64,000 nucleotides of DNA from Squalus acanthias (GCA_030390025.1 CM059432.1:60886001-60950000), one strand, 5' to 3'. Shown: positions 1 to 64,000, numbered from the stretch's first letter. Program-made: numbers and translations. The notes: generated by a model not told the origin, from the letters alone.

Positions 1-242
1 TTTTCATTCTTGGACACGAGGAGTGTATTTTCTTACTGGACAGGAGAATTTTTTTTCATTATTGGACACGAGGAGTGTTTTTCATTACTGGACAGGAGGA
101 GTGTTTTTCATTCTTGGACACGAGGAGTGTTTTTCATTATTGGACACGAGGAGTGTTTTTCATTATTGGACACGAGGAGTGTTTTTCATTATTGGACACG
201 AGGAGTGTTTTTCATTATTGAACACGAGGATTGTTTTTCATT

Positions 243-380
243 TGATAGCAAAATACTGCGGATGCTGGAAATCCGAAATAACAACAGAAAACGCTGGAAA
301 AACTCAGCAGGCCAGGCAGCATCCGTGGAGAGAGAAACAGAGTTAACGTTTCAGGTCGAAGACCTTTCGTCAGAACTGGT
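243..380 (-). mobile_element. Penelope-like element terminal (pLTR) fragment
   Basis: Matches the terminal sequence of the GIY-YIG elements at 23473-24430 and 54925-56137 (ATAGCAAAATACTGCGGATGCTGGAAAT...). Confidence 0.85.
341..377 (-). ncRNA. Minimal type I hammerhead ribozyme motif (core intact)
   Basis: Minus strand reads AGTT-CTGACGA-A-AGGTC-TTC-GACCT-GAAA-CGT-T-AACT: helix I AGUU/AACU, CUGANGA and GAAA boxes, 5-bp helix II, palindromic ACGU in place of helix III. Confidence 0.75.
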
Positions 381-725
381 TTTTCATTGCTGGACACGTT
401 GAGTGTTTTTCATTCTTGGACACGAGGAGTGTCTTTCATTTGTGGATACAGTGTGTGTATTTCCACAAAGGAAATTTATTATCTCATTTGTTGTTCTTGC
501 TCCAAGGGAGCTCTTTAAACCATCATAAAATACAAACCAATCAAGCAAGCAGTTTTCTCTTATGAAGAGAAATACATCTGTTACAGAGGTACTGTCCATA
601 AAATTCTAATCTACCCTAAATAGCTCTTTCCCAGCACTGGTATCTTAATATTACTAACCAATTGCAAGATAATATAAAATGCTCCAGAATACAGTTTTTA
701 TCTTTCTGCAGGCACCAAACTCCTT

Positions 726-1256
726 CGGCAGGATTTTAACTCCCTCCGGTGGAAACTGCATGGTACGGGATTTAAATCAAAGCCATCCACTTCATCTAGT
801 TTTTCCACCCCACGACTATCTTAAAGCTGGACTGCTCAATAGAAGCTGCTGGACCAAAAGTCGAGGCTGTTTACAGCAAGTAAAAAGCACTGGTTTTTGT
901 AGTGCCAGGAGGGGCACGAGTGCTCCTCTGGACCCCATCAAAATAATTTGGTGCCTCTACCATCCCAGGCTCCCTGACTTCTACACTCGCAAAAAATTCC
1001 CAGCCACTCCCCACCGCCAACCCACCCCCGCCCCCCAGCCCGCCTCCTATGACTTACCTTGCTGTCGGCGAGGTGACCTTCAGGCCGCCAAATATTGCAC
1101 TGCTCAAACCCAATGAGCTACCTCTGGTTGCCAGTTTCGTCTGCTCTATTTAAATGAGTCCTGGCCGTTAAAATGGACCATGGCTCACGCTGCACTTCCT
1201 GGGCAGTCGACCTGTGCATTCTGCCGGCCAGCCACCCTGCAGTTAAAATTCCCGCT
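726..1256. mobile_element. Harbinger-type MITE
   Basis: Imperfect TIRs (GGCAGGATTTTAACT / AGTTAAAATTCCCGC), probable CTT TSD; core shared with 34357-34914 and 59385-59940. Confidence 0.6.
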
Positions 1257-1274
1257 CTTGGATCCATGATCTCA

Positions 1275-1434
1275 GCAAATGTAACCCCACTATTGCAAAT
1301 GTAACCCCACTATTGCAAATGTAACCCCACTATTGCAAATGTAACCCCAGTATTGCAAATGTAACCCCACTATTGCAAATGTAACCCCACTATTGCAAAT
1401 GTAACCCCACTATTGCAAATGTAACCCCACTACT
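1275..1434 (+). repeat. 20-bp tandem repeat x8 (GCAAATGTAACCCCACTATT) derived from CR1 ORF2
   Basis: Eight near-identical units; the last runs directly into CR1 sequence encoding ANVTPLLKKGGREK. Confidence 0.95.
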
Positions 1435-1918
1435 TAAGAAAGGAGGGAGAGAGAAAACGGGGAACTACAGACCAGTTAGCCTGACATCAGTAGTAGGGAA
1501 AATGCTAGAATCTATTATTAAGGACGTTCTAACAGGGCACTTCGAAAATAATAATAGGATTGGGCAGAGTCAACACGGATTTATGAAAGGGAAATTGTGT
1601 TTGACAAATCTGTTCGAGTTTTTTGAGGTTGTAACTAGCAGAATAGATAAGGGGGAACCAGTGGATGTGGTGTATTTGGATTTTTAGAAGGCATTCGATA
1701 AGGTGCTACACAAGAGGATATTAAGCAAAATTGGGGCTCATGGGATTGAGGGTAATATACTAGCATGGATTGAGGATTGGCTAACGGACAGAAAACAGAG
1801 AGTAGGAATAAATGGGTCCTTTTCGGCTGTAACTAGTGGGGTACCGCAAGGATCAGTCCTTGGGCCTCAGCTATTCACAATCTACATCAATGATTTGGAC
1901 GAGGGGACCAAATGTAAT

Positions 1919-2638
1919 GAGGCAGAAATTCCGATCCCTACGGGTGTGTACGCGCTGTGTACTCACCCGTAGGGCCAACGGAAATGCCGATTTTAGGCAT
2001 GCACTGCGCATGTGCTGGAAACCGGCATTTCTGATCTGTCAAGAAAGCTCTTGACAGATCCTCTGGCTGCCCGGGAGCAGGGCCTCTGCGGGTGGAGAGT
2101 TCCGTTTTTTGGAGACCCTCCGCCCGCAGAAAACACTTACAATTCTTGCGCCTGGTAAAAGCGTAAGGCTTGCTTTTACCAGGATAAGAGTTGAAAAAGT
2201 TAAAAAAAATGTTCCACTGATTTATCATTTAAAAATACATAAAGAAAGGTAAGTTTATTTTTAGCCACTTTAAAATTTTTGTTTAAACTACTTAATTTAT
2301 TGTAATTTAAAGTCATTTTAAAAATGTGATTTTTTTTTAAATTTATTTAAAGTTTTACTATGTTTTGGGGGTGATCTCTATTCATATATTTGACAGGTCT
2401 TCCTGTCAAATGTATGAAGGGAGATTCCCTTCTCTGATTGGCTCCCCATGGCCCACGTGATCCCAGGGACGCTGCGATCCACCTGCGCCTCTGGGATACG
2501 TGGGCTCTGCACACCGGCAGTTTGGAGAGGCCCAGCAACGGAACTCTGCGCCTCCCGGGAGCCCTCTGGTCCAGGTGCAGATTTTTCAGAATCGCAGCCC
2601 TCCACCCGCGGGAGGCCTGCGATCGGAATTTCTGGGCC
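1919..2638. mobile_element. Harbinger-type MITE nested in CR1
   Basis: TIR CAGAAATTCCGATC / GATCGGAATTTCTG; CR1 sequence is contiguous across the insertion with a 3-bp AAT/TAT duplication. Confidence 0.85.
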
Positions 2639-2965
2639 TATATATCCAAGTTTGCTGATGATACAAAGCTGGGTGGGAATGTAAGTTGTGAGGAGGATGC
2701 AAGGAGGCTTCAAGTGGATATAGACAAGCTAAGTGAGTGGGCAAGAACATGGCAAATGGAATATAATGTGGAGAAATGTGAAGTTAGCCACTTTGGTCGG
2801 AAAAACAGAAAAGCCGAGTATTTTTTAAATGGTGAGAGATTGGGAAATGTTGGTGTTCAGAGGGACCTGGGTGTCCTTGTACATGAATCACTGAAAGTTA
2901 ACATGCAGGTACAGCAAGCAATTAGGAAAGGAAATGGTATGTTGGCCTTTATTACAAGAGGATTT

Positions 2966-3848
2966 GGGGGAGAAATTCAGTATCGCCCCATTTGGGGCGC
3001 AATTATCGGCCTGGGCGCAAAGATTAGCGCCTGGCGCTAATTATCGCCACCGACTGCAAACTTGACTTTTATCGCCCCTGGAGGTGATTGGAACGCTAAA
3101 TCAGGCGCTTCACACCTGTCTTAAGGTGCAAAGGCCGAGGAGCGAGGCGCTACCTCAGAGCGCTGGCGAAGCTCATGTGATGTCAGTTAGCAATGGAACA
3201 CACACACAATGGCCCCGGCCAGTTCTTAAAGGGGATGGTTGATCTTGCTTTCCATCCACATCCTGCTCATTGCAGCCTTGAATCTCGGCCTGGAGAGACC
3301 TGCACATCAAATCTTCTGGAAAGAACAATGGAGAGCTCAGAGTGCAGCCCCCCACAGTCTCTTCTAAATCGATACAAGTAAGGGCAAATCAAAATGAACC
3401 TGCAAAGTGCTGCTCTGTACCCAAAACTCCTTCACACAGCGTTGAATTTCTCCAGACGTCTCTCTCTCTCTCTCTCTCAGAATGCGTGGTTCAAAAATGT
3501 CACCAACAATAAAAGGCAGGAAGTGGTCGCCTTTAAATAGTGCTCCCCCAGTCCCTTCATGACTGTAAAACGCTCCCCTCAACCTGTCGTTGCTAGCGGC
3601 AGGTGGTAAGGCAGGGGGCGCCACTCAATATCCGCTCCGGGGCGATACCGGGGCGTTGCGCACTCGACTGACGTCACGATCTGCCGGCGCAGGAGATCGT
3701 GGCGGTAGTGTTTAGCACCGCCGCAAAATGTCTAGTTAATTTCGCGAGCGGCGCAAACATCGCCGCGCCTGGGCGCTAGATGCTTTGCGCCCCATTAGCG
3801 CCCTCTTAAGGCGCTAACGGGAGGCGCAACCAACTGAATTTTTCCCCC
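2966..3848. mobile_element. Harbinger-type MITE nested in CR1
   Basis: TIR GGGGGAGAAATTCAG / CTGAATTTTTCCCCC, GC-rich subterminal regions; CR1 resumes afterwards. Confidence 0.85.
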
Positions 3849-4454
3849 AAGATGTCTTACTGCAATTATATAGGGCCCTGGTGAGACCACACCTGGAGGA
3901 TTGTGTACAGTTTTGGTCTCCTTACCTAAGTAAGGATATACTTGCCATGGAGGGAGTGCAACAAAGGTTCACCAGACTGGTTCCTGGGATGGGGGGATTG
4001 TCCTATGAGGAGAGATTGAGTAGACTAGGCCTATATTCTCTAGGGTTTAGATGATTGAGAGGGGATCTCATTGAAACATATAAAATTCTTACAGGGCTTG
4101 ACAGGGTAGATGCAGGGAGGATGTTACCCCTGGCTGGGGAGTCTAGAACCGGGGGTCACAGTCTCAGAATAAGGGGTCGGCCATTTAGGACTGAGATGAG
4201 GATAAATTTCTTCACTCAGAGGGCTGTGGAGGCTCAGTCATTGAGTATATTCAAGACAGAGATCGATAGATTTTTGAATATTAAGGGAATCAAGGGATAT
4301 GGGGATAGTGCAGGAAAGTGGAGATGAGGCAAAAGATCAGCCATGATCTTATTGAATGGCAGAGCAGGGCCGAATGGCCTACTCCTGCTCCTATTTCTTA
4401 TGTTCTTATCCTCTGAAATAGATGTCAGTATTTGAGCATAAACAGATATCCTAG

Positions 4455-5312
4455 AGTCTAGAAATTGGATCACACTGTACCTGTTTTACAGGCATTAAAC
4501 AGGTGCCTAAGGTTTCAATATGGCAGTCAGTGTGCACGCACTCATTCCACACTGTAAGTGCACTGTCTGCCATATTGGTTAGGCTCCTCTGTAGGCATCC
4601 AGGGCGTATGCCTGAAACTGACCCATTGCATATGCAAATCGGGGGCCTATTGCCCGTTTCAGGTCCTTTTGCGAAATTAGATTGCCAATGACCACAACAT
4701 GGGCCATGCACACTGCAGTCAATTTCTGCAGGTGGTTAGCAGCCAAACCAGCAGTCCTTAAAGGGACCATGCAATGCTGTCAAAGGCAAATTTTAAGATT
4801 ATTCCTTACCTTATTGTGGACCCAGGAAGAGCTCCTCTCGGCTCCACATTACATCCACGGGCAGCTTCTGTCCACCACTCCCCTGCACCCCGCACTCACC
4901 TGCCATTCTTGCTGCCTCCTCACAACCTGCGGGCTGCTCCTGGGGCCGTGAATGTCAGCTGCAGCTTATCCCAATGAGGCTATGCCGCCAGCTTCAATTA
5001 GGTGTGTGCACCGGGATGGTGCCCCAATTCGGGCGCAATCCAATTGCTAAGTCGTAGGCCGAGGCGGGTCCGGGGCGGCCGGGGTTGGTGTTGTGGTCCC
5101 AGCTCACTGCCTACTGCAGCCCGCACTCTCCAATCGATTTTTCGTTGATTGGGCTTGTTAAGCCCGCCCTGCATGGTTCCTGGCCAATTAATAGGAAGCG
5201 GGTCTGATGACGTCATTTGATGATGCGTCATCAGCCGGTTTCCTTAAAGGGGCCATGTCCAAATTGATAATGACAGTTCTGCTGTCAGTATTCTACAGCA
5301 TTGAGGTGCTGT
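4455..5312. mobile_element. Harbinger-type element fragments
   Basis: Begins with TIR-like CTAGAAATTGG; 5150-5312 is clearly homologous to 45822-45983 of the Myb/SANT-bearing element. Confidence 0.6.
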
Positions 5313-6195
5313 ATTAAATTTCAGCTGCCATTGTTCTGTTCACATACCTTGGTAGTCTGTTTACAGTAACCACTCAATACTTATATTTGAAGATCTGTGA
5401 GTATATTCCATTTTTTTGGTGTCACTTAAGCAGATTTCTAATTGCAACTTCCCTATGCAACATCTAACTAAGTATGTGAAATGAAAGAAGCCACAAAGTC
5501 CACATTCAAGTAATGTGTGACTTTACATAAATATTAGCCACTGCCTTCAGTTTGCACAGAAAAATTGCAATAATGCCATCTTTACCTTTACACAATGAAA
5601 ATTCTGGCACCAAGTAAAGTTAATACATATTTTAAAAAATGACATGAGAATTAACAAATGAAAATACATTTCATGACATAAACTATTTGAATGCAGTAAT
5701 TAAAACTTCTCGTAGTTTGTTTACAATTAGCAATAATTAAGGCAGCCATAAAATGATTCTGTAAACTATACATTATATGATGAAGGATAAGTAAAAGGTA
5801 AATGAATGGTTCTGAGGATGTTACAATATTAATTACAGCTATGGAAAGACAGGTCAAAGCACACTGTCATGCCTGCTTTGAGATTACAAAGAATGAATAT
5901 TGATATTACAAGTTTCTCCAACAAATCTTTAAGAGACATCAAATGATGGGGTGCGGGGGAGTGGTGGACAGAAGCTGCCCATGGATGTAATTTTGTGTGC
6001 ACTTTGCCAATAAAAACAGAAGCACAAGAGGCAGGGGGATTACGCCTTGCCTCAGTGACTGGAAAAATCACGCTTTTTTAATGGCAGCAAAAAGTACCTT
6101 CTGAAAATAACTGGACTGAAATGTCCAATGTTTGCATAATTTGGCCTGATTTATTTTGCTTGGAATGATCGTACTCCGTTATGTGCATCATATAG

Positions 6196-8067
6196 AATCA
6201 ACGGATCAGACCAACGAATCAGATCAAAGCTCTGCAGTCCTGCCACATCCAGTCGTGAATGGTGGTGGACCATTAAACAACTGACGGGAGGAGGAGGCTC
6301 CATGAACATCACCATCCTCAATGATAGCAGAGCCCAGAAATCAATGCAAAAGACAAGGCTGAAGCGTTTGCAACCATCTTCAGCCAGAAGTACCGAGTGC
6401 ATGAATTATCTCAGCCTCCTCCTGAGGTCCCCACCACCACAGAAGCCAGTCTTCAGCCAATTCGATTCATTCTACGTGATATCAAGAAACGACTGAGCAC
6501 ACTGGATACAGCAAAGGCTGTGGGCCCCGACAACATCCTGGCTGTCGTGCTGAAGACTTGTGCTCCAAAACTAGCCGCACCTCTAGCCAAGCTATTCCAG
6601 TACAGCTACAACACTGGCATCTATCCGACAATGTGGAAAACTACCCAGGTATGTCCTGTCCACAAAAAGCAGGACAAATCCAATCCGGCCAATTATCGTC
6701 CCATCAATCCACTCTCAATCATCAGCAAAGTGATGGAAGGTGTCGTCAACAGTGCTATCAAGCGGCACTTACTCACAAATAACCTGCTCACTGATGCCCA
6801 GTTTGGGTTCCGCCAGGACCACTCGGCTCCAGACCTCATTACAGCCTTGGTCCAAGCATGGACAAAGGGGCTGAATTTCAGAGGTGAGGTGAGAGTGATT
6901 GCCCTTGACATCAAGGGAGCATTTGATCAAGTGTGGCATCAAGGAGCCCCAGTAAAACTGAAGTCAATGGGAATCGGGGGAAAACTCTCCACTGGCTGGA
7001 GTCATAACTAGCACAAAGGAAGATGGTTGTGGTGGTTGGAGGTCAATCATCACAGCCCCAGGACATCGCTGCAGGAGTTCCTCAGGGCAGTGTCCTAGGC
7101 CCAAACATCTTCAGCTGCTTCATCAATGATCTTCCCTCCAGCATAAGGTCAGAAATGGGGATGTTCACTGATGACTGTAGTGTTCAGTGCCATCCGCAAC
7201 TCCTCAGATAATGAAGTAGTCCATGCCCACATGCAGCAAGACCTGGGTGACATTCAGGCTTGGGCTGATAAGTGGCAGGTAACATTCACGCCACACAAGT
7301 GCCAGGCAATGACTATCACCAACAAGCGAGAGTCTAACCACCGCCCCTTGACATTCAATGGCATTACCATCGCCAAATCCCCCATCATCAACGTCCTGGG
7401 GGTTACCGTTGACCAGAAACTTAACTGGACCAATGACATAAATACTGTGGCAACAAGAGCAGGTCAGAGGCTAGGTATTCTGCGGCGAGTGTCTCACCTC
7501 CTGACTCCCCAAAGCCTTTCCACCATCTACAAGGCACAAGTAAGGAGTGTGATGGAATACTCTCCACTTGCCTGGATGAATGCAGCTCCAACAACACTCA
7601 AGAAGCTTGACACCATCCAGGACAAAGCAGCCCGCTTGATTGGCACCCCATCCACCACCTTAAACATTCACTCCCTCCACCACCGGCGCACCGTGGCTGC
7701 AGTGTGTACCATCTACAAGATGCACTGCAGCAACTCGCCAAGGCTTTTTCAGCAGCACCTCCCAAACCCGCGACCTCTACCACCTAGAAGGACAAGCGCA
7801 GCAGGTGCATGGGAACACCACCAGCTCCAAGTTCCCCTCCAAGTCACACACCATCCTGACTTGGAAATATATTGCCTTTCCTTCATCGTCGCTGGGTCAA
7901 AATCCTGGAAATCCCTCCCTAACAGCACCATAGGAGTACCTTCACCACACAGACTGCAGTGGTTCCAGAAGGCGGCTCACCAGCACCTTCTCAAGGGCAA
8001 CTAGGGATGGGCAATAATGCTGGCCTTGCCAGCGATGCTCAGATCCCATGAATGAATTAAAAAAAAA
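6196..8067 (+). mobile_element. 5'-truncated non-LTR retrotransposon, family B (CR1/L2/Jockey-group RT, clade unresolved)
   Basis: ORFs 6397..7011, 7023..7211, 7171..8004 with [32 protein letters not shown]; ends ATGAATGAATTAAAAA. Confidence 0.9.
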
Positions 8068-8459
8068 CTAGGCACATCTGACTAAATCACCAGAGAGTAT
8101 CATTACTTTTTACCAAAAAGTATCTATAGTAAAAAATCTTAGTTTTGTACTTAAAAAAAGTGCCCTGACTTCCATCAGAAGTTTGATATAAATAGAACAT
8201 GCAATAGGAATCTGTTAAATATAATAAATATTTCAGGAATGATGCATTGGCACAATCCCCATTCATTACTTTATTACCATCCTTGGACATTACTATGGGT
8301 AATGGGAAGAAATCCCCAAGAAATAATAAAGAATTTACTTGCTGTAGGAAGACAACAGAAGTAAATCTTCTGTAATGCCTCTCTGTAGACATAAACGCTG
8401 CCCTTGATTTAAAACATCTGGGTTTTTTCACACTACTGAATCTTGAAGCAACACTGTCT

Positions 8460-8900
8460 TAAAATTATTTGAGAATATAGCAAGGCCAGGGTGGTCTGAC
8501 TTTTGTTTCCCAGCCAACTATCATGGAAACACTTGAAATTGTGGATGAAAGAATGGTGCATGTAGGGGTAGAGGATCAAATTTCATTCATGGTATCTGAC
8601 ATGTAGGAACCACTAACAGATGGTGGGCAGTAAACTACAACCAAAAGGATCTTCCTCTCCTTGAGGAGTATTTCTGCATATAGTCTTTCCAGGTACTTTG
8701 CTTCTAAATCTTGCCTATCCATGTTTGGATCACGGGGCAACTCCATCACCATCTGTGTATGGTTCCCCTGAAAGCCAGAGATAGATAACTGCTTCATTAA
8801 CAAACTGGTCCATCACGAATGATTCACGCATAGAAAATCAGGACTGTCAGAAGCTGCAATGCCAGCTAGATATAATGGTTTGCTGTAAAGGCCAGGAATA
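8460..8900 (-). mobile_element. Old LINE fragment (AP endonuclease region)
   Basis: ORF 8576..8803 contains ERLYAEI...LLVVVYCPPS, resembling the APE motif GVVYRPP. Confidence 0.5.
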
Positions 8901-9209
8901 TTTGGAAAATGTAAATTTATGACACGCATTCATAATGAATTATTTTTTAAATTATAGTGGTAAGTTTTAAACGGGTCTAAGATAAATAGGGCTGATAATA
9001 ACATGCGACTGCTCATGTATGAGATTTATTAACTGTCTGCTACTTTGTATTTTATTGTTTCTGTGGTTTTGGGAGGTCTAGGATATACAGCGATTAATGG
9101 CTTGAATTTTTTTATAGCTAACGTGTGAGCCTGGGTATTGATAGAAATGCTCTATAGAGAAGGTGTTTTTTCTGGCCACAAGAAGGCTTCTGCTTTGATT
9201 TGAAACTTG

Positions 9210-9909
9210 GAGCTGGATTTTGCCAGCCCTGGGGAGGCGGGTTTGGAGGCGGGACTGCCGGAAAAATGGCAGAATTTGGGGGCGGGAGCCCAACCCGCCC
9301 TCAACCTGCCTCCATGCTATCTTGCCAGGAGCCTGTTAACAGGCAGATAAGAGGATTATCCCCATTTTGCCCACAAAGTGCGGGCTTCCCGAAGGCTCCG
9401 AAATCCGCCAGGGTCACCGAGGCGAGTAGTGGGTCTGCGGGGGTCGGAAGGGTCCAAAAGTGTGCTGTGGAGGTGAGTGATGGGTGCAAGTGTGGAGAGG
9501 TGAGTATCTGAGGTAAGTGCAAAGTGTTAGTAAAAGTGTACTTACCTTTGTTTCTTCCTGTAGGCTTCAATCGGTGGGTATGCGGAGAGTCTCGCACCTC
9601 CGCGGTAGAGATGACAGATGGCCGTTGCATTCTCTAATGCAGCAACCATCTAATCTCTACAAAAGAAAGAGGTTTGATGAGGTCTTGAATTCAAGACCTC
9701 ATCAAACTACAGAGAATGTCAGTGTTTGACAGCTTGACAGATGAAACGTCATACGTTGACATTCTCTGTAACCGGCTTTCCCTTAATTGGCCTGCTAAAC
9801 CCGCTGGGCGGGTTTAACAAGGTCAATTAAGGGAAAATAGCGTGGGTTGGCCAGAAGTTGATGGAGGCGGGACTGAAACCTAAAGCTCCCCATTGGCAAA
9901 ATCCAGCCC
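9210..9909. mobile_element. Harbinger-type MITE with internal palindrome
   Basis: TIR GAGCTGGATTTTGCC / GGCAAAATCCAGCCC, TTG TSD; second copy at 62242-63006. Confidence 0.88.
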
Positions 9910-9999
9910 TTGGTCACCCCAGGCTTTTTTGTGGACCAATGTTTTGGGGGTTATGTAGTGGAATAGTCTGCATATTTTTTCTATCCATTGTAAAGATTT

Positions 10000-10305
10000 A
10001 ACCACCGCTCCCATTTTCTCAGACAGCAGGTGCTGGTAATGGAGAATAGCTGCACCAGAGCCACTGGGAGTGGAAGAGGTGTGGGCTTATGCTTGGGTTG
10101 GGGATTGCCTATCGATATATGGCTGGTGGGGTGGTTGGCACCCCTGGGGTCTACCTACCTGCTATTCTGCTGGAACCATTTACACCTCCTCTATTCCCAT
10201 GTTTTCTTTCTTTACTTGTCCCATTACCACCCCCTTTTGCCTTGCGCCATCATCCCTTTTGTCATTTAATCACTCCTGCCCTCCACCCTATCACAGACCT
10301 TCCCG
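10000..10305 (+). mobile_element. PLE 3' non-coding fragment
   Basis: Homologous to 24050-24225 and the reverse complement of 60650-60825. Confidence 0.7.
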
Positions 10306-10929
10306 TTGTAAATTGTGTAAACAGGCCTAAAAGCAAGGATATCTTCAAAGGAAAGTAAAATAGTAGAATTTGTAAGAGTCATTCAGCTGTAATGTTCTGG
10401 AATATGTCAGCTTGGTCACTTGTGTTTAGGGGAATGGAAAGAGTTTATGATGACAATCAGCTCACTTGTGTTTCTGGTAATGCATGTTGGTTTAGTTCAT
10501 TCTGTTATTCTGTTGTCATTTGTATGTATCTTTGATGTACTATGATTTATTGGTAGTATGCATGGAATGTAGTGATCAAAGGTAAAAAATGGTATAAAAT
10601 GTGTGAGTGAATCACTGTTCAACAGCTCATACTGGAATGGTGTAGTATGGAAAGACCTGAGATCTCATACTGGTTCTGTGAAGTATGAAAAGACCAGTAG
10701 AGCTCCCATGACTGTGAGCAAGAGTTGTGAACAAAACCCTTTACATAAGAATGAAGGCGTTCTCCACTTGCAACAACACTCCCTGTTCCTTGGAAGAAGT
10801 TAATAAAGCTGTTGGAGTGGCAGAAAGTTGCACAGAGCCAGTCAAACTGCAGAAACATGTCAGGTGCAAGTTGTTGCTGATGATCCCTTTAACTAATGCT
10901 GCTGGAGCCTCCTTCCTGCTTGTCAATGC

Positions 10930-11200
10930 TTGCTCAGCTCGTCGCACTTAAGGCATGTCGGTAAGTGGAGCGGCGAAGTTGAAACTCGCAGATTGGGGGT
11001 CAAGTGAGCACTGCACACTCAATGACGTCACGATCTGCATAATCTACATATCCCCAGCGAGCGCGGACATTGGCAGTGCTGCCGGCCATCCAAAAATGGC
11101 AGCCAACCAGGACCCGCCAGCAGCGGGCAGAAGAACAGCGGCCAGCATTTTTCCGCCCAAATCGGGTAACGGGTGGCACTACACCCCTTAATTTCTAGGC
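10930..11200. mobile_element. Partial Harbinger-type MITE
   Basis: GC-rich block ending AATTTCTAGGC, the same TIR as 13486-13799. Confidence 0.5.
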
Positions 11201-11593
11201 AATTGTGTATGATTCTGGGCACCACACTTTAGGAAGGATATCAAGGCCTTGGAGAGGGTACAGAGGAGGTTTACCAGGAAGATACCAGAGATGAGCAACT
11301 TCAGTTATGTGGAGAAATTGGAGAAGCTGGGATTGTTCTCCTTACAGCAGAGATGGTTAAGGGAGAGCTCATAGAGGTATTTAAAATTATGAGCAGTTTT
11401 AGAGTAAGTAGGGAGAAACTTTACTCTGGCAAGTGGTCAAAAAGTAATTGGACATGTACTTGAAGAGGTCTGATTTGCAGCATTATGAAGAAAAAGCTGG
11501 GGGGTAAGACTAAATTGGACAGCTCTTTCAATGAGCCAAAACAGGCACGACAGGTCGAATGGCATCCTTCTGTGCCATAAGATTCTACGATTC
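11201..11593 (+). mobile_element. CR1 3' fragment
   Basis: Homologous to 26840-27385 (WAPHFRKD region) with a degenerate TTCTATGA tail. Confidence 0.85.
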
Positions 11594-13485
11594 CAGTGCC
11601 CCTGGGTATCCAGGATGGTGCCACTACTACCAGTTTTATTACAACTCCCAGAACCACTGCTGATCTGGTCACTAAGCTTTCTACTGCAGCCACCATTTTG
11701 GAGATGGTAACTGCCATCTTGTAATTATAAGGCCCTGCGGGAATAATGAGAACTTGCTGCCCCTTACAAATAAATGGGAGCTCTGTAATTAATAAGTTAT
11801 AAGACAACTGGAGAAAAACAATTGCAGACAGCTATGTGGTGCACAGGAATGGAGAGGTCATGTGGCTGTTGCTGTAATATTCAAAAATATGGGTCTTTCA
11901 GACTAATTCTTTGAATGCCAACTGTATGCATGTGAAAGATAACTAATGAAGAATATTCTTTACAAAAGTTATACTTAAATTCAATTTTTTAACTACTTGT
12001 ATTTGCAATTGTGAAAGTGATGAGTCATGACAACAGGTTTATCTTCATTGTAAATAGTGAATTTTAGATTAAACACCATTGTTTAATCTAATTAATTGCT
12101 TTCGTTGGTTAGTCTTATGTCACATGCAGAGTGCTTACTTTTTAGTTTTTAACAAAATTTTGAAAAACACTTTATAGTTTTTTAATTTGGTCTTTAACAG
12201 AATGTTATGCACACTACATATGCTAAATATTTGAAAATTCAGCCAATGTGAGTAAAAGCAAACAGAGTGTTCTAAACAAGCATAAATAAAAATAACATTT
12301 TCATTCATGCAGCCAAGAAATGTAAATCTATCTAATATGTTGAAATGTTAGATTGTACTGGACCAATTATAGAATGCTTCACATTAAGTACTGTGTTCTT
12401 GTACGCTGAGAAAGTCTAAACGTGATAGGTTTATGTTACAAGTTCTGTACTGTGAAGACTAATCAATTTAAAGGTCACAGCATTATAGTGATGGACAGAG
12501 ATGTCACCTGAGTGCGGCCCGATTGGTTTACAACCAGGTCAGAGTTTGCACCAGCAGGTGCAGAACCTGTTGTTTGTTTAACGTGGCTGGCAGCTGGTGC
12601 CTTGGAGCAATCGGGGAACATGTTATTGACCGTGAGGTTGCCAGGTGCAGCCTGGTTGGTGTGCGTCGAGAGAGAGCTATATTTAATGCAAACACCTGCT
12701 TGTGTCACTCATGCTTTTCTGGCAACTGGCTATTAGTTTCATGGCTTTGTGTTCCTTTAGCACTACCACTGATTAAAGCATGCTTGTTACTTGTTCTATG
12801 TACAGAAGTTAAATTAACAGTAATGAGCTGCTTCTCTTAAAAATATATAGTTCTCATGAGAAGAAAATAATGATTTAAACTAGTTTAGCCATCAGTTTGT
12901 ACATGGAAAGTTGTTATTGTTTTTCACAACCTGCTTGCACAAGGAGAACCCAATTTCTGTTTGAGATGTGACTTGGTGGGAGAGTCTTTTTGTTGGAAGT
13001 CAGCTGTTAGAACTTTTTCATATCAAAATATGGTTAAAATTACTAAAAAGAATGAATTACCTTTTGAGAACCAATTAGTTGATGAAGTGCTTTATAAATC
13101 TTGTAAAAATGTAATTATGTGGTAATGTGTGCTATAAATTATTTCAAATCCCATGAAGCATTTACCATTAAACATTACTTTGGGTATTTTTTCAACTCAT
13201 TATCGTGTTTTTAACTCCTTTTAGACTATAGGTTTTCAGACTGGTGGTGGGAAGGTCCCCATTCCCCGGGGCGCTGAAAGGTCACCAGATTTCTGTTTTG
13301 TTGATGTACTGGTATATTATTTTCTCCTATTGCATAATAATAATGCAATTGGACAGATATTTGAGGAGTGAGCAATTTAAAGTTATTCATTTTGGGGACC
13401 GGCCAGATGATGGCAAAGCCCTTTCCAGTCCGGTATCTCCCTAGGTTTTAATGATAGCGCTGTTTTTCTTTGGGTAGCAAACACT

Positions 13486-13799
13486 GGCCTAGAAATTGGT
13501 TCCCACTGGCTTGTCAGCGCAAAATGGGCACAAGGAATGATCCCTGCATGAAAAGGCTGAGGTATACCCGGTATTGGGCCTTGGGCATCATTTAAATGAG
13601 ACCGGTGGGCAGCGGATGCATGCTGGTCGTCCACAGCTGGTCGCCGGCGAATCGGCATTAGATTTCGGCATCAGCGTCACCGGCAGCGGCCCTAGGGTAG
13701 GTCCTGGGAAGAGGAGGGGGGGTGATCAGTTTGGAGAGGAGGGTGATCAAGAGGGAGGGATGATGGGCAAAATGGGCAGGCGTCAACAATTTCTAGGCC
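13486..13799. mobile_element. Harbinger-type MITE
   Basis: Perfect TIR GGCCTAGAAATTG / CAATTTCTAGGCC and perfect 3-bp TSD ACT. Confidence 0.9.
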
Positions 13800-15012
13800 A
13801 CTATCTTTTTAAAGCTGGACTAGTGTGGATTCATCTTCAAATAAAACCCGATAGTGTTATTGTTTATGCTTGCAAACAGCGGAGGGACACTGACACAGTA
13901 ATGACTGCAAGGGTGCAATAATGGAAACCGTTTTCCTGCCAGAAGCCAAATCTTTTTTCTAGCAGACTGAAATTGCCTGGCAACGGATGCTGAGAAGGTA
14001 AAGTCAGCAATGCATGACACCACCCTCCTGGCATTTATCCAGGCTTTGCACATGCTTTCACTATTCCAATCCGTGAAAAAGTGTGAACAGGAGCAGCTCC
14101 GATTGATTTTATGTTATTGTTGAGTGTAGATTTTGGCAGTTTTACTTTGTATCTAAATGTAAATGTGGTTAATAGCAATCCCTTCCTGCTAAAGGGATTT
14201 TATATTTAAATGGTGTTGCAAATTCAATAGACAACACAACTAGAAAACTACATGAAAGGTCACAATTTAAACTGATGGGTTCAAGGCTTTGTTGGAAGTT
14301 GCTCCAGAAACTCAATCACAAGGATGAGGATTACAAGCCTTTTGGGTAGTTAGCAGACCTGCAAGAACAAATGAATTAATTGGGGAGTAAATATATATAT
14401 CAAGAATCAAAGCAATTATTTCAGTATTTTGAGCAGTCAAACAAAATAAACATTGCATGATTAGCATTATCAGACCAAAATACCAAGTGTGTTTAAAAGG
14501 GAAGAATACCGTATACATAGCTTATAAAAAATATATTGTTTCTTCTTTATTCCACCTGTTAGTCCCTGGCAGTTTGCAGAAAATCCCAGCCAGAAGAGAA
14601 CTCCTTCACTGTCATATGTGCTGGATCCATCAGTGGGTGGCAGTCATGGATTGGCATTCTTCCTGGTCCTGGGTGCTGAACCAACAAAATACAAAGAAAC
14701 CATGACTGGCCAGAACTGCTAATTTAGCTCACTTTTGAAGCAATTTTAATATTGTTGGCAAATTATTGTCCGTGGGGGGCTATTTTCCCCACTGTAGCAC
14801 CGGAACTTTAGGCGGTAAAGAAGTTCCGAGGTGGCCAAGGTGGAGTCTTGAGCTGCAATGCCTGGTTAGCCTGCCTTTAGTGCAAGACGCCATCTTGGTA
14901 AGGTATTTAAGCGCGTGCTAGGAACGGGCGCCCCAAGGATGATTAAGCCTCTGATTATTAATTAAATTGGCCCCTAACGCTCCATAAAGAGGCTGCACGC
15001 CATTTTCCTAGC

Positions 15013-18000
15013 TTTTTTAAAATTCATACCTGGGATGTGGGTGTCGCTGGCAAGGCCAGCATTTATTGCCCATCCCTAATTGCCCTTGAGAAGGTGCTGG
15101 TGAGCCACCGCCTTGAACCGCTGCAGTCCGTGAGGTGAAGGGACTCCCACAGTGCTATTAGGAAGGGAGTTCCAGGATTTTGACCCAGCGACGATGAAGG
15201 AATGGTGATATATTTCCAAGTCAGGATGGTGTGTAACTTGGAGGGGAACTTGCAGGTGATGGGGTTGCCATGCGCCTGCTGCCCTTGTCCTTCTAGGTGG
15301 TAGATGTTGTGGGTTTGGGAGGTGCTGCCGAAGAAGCCTTGGCGAGTTGCTGTGCATCTTGTAGATGGTACACACTGCAGCCACGGTATGCCGGTGGTGG
15401 AGGGAGTGAATGTTTAAGGTGGTGGATGAGGTGCCAATCATGCGGGCTGCTTTGTTCTGGATGGTGTCGAGCTTCTTGGGTGTTGTTGGAGCTGCACCCA
15501 TCCAGGCAAATGGAGAGTATACCATTATACTCCTGACTTGTGCCTTGTAGATGGTGGAAAGGCTTTGGGGAGTCAGGAGGTGAGACACTCACTGCAGAAT
15601 ACCCAGCCTCTGACACCCTCTTGTAGCCACAGTATATATGTGGCTGGTCCAGTTAAGTTTCTGGTCAATGGTGACCACCAAGATGTTGATGATGGGGGAT
15701 TCGACGATGGCAATGCTGTTGAATGTCAAGGAGAGGTGGTTAGACTCTCGCTTGTTGCCGATAGTCATTCCCTGGCATTTGTGTGGCGCGAATGTTACTT
15801 GCCACTTATCAGCCCAAGCCTGAATGTTGTCCAGGTCTTGCTGCATGCGGGCATGGACTGCTTTATTATCTGAGGAGTTGCAAATGGAACTGAACACTGC
15901 AATCATCAGAGAACATCCCCACTTCTGACCTTATGATGGAGGGAATGTCATTGATGAAGCAGCTGAAGATGGTTGGGCCTAGGACACTGCCCTGAGGAAC
16001 TAGTGCAGCGATGATTGACCTCCAACCACCACAACCATCTTCCTTTGTGCTAGGTATGACACCAGCCAGTGGAGCGTTTTCCCCTGATTCCCATTGACTT
16101 TAGTTTTACTAGGGTTCCTTGATGCCACACTCGTTCAAATGCTGCCTTGATGTCAAGGGCAGTCACTATTACCTCACCTCTGGAATTCAGCTCTTTTGTC
16201 CATGTTTGGACCAAGACTGTAATGAGGTCTGGAGCCGCATGGTCCTGGCGGAACCCAAACTGAGCATCGGTGAGCAGGTTATTGGTGAGTAAGTGCTGCT
16301 TGATAGCACTGTCAACGACACCTTCCATCACTTTGCTGATGATTGAGAGTGGACTGATGGGGCGGTAATTGGCTGGATTGGATTTGTCCTGCTTTTGTGG
16401 ACAGGCCATACCTGGGCAGTTTTCCACATTGTTGGGTAGATGCCAGTGTTGTAGCTGTACTGGAACAGCTTGGCTAGAGGCGCGGCTAGTTCTGGAGCAC
16501 AACAGCCAGGATGTTGTTGGGGCCCATAGCCTTTGCTGTATCCAGTACACTCAGCCGTTTCTTGATATCACGTGGAGTGAACCGAATTGGCTGAAGACTG
16601 GAGTCTGTGATGGTGGGGACCTCAGGAGGAATCCGAGATGGATCATCCACTTGGCACTTTCTGGCTGAAGATGGTTGCAAACGCTTCAGCCTTATTTTTT
16701 GCACTTACGTGCTGGCTCCACCATCATTGAGGATGGGGATATTCATAGAACCTCCTCCTCCCGTTAGTTGTTTAATTATCCATCACCATTCACGACTGGA
16801 TGTGGCAGGACTGCAAAGCTTTGATCTGATCCGTTGGTTGTGGGTTCGCTTAGCTCTGTCTATAGCATGCTGCTTCCGCTGTTTAACATGCATGTAATCC
16901 TGTGTTGCAGCTTCCCCAGGTTGGCACCTCATTTTTTAGGTATGCCTGGTGCTGCTCCTGGCATGCTCTTCTGCACTCCTCATTGAACCAGGGTTGGTCC
17001 CCTGGCTTGATGGTAATGGTAGAGTGAGGGATATGCCAGGCCATGAGATTACAGATTGTGGTGGAATACAATTCTGCTGCTGCTGATGGCCCACAGCGCC
17101 TCATGGATGCCCAGTTTTGAGCTGCTAGAGCTGCTCTGAATCTATCCCATTTAGCACGGTGGTAGTGCCACACAACACGATGGAGGGTATCCTCAGTGTG
17201 AAGTCGGGACTTCATTTCCACAAGGACTGTGCGGTGGTCACTGTTACCAATGCTGTCATGGACAGATGCATCTGCAACATGTAGATTGGTGAGGATGAGG
17301 TCAAGTAGGTTTTTCCTTGTGTTGGTTCTCTCACCACCTGTCGCAGTCCTAGTCTGGCAGCTATGTCCTTCAGGACTCGACCAGCTCGGTCGGTAGTGCT
17401 GCTACCGAGCCACTCTTGGTGATGGACATTGAAGTCCCCCACCCAGAGTACATTCTGTGCCCTTGGTACCCTCACTGCTTCTTCCAAGTGGTATTCAACA
17501 TGGAGGAGTACTGATTCATCAGCTGAGGAAGGGCGGTAGGTGGTAATCAGCAGGAGGTTTCTTTGTCCGTGCTTGACCTGAAGCCACGAGACTTCATGGG
17601 GACCAGAGTCAATGTTGAGGACTCCCAGGGCCACTCTCTCCCGACTGTATACCACTGTGCTACCACCTGCCGGTGGGACCGAACATACCCAGGATGGTGA
17701 TGGAGGAGTCTGGGACATTGGCTGAAAGGTCTGATTCTGTGAGTATGACTGTGTCAGGCTGTTGCTTGACTAGTCTGTGGTACAGCTCTCCCAATTTTAG
17801 CACAAGTCCCAAATGTTAGTGAGGAGGACTTTGCAGGGTCCACTGGGCTGGGTGTGCTGTTGTCATGTCCGAAGCCGGTGCCGAGGTCAATGCCGGGTGG
17901 TCCGTCCGGTTTTATTCTTATTGTTTCTTGTAGCGGTTTGTTACAATTGAGTGGCTTGCTAGACCATTTCAGAGGGCAGTTAAGAGTCAACCACATTGTT

Positions 18001-18245
18001 GTGGGTCTGGAGTCACATATAGGCCAGACCAGGTAAGGACGGCAGATTTCCTTCCTTAAAGTTCATTAGTGAACCAGATGGGTTTTTACGACAATTACTG
18101 ATATTAGCTTTTTATTCCAGATTTATTTAATGAACTGAATTTAAATTCCCCAGCTGCCGTGGTAATAATTGAACTGACGTCTCTGAATCATTTGTCCAGG
18201 CCTGTGGGTTACTAGACCAGTAACCAATAACCACTCTGCTACCGT
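15013..18245 (-). mobile_element. Apparently full-length (~3.2 kb) family B LINE: tRNA-like 5' head, one frameshifted APE-RT ORF, 3' tail
   Basis: APE motifs (TTYRP, WVGDFNVHH in ORF 17212..17718), RT motifs (16050..16550, 15589..15906), C-terminus 15076..15588; no room for an ORF1 between the head (18245-17950) and the APE start (~17820). Confidence 0.88.
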
Positions 18246-18305
18246 TCGCGCGCTGCAATTGTCGACCTCCCCTAACAGCGACCAGCTGAACAGGAGTAAA
18301 GAAGT

Positions 18306-18428
18306 ACAATAGCAAAATACTGCGGATGCTGGAAATCTGAAATAACAGAAAATGCTGGAAACACTCAGCAGGTCAGGCAGCAGATGCTGCCTCGGCCTGC
18401 TGAGTGTTTCCAGCATTTTCTGTTATTT
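18306..18428. mobile_element. PLE-terminus fold-back mini-insertion
   Basis: PLE terminal sequence followed by its own inverted copy; flanked by the 14-bp direct repeat AGGAGTAAA(G/A)AAGT. Confidence 0.8.
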
Positions 18429-18759
18429 AGGAGTAAAAAAGTCGTTGGTTAGGATTTCGAGCGCTACTTAAAGCCATGCTCACCTTTCACTGTTCACTTG
18501 CTGATTGAGATCGACTGACTACACTGCATTTAAAGAGGACTTTCGAGGCACATCAGGAGATTTTCTGGGACACTTTGTCAGGAGTTCACCATCAACATTT
18601 TTCCCGGATATTCTCTCAGGACGTCACCTAAAAAGAGTGAGTGCTGTGCTACTCTACCTTATTGGACACCTTATAGGAGTCAACAGGAGAAAGGGAATTG
18701 GTGATGGGGATCTTGCTAGGGGTCCCCTGGTCTGGAGGAGAAATGGGAGGAGGAGATGA

Positions 18760-19030
18760 AGCCAGAGCAGAGCAGCACCAGGAGGGCTCCAGATTCATGG
18801 TCACTTGCTGCATGCTCCGCAATCTGGCGATCATGAGAGACCAGCCGTTACCACCAGTAATTGTGCCAGAGGGTCAAGCTCAGGAGCCACAAGCGAGGGA
18901 GGAGGAGGGGGAGGAGGAGGAGGAGGAGGAGAAAGACAAGGGGGCCAGGGGGAGCAGCAGAAGGTTCCAGGTAGATGGCCTACACCTGGGAGGGACGCTC
19001 ACCGCCATCTAATTGAAGACTGCTTTTGAG
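18760..19030 (+). pseudogene. Harbinger (HARBI1-like) transposase C-terminal remnant
   Basis: SRFMVTCCMLRNLAIMRDQPL followed by an acidic tract; compare VSQFVVVCCILHNL at 27750. Confidence 0.75.
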
Positions 19031-20865
19031 AGACGTCTCCATCATCAGACTTTGGAGCACTGTTGCCTTGCCTTACAGGAGTGAGGATTCATCAAGAAGT
19101 CCACCATCTGCACTCAATCCTTTCAACTCCTTCCCCATGAACAAAACAATAAAAACAACCACCAATTCCAGCACTACTGTAATCACTCTTTATCTAGAGC
19201 AAACATAAACAATGAAAACAAGTCACAACCAACGGCACTTACAAATATTAAACTGTTCAGCCTGGTGCTTACCCTTAGTGGCTATCCTATAAGTGCTCTT
19301 GCCTACTCTGGCGCTTCTATGATGTGCTTCCCGAGAGGCAGCAGCAGGCGAGGTGGATGGCTGCTGAGAATCTGAAGAGGGCAGTTCAGATGTCCTCCTG
19401 CAACCCCCTCGAGAGTCTGTGGGCCGTGATGGCCCCGCCTCAGACTTTACCATCGCAGCATGGGCTTGAGCAGTCTGGGCTGCCGGGCTGACAGGCAACG
19501 GCAAGAGCAATGGTGGAGTGGTGGGGGAGGGAGCAAGAATCCTGCCATCCGGAGAGAGGCCAGTAGGTTACTGCTCCATGATTCCCACCACTACCTTGGG
19601 ACCTCTGTTCAGCCAGCCCAGTGATCTGGTGGAGGACAGATCTCTGGGCAGCTGAGACACTCAAAGCCACTTTCAACCGAAGAGCCCAGAGCCACCATGG
19701 CAGCTGCCTGAGCTTCCATTGCAGCAGTTTATTTTTCCATGGAAGCTGCTATGACTGGAAGCTGTGGAAGCTCTGACCTCAGTCATCAGATGCTGCATGA
19801 TGTTGGGCTCCACAGGTCGCTCGATGGAATTGGCCAGCTTCTCCTCACTGGAGAGGATGGGTTCCAGGCTCTACGACAAGTCACGGGCCAAGCTGGAGAC
19901 AGACTCCTCCATCCCCTTAGACACGATGCGCAGGTTTTCAGGCAGGCTCTCCATTGCACCAAGCATTTGGTTTGTCAAACCCATCAGTCTTCTTCTGAAG
20001 CCTGACTCCTCTACAGCAGAACTAGTATGCGACCTTGCCCCTAACTTGGTGGCACCTGTGGTGTCCCTTCCACCCAGCCTGGCTGTTGCCCACTAGTGCC
20101 TGGTGCGTGTGACTGTGAGGGTCCATGTTCTACCCTATCCTCTAAGTTACGCATGGTGCCGGTCTCTGAGCTGGTGCCTGCAACAGTGGTAGCGATTGAT
20201 GTGGTGCCTTCTTCCTCGCCACTCCTCCTCTTCCTCCTCCGAGTGGCAAGGTGACTCTTCTAGTCCCTCATGGGGATGGGGGTGGGTGAGGTGGATGTTG
20301 CTCCTGAACCTGTAATGATAAAGCTAGAAGGGTTAGTGTGTAGCACGTGTGGCCACTATAGGAGGATGTGTGTGCTGAGACCATATGGAGCTTGTGAGGA
20401 TAGGTTTGGGGGATTAGGGATCAGGAATAGTTGTGGATATGTAAGGAAGCTGGAGGGGTCACATACCTCTAGGCGAGATGTCCCCTGATCTGCCTGTGGC
20501 CATGGCGTCTGCCACTCCCCTCCCGATCACAGACAGCACTGCCTCCTCAAGATGCGTGATCTCATGCAGTCGTCCATCCCCTCCCCCCGGTCAGGTCCTG
20601 CTGTCGCCAGTTATGTGGTCTCTTGTCCTAGACGAAAAAGAGTGGTGATTGTGAATGAGTGTATTGGCAGGTGTATGCGTGCGTGCGTGCGTGTGATGCC
20701 TCACATGGTTGAAGAGCTGTGAGATGTGTCTGAGGTGTGAGTAGTGTCTGTGAAGGATGCAATAGTGAAGGTTGTGTGAATGTCAGTGTATAGTTAGGTG
20801 GTGGATGCAGTGTGTTGAGGTTGTGATGCTGGTGGTGGTGCAATTATTGAGAAGTGTGTTTGTGT

Positions 20866-21091
20866 CAAATCATAACATTTTTTTGCAGCACTGAAGCCAT
20901 GTCCTGGGGGAAGTGCTGCTGGCTGTGGCCTCCTCGGCAATCACCGCCCACATCCGCTGCATTAGTTGCCTCTGTGGCCTCTTTCCCCCGTGCAGGTACA
21001 GGACATCCCTCCTCCGCTGTACCTCCTCCACCAGGACCTCCAGTGCCGTCTCTGAGAACTGGTGAGCTCTCTCTCTCGGTCCCTGCACCAT
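20866..21091 (-). pseudogene. Harbinger Myb/SANT-like DNA-binding protein exon remnant
   Basis: RERAHQFSETALEVLVEEVQRRRDVLY...WAVIAEE...PRTWLQCCKK: Myb/SANT-like pattern; further low-complexity coding remnants at 19220-20500. Confidence 0.8.
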
Positions 21092-21857
21092 CCTGACAAG
21101 TGCCGTTGTCTGTCAGCCAGCGCACTCCACACCTTCAGTGGAACTGCGTGCGTGGAGGCTCCATGAAAATTGCTCCTAATCAGCGCTTGAGTGCTAAATG
21201 AGTAGGTCTCCATTTTAGTGCCTCCAGACACATTTTTATCATGGTAATCAGCAATTAGCCCCAAAATTGCGGGCTAAATCAGGTGCGTCTTATTAGCACA
21301 GATCCCACTTAGTGCCTGTTTTCACACTTTCCTCAAACTAACCCCCCTTATGTCTGTCATGTGATGCCTGGTTCAGGGTTCAAATGATAAATCATTCAAG
21401 ATGACATTATTATTTTCATTTACCAACTCTAATTTGCGCGTCATTCTCTTTATAATTAATTCCCTTGCAGATCAGTTATTATCCTAAACCTGCAGTACTG
21501 GCAGCAGAAATTAGACTAATACTATTTTGTGAATGTTACACCACACATCGCTGAAATACTGGGACTACCAAGACAATGGTAAGAAACAGTTCCAATAAAA
21601 AAAGAGTATGCATAATACAATGACAACTTGCATTTATGTTGTATGTTTAGTATACAAATACTTCCCAAATCACTTAACGGAGGAGAAAAGGAGCAGTTCC
21701 TGAGCCTTTACGTGAGAAGAGTTGGCTGAAAGCTTGATTGAAGAGACCCCACAATATGGAGTGGGGCCTAAGTTTGTAGCTGCAGGAGTCCAGGAGTCCA
21801 TTCTACTACACGTTTAGCTGTGGAGTAAAGATTTTGGGGTTTCTAGCACCAACTGGT

Positions 21858-22410
21858 TAGACAGTTTTGGTCTTCTTATCTAAGGAAGGATATACTTGCC
21901 TTACAGAGAGTGCAACAAAGGTTCACTAGACTGATTCCTGCGTTGAGGGGATTGTCCTGTGAGGAGAGATTGAGTAGACCAGGCCTATATTCTCTGGCGT
22001 TTTGAAGAATGAGAGGTGATCTCATTGAAACATATAAAATTCTTAAGGGCCTTGACAGGGTAGATGCTGCGAGGATGTTTCCTCTGGCTGGGGAGTCTAG
22101 AACCAGGGGTCACAGTCTCAGAATAAGGGGTCGGCCATTTAGGACCGAGATGAAGAGAAATTTCTTCACTCAAAGGGTTCAAAATCTTTGGAATTCTCTA
22201 CCCCAGAGGGGTGTGGATGCTCAAACATTGAGTATATTCAAGACAGAGATTGATAGATTTTTTGATTTTAAGGGAATCAAGGAATATGGGGATAGTGCGG
22301 GAAGGTGGAGTTGAGGTAGAAGATCAGCCATGATCTTATTGAATGGTGGAGCAGGCTCACAGGATGAATGGCCTACTCCTGCTCCTATTTCTTATGTTCT
22401 TATATTCTTA
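21858..22410 (+). mobile_element. CR1 3' fragment
   Basis: ORF 22009..22314 (RGDLIETYKI...RNFFTQRV) and TTCTTATG tail. Confidence 0.92.
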
Positions 22411-22430
22411 CAGTATGGGCTGCAGCAAAT

Positions 22431-25340
22431 TAGAATCATAGAATCATAGAAAGTTACAGCACGGAAGGAGGTCATTTCGGCCCATCGTGTCCATGCCGGC
22501 CAACAAAGAGCTATCCAGCCTAATCCCACTTCCCAACTCTTGGTCCGTAGCCCTGCAGGTTACAGCATCCCAAGTGCATATCCAAGTACTTTTTAAATGT
22601 GGTTAGGGTTCCTGCCTCTACCACCCTTTCAGGCAGTGAGTTTCAGACCCCCACAACCCTCTGGGTGAAGAAATTTCCCCTCAAATCCCCTCTAAACCTT
22701 CCACCAATTACTTTAAATCTGTGCCCCCTGGTTTTTGACCCCTCTGCTAAGGGAAATAGGTCCTTTCTATCCACTTTATCTATGCCCCTCATAATTTTAT
22801 ACACCTCAATAAGGTCTCCTCTCAGCCTCCTCTGTTCCAAGGAAAACAGACCCAGCCTATCCAATCTTTCCTCATAGCTAAGATTCTCTAATCCCGGCAA
22901 CATCCTTGTAAATCTCCTCTGTACCCTCTCTAGTGCAATCACATCTTTCCTGTAATGTGGTGACCAGAACTGCACGCAGTACTCTAGCTGAGGCCTAACT
23001 AGTGTTTTATACAGTTGAAGCATAACCCCCCTGCTCTTGTATTCTATGCCACGGCTGATAAAGGCAAGCATTCCGTATTCCTTCTTAACCACCTTATCTA
23101 CTTGGCCTGCTACCTTCAGGGATCTGTGGACATGCACTCCAAGGTCCCTTTGTTCCTCTACACTACTCAGTGTCCTACCATTTAATGTGTATTACCTTTC
23201 CTTGTTAGCCCTCCCCAAATGCATTACCTCACACTTCTCCGGATTGAATTCCATTTGCCACTGTTCTGCCCACCTGACCAATGTATTGATATCTTCCTGC
23301 AGTCTACACAGCCGATTTTAGTATCATCTGCAAACTTCTTAATCATACCCCCTATATTCAAGTCAAGATTGTTGATATATACCACAAAAAGCAAGGGACC
23401 TAGTACTGAGCCCTGCGGAACCCCACTGGAAACAGCCTTCCCAGTCACAAAAACACCCATCAACCATTACCCCACCACCAAACGCATCTTCCCCTCACCT
23501 CTCCTTTCAGCATTCCGTAGGGACCGCTCCCTCCATGACACCCTGGTCCACTCCTCCAACACCCCTTCCCCTTCGCCCGGCACCTTCCCGTGCAAGCGCA
23601 GGAGATGCAACACATGCCCTTATACCTCCCCCCTTCCCACTGTCCAGGGCCCTAAACACCCCTTCCAGGTGAAACAGCGATTTACTTGTACTTCTTGCAA
23701 TTTGGTATACTGTATTCGCTGCTCACGATGCGGTCTCCTCTACATTGGGGAGACCAAATGCAGATTGGGTGACCGCTTTGCCGAACACTTCCGTTCAGTC
23801 CGTAAGGGGGACCCCGAGCTTCCGGTCGCCTGTCACTTTAATTCACCGCTCCACTCCCACTCAGACCTCACCATCCTCGGCCTCTTGCATTGTTCCATGG
23901 AAGCTCAGCGTAAGCTCGAGGAACAGCACCTCATCTTTCGATTAGGCACTTTACAGCCTTCTGGACTCAACATAGAGTTCAACAATTTCAGATCATAACC
24001 TGGCCCCGATCATATATATATTTTTTATCCACACTTTTTGTTTGTGCCTTCTGTTCTTCTCTCCCACGTGGCAGCTGTCTTTCATTCTGCCAGCGCAATT
24101 TACACTTCATCTAGAGCCATCCTTTGTTTCTTAACCTGTCCCATTACCATCTCCTTTTGCCTTGAATATCTCTTAATATCTCTTAACCTCTCCTGCCTTC
24201 TATCCTATCATAGACCTTCCCTTTTGTTCTTTCATCCCCTCCCCATTTCCCAGCCCCTACCCTTGCTTAAAAATCTGTTCCATTTCCTGCTTTTTTCCAG
24301 TTCTGATGATCATTGACCTGAAACGTTAACTCTGTTTCTCTCTTCACAGATGCTGCCTGACCTGCTGAGTATCTCCAGCATTTTCTGTTTTTATTTCAGA
24401 TTTCCAACATCTGCAGTATTTTCTTTTTGTATTACCCTCTGCTTCCTGTCTCCGAGCCAGTTTTGAATCCAACTTGACACTTTGCCCTGGATCCCATGGG
24501 CTTTTAACTTCGTGACCAGTCTGCTATGTGGAACCTTATCAAAAGTCTTGCTAAAGTCCATATACACTACATCAAACGCACTACCCTCATCTACCCTCCT
24601 TGTTACCTCCTCAAAAAATTCAATCAAGTTTGTCAGACACGACCTTCCCTTAACAAATCCATGCTGACTATCCTTGATTAATCCGTGTCTTTCTAAATGA
24701 AGATTTATCCTGTCCTTCAGAATTCTTTCCAATAATTTTCCCACCACTGAGGTTAGGCTGACTGGCCTGTAATTACTCGGTCTATCCTTTTCTCCCTTTT
24801 TAAACAGGGTACCACATTAGCAGTCCTCCGGCACCACACCTGAAGCCAGAGAGGATTGAAAAATGATGGACAGGGCCTCTGCTATTTCTTCTTTTGCTTC
24901 GTTTAACAGCCTGGGATACATTTCATCCAGGCCTGGGGATTTATCCACCTTTAAAGCTGCTAAACCCCTTAATATTTCCTCTCTTACTATGTTTATTTCA
25001 TCTAATATTTCACACTCCTCCACCCCGATAGCAATGTCTGCTTCGCCCCTCTCCTTTGTGAAAACAGACGCAAAGTATTCATTAAGAACCCTACCGACGT
25101 CTCCCACCTCCACACACAGATTACCCTCATGATCTCTAATAGGCCCTACCCTTTCTTTAGTTATTCTCTTACTCTTAATATATTTATAAAACATCTTTGG
25201 GTTTTCCTTGATTTTACTTGCCAAGAATTTTTCATGCTCTCTCTTTGCTTTCCTAATATCATTTTTAATTGCACCCCTGCACTTTCTGTACTCCTCTAAA
25301 GATTCTGGAGTATTTAGCCCTCGGTATCTGTCATACACCA
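22431..25340 (-). mobile_element. 5'-truncated CR1 LINE interrupted by a PLE
   Basis: ORFs 24817..25341, 24391..24747, 23224..23463, 22643..23137 carry consecutive ORF2 segments; (TTCTATGA)n tail. Confidence 0.92.
23473..24430 (+). mobile_element. 5'-truncated Penelope-like element (GIY-YIG endonuclease and terminus)
   Basis: CKRRRCNTC...NLVYCIRCSRCGLLYIGETK...EH...GLN ending at 23998; ATTACCC duplicated on both sides; degenerate hammerhead at 24299-24331. Confidence 0.9.
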
Positions 25341-25594
25341 CCTCATACGATAGGTGTAAAAAGTGTCTGAGAAGTCCAAGGATCTTGGGCCCTTTCTACA
25401 TGTGGTTTGATGCTGCACTGAATTTACGATCTATACTCTGTCAAATGAAAATGATGTGAGATTTTCTTCTCCAGGGAACTTCATACCAATTCTTTGGAGA
25501 CAGATCAGGCCCTGACTCCAGATTAACACTGCAGCTCTAATGTTACTCCAATGTAGAAACAACTTTGCACCGACGTCAAAGTTGTAGTGCAAAG

Positions 25595-25995
25595 GATCAT
25601 AGGAAAAGGAGTAGGTTATTCAGCCCCTTGAGCCTGTTCATAGAACCATAGAATTATATTATCTTACAGCACAAAAGGAGGCCATTCAGCCCAACGTGCC
25701 TGTTCTGTCATTCAATGATATCATGACTGATCTGTACCTCAACTCCATTTACCCGCCTTTTGTCCATAACCCTTGATAACCTTACCCAACAAAAAACTAT
25801 CGATCTCAGTCTTGAAAATTTCAATTGGCCTGGCATCCACAGCCTTTTGGGCGATGGAGTTCCAGATTTCCACCACCCTTTGTGAAAAAGTGTTTCCTGA
25901 TTTTACTCCTCACTGGCCTAGCTCTAATTGTAGGTTTATGCCCTGGGATTTGGATTCCCCGCCAGGGTAAATAGTATGTCTGCATCTACCCTATT
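25595..25995 (-). mobile_element. CR1 3' end(s), degenerate and nested
   Basis: Reverse complement of CR1 C-terminus and 3' UTR, with a second tail fragment at about 25638-25702. Confidence 0.75.
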
Positions 25996-26164
25996 GAATA
26001 TGAATACATCCTTTGATAATGTGGCCAGTATTCAGTAAAATGCAAAATGCAGGTGTCAGAATGATGAGATTAATAAATAGACTTAAATAGAACATGGCAG
26101 GAGAACACAAAAGAAATGACAACCATTCATCGATCAATTTTGTTTTCGATGACTGCCATTCGTA

Positions 26165-27385
26165 GTTTTTTGATGAGGTAACAGAGAGGGTTGATGAGGG
26201 CAATGCGGTTGACGTGGTGTACATGGATTTCCAAAAGGCGTTTGACAAAGTGCCACATAATAGGCTTGCCAGCAAAGTTGAAGCCCATGGAATAAAAGGG
26301 ACAGTGACAGCATGGATATGAAATTGGCTAGCTGACAGGAAACAGAGAGAAGTGGTGAACGGTTGTTTTTCGAACTGGATGAAGGTCTACAGTGGTGTAC
26401 CCCAGGGGTCAGTTCCAGGACCACTGCTTTTCTTGATATATATTAATGACTTGGGTGCAAAATTTGCAGATGACACAAAACTTGGAAGTATAGTGAACAG
26501 TGAGGAGGAGAGTGATAGACTTCAAGAGGACATAGAAAGGCTGGTGGAACGGGCGGACACGTGGCAGATGAAATTTAACGCAGAAAAATGCGAAGTGATA
26601 CATTTTGGTAGAAAGAATGAAAAGAGGAAATATAAACTAAAGGGTACAATCCTAAAGGGGGTGCATGAACAGAGAGACCTAGGAGTATATGTGCACAAAT
26701 CGTTGAAGGAGGCAGGGCAGGCTGAGAAAGCAGTTAAAAAAGCTTACAGATCCTGGGCTTCATGAATAGAGGTATAGAGTACAAAAGCATGGAAATTATG
26801 ATGAACCTGTATAAAACGCTGGTTCGACCTCAACTGGAGTATTGTGTCCAATTCTGGGCACCGCACTTTAGGAAGGATGTGAAGGCCTTAGAGAGGGTGC
26901 AGAAAAGATTTACCAGAATGATTCCAGGGATGAGGGACTTCAGTTATATGGATAGATTGGAGAAGCTGGGGTTGTTCTCCTTAGAGCAGAGAAGGTTGAG
27001 AGGAGATTTGATAGAGGTGTTCAAAATCATGTGGGGTCTGGACAGAGTAGCTAGAGAGAAACTGTTCCCATTGGCAGAAGGGTCGAGAACCAGAGGACAC
27101 AGATTTAAGGTGATTGGCAAAAGAACCAAAGGTGACATGAGGAAAAACCTTTTTTACTCAGCGAGTGGTTAGGATCTGGAATGCACTGCCTGAACTAATG
27201 GAGGCAGACTCAATCATGGCTTTCAAAAGGGAGTTGGATAAGTACCTGAAAGAAAAACATTTGCAGGGCTACAGGGAAAGGGCAGGGTAGTGGGACTAGC
27301 AGAGGTGCTCTTGCAGAGAGCCGGCACGGGCTCGATGGGCCGAAAGACCTTCTTCCATGCTGCAACCATTCTATGATTCTATGAT
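26165..27385 (+). mobile_element. 5'-truncated CR1 LINE
   Basis: VYMDFQKAFDKVPH, ORFs 26352..26765 and 26762..27172, TTCTATGA tail. Confidence 0.92.
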
Positions 27386-27554
27386 ATATCCAAGAATAGT
27401 TGTGTCTTGTTCTGGGTGTGCAAGGGCAAATATCCATTTACTGTTCTCTCTGTAACCCAGAATCTCAGTGCTCAATTTTAACTGCTGGGTGAGAATTCAG
27501 CAAAGCGAGCAGCCAGATCAACTGGGAACAGTAGCAGGGAGGCTCAGCTCAGCT

Positions 27555-27792
27555 GCTTGGAGACGAGGGCTATCCGCTCTACACCAGGCTGATGACTCCC
27601 CTCCGCAACCCCACTACTTGTGGCCAGCAATCATATAATGACAGCCATGCTGCCATGAGGAACTTCATCAAGCAGACCATCGGGGTGGTGAAGCAATGGT
27701 TCCCCTGCCTTGACCACTTTGGAGGAGCTCTCCGATACTCACCGGAGTGGGTGTCCCAATTCGTGGTGGTCTGTTGCATCCTCCACAACTTG
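27555..27792 (+). pseudogene. Harbinger DDE transposase fragment
   Basis: LGDEGYPL..LMTPLRNP...YNDSH...IKQTIGVVKQWFPCLD..GGALRYSP...CCILHNL, the HARBI1-type catalytic region. Confidence 0.85.
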
Positions 27793-27986
27793 GTGAAAGG
27801 GTGGTGGAAACAGATTCAATAATAAGTTTCAAAGGGGAATTGGATAAATACTTGAAGGGGAAAAATTTGCAGGGCTATGGGGAAAGAGCACGGGAGTGGG
27901 AATAATTGAATAGCTCTTTGAAAGTGCCGGCACAGACACAATGGGCCAAATGGTTTCCTTTTGTGCTGTATCACTCTATGATTCTA
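27793..27986 (+). mobile_element. CR1 3' tail fragment
   Basis: Homologous to 27200-27385. Confidence 0.8.
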
Positions 27987-28752
27987 TCTACTCAACTTAC
28001 TGTAACTACAAACTTGGGTACACAACTCTATTTCTTCATCCAAGTCATTTTATATATGTGGTGAAAAGCTGAAGCCTCAGTACAGATCCCTGAGAATGCT
28101 AATTGTCACATCTTGCCAATTATAGAATGTTCCCTTTATCCCTACTCTCTGTTTCCTACCTCCCAATCAATTACCAACACATGTCACAAGTTTACCTCCA
28201 GTTCCATGAACTTTCATTTTTGTTAATAATCTCTTGTGTAGAACCTTATCAAATACTTTCTGGAAATCCACATAGACAACAACCATTGACACTCCCCTAT
28301 CCACCATGTTAGTGACTTCCTCAAAATAATTAACTCAATTATTCAGACATGACCTACCCTTCACAAATCCATGCTGACTCTCTTTGATCAGCTGATACTT
28401 GTTCAAGTACTCAGTCACTCACTGTCTCTGATGATGGATTCCAGTAACTTCCCCACAACTGATGTTAAACTGATAGTCTGCAGTTAGCTGCTTTCTACTC
28501 CCCTCCCTTTTTAAATAATGGAGTGTTATTTGCAATCAAAAGGCACATCTCCTGAATCTAGCGAGCTTTGAAAAATACTGACTAACACATCTACGATTTC
28601 CTCACCTATTTCTTTTAATACTCTGGCGTGGAAATCATTAGATCCTCGAGATTTGTCTGTCTTAAGTCCCATTATTTTCCCCATACCATTTTTTAAATCC
28701 ACTAAGTTCCTCCCCTTGACTTATTTTTTAGGTTCCCTTGTTTTGCTGGTAT

Positions 28753-29472
28753 TCATAGAATCATAGAAATTTATGGCATAGAAGAAGGCCATTCGGCCCA
28801 TCGTGTCTGTGCTGGCCAAAAAAGAGCTATCCAGCCTAATTCCACTTTCCAACTCTTGGCCCGTAGCCTTGCAGGTAACAGCACTTCAAGTGCATATCCA
28901 AGTAATTTTTAAATGTGATGAGGGTTTCTGCCTCTACCACTCTTTCAGGCAGAGTTCCAGTCCCCCCACCACCCTCTGGGTGAAAAAAGTTCTCCTCAAC
29001 TCTCCTCTAATCCTTCTACCAATTACTTTAAATCTATGCCCCTGGTTATTGACCTCTCTGCTAAGGGAAAATAGCTCCTTGCTATCCATTCTAGCTAGAC
29101 CCCTCATAATTGTCTCGGCTAATAAAAGAAAGTATCCCGTATGCCTTCTTAACTACCTTATCTACCTGTCCTGCTACCTTCAGGGATCTGTGGACATGCA
29201 CTCCAAGGCCCCTCTGTTCCTCTACACTTCTCAATATCCTACCATTTATTGTGTATTCCCTTGCCTTGTTAGCCCTCCCCTAATGCATTACCTCACACTT
29301 CTCCGGATTGAATTCCATTTGCCACTTTTCTGCTCACCTGACCAGTCCATTGATATCTTCCTGCAGTCTACAGCTTTCTTCCTCACTATCAACTACACGG
29401 CCAATTTTTATGTCCTCTGCAAACTTCTTAATCATTCATTGATATATACCACAAAAAGCAAGGGACCTAGTA
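28753..29472 (-). mobile_element. CR1 3' fragment with internal deletions
   Basis: Homologous to 22431-23405. Confidence 0.88.
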
Positions 29473-30158
29473 TTATTCGCCCTGTTCCTCCACCGTGAAA
29501 ATGGATACAAAGTACTTATTTAACAAGTCTGTCATTTCCTTATTATAGTCTCACCTGTATCTATCTTTAATCGGCTCTCATCCCCCTTTACCACTTTCTT
29601 TCTCTTAATATATTAATGAAAATGTTTGATGTTAACTTTGATATCCCTTGCAAATTTTTATCATAATATCTTTTTGAATTATTACTTTTTTGTCTCCCTT
29701 TTTTTGCTTTTTATACCTCTCCCATTCTGCTGGATTTCCACTTTTAATTTCATTTGCCTGAGCCTTTTCTCTTAGCTTGATACTGTCTCTTACCCCATTT
29801 GTTGACCATGCTTGCTGAACTGCAGAAATAGAGCCTTTGCCTTTTTGGGGTATGTGCTGGTTTTGTATTGTATCAAATACTTCTTTGAATACTTCCTACT
29901 GTTTATCTACAGGTTTACTCATTCAGCTCATACAGTTCAGCCCAGTTTACTGCGGTCACTTTATTTCTCATTCCTTTGAAGATTGCTTTATTTAAATTTA
30001 AAACTCTGGTTGTACTCTCCCTCCTCTCATACCTAATATCAAACTCAATCATATTATGGCAAGATGTTCACTTAATGATAGATTGTTAACTAATTCTGGT
30101 TTGTTACTCATTATTAAATCCAGTATGGCCTGTTCCCTTATCGATTCTAAAACCTATT

Positions 30159-31772
30159 GGCCCGGAATTCGCGGTCCCGACGACAGCAAACTGGCAGCGT
30201 TCGCCGTCATTCCACCTTTCACCATCACTAAAGAAAAAGTACTCGGTAAAATAATGGGATTAAAGGTGGACAAGTCCCCTGGACCTGATGGCCTGCATCC
30301 TAGGGTCTTAAAAGAAGTGGCTGCAGAGATAGTGGATGTATTGGTTGCAATCTACCAAATTTCCCTAGATTCTGGAGAGGTCCCAGCGGATTGGAAACCG
30401 CAAATGTAACACCCCTATTTAAGAAGGGAAGCAGTATAGAGGGACCTGGGGGTCCTTGTGCATGAAACACAAAAAATTAGCATGCAGGTACAGCAAGTAA
30501 TCAGGAAGGCAAATGGAATGTTGGCCTTTATTGCAAGGGGGTTGGAGTATAAAAGCAGGGAAGTCCTGCTACAACTGTACAGGGTATTGGTGAGACCACA
30601 CCTGGAGTACTGCATACAGTTTTGGCCTCCTTATTTAAGGAGGGATATACTTGCATTGGAGGCAGTTCAGAGAAGGTTCATGAGGTTGATTCCTGAGATG
30701 AAGGGGTTGACTTATGAAGAAAGGTTGAGCAGGTTGGGCCTATACTCATTGGAGTTTAGAAGAATGAGAGGTGATCTTATTGAAACATATAAGATACTGA
30801 GGGGGATCGACAAGGTAGATGAAGAGATGTTTCCCCTCATGGGGGAATCTAGAACTCGGGGGCATAGTTTCAGAATAAGGGTCGTCTATTTAAAACTGAG
30901 ATGAGGAGGAATTTCTTCTCTCAGAGGGTCGTAAATCTGTGGAATTCTCTGCCCCAGAGAGCTGTGGAGGCTGGGTCATTGAATATATTTAAGGTGGAGA
31001 TAGACAGATTTTTGAACAATAAGGGAGTGATGGGTTATGGGGAGCGGGCAGGGAAATGGAGCTGAGCCCAAGATCAGATCAGCCATTATCTCATTAAATG
31101 GCAGAGCAGGCTCGAGGGGCCAAATGGCCTACTCCTGCTCCTATTTCTTATGTTCTTATGTTCTTTGAAACTGACTGCAACTTCAGGATTTAGTGCATGC
31201 GGAAATCCTGAAGTTGTGGTCTGTCATTCACAGCTTCAAAACAGGCTGCGCGGTGCCCCGCCCCCCGACCACAGAGTCGGCAATCAGTGAAATCTCTCAA
31301 TCATGCAAACTGACAAACTTTGACTCTTCCGCAATAATTACGCTGTTAAATTCCCCACTAAAAGTTAGACCCAAAGGGATTAGGTGTAACTGGGGTTTTA
31401 ACAGCGTATTGACTGCTAAACAAATGTTAATTTTAATTTTGTGCAGTTTCAAATTTATCCATTTTAATAAAAATTACATTTTTAAAGAAACTTTTGCTCT
31501 CTCTAACATTTTTAAAAAGTTAGAATTTTAAGAGCTTACTCACTTCCTCGTTCCCTGTCTGTGAGAATTCTGCATTGTGATTGGCTGCTTAGACAGCTTT
31601 TTGACGTCACAGCAGTTCGCACTAGGGGATTCCCACTATACTCTGTTGATTTGAGTTACGCGTCAGAAAACCCGAACTTCTCGACACAGAGATCGCGAGA
31701 TCTTTGTGTGAAGTTTACTTCAGGGCCAGCGGCAAACACCTTTGCTTCGCAGCTGACCGCAAATTCCGGGCC
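30159..31772. mobile_element. Harbinger-type MITE containing a CR1 insertion
   Basis: TIR GGCCCGGAATTCGCGGTC / GACCGCAAATTCCGGGCC; 3-bp ATT/AAT flanks. Confidence 0.85.
30220..31163 (+). mobile_element. CR1 fragment with an internal deletion of the RT core
   Basis: Jumps at ~30432 from NVTPLFKKGS to RDLGVLVH relative to the intact copy at 51970-54743; TTCTTATG tail. Confidence 0.9.
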
Positions 31773-32189
31773 AATGTTCCAGAAAACTGTTCTGAATACA
31801 TTCTAGAAATGCATTGATTTTACTACTTGAGCAGTTCTGCTTCTCCCCGTCGATGTGAAAATTAAAATCTCCTATTATAACCGCATTGTTTTTACTAGAT
31901 GCTCTCTGATCTTTGTATTTATACATCCCCTCACTAAATCATCACTATCAGGTAGTCCATAGACAACTCCCATCAGGGTCTTCTATCCTTTGCTGTTCCT
32001 TAACTTGATTCAGTGTTTCCACTGCCCGACTAACATTACAAAGTATTTATAACAGGTCCAAACCTTCTCCCACCCTTCTTCATCTTACCTTAATGAACTT
32101 CCTTCTTACTACTGTGGTGATTGTGTCTTTTTATCAACAGTGCTACCCACCCCCCCCCACCCCCACCCTTTCCCAATTTCCCTGTCCTT

Positions 32190-32550
32190 TATAAGAACAT
32201 AAGTAACATAAGAACAGAAGAATTAGGAGCAGGAGTAGGCCATACAGCCCCGCGAGCCTGCTCTGCCATTCAATAAGATCATGGCTGATCTTTGACCTCA
32301 ACTCCACTTTCCCACCCGATCCCCATATCCCTTGATTCCCCTAGAGTCCAAAAATCTATCGATCTCAGCCTTGAATATACTCAAAGACTCCGCATCCACA
32401 GCCCTATGGGGTAGAGAATTCCAAAGATTCACAACCCTCTGAGTGAAGAAATTCCTCCTCATCTCAGTCTTAAATGGCCGACCCCTTATCCTGAGACTAT
32501 GCCCCCTAGTGCTAGACTCTCCAGCCAGGGGAAACAACCTCTCAGCATCT
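32190..32550 (-). mobile_element. CR1 3' fragment
   Basis: ORF 32298..32582 and CATAAGAA tail. Confidence 0.9.
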
Positions 32551-32859
32551 AATAAGGATCCTATAGCCTGGAAGAGTGGCAATGACTGAGTTGTGTCAAA
32601 TGCTTACACTTGATTTGGAGGAATTACCAGTGACTCCAACTACTCTGCTTGTGATCATTAGTCAACTGATAATTACTTGGCCATGGGTTCATTCCAGGTT
32701 CTACAAGGTGATTCAGCTGGTAATGGACACCTGTATTCGGAAAGTGGCTGATATGTTGTTCCTAAAGAATGAGAGGTTTATTCAATTCTTTTGTACCACA
32801 GAGAAACAATTGCTAAGCTGCAAGATTTTCTTGATACTGCTAGATTCCCAACAGTGCCG

Positions 32860-33712
32860 GGTTTCGATGAGTCTATACTTCCTCCAACTAAACATTGGGA
32901 AGATTTAAGCCATTGTCTTTGACCCCCACCATGCAGTCTGCTCACTGGCCACTGACTCCATCACCCTCCCAGCCACTGCCCAGGTTGAAGCAGATCGTTA
33001 GTAAGCTCAGAGTCCTGTTCAACTACAAGCTAAGTTTCCGACCCCATGTCCTCTCCATCTCAAAGACTACCTACTTCCACCGCTGTAATATCATCTGCCT
33101 CCACCCCTACCTCAGCCCATTAATACTGAAACCCTCACTCATGCCTTTGTCACCTTCTGGCTCAATTACTCCAACACTCCTATGCCAGCCTTCGCTTACC
33201 ACAAACTACAGCGTGCCCAGAATTATGCTGCTTGTATCTTATCTCGCACCCAGTCCCACAGGTCCATTACCCCTATCCTTGCTGATCTAGATTGGTTCCC
33301 GGTCTCCCAGCGTCTCATAAAAAAAATTATCCTTGTCTTTAAATCTCTCAATGGTCTCACCCTTCCTGATCTCTATAACCTCCTTCAGCACTACAACCAC
33401 CTCTAGAGTTCTCTGTTGATCTGACTCCAGCCTCTTGTTAATCACGCCTCCTTTTGCCCACCATTGGCAGCCATGCTTTGAGCTGACTACATCCCACTAT
33501 CTGGATTCCCATTTCCTGAGCTCCTCCATCTCCTGACCTTCCTCTCCTTCTTTAAGACCCATAGTAAAGGCCACCTCTTCGGCAAAGCTCTTGGTCAGCC
33601 ATTCTTATCTCTACTTCCTTAGCTTGGTGTTGATTTTCCCCCCATGCCTCTGTGAAGTGCCATGGGATGGTTTCCACATTAAACATGTTCTATAAATTCA
33701 AGTTGTTGTTGG
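32860..33712 (+). mobile_element. L2 LINE 3' fragment
   Basis: LQLNIGK, KLQRAQNYAACIL...SITPILADLDWFPV; tail TATAAATTCAAGTTGTTGTT. Confidence 0.8.
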
Positions 33713-34356
33713 TGGTGGACTGTTCCCATGTGAAGAGTAGGGAGACATTAATCAATTGATGAAAATCAACTATAAGAGGTCCTAGAAAATTCAAATGCCC
33801 AGAAAATGACCTAGCTCCTGACTGTCAACCATCTGGGAGTGAGCAAGTCCATCTAAATAAAACAACAGGCTACATGCTTATCCAATGAAACATTGTTCAC
33901 AATTGTAACTAATTCTCAAAAAATCACTTAGCATTGGTAGATCCAGGCACATAAATTCATTCATTCATGATAGGACAAAGCTTAATCTATTCAAGATGAG
34001 ATTCACATAGTTGGATAGCTCTGGGAGTGTTCTGTATTTTGTAATTTTTTTGTGGTGTACCTCATGCTATACTACCTTGCAATTAGGAGAGGCATCTACC
34101 TAGATTCACATTGGATTGCATCCATGCTCCATTAATGGAGAACTGTTTGGAGAGGTGACCACTTGCCTTATATAGTCAGAGCAAAGTGCAATTCTACCCC
34201 ATGTTGCTGTACACACAAATCAAGGAGAAAAGATGATTACACCTGAGTCACCATGTTGAATAACAATTTCTTCAGGTTAGATTCCAGTCCCGCCGTGTGG
34301 TTGTAAAGCACAACATATTGCTGAGAGACTATAGCTTGGGTTTCCCCGCATGCTTT

Positions 34357-34914
34357 GGAGTTTTAACTCCAGAGTGTGCGCATTTTGTCATTGACAGGTT
34401 CCCCGCCTGGATGTCAGCCTAACTGACAGGCTTGGCCTCCAGTTGGGCGGAGAAGACTCCGGAGAAGGCCGCAGGAGCAGGTAGGTCCAATCCGCAGCCC
34501 TGGGCAGGGGAAGGTCCAATCCCGGGGGTCTTTGTATGGGTGGATATGATGGAGGGGAGTTTGGGGGACCGGGAGAAGCATTCCTGCTCCTCCTGGCCCA
34601 CAAGCAGTGCTGTAAAGGCACTTACCTTCTCCCAGAAGCTGTCCTCAACTCCCTTCAGCTGCCAGGTTTCCCGAGACCTGGGAAACCGATTTGCCCACTG
34701 TAAAACCTGGAAAGCCGGTTAAATCAGAGGCTGCCAGCCTCATTAAAATATGTAAATTGCTAACCCACCACCTGGGAGCAGGTTAACTGCCCAACCCTTG
34801 CCCGCATCCGTTAAACCCCTAAATGGGCGGGTTGAGATCAGGTTTCAGATTTTTAAAATTTTAACATCTGTCCCAACTCCAATCCACCTGTTTTAGGCTG
34901 TTAAAATTCAGCCC
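34357..34914. mobile_element. Harbinger-type MITE (core shared with 726-1256, inverted)
   Basis: Right end GTTAAAATTCAGCCC; core GGCCAGGAGGAGCAGGAATGCT on the minus strand; left end degenerate. Confidence 0.65.
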
Positions 34915-35027
34915 TAAGTCTTGGAGAGTGTGCAAACTCTGACCTATTGCATTATAAGACTCAACATTCGCACGGTATGTATATTGTTGCTGCTCCAATA
35001 GTTATTACCTTCAAAGCATAACCTTTG

Positions 35028-35747
35028 GGCCTAAAATTTTGAGAAAAATAAGAGGTTGCTAACGGGGCACAAAGCAACTAGCGCCCGGGCGTGGCACCGC
35101 CAACACCTCCCGCAAAATTCAGCGGGAGGTTAGCAGCGGCGGCGGTAACCGTTAGCACCCTGCGGTGCTGCGCCGCCGGCAATGACATCATCGCCATGCG
35201 CAGTGCCCCAGCCACAATCTTCGGTAGCGCCCCCTGACTTCCCGCCAGACGCTATGTCCGACGGGGTCAGGGGGGCCTACCTGCGGCTGGGGCGGTGCTA
35301 ATTAAAGGCGAGGTGCCAGGCGGCCATTTTTGTTTCTGGCCACCTGCCAGCACCTGCCCCCGTTGCCGTTCCTGGCCTCCTGACCAGTCCCCCCACGGAG
35401 TGCCGGCTGCGCTCTGTGAGCCTGGCACTTCTCTTGAGTGCCGGGCTCTTTTGCCGGCACTCCGATCCCTGGTGGCCCAGCTGGGCCCCAGGTCGCGCTG
35501 CGCAAGGCCCCTCCCCTTTAAGAAGGGGAGGAAGGCCTGCAGTACCACGGCACAATGTGCCGCAACGCCGCAACATTCACTCGCAGCGCCCAAGAGGGAG
35601 GCGGGGTGCTTCCAGTAGCGCCCCGCTTCCCTCTTGGGGCGCTATCACTGAATTTTGGCTACAGGGGCGCCAATTTTTTTGGAGTGCTAAAACTAGCGCT
35701 CCGGCGAAGTTAGCGCCCCAAAGGGGGCGTGACTCAATTTTTCCCCC
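35028..35747. mobile_element. GC-rich Harbinger-type MITE
   Basis: Ends GGCCTAAAATT / AATTTTTCCCCC with TTG TSD; closely similar partial copy at 58267-58710. Confidence 0.82.
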
Positions 35748-36059
35748 TTGATCTCTTCAGTTAAATGCCCTCAGGTTCAAGACACTAGTAACGTTACACA
35801 AGTCTCTATAATTTGCCTTTCTGCACCAATGATGCTTTATCCTCTGGGCTAGGTATGTGTCTGAGGTTTGATAAACCACTGCTCTGTGTCTGTGCAGTAG
35901 CCAAAGGGTTTTTCTCTTTTTTTTTGTTTCTCACAGGAGATTGCATGGCTGTGTGGGGGGATGGTGTGATGGCATATGGAAGTGACACCACGCCAGATGG
36001 GACAGCCTTCATGGACCAGCTGGTCTTTTCCCTTACTTCTTTTCTTATGTTCGGAATTC

Positions 36060-37205
36060 CATAGTATGTGGCCTAGACAGCTGAAGGCACGTCACCAATG
36101 GTGGATCAAAGGTGGGGGTGGGGGTGTTGTAGGGCTGGAGATGGTTACAGAGATATGAAGGTGCAAGGCATGAAGGGCTTTAAATGGGATGAGAATGTTA
36201 AATTTGAGACGTTGGGGGGCTGGGAGCCAATGTAAGTCAGCAAGAACAGGGCTGATGGATGAGCAGAACTTGGTACAATACAACATACGGGCAGCAATTT
36301 CAGAGGATGGAGAATGGGAGGTTGGCCAGGAGAGCATTGGAACAGCTGTGTCTAAAGGTGATAAAGGCATAGATGAGGGTTTCAGTAGCAGATGGGCTAA
36401 GGCAGAGGTAGAGGCTGGCATTGTTACGGAGTTGGAAGTAGGTGGTCCTTGGGATGGAGAGGATACGGGGTTGGAAGCTCAGCTCAGGGTCGAATATGAT
36501 GTAGAACAATCTGGTTCAGCCTGAGACAATGGCCAGGCGGACAGGTGGAATCGGTGGTGAAGATATGGAGTTTGTGGCAGGAGCCAAAGGTGATTACTTC
36601 AGTCTTCGCAATGTTTAACTGGACGAAATTGCAGTTCATCCAAGACTGGATATTGGACAAGCAGTTTAACAACACAACGGCAGCACAGGGATCAAGTGAG
36701 GTGGTGGAGAGGTAGAGCTAGTTTCATCAGTGTACATGTGAAAGCTCCATCCTCATGTTTGCGAATGATGTTGTCAAGGGGCAGCATGTAGATAAGGAAA
36801 AAGTATGGGGGCCAAGGAAAGCTCGTTGGGAAACTCCGGAGGTAACAATGGTGGAGGAGGCAGTAAGAGAAGCCATTACTGGAGATGTTCTGGCTACAAT
36901 TGGATAGGTAAAACTTGGACTAAGCGAGAACAATCCCATGAAGATAGACAATGGAGGAGAAGCGTTGGAGGAGGATGGTGTGGTTGACCGTGTCTAAAGG
37001 CTGCAGATAAATCGAAGAGGGATAGTGCATCATGGTCACAGTCGCAGATAATGTCACGTGACTTTGATTAGCAGTGTTTCAATGCTGTGGCAAGGACGGA
37101 AAGCTGATCAGAGAGATTTAAACGTGGAGTTGCAGGAAAGATGGGCACGGATTTGGGAGGCAACAACATGTTCAGGAACTTTGGAAAGGAAAGAGGTTGG
37201 AGGTG
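36060..37205 (-). mobile_element. L2 LINE fragment
   Basis: CLSNIQSWMNCNFVQLNIAKTE and ISPVLADLHWLP in ORFs 36484..36675 and 36092..36421. Confidence 0.82.
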
Positions 37206-37559
37206 GGGCTTCTGCCTCACTACTGCCATCTAGTAACTTTTATACAGGCTTTGATTTTTTGGGGTGGGCCATAGGCATTAGGCATTGGTTAATAAAGGAT
37301 TAAGAGTTAAAACTTGATAACAGTCTTAGAGAAGGATGGTATTTTTTTCTCTCAATCGCCAAAGCATTGTGTCTGCTAGTAACTTAGGATGGAATATATA
37401 GAAGTATTTTTGCTGAACCAGGAATTAATATGTTAGGTTGATTTTCTGCCTGGCGGTATCATTACCACCAGCAGAATTCATGTGAGTAGTGAGTGGGAAA
37501 TTGTGTGGCTAGTGGTTCCATCCATTTAAAGATCCCAGGCACCCTTCAGTTCTTGGCAC

Positions 37560-37850
37560 GGGTGGCCATTATTCATGTATGAGCTTGACAGTAACTGGTG
37601 GCAGGCTATTCCATCACAGCTGAACCCAGTTCTTTCAACTGATGTCAATAGCAAGCATGCACCTCCAGAAGGGACTACTAAATGCAATCAGGATTAGCAT
37701 CTTTCGCCAATTGGTTCCTGCCTAACCCAGGAGTGCTGACACCATACTGCTGCTCTCATTAAGGCCCGCTAACTCAGCACAGTGCAGATGGTAATCTTTC
37801 TGGTCTAGATGTCAGCACCATTCACAAGAAAAACTCACTGAGCCATCACA
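37560..37850 (-). mobile_element. Old degenerate tRNA-type SINE (tentative)
   Basis: Minus strand starts GATGGCTCAGTGAG (box A-like); a similar head is at 38036 on +; no clear box B or TSD. Confidence 0.35.
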
Positions 37851-38494
37851 GGAATACAAGGAATTATTTCAATTGCTCAGCTTACAGCTTTTGTCGTTGA
37901 TGGTAGTGCAATTACTAAGGGAATTCTTCCTGTCTAGTGGATAGGTCGTCTGCAGTGGGTGAATCAAAAAAACAGTGCGATGATGTGCCTAGATAAGGAA
38001 AATGAACCAATTAAAACAGTTTCCTATCCTCCCCTGATGGCTCAGTAAGTTTATTCTGAGTAGCTGAGCCATGCACATAATAACGCTCCCATACACAGTC
38101 AAAATGAATATTCTCATTGGCTGAATATTGGAGCCCACATTATGAACTTCTATTTATGCTCCTGTATGTAAAACTACCTTTGTGTATAATTACTCAAATA
38201 ACTTTTCTCGGAATGACTTGCATGTGAAAATATTTCAATTCCAATTAACATTTTAGTGACATGACAAAAATAGGTTAGAATTTTAAATATTTTTTTTATA
38301 ACCATGAGTTTGCAGTGCAACAGATGTCATTAAAGACTCTATAATACCCTACGATAACTTTTCCTGGGTAATGCACACTGTTGCTTTAGTAAATATGTAT
38401 CTAGCATCCATTAGAATTAGTTGTTAACCAGGAGGGAAAGGCACTTGCAGTGCACTACAAATATATTTTGGCATTATCTGTCAAGATGTTTCGA

Positions 38495-40083
38495 AACTAA
38501 TTTTGTTCAATATTTATTGGTTCCAGCTTTCTATTAAGAGGTATATGCTGCAGTAGAAGGAAAAATCCACAAATATTTGGATTATAGCAGTGACTGTTTT
38601 CTCACATTTATATTCACCTACAATACCAACCATTTTGACTTTGTTAAACAATATATCAATCAATCAAATAAACATTACAAAAAGCTTAGATGTCAGTGCT
38701 GTCCAATTACTATAGAACAAAGTGCACATAACGCAGTTCACAATCACAGTCAGGAGTTGTTAACAAATTGAAAAACACTAATTCACATATACTCAAAATG
38801 TTACCAGTTCATTAAACACAATTATCAAAACATAAATGAGAATCAACATGAATGAGACAGTTTTTAAGGAATTCACAAGTGTAGAAACTATACAGGGAAA
38901 CCCACTATACCTCTTCACTAAGTGCACAGCAAAAATACAAAATTTAAATTATATTCTAACATGAAAAGCAAAAGCAATTTCCCCAAGAAGTACAGATAAA
39001 ATGGTCTTAAACAACTGAAATTAACATCAATTTGTGTACAATTAATAATTTATAAAATAATTGACAGAATATAAGTACACCCACAGTAATTGTGAGAGAA
39101 CTGCATCCAGTCAGTACAGGCTTTAGGGAACAACAAAATATTGCAGTGAACTGCACATCACATCAAAAAAATGTCTCCTGGCCTCCTTTCATAGAATTCT
39201 GTAAAATGGAACTGTACAAAGATTTCACATTGTTACTTGCAAAATATACAACCTACAGCAAAATACATCCCACAGTAAAAGGTGTCTCATGACATCCTCT
39301 CAATAGAATTCTCTAAAATGAAACTGTACAAAGATCTCAGATTGTTACTTGCAAAATATACAACCTACAGTGAAATACATCCCACAAGGTTTTTTGTTTT
39401 ATTTTTCCAATAAACATCAGATTTAAATCAATCCAATAAACAACTTGTCTATTTTGCTTTCAGATGCATTTTACACAGGCACCATACTAGTCATCAGGAT
39501 TTAATTTACCGGAACACAGGGGTAGATGTATGTGTGAGTGAGATGGGGATAGATAACAGGAGGAGCGTAATCCCAATATGATAAATGATATTGGCTTAGT
39601 AATCCCCCATTAACCTGTTACCACCACCCCAAAACCAGCAACAAATTCCCATATCCTGCTCAGCACCTACTACAACATGATTCTTTTTCACAGGTATAAA
39701 GCCTCCTTATATTCTTTTCATCTCTGCAGTTGTACAAAGTAAACTATTGTAGCACCTTAAACTCATATTGCACTTGGAACGTAAGACGATATTGATGCTG
39801 TTGTGTTTACTTGGCGGTCAGTCATTGAAGATGGTTAAACATTTGTGGTCATGTTCTGTTTGTTACTTCAATTAGAAAATATGAAGTAGAACAGATTGAA
39901 GCTTTATGCTGCAAATGCAATGGTTCCTCATAAAAGACCAGAGGTGGTCCAATTTGTTGTTTAACATTCAGGGGTATGACGGGAGACTATGACAGCCTTT
40001 ATCCCATGGTACTGTATAGTAACAGAGAGGTGTCTGCCCCAGAAATCTAAACATCAACAGAGAAGAGGGCAGCTTGACAGGAG
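38495..40083 (-). other. NOL4: Probable 3' UTR of the NOL4-family gene
   Basis: TE-free AT-rich sequence downstream of the stop; candidate AATAAA signals on the minus strand at 38513-38518 and about 39398-39403. The true end is unknown. Confidence 0.55.
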
Positions 40084-40286
40084 TTAATTCTGCTGTAAAA
40101 TCAAGTTTTCAAGCTCATCCGCAGAACGGAGTAAAAAGGCTGCTGACTCTCGATATCCTGCAACAAGCTGCCGTACTGCATTTATTTCAGTGGGACTCAG
40201 CTGAGCCGGTGGGGTTTTGGAATTGTTAATGTTGGAGGATCCAGAGTGTGATGCAAGTGACTTCTTCACGCTGAGATCTGCTGGGC
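40084..40286 (-). CDS. NOL4: Nucleolar protein 4 family, terminal coding exon
   Basis: (G)PADLSVKK...[39 protein letters not shown] matches the NOL4 C-terminus as I recall it; acceptor TTTCATTTCTATTCAAAG, phase 1, compatible with the upstream exon. Confidence 0.92.
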
Positions 40287-40981
40287 CTTTGAATAGAAAT
40301 GAAACATTACTCTATATTTGGATGCACTTCTAATGTATATCTCTCCTTAATTTCAAGTCACTCTGATTATTTCTGCAATCAGTTTTATATATTTAACATT
40401 CCAACTATCCCTTTGGCAAGTTTTGTTACATAATCTGCACTAGCAGATGACATACTGTTAATCTTTAAACAAGAATAACATTATATGTATGTGTATATAT
40501 ATATATATATCAGATTTATTGGGGAAGTTTTTTATTCATTTAGAAGATTGCTAGCTCCTGGTGCTTTTGTACAAACCTGACAAAAGCAAGATGATTTCTC
40601 AGTATTCAGATACTGCGATTGTTGATAATGATTAAGGTAATGACATTAACAGCTGCTAAATGTGTCTTACGGATACATTTTGACAAAGTTGTTGCATTAA
40701 AACCTATGACTTTACATTGGCACCTGGCACCCTGTTCTGAGCTGCTGAAACAGGATTAACATGACAAAACATATTAAATCCCTTTGCTCTTTCACTGATT
40801 TTAAAGCCTCCTTTTTTAGCTTAGGTCCTCAGCCTTCTGTGTATTTGCATTTGGAGTATATATTTTTCAGTAACATTCAATTATCAAGAATATGACTAAT
40901 GCATTCAAGAAATTATTTCTTTATATTGAAACTGTTTGAGATATTACTGATGATCAATAACAGATATCCAATAGCACCTAC

Positions 40982-41174
40982 CACTGTTTGTACCATCACT
41001 TGGTAAGGAAGTTGGATTTTGCTTCCCACCACCCAGCCCTCCGTAACCATGGTAACTATAGCTCGTATTTCCATTGATGTACATCAGCTCCTGTGAGTAA
41101 GAAACTGCTGGGGCTGTGTAAGTGACCTGGGGAGATTCTCTCGTCCACTGTTTGCCAACTGCAACAGGTTCATC
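40982..41174 (-). CDS. NOL4: Nucleolar protein 4 family, penultimate coding exon (193 bp)
   Basis: Acceptor CACTTTTGCAG, donor G|GTAGGT; DEPVAVGKQ...YINGNTSYSYHGYGGLGGG...TNS(G) splices in frame to the terminal exon. Confidence 0.9.
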
Positions 41175-41376
41175 CTGCAAAAGTGCAAAATATTTTTTTT
41201 AATGAGATGCAAAATTTATTTATGGGCAAAATATATTTATGGTAGTCATGGATACAAAAGCAATGGAAAGCTTTTGTTCAAAATTAAATGTGTCCTAGTG
41301 TCAGTAAAAGGTTTGAAGGTACATCTTGTTATGGTAGTGACAAATATGATACTTTCCCTATATAGTTGAAAACAAT

Positions 41377-42109
41377 GGCCCGGATTTTGCTCTCAGCAGC
41401 GAAGGAACGGTTTCACCTCGTGTACAACTGCCCACAGATTTTTGCGGGTTTGTCAGCGTTGATTTCCACTAATCCGGTGTCTGTTTCAGTGCGGTGCACT
41501 CTACAGGGAATCTGTGGCGGCTCTGAACAGGTCAAGCAACAACGAGGCTCTTCAACCAATCAGACTGAAGTATCCTCATTGAGACATGCAGAGCCCAAAC
41601 CAGGAAGTAGAAAACAGGAAATATAAATTACATTTAAATGATGTAGAGAAAGCAAAATAAAGATTGGGAAATGCAGATGGGATTAAGGGAGAGAGATAAA
41701 AGACTAACAGAAAAAGTAATAAAAAACAAACTTTAATTTTCTTCTGAGGGAATGAGAATCCACACTTGTAAAATGAATCTTTCAGGGCCAGAGAGGTTGT
41801 TCAGCAATAATTATCACTTATTATGCCATTAAAAACTCACTTACTCCTAAATGTACCAGCTCTAACTTTTTCAGCCATCTTTAGTGCATAACTAATGGGT
41901 AAGTACCCCAAATTCATGCCATTACAGTGCCTATCGGTGAGGACTGCAGCAGCACACCTTGTGGAGGAGTAAGGTATCTCTGACAGCAATCTCTGGATTT
42001 CCGCATTTAACTGCGCATGTGCAGATGGCAGAAGTTGCTGTCAGATTTACCCTGTAATAATGGCGAGAGCCGATAGCCTCGCCATTATTATTACAGCAAA
42101 ATCAGGGCC
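41377..42109. mobile_element. Harbinger-type MITE
   Basis: TIR GGCCCGGATTTTGCT / AGCAAAATCAGGGCC; AAT/ATT flanks. Confidence 0.82.
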
Positions 42110-42878
42110 ATTATTTACAAAATGTATAGACAAATAAAGTCAACTTAACTGACCTAACTCCACAGAAAATTATAGGACACACCATGCTTTATGCTGTATG
42201 ACAGTTCTCTGCACAGAGCCAAAGTACCAACTGATAGCAAGCAGCAAAGCATATTTAACCATACAAAGGTTTTTGTACCAAAATCAAAAATGTAACAAGG
42301 ATTATTACTCTGGACCATTTCACAAATACAGTGGATTAAAATAAAACCTTAATTATTTTAATTTCTCTGACCTTTTAATGATATTTATTGTGAGAAATTT
42401 GTCAGAAGGTAGTTTTGCTATAGCTGTATGTATTTTGAGTAATTTAAACACACATGAGGTTAACATACTGCTGCCAAATTGTAAGTAAATAAGTCAGATA
42501 TAGGCTGGGGCTGTGGCTGTGGCACTCACTCTTCTCCCCTAGGTTGCTCAAATTATGCAGAAATGTCATTAAAATTTGCTGAAAATGTTGGTAACATATT
42601 TGAGGAATGTGCAGGACTCAACATAGGCGTAGATTTTTCTAAGTTAAGAACAAAAGGCAGCTTCAATGCAGATATCTCATACTTTTAGGAGATACAAAGA
42701 ACACAAGTGACCTACTTTCCAGTGACTCACTCTTACTGTTGCTGTTCTGAATTTTCACAGGTTGACATTACACACTAAATAACGAGTTTGAACAGTGGGC
42801 TAGAATCAACATAACCATAGGCTGATGAAAGCAGCATAGATGACTGGCAGACATTGAAATTCTGTTTTCACTTGTGAG

Positions 42879-43038
42879 CAATGTTCCCGTTAAGCTACGC
42901 GGCTGTGCTCTAGATGACCAGCGCAGGCTGCCTCACGGCCTTTTCAATAGAAATAACCACGCATGCATGGACATTTGAATGGGCCGCGCAGCCCATTAAA
43001 GGGGCTGCGCACTGAAAAAAAGATTAAAGGTAACATTG
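42879..43038. mobile_element. hAT-type MITE (160 bp)
   Basis: TIR CAATGTTCCC / GGTAACATTG and perfect 8-bp TSD CTTGTGAG. Confidence 0.88.
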
Positions 43039-43102
43039 CTTGTGAGGTGTGTAGAGGCCAGATGGTTGCTCTGAGCGATGGGTCAGCCAATTCACCTAGC
43101 TT

Positions 43103-44120
43103 AGAACCATAGAATTTTACAGCAGAGAAGGAGGCCATTTGGTCCAGCACACCTGAAACATTTTGCACTTTTCCTGTGCCCTTTCCTCACACACTTTAAA
43201 TTTGTATTTTTTTAAAATGTTTATCCACTGCCCTTTTAAAAGCTATTGTGAATTCTGCTTCCACCACTCTCCCTGGTAGAGCGTTTCCATGTCGTAACAG
43301 TCCTCTGTGTAACCAAAAATCTCCTAACCTTTTTTCTTTTGGTATTTTGAATTTATGCCCTGTAGTTACAAACTCACTAACCAGTGGACATAGTTTTTCC
43401 TATTATCCACCTTATCAAAACCGCTCATAACTTTGAACTCCTCTATTAGATCTCCTCTTAACCTTCTATGTTCTAGTGAAAAGAGTTTCACATTCTCTTC
43501 TGTACCTCTTCATGGTCTTGACATCCTTCCTAAAGTAAGGCACCCATAACTGTAGACAATATTCTATCTGCAGCCTTACCTATGATTTGTATAGGTTTAG
43601 CATTACCTTTTTTTGTCTTCCCAATTATAATTTTGTTGTAACTGAAGCACAAAGTCTCTCTGCTTCTCCAAAAGTTTTACCAACTGAAGATCATTTATAT
43701 ATATATTGAGAAGAGTAATGGTCCAAACTCTGACCCCTGGGAGTCAACACTGTTTCTTTCTAACCAGTCAGAAAAACATCCATTAACCACTACTTTGTTT
43801 TCTATCCTTTATCAAACTTTGTAACCACTATGCCATGTTCCCTTTAATACTGTGTGCCTTATTTTATCAACATGTCTCCTATGCAGCACCTTATCAAATG
43901 TCTTTTGAAAATCCACATTCACAGCAGTTCCTTTATTAATACATTCCATTATTTCCTCAAGGACTCTACTAAATTTGTCAGACATGACTTGACTTTCACA
44001 AATCTGTGCTGGCTGTTCTTAATTAACCCTCTCTAAATGAGTTTTGACTTTATCCCGTATTATGGTCTCCAGAAGCTTGCCCATTACTGATTTTAGGCTC
44101 AATGGTTTATAGTTACCTAC
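43103..44120 (-). mobile_element. Old CR1 remnant
   Basis: Degenerate reverse complement of CR1 RT and 3' tail (AGAACCATAGAA); a further piece at 44680-44820. Confidence 0.75.
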
Positions 44121-45713
44121 TCAGGCTCAATACCTGTATCTACGATTAACCCAGTGCTTGGATGTCGTTTGCTAGAGTTACTGTGGATTCAATGGCTTCA
44201 GAGGCCCTACAGTGGCCTGTGCAGAACTATATATTCGACACCAGGTGAGACCCAGCATTAGTTCATTTAAAGTGATATTTGCTTTACCAGTATATTTTGT
44301 TACCTTTACTTTTGTGTATCTGGCAATTTTTCTTTTCTGCACAATAAAAGAATGACAGACTGCAAGATATAACAGAAGTGAACTAATGTTATTATGTATT
44401 TTAGTGCATCTATAATGTGACTTGTCATGATTTAATCATGAACTTTATATGCTGCTACCTGTGACTTGCTACGACGTGCTCCCTAGTTGAGTGAGTACAA
44501 ATGGTGGGTAGCTAATCAGCTAGTTGGTGAACTGCTTGGGGTGAGGGAGGCCTGTTATCAATATCTGTGATGAACCCGATAAAGCTGCATCAGTGCCAGG
44601 GGTGTCCTTTACTGCTTTGTGGTTCATTGATTTCAGAGGACCCTCTCACATGCAGAGCTAGGTGAGGTACAGAACCGCCACTGTATTTATTTACTCTATC
44701 AAAACCCCTCATAATTTTAAAAACTCTATTAAATTTCCCCTTGACCTTCTCTGCTTGAAGGAGAACAATCCCAGCTTCTCTAATCTCTCCACATAACTGA
44801 AGTCCCTCAGCCCTGGTAATTAAAAAAAAATACTTAGTTCTTTCTTGCCACAACTGCTCTTCACTTGTTGGTTGTTTTTTTTGGTGGGTGGGTGGAAAAA
44901 AAATCCAGTAATGGATTGTTGGGCCTCGTACTATGAAAAAGAGGGCAGCTAGCACATCTGCTTACACTCCTATGTGTCACTGCATATGGACTTATCTTTA
45001 TATGTTCCCCATGACACGTTGAAAGCAGCCAGTAGCATAATTGTTTAATGCAGCACACCTTCACTGCCACAGGCAGAGCAATTCCAGGCCTGGAGGTGGT
45101 CTTCTTGCAGGACGCAACACAGATCCACTATTGCCTTCTTAGTGAACTGTCATTCCGTGAGTCACAGCTTCTCAGACATCTTGGGAATCCATGTCCTGAC
45201 CTGTAAACATATGCCTTGGGATACACCTTCCACATCCTCCATCTCTCGAAGAGCCAAAGGCATGCCCAATGGAATGCCCATCGCCCGGATGAACTTGCCT
45301 ACGCCAGACAAGGTGACTGCGTAGTTTGGGATGGAGAAATAAAGTTCAGAAATAAACAACTCCAAATCATTGCTCCACTCCAAATGAAACAGAAGGACAT
45401 CAATTTCATAGACTATCATAAGGAAAATAAAATCTGCTAAAACAGATGACAATATCACCAAAGTCAGAACCAAGGTGAAGGTTTATTCATGCACCTTCAA
45501 GTTTTTCTGGTAGCTGTGAATCAGCAAGCCGACCCTCCACTCCAACTTTTTATGATGCATTGCAATTTTGTCCTGTCAAAAGCGCAATGCAATGGAATTC
45601 CCAGCGTTAAAGGGAACCTCCCAACATACCCCCAAATTTAGGTAGTAAAAAGGCTTGCGAACAGAGCAATATAAGCATGTTCTGCACCCATTGCAAGCCC
45701 CATAGAAAACCTG

Positions 45714-47491
45714 GGCCGCGATTTCACCAGTGGAGGAGGGATCGCAGCGGGAGAGGTGTTTGGCGGGTTGCAGTCCCGCTCCCGGCTACAGCCGCACTGT
45801 AAAAAGGATTTTCCGTTAATAGGGCTTGTTAAGCCCAACCTGCGGGGTTCCCGGCCAATTAAAAGGATGCGGGTCTGATGACATCATTTGATGATGCATC
45901 ATCAGCCGGTTTCCTTAAAGGGGCCATGGCCGCATTCATTTTGACAGTTGTGCTGTCAGTGTTCTGCAGCATTGAGGTGCTGCAAACACTGATAAGCCCT
46001 GCACAAAGGTGCATGGCTGCACCCAGGTTCTCCCATGACTCCCTCCATATGCTTATGGAGGGAGTCACAGCACGCAGGGAGGTTCTCTTCCCTTCCAAGG
46101 GTGGAAGAGTCCTCCCCAGGATACCAATGCAGCCTGGTTGCACATTGCACAGGAGGACAAAAGCAGGGATGTCGTCAGGAGTACCTGGCTGCAGTGGCGC
46201 AAACCTTTCAATGATCTCAGTAGATCACGAAATGTTACTGCAAAGCCACACTCAACCTCATCCTGCTGTGCCACTCATCACATCTCCATAACTCTTGCCT
46301 TCCCTACCCTACTCCTGCACATCCTTACTCACACCAACTTACCTTGCACCTCCACCCACCCCTCTCTATCTACATTATCAGTTCCCCATCTCACTAGCCA
46401 CCCCTCACACCCGCCCACATCCTAGTCCTAGTGCAATTATACCAACTAACAACACACAAGGGTAGGCACTTAGGCAATGTTCATGTAAATTTTCTGTTAA
46501 TGTGTTGTCAAACATTGAAATCTTTATTCTCAACACTTTGCCTTATTGTACAGATCTGTGCTTACCTTTAGAAGTGTCTTAGTGAGTTGCAGTGAATGGT
46601 GAGACATAACGGTATCCCCCGCAATGGTGATGAGTGTGAAAGGAATGGCTTGGTCATTGTAGGAATGTTTTATGGTGCTGGTGTGGGGTGGTGTCAACCT
46701 GGTGCATCATGTGTCAGCCAGGGTGTACAGCGTCAAGTGAAGTAAATGTGGCCATGGTGATGCCATCGCTTGCCTCCCGGGCAGCAATGTTGTCGGGTGC
46801 TGCTGCCCTATGTCCTGTGCAGCATCAGGTGATTGCGGAGAAGGTTGGTATTGTTGTTGGTGATGCTGGTGTGGCTGGTGATGTTGGTGTTGGGGCTGAT
46901 CATGGAGGGATTCAGAGGACCAAGGTGAGATTTTTTCAAGGGCACCGATATTGCTGGAATAGATGGCAGCTGAAGTTGAGGTGACAGAAGCGATCTGTCA
47001 ATGGTGAGAGAGCTTGCTCCTAGGAGGTGACAGTGGATAGAGAGTTTACTCCAAACACTTCCAAACTGCATACAGCTCAAAAGTGTCTTCCAAGTCCTGA
47101 GGCTCAAGCTTCTGATATTGGAAAGTGACCAACTGTGAAATGGTAGCTTTCATACCACTTTTGCAGCTGTTACCTATTCACAGCAATGGGGAGACAGAGA
47201 ACCCAACCTACTTACCTGACGTGATCTCCGAATGACGTGAACCCCGTTAAAAATGTGGTAAAATAAAAAAAGGCTGTCAAAATAGTGGTTAACAAGCACT
47301 TAACAAGCAGTATCTTAAATGCCTCCCCCACCGCTTGGTGTTGGGTCTGTTCTGAAATCGCAGACCCGACACTTTGGAAACTTACATGGAGGCGGGTTCG
47401 CAGCGGGGTCCCAACCCGCTGTCAATCATTTTGATTTTGACAGCTGAACCGCCTCCAAACCCGCACTCTAAGTGCCGGCAAAATTCAGCCC
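45714..47491. mobile_element. Internally deleted Harbinger element with Myb/SANT remnant
   Basis: CTG TSD, imperfect TIRs; 46012-46230 (+) reads MAAPRFSHDSLHMLMEGVTARREVLF... then WLHIAQE...RSTWLQWRKPFNDL (frameshifted). Confidence 0.78.
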
Positions 47492-47749
47492 CTGGAGCTA
47501 GCACACACAGGCACAAAGACTGATCCAGTTTTCCTCCCCCTCTGTGCCTAGCCCATGCTTGTGCTGCTGGCACATGGGAGCAGAATTTAGCCCAAATGCA
47601 ACTGGCCCACAGTTTGTGCAATGCTGTGTTTTAATTTAAATACATTCTCTAATGAGACATTGTATACCTTTGTCCTTGGCATCCCCTCCATGACTAATCA
47701 ATAAACCACTGTGCTGCCAGATAAAATCCGCCTATTTTATTTGACAGGT

Positions 47750-50020
47750 TTTTAAAAATGTATTCATTCATGGGATGTGGGCGTCACTGGCAAGGCCAGC
47801 ATTTATTGCCCATCCCTAGTTGCCCTTGAGAAGTTGGTGGTGATCTGCCTTCTTTAACTGCTGCAGTTCATGTGGTGAAGGTACTTCCACAGTGCTGTTA
47901 GGTAGGGAGCTCCAGGATTTTGAGCCAGCGACAATTAAGGAACGGTGATATATGTCCAAGTCAGGATGGTGTGTGACTTGGAGGGGAACTTGGAGGTGCT
48001 GGTGTTCCCATGCACCTGCTGCCCTTGTCCTTCTAGATGGTAGAGGTCGCGGGTTTGGGAGGTGCTGCCGAAGAAGCCTTGGTGAGTTGCTGCAGTGCAT
48101 CTTGTAGATGGTACACACTGCAGCCACGGTACGCCGGTGGTGGAGGGAGTGAATGTTTAAGGTGGTGGATGTGCTGCCGATCAAGCGGACTGCTTTGTCC
48201 TGGATGGTATCGAGCTTCTTGAGTGTTGTTGGAGCTGCACTTAACCAGGCAAGTGGAGAATTTTCCATCACACTCCTGACTTATGCCTTATAGGTAGTGC
48301 AAAGGCTTTGGGGAGTCAGGAAGTGAGTCATTCGCCGCAGAATATCCAGCCTCTGACCTGCTCTTGTAGCCACAGTATTTATATTCATTCACAGGATCTG
48401 GGCATCGCCAGCATTTATTGCCCATCCCTAATTGCCCTTTGATACAACAGAGGGCAGTTAAGAGTCAACCACATTGCTGTGGGTTTGGAGTCACATATAG
48501 ACCAGACCAGGTAAGGACAGCAGATTTCCTTCCCTGAAGGATATTAGTGAACCAGATGGGTTTTTACGACAATCTGGTAGTTTTATGGTCACCATTACGA
48601 GCTTTTTATTTCAGATTTATTTAATTGAATTTAAATTTCCCAGCTGCCATGGTGGGATCTGAACTCTGGATCATTAGTCCAGGCCTCTGGATTACTAGTC
48701 CAGTAACATAACCACTATGCTACTGTACCCTATCATATAGCCACAGTATTTATGTGGTAGGTCCAGTTAGGTTTCTGGTCAATGGTGACTCCCAGAATGT
48801 TGATGGTGGGGGATTTAATGATGCTAATGCCATTGAATGTCAAGGGGAGGTAATTAGACTCTCTCTTGTTGAAGATGGTCATTGCCTGGTACTTGTGTGG
48901 CGTAAATGTTACTTGCCACTTATCAGCCCAAGCCTGGATGTTGTCCAGGTCTTTCTGCATGTGGGCATGGTCTGCTTCATTATCTGAGAAATTGCGAATG
49001 GAACTGATAACTGCAATCATCAGCGAACATCCCCACTTCTGACCTTATGATGGAGGGAAGATCATTGATGAAGCAGCTGAAGATGGTTGGGCCTAGGACA
49101 CTGCCCTGAGGAACTCCTGTTCTAGGGATGAAATGATTGGCCACCAATAACCACAACCATCTTCCTTTGTGCTAGGTATGACTCCAGCCACTGAAGAGCT
49201 TTCCCCCGATCTCCAGTTTTACTTGGGCTTCTTGGTGGCACTCTGATGTCAAGGGCAGTTATTCTCAACTAGCCTCTGGAATTCAGTTCTTTTGTCCATG
49301 TTTGGACCAAGGCTGTAATGAGGTCTGGAGCCGAGTGGTCCTGGCGGAATTCAAACTGAACATCAGTGCACAGGTTATTGGTGAGTAAGTGATGCTTGAT
49401 AGCACTGTCGATGACACCTTCCATCACTTTGCTGATGATTGGGACTAGGCTGATAGGACGGCAATTGGCCGGATTGAATTTGTCCTGCTTTTTGTGGACA
49501 GGACATACTTGGGCAATTTTCCACTTTGTCGGGTAGATGCCAGTTTGTAGCTTTACTAGAACAGCCTGGCTAGAGGCGCAGCTAATTCTGGAGTCTTCAC
49601 AGCACTACAGCTGAGATGTTGTTGGGGCGCATTGCCTCTGTTGTATCCAGTGCGCTCAGCTGCTCCTTGATATCATGTGGAATTAATAGAATTGACTGAA
49701 GACTGGCATCTGTGATGTTGGGGACCTCAGGAGGAGGCCGAGATGGATCATCCACTCAACACTTCTGGCTGAAGATGGTTGCGAAAGCTTCAGCCTTGTC
49801 TTTTGCACTCACATGCTGAGCTCCATTATCGTTGAGGATGGGGATGTTCTTGGAGTCTCCTCCTCCCATTAGTTGTTTAAGTGTCCACCACCATTCATGA
49901 CTGGCTGTGGCAGGATGACAGAGCTTTGATCTGATCTGTTGGTTTGTGGGATCGCTTAGCTCTGACTATAGTATGCTGCTGTTTAGCATGCATGTAGTCC
50001 TGCGTTGTAGCTTCACCAGG
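47750..50020 (-). mobile_element. 5'-truncated family B LINE with nested SINE
   Basis: Colinear with 15013-16920; ORFs 47816..48271 and 48733..49020. Confidence 0.9.
48383..48737 (-). mobile_element. tRNA-derived SINE with family B LINE 3' tail
   Basis: Box A TAGCATAGTGG, anticodon-like arm CTGGA-CTAGTAA-TCCAG, box B GAGTTCAGATCCC; tail AAGGGCAATTAGGGATGGGCAATAAATGCTGG...TGAATGAAT; 16-bp TSD TAGCCACAGTATTTAT. Confidence 0.9.
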
Positions 50021-51599
50021 TGTGGAATGCAAGATGCATGATACAAACTGCATTTTGTACCATCAAGAGTAATTTATTCTGATGTTGATCATAATCAAGC
50101 ACATGTCGATACCTTTAAGAATGTTTCAATTAAATGTATCATATGATCAATAATATATAAAATGTGTAAGGCTGTGGGCTTTCAGTTTACAATGATAAAA
50201 CAGCAATGAAAAAACATAATTGATACCATTTTTGATGTTGCTTCACAATAAGGATAACAGTTATAGAAAGTAAAACCATTGGTTAAAGCCCTGTTTATCA
50301 TAGTCCTCATGGTGTGGCTTTTCTCTTAGTTTCGGAATACTTTAGTAGGTTTTACAGAATACATTAATACACTGGGAATTTTTCTGTGCTCTTGTAGAAA
50401 ATAGCAAAGCTGTATTCTGTGGTAATACAAAAGTGACCATGGAGGAATTGCTTCAATCCATAGACTCCTTTGAAACTAGCAGAGTTCCTTGACCTCATTG
50501 TTTCTTCAGTGAGTTCTCCAAATGTTGTCTCTGGAATTGGCTTCTGTCCTTCACCACATTACGAATTCTAACTCAAATCCTGACACTTGTTCAATACATC
50601 TATTTCCTTTAAAAATTGGCAAAGATCCCCACACATGTTTCCGCAGGATTCATTTCTTGTATTGTGATTCAGGTTTTACCAAAATTCTAGTTAACTATCT
50701 GAATAGATTTATTCCCTAATTGCTCCACCCTGGTTCGACAGGCTTTATCTGTCAAAGATACTTGTATGATAATGTCTGATGATTTTTAAATGCTGCAGCA
50801 TCTTTGGAAGGTACCAACTTTGTACTTTCTTGGCGCTTTGACCAAGTAAAGTGATTTTTCTTGCGAGTGATACTGCAGACTATGGGATTTGGGGAAGCCT
50901 TTACTAGGTGGATTACCTAATGTACTTTGATTCTTGATCTTTGGTAATTACCAATGAGATTCTGTTACTCTGTTTTGAATTCTTCAGGGGCACTCAGAAG
51001 GAGGTGCCCGTTTTCTTCCCCACTCTTTGCGTCGGTTATCAAACACTTACACTGCCAGTGTACATACTTCCCCTGATAGCTGAAGCATTTAAATGGTGGC
51101 AGTGAACACAATATATAGACGTTTTATATATTAGCTTTCTCAGCTCTATGTTCTGGGTCTCTGGGTATAAGATCTATTTTAATAAGTGGGAGCCCATGGA
51201 TTTAGGTCAAACCTTGGTGTTGCTGAGCCCTCTTTGGCTCTCCCTCTCCTCAGTGTCCCTGTGCTTCCTTTGAGTCTTCCTCTCTATAATGCTGAAGCAA
51301 AGTACAATTCAAAATGTTGGAAAATGCACAAAAAATGTGTCAAAAGTCAAAACTTCCTGGGAGACATGCCCTCAGACACCCCTAGAAATAAATTTTGTAC
51401 CATCAGTTTATTTCCCCTTTCAGAATTTAAAAAATCCACCACTTCAAAAATTGATCTTTTCTGTACCTAAAGTACAACTGGTGAAATACTGGGTATAACT
51501 ACAGCTAGGATTCATATCCCACTGCACTCACATTCTAACTATCTTTTTTCATATGTCATACATGAGGTCAATGGGTTTTAGTATTTTCAGAAAAACAAC

Positions 51600-51792
51600 C
51601 TGGATAGCAAAAAACCCCCCAGAAAAAGATGGAAATATTCAGCAGCATCTGTGGAGAAACAGAAGACACAGTCCTGACAAAGGGTCTAAGATTTAAGACT
51701 TCCATTTCTCCACAGATACAGTCTGACTTGATGAGGATTTTCGGCTTTTTGTATTTTTGTTTTCAGATTTCCAGCAACTGCAGTATTTTGTT
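51600..51792. mobile_element. Degenerate PLE terminus fold-back remnant
   Basis: GCAGCATCTGTGGAGAAA ... TTTCTCCACAGAT ... TTTCAGATTTCCAGCAACTGCAGTATTTTG. Confidence 0.55.
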
Positions 51793-51931
51793 TTTTTGTT
51801 TAACCTGAATTGTGGAATGTGATCCCAAAATACTAATAAATGTCCTGAAATTCAATTAAATAAAAAAGGAATTTAACTTATCCAGTGGTCTTGGTCATGG
51901 GCCTTTATTCAGGGTTGTTTTTCAGTTGTAA

Positions 51932-54508
51932 TTGTTTTTTAGTCATTTTTTTGGGGTCTGTGTCAGCTTTTGGGTGGAGATAAGGAATAATAAGGGGAAA
52001 AAAACATTAGTGGGCGTAGTCTATAGGCCTCCGAACAGTTGCAACTCTATTGGACGGAGTATCAATCAGGAAATAGTTGAGGCATGTAATAAGGGAACAT
52101 CTATAATTATGGGGGATTTTAACTATCATATTAATTGGACAAATCAAATGGGGCAGGGCTGCCTTGAGGATGAGTTCATTGAGTGTATTAGGGATGGGTT
52201 TCTTGAGCAGTATGTAACTGAACCGACCAGGGGGCAAGCAACCTTAGATCTGGTCCTGTGTAACGAGACAGGATTAATTAAAAATGTCCTAGTAAAGGAT
52301 CCCCTTGGAATGAGTGACCATAACATGGTTGAATTCCATATTCAATTAGAGGGTGAGAAGGTTGGATCTCAAACAAGCGTGCTAAGCTTGAATAAAGGAG
52401 ACTATGAAGGTATGCGAGCGGAATTGAGTAGAGTGGATTGGGAAAATAGATTAAAGGGTAAGACGACACATGATCAGTGGTGTACATTCAAGGAGTTATT
52501 TTACAACTTCCAAAAAAAATATATTCCACTGAAAAGAAAAGGGTGTAAAAGAAAGGACAGTCATCCGTGGCTAAGTAAAGAAATTAAGGATAGTATTCGA
52601 CTAAAAACAAGGGCATATAAGGTAGCGAAATCTAGTGGGAGGACAGAGGATTGGGAAAACTTTAAAAGGCAGCAAATAATAACAAAAAGATTGATTAAGA
52701 AAGGGAAGATAGATTATGAAAGTAAATTAGCAAAAAATATAAAAACAGATAGTAAGAGTTTTTATAGTTATATAAAAAGAAAAAGGGTGGCTAAAGTAAA
52801 TGTTGGTCCCTTAGAGGATGAGACCGGGAAATTAATGGTGGGAAATATGGAGATGGCAAAAACACTGAATGAATATTTTGTATCAGTCTTTACAGTAGAG
52901 GACACTAAGAATATCCCAACACTGGACAAACAGGGGGCTATAGGGGGAGAGGAGCTAAACACGATCAAAATCACTAAGGAAGTGGTACTCGGTAAAATAA
53001 TGGGACTCAAGGCGGATAAATCACCTGGACCTGATGGCTTACATCCTAGAGTCTTGAAGGAAGTGGCGGTAGGGATTGTAGATGCATTGGTAATAATTTT
53101 TCAAAACTCCCTGGATTCCGCTAAGGTCCCGGCAGACTGGAAAACTGCTAATGTAACACCCTTATTTAAAAAGGGCAGTAGACAGAAGGCTGGTAACTAT
53201 AGACCGGTTAGCCTAACATCTGTGGTAGGTAAAATTTTGGAGTCCATTATTAAGGAAACAGTAACAGGACATTTGGATAATCATAATTTAATAGGACAAA
53301 GTCAGCATGGTTTTACGAAGGGGAAGTCATGTTTGACAAATTTGCTGGAGTTCTTTGAGGAAGTAACATATAGAGTGGATAAAGGGGAACCAGTGGACGT
53401 AGTGTATTTGGACTTCCAAAAGGCATTTGACAAGGTGCCACACAAAAGATTATTGCTTAAGGTAAAAAATCACGGGATTGGGGGTAATATTCTGGCATGG
53501 ATAGAGGATTGGCTATCTAACAGAAAGCAAAGAGTTGGGATAAATGGTTCATTCTCAGACTGGCAATCAGTAACTAGTGGTGTTCCACAGGGGTCAGTGC
53601 TGGGTCCCCAACTCTTCACAATCTATATTAACGATTTGGAGGAAGGGACCAAGTGTAACATATCAAAATTTGCAGATGATACAAAGATGGGAGGGAAAGT
53701 AGTGAGTGAGGAGGACATAAAAAACCTGCAAGGGGACATAGACAGGCTAAGTAAGTGGGCAGAGATTTGGCAGATGGAATACAACACTGGAAAGTGTGAG
53801 GTGATGCACTTTGGCAGGAAAAATCCTAGAGCAATTTATTATCTTAATGGCAAGAAACTGGAGAGTACTGAAGTGCAAAGGGATCTGGGGGTCCTGGTGC
53901 ACGAAACTCAAAAGGTTAGTATGCAGGTGCAGCAAGTGATTAAGAAGGCAAATGGAATGTTGGCTTTCATTGCTAGGGGGATAGAATATAAAAATAGGGA
54001 GGTATTGCTTCAGTTGTACAAGGTATTGGTGAGACCGCACCTGGAATACTGCATACAGTTTTGGTGTCCTTACTTAAGGAAAGACATCCTTGCTCTCGAG
54101 GCAGTGCAAAAAAGGTTCACTCGGTTAATCCCGGGGATGAGGGGGTGGTCATATGAGGAGAGGTTGGGTAGATTGGGACTCTACTCATTGGAGTTCAGAA
54201 GAATGAGAGGCGATCTTATTGAAACATATAAGATTGTGAAGGGGTTGGATTGGGTGGATGCGGGGAGGATGTTCCCGATGACGGGTGAGACGAGAACTAG
54301 GGGACATAGTCTTAGAATAAGGGGCTGCTCTTTCAAAACTGAGATGAGGAGGAACTACTTCACTCAGAGGGTGGTAGGTCCATGGAATATGCTGCCACAA
54401 AAAGCTGTAGAAGCTACAACATTAATTAAATTTAAAACAGAAATAGACAGTTTCCTAGAAGTAAAGGGCATTAAGGGTTACGGGGAGCGGGCAGGAATTT
54501 GGACATGA
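51932..54508 (+). CDS. CR1 ORF2 (partial AP endonuclease plus complete reverse transcriptase), open for 858 codons; true N-terminus missing
   Basis: GVVYRPP, MGDFN, SDH (APE); [40 protein letters not shown] (RT). The first ~12 residues are flanking DNA. Confidence 0.9.
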   Translation: MFFSHFFGVCVSFWVEIRNNKGKKTLVGVVYRPPNSCNSIGRSINQEIVEACNKGTSIIMGDFNYHINWTNQMGQGCLEDEFIECIRDGFLEQYVTEPTRGQATLDLVLCNETGLIKNVLVKDPLGMSDHNMVEFHIQLEGEKVGSQTSVLSLNKGDYEGMRAELSRVDWENRLKGKTTHDQWCTFKELFYNFQKKYIPLKRKGCKRKDSHPWLSKEIKDSIRLKTRAYKVAKSSGRTEDWENFKRQQIITKRLIKKGKIDYESKLAKNIKTDSKSFYSYIKRKRVAKVNVGPLEDETGKLMVGNMEMAKTLNEYFVSVFTVEDTKNIPTLDKQGAIGGEELNTIKITKEVVLGKIMGLKADKSPGPDGLHPRVLKEVAVGIVDALVIIFQNSLDSAKVPADWKTANVTPLFKKGSRQKAGNYRPVSLTSVVGKILESIIKETVTGHLDNHNLIGQSQHGFTKGKSCLTNLLEFFEEVTYRVDKGEPVDVVYLDFQKAFDKVPHKRLLLKVKNHGIGGNILAWIEDWLSNRKQRVGINGSFSDWQSVTSGVPQGSVLGPQLFTIYINDLEEGTKCNISKFADDTKMGGKVVSEEDIKNLQGDIDRLSKWAEIWQMEYNTGKCEVMHFGRKNPRAIYYLNGKKLESTEVQRDLGVLVHETQKVSMQVQQVIKKANGMLAFIARGIEYKNREVLLQLYKVLVRPHLEYCIQFWCPYLRKDILALEAVQKRFTRLIPGMRGWSYEERLGRLGLYSLEFRRMRGDLIETYKIVKGLDWVDAGRMFPMTGETRTRGHSLRIRGCSFKTEMRRNYFTQRVVGPWNMLPQKAVEATTLIKFKTEIDSFLEVKGIKGYGERAGIWT

Positions 54509-54743
54509 GTCTAGGTTCGGATCGGTCATGGCCCTGTGGGTAGTGGAGCGGGCCCAGGGACTGTGTAGCCTGATTCTGCTCCTATTTCGTGTGTGCAATT
54601 CTGTTAGATGCAGGAGATGGTTCTGTGATAGATAGTAGATTGGCGGTTAGGATCAGATCAGCCATGATCTTATTGAATGGCGGAGCAGGCTCGAGGGGCC
54701 GATTGGCCTACTCCTGCTCCTATTTCTTATGTTCTTATGTTCT
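51970..54743 (+). mobile_element. Young 5'-truncated CR1 LINE
   Basis: Uninterrupted ORF2 followed by 3' UTR and (TTCTTATG)n tail. Confidence 0.97.
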
Positions 54744-54924
54744 TTCTTAGTTTTGTAGGTGGGCACTTATGAATAAATGACATATAAGCAGAAATAACAA
54801 CAGAAAATGCTGGAAACACTCAGCAGGTCAAACTGTACTATAGAGTACAGGTCATGGAGACTTAGTAGAGTAAAAGAAAACAGTTTGTATATAGTTCCTG
54901 TAAAATCAAACCTGCTTATATGTC

Positions 54925-56137
54925 AATAGCAAAATACTACAGATGCTGGAAATCTGAAATAACAACAGAAAATGCTGGAAACAGTCAGCAGGTCAGGCAG
55001 CATCGAGGAGAGAGAAACAGAGTCAACGTTTCGAGTCGGGGACCCTTTGTCAGGACTGGAAAAGGTTAGAGAAGAGAGATTTTTAAGCAGGGGCAGGGAG
55101 GAGGGGAGGAAAGAACAAAGGGAAGGTCTGTGATAGGATGGAAGGCAGGAGAGATTGACTGACAAAAGGGATGATGGTGCAAGGCAAAAGGAGAGATAAT
55201 GGGACAAGTTAAGAAACAAAAGATGGCTCTAGATGAGGTGTGAATGATGATGGCAGCATCATTAACAGCTACCATGTGAGAAAACAAGCGAAAAAAATAA
55301 AAATATAAAGAAATACAGGTTATAGTCTGAAATTGTTGAACTCGATGTTGAGTCCAGAAGGTTGTAAAGTGCCTAATAGAAAGATGAGATGCTGTTCCTC
55401 GAGCTTATGTTGAACTTCGTTGGAACAGTGTAAGAGGCCGAGGACAGAGAGATCAGAGTGGGAGTGGAGGGGAGAATTAAAATGACAGGCGACCGGAAGC
55501 ACCAGGTCATGCTTGCGGACTGAACGGAGGTGTTCTGCAAAGCGGTCAGCCAATCTGCGTTTGGTCTCCCCAATGTAGAGGAGACCGCATTGTGAACAGC
55601 GAATACTGTATACTAATTTGTAAGAAGTACAATTAAATCGTTGTTTCACCTGGAAGGAGTGTTTGGGGCCCTGGACAGTGGGAAGGGAGGAGGTGAAAGG
55701 GCAGGTGTTGCATCTCCTGCGCTTGCATGGGAAGGTGCCGGGCGAAGCGGAAGGGGTGTTGGGGGCAATAGAGGAGTGGACCAGGGTGTCGCGGAGGGAG
55801 CAGTCCCTTCAGAATGCTGAAAGGGGGGGCGGGGGGATGAGGGGCAGATGTGTTTGGTGGTGGGATCACGCTGGAGGTGCCAGAAATGGCGCAGGATGAT
55901 CTGTTGAATGTTGAGGCTGGTGGGGTGAAAAGTGAGGACAAGGGGAACCCTATTGTGGGAGGGAGGGAAGGGGTGAGAGCAGAAGTGCGGGAAATAGAAC
56001 GGACACGGTCAAGGGCCGTGTCAACCACGGTCAAGGGCCGTGTCAACCACGGTCAAGGGCCGTGTCAACAAGCAAGACATACCGGAAGCACCAGTATGGA
56101 AGGTGGCATCGTCAGAACAGATGCGGCGGAGACGGAG
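54925..56137 (-). mobile_element. 5'-truncated Penelope-like element with inverted terminal copy
   Basis: GIY-YIG ORF 55320..55649 (LVYSIRCSQCGLLYIGETKRRLADRFAEH); hammerhead-like motifs with a core mutation (CTGACAA) at 55021-55057 (-) and 56553-56589 (+). Confidence 0.92.
56004..56069. repeat. 22-bp perfect triplication inside the PLE
   Basis: CACGGTCAAGGGCCGTGTCAAC x3; single copy in the homologous PLE at ~61496-61517. Confidence 0.95.
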
Positions 56138-58266
56138 AATTCTCCCCTCCACTCCCACTCTGATCTTTCCGTCCTCGGCCTCTTACACTGTTCCAACGAA
56201 GTTCAACATAAGCTCGAGGAACAGCACCTCATCTTTCTATTAGGCACTTTACAGCCTTCTGGACTTAACATCGAGTTCAACAATTTCAGACTATAACCTG
56301 TATTTCTTTATATATTTTTTCTCTTGTTTTCTCACATGGTAGCTGTTAATGATGCTGCCATCATCATTCACACCTCATCTAGAGTCATCTTTTGTTCTTA
56401 ACTTGTCCCATTATCTCTCCTTTTGCCTTGCACCATCATCCCTTTTGTCAGTCAATCTCTCCTGCCTTCCATCCTATCACAGACCTTCCCTTTGTTCTTT
56501 CCTCCCCTCCTCCCTGCCCCTGCTTAAAAATCTCTCTTCTCTAACCTTTTCCAGTTCTGACAAAGGGTCCCCGACTCGAAACGTTGACTCTGTTTCTCTC
56601 TCCACGATGCTGCCTGACCTGCTGACTGTTTCCAGCATTTTCTGTTGTTATTTCGGATTTCCAGCATCTGTAGTATTTTGCTATTGACATATAAGCAGGT
56701 TTGATTTTACAGGAACTATATACAAACTGTTTTCTTTTACACTACTAAGTCTCCATGACCTGTATTCCACAGTACAGTTTGAGTAATTATATAGAAATCT
56801 TACTGCAGACATCAAAAAAGAAATGTATTCATCAAAGTGTTCATTATCATCCAAATTTCATAGACTTGAACAAGTCAGTAACCTAGTGAGCTGCAGCGGT
56901 AAAACTTCACTGATTAATATCAGCTCTGAAACAAACCTAAAGATCACTTTTGAAAACAAGCTAAGCTAAAAATTCTTTCCAATTATTTGCATTATAAAGT
57001 GATAATATTTTGAGTTTTATCAAATATAAAAATAGTTGCATAGTATATCTCAATATATAGCTTTGTTATACTTATGATTAATCAGAAATGTTTAGTATGA
57101 CAAAGAGACAATTTGCTAAACAATTATGGGCACTACTGGAAATGGTTGCCATTTGAACTGCTAGGCTTCCATTCAAACTGCATCTTTCTGTATACCTGGC
57201 AGGCCACTAAAATGTTAGACCTAATGATAACAAAGATGAGTTCCTATATTCAACGGAAATCCAACTAATCAAATGATTACAGCTAATATGCAACAGGATT
57301 AAGATGAAAAGGCCAAGAAGCTGGAAGCCTTTTTTCTCATAATATAAAATAAAACAACTCTAGATGGTGAGTGGATACGGTTAAAAAGCTGCAACTTGCG
57401 CATCAAATTTAATTTGAATACTCATGTCATCCTCCTTTGAAAAATAAATGTGTTCTAAAACAAGAATTTAAATACAATTTTTCCTGAGCATTGCTACTTT
57501 TGATAATATGGCTCCTGCCTTGAGGCAACTATCCACCTCCTTGTTTACTTCTTTATATCTGGCAAGCAGTCTACAAAAAATTGTGTTACCAGGTAACAAT
57601 CTTCACTGAAATGCAGAGGTTCTAAAGGTATAGGGCATTAATCCTTTGAAGAACTGCATCAGTATCTCCATTGCATACAAAAATAAATACAAAATATTAA
57701 CATCTTCCATTTTACTTGTATAGTATGGGGCTGAAAATCTGCAGCTGTTACAGACTCCTAAATTTGGTGGGAGTCTGCCAGAACAGCTGTAAGCTTGCCT
57801 AGAGACTAGCTACGCCAGGATTTTGGGATGGCCTTGTGGGGTGGCGATTACACGCACCCCCACAAGCCCATCGATATGAGAGGAGATCCTTCCTATGTTG
57901 CGAGTTCCTGCGCCCTGGCCCTCAGTCGAGACCTGACATAGTAACAGCATAGGTATCCCTGGTCTTACCAGGTGTATGTCGCTAACATCTAGCAGAAATG
58001 AGGCCCACCTGGGAGTCTAGGCTGGGATTCCCCCTGAAGATCAGGGGTGCAATTTTTTTTATTTTTAAAGCGACCCTCCCAAGAACAGGTTTGGAACCTT
58101 TGCCCCGTCCCGGTAACCTTCGGCCAGTATTTCAGGCCTCTTTGGTAAGGACAGCGGGGGCACCACAGATGCCATCCCCAAACCAACAAAAGCCCACTTC
58201 CTTCTGGACAGTGGTGGAGTCTATCCCTCCCAACACACCCATGGATTTTTGGGCATTATATACATA

Positions 58267-58710
58267 GGGGGAAAAATTGGGTTGCTTTGCGCCTCCCGAC
58301 GGGGCGCAAAGCAACTAGCGCCCGGGCGCTCCGTCGCCCACGCCTCCCGCGAAATTCAGCGGGAGGTTAGCGGCGGCGCTAACCGGTAGCGCCCTGCGGT
58401 GCTGCGCCGCCGGCGATGATGTCATCGCCGTGCGCAGCACCCCGGCCACGATCTTCGGGAGCGCCCCCTGACTTACCGCCGGACGCTATGTCCGACAGGG
58501 TCAGGGGGGCCTACCTGCGGCCAGGGAGGCGCAATTTAAAGGCGAGGTGCGGGGCGGCCATTTTTGTTGCTGGCCACCTTCCAGCACCTGCCTCCGCTCC
58601 CGTCCCCGGCCTCCTGAACTGCCTCCCCCGCGGAGTGCCAGCTGCGCTCCAAGAACCCGGCACTTCTCGGCTCTTTTGCCGGCACTCCCGATCCCCAAGG
58701 ACCCAGCTAA
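58267..58710. mobile_element. Truncated GC-rich Harbinger-type MITE
   Basis: TIR GGGGGAAAAATTG; highly similar to 35062-35485. Confidence 0.82.
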
Positions 58711-59384
58711 AAGCCCATATTCTATAGGGTGTTGTATAATATAGAGGCTTGGAAAAACATGTGTTGTGAACAAGTCGGTTTCTCAGAAACAAAGAAAGCC
58801 TTTGTTGTTCAGAGTAAATAAAATCTTGGAATTGAGCCACACAGGATGTGAACATTTTTAAATTAGCTACAAATCAATTGTAAGTAGGAGAGAACATTTT
58901 GTATCAAGCTTCAAAGTACTTCAGTAACAGCATTCGTGTTACATTAGGCCAAAGCTTTGTTCAAAGTCTACAGTTGACACTCACACAAACCTGTCTACTT
59001 TTAGTTGCTGCTATGATAACTACCCAGAGGGGAATGTCAGGTTAGCCAGGAGCTTGGGACATAATTGCTACATTTGAGACCTAATAGTCATGTAAGGCTT
59101 CTCTTCTGAAAAAAATAAATATTGTTGCACTTGAATGAATAAATTAGATTTAGAAGCATATTCCACAATCCCAGGCAAAATGGCCCAGGATTACTGCACA
59201 CAAATGCACTTGCACAAGTGGAGTGGAGAACTGACTTCAATAGATTTGGCATGGTGAACTAATTAAAATAATTTGCAGGTGCTTCATGTATTTTTTTTCC
59301 AAGTATAGGGAGTTATGGGTGCTTGTGGGTGAGGAATAGGGAGAGCAGCAGCTTCTAAAGGGCCGTGGCTCTTTTCTAAATGGC

Positions 59385-59940
59385 AGGCAGTTAAAATCGT
59401 CCATGGGACTCACCCACCGACGTCCGACACTGATCCCACAGGTTCCTATTTTAACCTTCTCTTTTGAGCAGGCAAAGGGACACAAGCTGGAAACCGGTGT
59501 GGTTCCTCTTTAAGTATGACCCTGATGATGTCATTTAGACCCTACTGCTATTTTAGCCAGAGGTCTGCATAGTGAAGCTGTCAGGGCTTGAAGAGGCCCA
59601 AAAATGTCGTGTTTTAAACTTTTCTTGAGGCCAGGAAGAGTAGGAGTACTTCTCCAGGCCCAACATGGAAAATTTAGGCCCATCCTCCGATCGTGAGGAC
59701 CTCCCAAACTTCCTCCCTGCGACTTACCCTAGTGCTGGTGACAGCGGCCTCCTGCTGCTCAACCGTGCGCCCCTGCCCGCGGGCCGGCTGCCACTTCCCG
59801 CCAGTTTCAGGCGGAAGATTGACTTATGCTATGCAGATGAGGCCCAGGAGTTAAAATCTCCAGGCCTCATGCGGCAGAGTTTGGGACGGTTTGGCACCTG
59901 TCTCGGCCCCGCCCACCCAGAGTTAAGAAAATTGGGACGT
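59385..59940. mobile_element. Harbinger-type MITE, degenerate
   Basis: Core GGCCAGGAAGAGTAGGAGTACTT...GACTTACC shared with 726-1256; ends unclear. Confidence 0.55.
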
Positions 59941-60533
59941 GAGTATGCAGCTTGTTTGCTTGACTGCTCCTGGGGCCACTGAATCTCACCAAGCCCGAAC
60001 TCTTTGCTTTGATGAGGAGACGTTGGAGCCATGATTTCCTGCCTAATTCTGGGGATGTAACTAGGCAGGTGGGGGTGATGATCTATTACACAGGATCTCT
60101 TCCCACTTTAGTCCCCACCATCATTTCCAGCGTACCACAAAGTGCCTGTCCATTTTTGGTTGGGTAGATATAAATGCAGCAGTAATGATGTGCTGATGCA
60201 TCCATCCCAGTTTCCATCATTACTGCTGCACTTGCATTTAATGGTGATCAGATCTGTGTAAAATAGTGTCCAGGATTTCAAGACACTGGGGGAAAGGTGG
60301 AAGTAAATTTAAAGAACCAAGCAACGGGGGCACATTAATGCCCGGGCTTGCAGAGCCCCTGTCCAGGAGATGCAGCCAAATATGGGGTCCCCGCCAGGCT
60401 CGGCCAGCCTCATCCAAAAGGCCTGTTACAATCTGATGAGCTCAGCCGCTGCTCAGCCTCAGCTGGGAACCCAGCTTAACTGAAGCAGAATAAAAACAGA
60501 CACATCAGGCAGCATCGGTGGAGAGAGAAACAG

Positions 60534-60570
60534 AGTTAACGTTTCAGGTCGATGACCTTTCGTCAGAACT
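60534..60570 (-). ncRNA. Minimal type I hammerhead ribozyme motif (core intact)
   Basis: Minus strand AGTT-CTGACGA-A-AGGTC-ATC-GACCT-GAAA-CGT-T-AACT. Confidence 0.75.
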
Positions 60571-62241
60571 GGAAAAAGTTAGAGATATAACAGTTTTTAA
60601 GCAAGTACAGAGGCAAAGAAAGGGGGGAGGGGAGGAAAGAACAAAAGGGAAGGTCTGTGATAGGATGGAAGACAGGAGAGATTAAATGACAAAAGGGATG
60701 ATGGTGCAAGGCCGAAGGGGCAGGTAAAGAAAAGAAACAAAAGATGGGTCTAGAGGAGCTGTAAATGGCAACAGCAGAACCAGTACTAGCACTTGCTGTC
60801 CAAAGAAATGGGAGCAGTGGTTATGATCTGAAATTGTTGAACTCAATTTTGAGTCTGGAAGGCTGTAAAGCACCTGATCGAAAGATGAGGTGCTGTTCCT
60901 CGAGCTTCCGTTGAGCTTCGTTGGAACAGTGGAGGAGGCCGAAGACAGAGAGGTCAGAGGAGGAGTGGGACGGAGAATTAAAACGGCAAGCCACCGGAAG
61001 TTCAGGGTCATGCTTGCAGACTGAATGAAGGTGTTCACCAAATCTATCACCCAATCTGCGTTTGGTCTCCCTAATGTAGAGGAGACCGCATCGTGAGCAG
61101 CGAATACAGTATACTAAATTGAAAGTACAAGTAAATCACTGTTTCACCTGGAAGCAGTGTTTGGGGCCCTGGATGGTGGGAAGAGAGGAGGTAAAAGGGC
61201 AGGTGTTGCATCTCCTGCGCATGAATGGGAAGGTGCCGTGGGAAGGGGAACGGGTGTTGGGGGTGATGGAAAAGTGGATCAGAGTATCGCAGAGGGAATG
61301 GTCCCTTCGGAATGCTGAAAGGGGAGGGGAAGATTTGTTTGGTGGTGGCATCCCGCTAGAGGTGGCAGAAATGGCAGAGGATAATCTGTTGTATGTGGAG
61401 GCTGGTAGGGTGGAAGGTGAGGACAAGGGGTACTCTATCATGGTTCTGGGAGAGAGGGGAAGGGGTGAAGGCAGAAATTAGGGAAATGGGACAGACATGG
61501 TTGACGGTCCTGTCAATCATGGTGGAGGGGAATCCTCGGTTGAGGAAAAAGTAAGACATATCAGGAGCACTGGTGTGGACGGTGGCATTGTCAGAACAGA
61601 TGTGATGGAGATGGAGAAACTGGGAGAATGGAATAGAGTCCTTAAAGGAAGCGGGGTGGAAGGAAGTGTAATCAAGGTAGCTGTGGTAGTCAGTGGGCTT
61701 ATAGCAGATATTGGTCGACAGCCTATCCCCAGAAATGGAGATAGAGAAGTCAAGGAAGAGAAGGGAAGAGTCGGAGATGGACCAGGTGAAGGCGAGGAAA
61801 TTGGAAGCAAAGCTGATGACATTTTCCAGTTCAGGGCAAGAGCAGGAAGTGACACCGATACACTCATCAATGTACCAGAAAAATGTTGAGGGAGGGGTCC
61901 TGTGCAGGACTGGAACAAAGAATGTTCCACATATCCCATGAAAAGGACCCATACGGTTTCCATAGCAACACCTTATATTTGGAGGAAGTGAGTGGAGTCA
62001 AAGGAGAAGTTGTTCAATGTAAGAACAAGTTCAACCAGGCAGAGGATGGTGTTGGTGAATAGTGATTGGTTGGGTCTCCATTCAAGGAAGAAGCAGAGGG
62101 CCCGCAGGCTGTCCTAACGGGGGATTGATGTGTAGAGGGACTGGACGTCTATGGTGAAAAGGAGATGGTTAGGGCCAGGAAACTGGAAAGGATTTTCTAA
62201 CCTTTTCCAGTTCTGAAGAAAAGTCATCGATCTGAAACATT

Positions 62242-63006
62242 GGGCTGGATTTTCTCAGCCCCGAGGAGGCAGACATGGAGGCAGAACTGCCGGTAAAGTA
62301 GCAGAAAGTGGGGGCGGATGGCAAAACTGCCCCCATCCTGCCTCCGTGCCCTTTTGCCAGGAGGTGGGAAGATGTGCTGCTTCGGGTCCCATCTCCTGGA
62401 GTCGGGAAAGGGATTAAATCCTTTTAACTGCCTGTTAACAGGGAGTTAACAGGCAGAAAAAAGGATTAGTGCCATTTTACCTTCTCAGGTGAAGGCTTCC
62501 CGACCTCGGAGAACCCCGCCAGGTTGGAGGAGACGTGAAGGAGGTCTGCGGGGGTCGGAGGCACCTGAAAGTAAGATGTAGAGGTAAGTGATGGGTGCAA
62601 GTGTGGAGTGGTAAGTATGGAAGATGAGTGCTAAGTGTTAAAAAATGTTCACTTACCTTGTCCTCCGACCCAACAGCCATCTGAAATCTACAAAGTTGAA
62701 AGGTTTGATGAGTCCTGAACACAAGGACTCATCAAACTACAGAGAATGTCAGTGTTTGACAGCTTCACAGAGCTGTCAAACACTGACATTTCTTCTTTCA
62801 AGAAGTCTTGACAGATAGCACGTCAGACGTTGACATGCTCTGTCAGTGACTTCCTCCTAATTGGCCTGCTGAGCCCGCAGGGTGGGCTTAACAAGGTCAA
62901 TCAGGGGAAAATCCCTCTGGTTGGCCAGAAGATGATGGAGGTGGGACATTGACCCGACAACCAGCAGTCCCGCCTCCAACTCGTCTCCATTGAGAAAATT
63001 CAGCCC
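62242..63006. mobile_element. Harbinger-type MITE (family of 9210-9909) inserted in the PLE hammerhead
   Basis: TIR GGGCTGGATTTTCTC / GAGAAAATTCAGCCC, ATT TSD. Confidence 0.9.
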
Positions 63007-63050
63007 ATTAACTCTGTTCTCTCTCCACAGATGCTGCCTGATCTGCTGAG

Positions 63051-63179
63051 CAATGTTCCCTTTAATTTTCTTTGGGGTGCATGGCCCTTTTAGTGGGCTT
63101 GCACGGTTTTTCCAATGTGAAGCCGGCAAGTGGCCTGCGCGGAACCTCCAGAGTGCTGTGTGGCTTAACAGGAACATTG
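63051..63179. mobile_element. hAT-type MITE (129 bp)
   Basis: TIR CAATGTTCC / GGAACATTG with perfect 8-bp TSD CTGCTGAG. Confidence 0.9.
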
Positions 63180-63682
63180 CTGCTGAGTATTTCCAGTATT
63201 TTCTGTTTTTATTTCAGATTTCCAGCATCCGCAGTCCGAATCCCACCATTTCTGCTGAAGGCCTGCTGCAGCCAATCTCAGCCTCCCCCTCCAGGCCTAA
63301 AAATGACCAATTACCCTGACCCAGAAAAATCGTCCAAGGTTATAGCACATCTGTGTGGCAGGTAGAACCCACATCCTGCTGAAGATCTGCTGGGATTCTA
63401 CAAAACTGGAAAATCACGACACTTAGTTCTTCATGGATTTTGGAACTATTTTTGTGTTTTTTCTCCTGCCAAATACCTTGCTGCAATTTGCTGTGGGACT
63501 ATCATTCCTCTCCTCCCCTTCAGACAGAGCACAATGGTTTTCCCATTGGGAATTCCTGTTAAGTTTGCTTCCTGGAAGAGGAGGAGGAGCAATGGAGGGA
63601 GGCCGGAATGGTGAGGCTGCACTGGAGTCACATGTACCTACCCCCACATCTGAGGATACAGGCGGAGGTGCTGTTAACTGCA

Positions 63683-63759
63683 TTTGCCTGAGGAGCAGGA
63701 GCACCCTTTGCCTGAGGAGCAGGAGCACCCTTTGCCTGAGGAGCAGGAGCACCCTTTGC
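63683..63759. repeat. 24-bp tandem repeat x3 (TTTGCCTGAGGAGCAGGAGCACCC)
   Basis: Three identical units. Confidence 0.95.
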
Positions 63760-64000
63760 TGACTGCAAGACACATTCAGGAAACCATCTATGGCATAAAT
63801 AATCCTGTATATCTTGCTCCCTTAAACCATTAACATGCCATCGCCTATTAACATTTCCAATGTACTCCAAATCACACAGCTCCTATTCATCTCAACAGAT
63901 ATGAGTAACTTCCAAACCTTGCAAAGAACAACAATTTCAGTGAAACCAAAAGTTTAATGTAATTTTTTTTCACCCCCTTAGTTTGGTGTCCATTATTTTT

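Follow-up and report, generated by a model that had tools for sequence, protein, structure and literature searches.

The window analysed here, the whole stretch of 64,000 nucleotides of Squalus acanthias DNA, contains at 15013..18249 on the minus strand a full-length but decayed LINE of the Zenon type, in which a tRNA-like head, a body, one APE-RT frame, a short 3' UTR, and an A-rich tail follow one another. Its sequence is 91.7% identical to the family majority (BLAST) and bears 12 frameshifting indels, and it is a dead copy of an elasmobranch Zenon LINE. The 5' end, given as 18245 in the original prediction, lies in the family at 18249, which is 8 nt upstream of box A. The tRNA-derived head (18154..18249, minus strand, as are all parts of this copy) has been recognized from an Rfam tRNA match and an isotype comparison, and its acceptor stem is lost. 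It comprises box A (18231..18241), which reads TAGCAGAGTGG in the window copy, a first hairpin resembling an anticodon arm (18204..18220, with a CTGGA/TCCAG stem in most copies), a second hairpin (18183..18199), which may be a 21-bp duplicate of the first or else a long variable arm and is absent from some copies (L015, L019), and box B within the T-arm (18165..18176). In pairwise alignment, the expected succession of box A, hairpin, box B, and central block has been found, except that two hairpins and not one lie between the boxes; the degenerate box B of the original prediction is a property of the window copy, as the family majority reads AGTTCAAATCC at this place.

An A-rich linker (18108..18134), in which the family majority has three AATAAA/ATTAAA hexamers and which may be what remains of a tRNA retrocopy's tail, precedes a conserved body (17970..18092) that is common to the LINE and all of its short derivatives. 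By eye, this body has shown no likeness to the Meta, UCON3, and Deu domain pieces in the supplement of PMC7245038, the Deu alignment having been compared in part. The single ORF (15076..17940; basic leader, APE, RT) is broken in the window copy and contains an APE endonuclease domain at approximately 17240..17826 (Pfam PF14529/PF03372 and motif positions) and a reverse transcriptase domain at approximately 15670..16400 (Pfam PF00078 and motif positions). That the head leads into an APE-RT frame without an ORF1 has been borne out, the family frame opening at ∼17940 and the APE motif starting at ∼17826. The 3' UTR with AATAAA and a short A tail occupies 15013..15075, and a private TTTT is found in the tail of this copy. 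Two further copies of the family, both 5'-truncated, lie at 6207..8072 (plus strand, 94.6% to the family majority) and at 47749..50021 (minus strand, 86-93%).

The latter copy is host to the SINE, which joins head, body, ORF end, and 3' UTR at 48383..48730 (minus strand) and is flanked by an exact 16-bp target-site duplication (TSD; 48367..48382 and 48738..48753). The element predicted at 48383-48737 is real; the SINE proper spans 48383-48730, and seven extra bases (48731-48737) are present at its 5' end. It shows the features of a SINE2, namely a tRNA-derived head with box A and box B, a non-coding sequence, and a tail shared with a LINE, and it carries the bases T at position 4 and C at position 171, which are characteristic of the short lineages described below. 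BLAST of the window against itself has reproduced the proposed homology of the first ∼290 bp of the LINE to the SINE (17970-18245 vs. 48448-48726, 292 bp, 80.8% identity, E 1.8e-73) as well as its junction to the LINE tail (48401-48439 vs. 15049-15087, 94.9%), the shared 3' end amounting to the last 40-70 bp. An identity as MetaSINE, prompted by an AGT loop, has been rejected upon comparison by eye with the Meta consensus (PMC7245038).

The tRNA-like head and its short derivatives

The S. acanthias genome (3.7 Gb) has been searched with the APE start (17700-17960), and 40 of 5155 candidates have been scored, from which 30 loci have been kept. Upstream of the APE start, 16 of 29 other loci reach element position 13 or lower and hence the same sharp 5' end, two begin at positions 20-26, and the remaining 11 are cut off at 54-270. 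Matches among the flanks of these 29 loci are few and none adjoins the element ends, next to which no shared alternative 5' sequence has been found in this set. Rather than headless copies or variable junctions, the other copies display one fixed junction of head, body, and ORF, and a chance insertion of a SINE upstream of a single LINE copy has therefore been rejected. It is thus confirmed that the tRNA-like head belongs to the LINE family. The 5' boundary is marked by G, which is found in 61 of 77 distinct heads at -8 of box A, in 66 at -7, and in 62 at -6, and farther upstream the bases are mixed. Exact genome counts of 1182 for a head 40-mer and 2063 for a 22-mer across the body-to-ORF junction (reversed-pattern controls: 0) are lower bounds, given a mean identity of 95.4% between the copies and the majority. 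Among the first 20 loci with the body-to-ORF junction, 16 continue into the ORF, three are short, and one is neither, and the first 30 head loci divide into 18 with head and tail, eight running into the ORF (two of them by a jump to the ORF middle), and four head fragments. At least 14 copies besides that of the window are continuous from the head through the ORF to the tail. Contigs from four other DNA sequencing runs, the organisms of which may be close kin, cover the whole stretch from head to APE; among the contig pieces listed, those of runs X1, X5, and X7 span the transition from body to ORF start, and those of X14 do not.

A similar arrangement is seen in published sequences, as all seven elasmobranch Zenon rows of PMC13343379 (five species) open with box A and box B when their first 400 nt are inspected by eye. 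In three of these species, box B reads GGTTCGAATCC, and both boxes are conserved across sharks and a ray, with a varying spacer between them (PMC13343379 rows). The head is absent from the first 400 nt of all three hagfish and coelacanth Zenon rows (two hagfish, one coelacanth; by eye, PMC13343379), and none of the 12 non-vertebrate relatives scanned has given a tRNA match.

Regarding the origin of the head, the Rfam tRNA model matches it in six of six loci at 23-27 bits, below the cut-off of 29, and ARAGORN has called no tRNA in three of three head loci. A pattern of its stem and T-arm, modelled on tRNA-Leu, has yielded 467 genome matches, of which those listed are nearly all tandem tRNA-Leu(AAG) genes. 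Among the four isotypes compared, the head is most like tRNA-Leu(AAG) (z 6.9-7.3 vs. 1.6-4.8 for Met, Lys, and Cys); tRNA-Gln, which is not one of these four, has an anticodon stem similar to that of the head. As read from the sequence, only two of seven acceptor-stem pairs can form, and RNAalifold on nine heads has given neither a cloverleaf nor compensatory pairs, a result that is uninformative for copies of one master. The element 5' end falls within one base of a mature tRNA start, which would suit a tRNA-like fold acting as a processing signal, at which RNase P or another nuclease of that kind would release the element from longer Pol II co-transcripts. Such processing would resemble the action of the ribozymes at the 5' ends of R2, RTE, and Ingi, and 5' self-cleavage has been described for other LINE clades (PMC5786205). 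Considering the few acceptor-stem pairs, the missing cloverleaf, and a loss of terminators (see below) that processing would leave unexplained, we attach very little probability to this explanation. At a lowered threshold, ARAGORN has returned 137 scattered calls over 80 metagenome loci, which have been taken as noise.

The short elements consist of the 5' and 3' ends of the LINE, as foreseen for an internal-deletion product, but they represent several amplified lineages with differing junctions and not one SINE. In 71 junction rows, in which some loci appear twice, the 5' part ends at 227-450 and the 3' part starts at 3131-3257. Position 328 joined to 3210 (a class inflated by targeted search), 300 to 3206-3210, 346 to 3170-3173, and 306 to 3218 are recurring junctions, besides which many single ones occur, and a single SINE with a single junction is rejected by this recurrence of several. 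One SINE junction 22-mer has 481 exact genome copies, the first 20 of which are all body plus tail, and many private secondary deletions have been observed among the short elements. The longest of them keep the first and last ORF codons, which fits an origin by deletion from the LINE. The short-lineage base is present at position 4 in 30 of 54 short vs. 6 of 48 long copies and at position 171 in 37 of 54 vs. 8 of 48, the short set having been chosen partly by likeness to the window SINE; these diagnostic bases indicate that the short elements have multiplied as lineages of their own. No clear TSDs have been found around copies with head and ORF, and among 58 complete short and long copies seven have a TSD match of ≥7 bp (1.1 expected), most being without one.

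The occurrence of short-lineage bases in ORF-bearing copies (6/48 and 8/48) suggests that some exchange of heads may occur, and one may postulate that the master LINE has no head and that the head is repeatedly re-added by template switch from LINE RNA to the abundant SINE RNA via the shared body. However, no other 5' end has been found in the 29 loci, the terminator loss runs through the ORF, and most ORF-bearing copies have head haplotypes of their own, with C at position 26 in 11 of 48 ORF-bearing vs. 1 of 54 short copies, so that a repeated capture of the head appears highly improbable.

Coding capacity and family assignment

The family majority (∼3.3 kb) has been built from 27 long copies and contains one frame of 973 codons from stop to stop, with basic leader, APE, and RT and no ORF1, while other frames reach at most 120 codons in sense and 129 in antisense direction. 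Its first in-frame Met is located at codon 287. As some relatives (P0001, P0002, P0007) are likewise annotated with starts that fall within the APE domain, the lack of an early AUG does not speak for Pol III. Changes common to at least four of the 27 copies have a pN/pS of 0.20 and include no stops, and the ratio rises to 0.48 for changes in two or three copies and to 0.88 for singletons. The low value for shared changes implies that the ORF has been functional in the head-carrying lineage, and the family ORF is under purifying selection in the lineage bearing the head. None of the loci L001-L060 is an intact copy, the longest open frame being 490 aa.

At the protein level, the best matches are to APE-RT proteins 865-995 residues long, with 45-48% identity. 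In a tree of 73 RT sequences, in which no labelled Zenon protein was included, the family is found among metagenome relatives and apart from the CR1 (33%) and L2 (28%) of the same genome. Two distant RT matches have been noted in viral contigs, and PDB matches are limited to the RTs of L1, R2, and group II introns. Most of the 103 3' ends listed, about seven rows of which are false matches, are short A-rich tails without a microsatellite. A poly-A tail has been described as unique to Zenon among CR1-group elements, and Zenon elements have been reported from five elasmobranchs, all of them without ORF1 and with a poly-A tail (PMC13343379). When the published rows are compared with the family motifs, the body motif is found in six and the head motif in two, and all of these are Zenon. 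Judged from the first 400 nt of these rows, the family matches the Zenon LINEs that Stuart et al. (2026; PMC13343379) have reported from elasmobranchs. Within this stretch the elements SquAca_Zenon-1/-2/-3, CarCar_Zenon-1, RhiTyp_Zenon-1, ScyCan_Zenon-1, and HypSab_Zenon-1 have the same head, body, and ORF start, and the window family is by eye nearly identical to SquAca_Zenon-1. The published elements measure 2.9-3.3 kb and, as here, have no ORF1 and a poly-A tail, without a structural difference in what is described (PMC13343379). The Zenon LINE family is therefore already published as sequence, while the head, the loss of terminators, and the pairing with SINEs are undescribed in the main text of that work, in which the words "tRNA" and "promoter" have zero occurrences.

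Terminator loss and the transcription of the family

The shortest known Pol III terminators are TTTT and TVTTT (PMC8466645), and upon scanning of the sense strand the 3.3-kb family majority has been found to contain neither. Zero occurrences compare with 7.1 expected in a base shuffle (P 0.0014) and 3.5 in a synonymous-codon shuffle (P 0.009), where the TVTTT class was added only after the TTTT results had been seen and the test amounts to one evolutionary observation in one lineage, as the copies descend from few masters. The antisense strand holds 22 such motifs, the A, C, and G analogues of the class are not depleted under codon shuffle, and the control ORFs of CR1 (17 vs. 18.5 expected) and L2 (8 vs. 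8.6) lie close to expectation. For TTTT alone, the deficit is borderline, with zero observed vs. 4.0 expected by base shuffle (P 0.018), 1.6 by dinucleotide shuffle (P 0.17), and 2.0 by synonymous-codon shuffle (P 0.10). Under codon shuffle, TTT (5 vs. 11.4, P 0.001) and windows with T at four of five positions (1 vs. 9.8, P 0.003) are scarce too. Runs of four on the sense strand of the majority number 0 for T, 17 for A, 11 for C, and 9 for G in an element that is T-poor overall (19.7% T), and raw copies contain 0.15 T4 per kb, compared with 4.3 in CR1 and 5.1 in L2. T4 is lacking from none of the 35 metagenome relatives matched over >2 kb, most of which are richer in T. Shared changes have produced no hit at 40 sites one step away from TTTT, a comparison of little power.

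The tRNA-derived head together with the absence of sense-strand terminators makes it likely that Pol III produces the full-length RNA, and we consider a Pol III-driven autonomous LINE the best reading of the family, with a probability of roughly 0.55. The original prediction of an autonomous retrotransposon with a captured tRNA promoter is supported, with the head fixed in the family, the ORF under selection, and terminators lacking on the sense strand, and signatures in the sequence point to the use of Pol III. A more far-reaching version, for which we would put the odds just short of even, pictures an autonomous coding LINE transcribed by Pol III from end to end since before the shark-ray split, whose 970-residue APE-RT would be made from an uncapped, AUG-less RNA of 3.3 kb and whose SINEs would arise by internal deletion. 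In the shark-ray ancestor, a tRNA-Leu-like head would have been fused onto Zenon through a template switch onto a tRNA retrocopy or a SINE. Pol III would start at this head, pass the A tail, and stop at the next T run in the genome, in an Alu-like manner, the uncapped full-length RNA would be translated via a non-AUG or cap-independent route, and target-primed reverse transcription would begin in the A tail; the same Pol III RNA would be both translated and reverse-transcribed. As the full-length RNA already contains the promoter, internal deletion could then turn it directly into complete SINEs.

Several points count against a transcription by Pol III. Pol III RNAs are uncapped, and an AATAAA is located 40 nt before the tail, as in a Pol II mRNA. 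It has also been argued that the processivity of Pol III keeps such elements short (PMC10886601). The coding RNA might instead be made by Pol II from an internal promoter in head or body, with the tRNA head as a passenger or helper that is kept for the SINE derivatives or for TFIIIC binding, and with the low number of T-runs reflecting composition or selection at the mRNA level. This explanation follows the textbook rule for LINEs (PMC10886601, PMC5786205) and agrees with the lepidopteran Zenon derivatives without a Pol III promoter (PMC6740152), a cap would simplify translation, the AATAAA upstream of the tail would have its usual place, and TTTT alone does not deviate significantly under dinucleotide or codon shuffle. 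It does not predict, however, that TTTT and TVTTT are lost strand-specifically and in this family alone, that the 5' end lies 8 nt before box A, or that both boxes have been kept across sharks and a ray despite a variable spacer (PMC13343379 rows). AATAAA/ATTAAA hexamers, moreover, number seven vs. 1-2 expected, and four of them lie within the first 360 nt, likewise not predicted for Pol II; this excess, including the four early ones, would fit poorly with a Pol II mRNA. Taken together, we regard transcription of the coding RNA by Pol II as rather unlikely.

Terminator avoidance could also be accounted for without the translation of an uncapped RNA if labour were split, Pol III making the RNA that is reverse-transcribed and the protein being supplied in trans from capped Pol II read-through of other copies. 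Most copies with a head are short derivatives (18 of the first 30), which speaks for an efficient mobilization in trans. The purifying selection on the ORF (pN/pS 0.20) is nevertheless easier to understand if the copied RNA is also translated, and a split of this kind seems distinctly improbable.

Relation to known elements

According to the standing rule, LINEs are transcribed by Pol II and SINEs by Pol III (PMC10886601), and SINEs are held to gain their heads after having become non-autonomous (PMC5786205). Here, the LINE itself bears a Pol III-type head in thousands of copies and in sharks as well as rays, which opens a direct route from LINE to SINE. If the Pol III reading is true, the family provides a natural example of Pol III making a long transcript that encodes a protein, unexpected for a coding element, and two questions become testable, namely the distance over which Pol III can transcribe and the way in which translation proceeds on an uncapped RNA that lacks a start AUG. 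Should Pol II prove to make the RNA, the family would still be a curated LINE whose SINE-type head has gone unremarked. In the literature searched, we have come across no autonomous LINE described as having a tRNA head, although an earlier mention may exist in Repbase or Dfam.

The nearest parallel for the short derivatives is Persaeus, a SIDE of lepidopteran Zenon, in which 5' UTR and ORF start are likewise joined to ORF end and 3' UTR, with several origins and with microhomology at the breakpoints, as at the junctions here (PMC6740152). Persaeus is described without tRNA homology or a Pol III promoter, whereas in the present family both the LINE and its derivatives bear the tRNA-like head. 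The bipartite SINEs Bov-tA, CoeSINE4/5, SINE2-1_ACar, and SINE2-1_EBu also combine a tRNA head with 5' and 3' segments of a LINE (PMC5786205, PMC7245038). In these, the head joins a non-autonomous derivative, and the middle segment comes only from RTE or Vingi (PMC5786205), in contrast to an autonomous CR1-group LINE that has the head itself. Cassandra, Helenus, and Ajax (TRIMp3) are retrotransposons that have captured a small-RNA gene as probable Pol III promoter as well, but they are non-autonomous LTR elements of 0.3-1.3 kb that encode no protein, as opposed to the 3.3-kb coding non-LTR element found here (PMC10886601). TRNA-headed SINEs comparable to the short elements are finally represented in sharks, rays, and chimaeras by HE1 (V), SacSINE1 (Deu), and SINE2-1_CM (CORE), which share only the tail with their HER1 or L2-type partners and have been set apart from the present elements by their description and, for the Deu pieces, by eye (PMC3747384, PMC5499810).

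Internal deletions and 3' tails of the LINE family

Many head-bearing copies of the Zenon-type LINE family have undergone large internal deletions with retention of both ends (loci L061, L064, L067, L074, L076, L157, L161 and L167), which suggests that template jumps may be frequent in this family. Among the tails listed for the fetched loci, a run of at least four Ts has been found immediately 5' of or inside the A tail in 19 of 103, and the LINE copy in the window provides an example at its 3' end (15019-15022). These T runs could reflect decay of the tail, or could represent a terminator like that of the T+ SINEs.

An overlapping AUG frame at the ORF start

In the family majority sequence, a 76-codon reading that opens with AUG (window ~17995-17770, minus strand) lies in a different frame from the main ORF and overlaps its first part. 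As judged by eye, its AUG context is retained in 7/7 published shark and ray Zenon rows (PMC13343379), and within the first 400 nt of these rows the frame itself is open in not all seven.

Other repeats of the window and tRNA gene arrays

An uninterrupted APE-RT frame of 858 codons (51932-54508, plus strand), presumably of vertebrate-type CR1 by its motifs, probably belongs to a young copy and has served as a control in the analysis of the Zenon-type LINE. Fragments of a Penelope-like element, presumably of the GIY-YIG type by its motifs, are located at 54828-56782, 23471-24422 and 60494-61997, the first containing a 651-bp inverted repeat of 96.8% identity (54828-55478/56138-56782), as detected by self-BLAST of the window, which also revealed a tandem repeat with a 26-bp period (1-244). 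A near-perfect 90-bp palindrome at 18305-18428, a short distance upstream of the LINE head, is built of the end of this same Penelope-like repeat; a similar palindrome breaks up the head of L168.

tRNA-Leu(AAG) and tRNA-Met(CAT) genes form a long tandem array with a period of ~2 kb (L355-L364; contig G000:C1, ~100.83-101.09 Mb), and tRNA-Lys arrays with a period of ~1.8 kb occur on contig C29 and small contigs.
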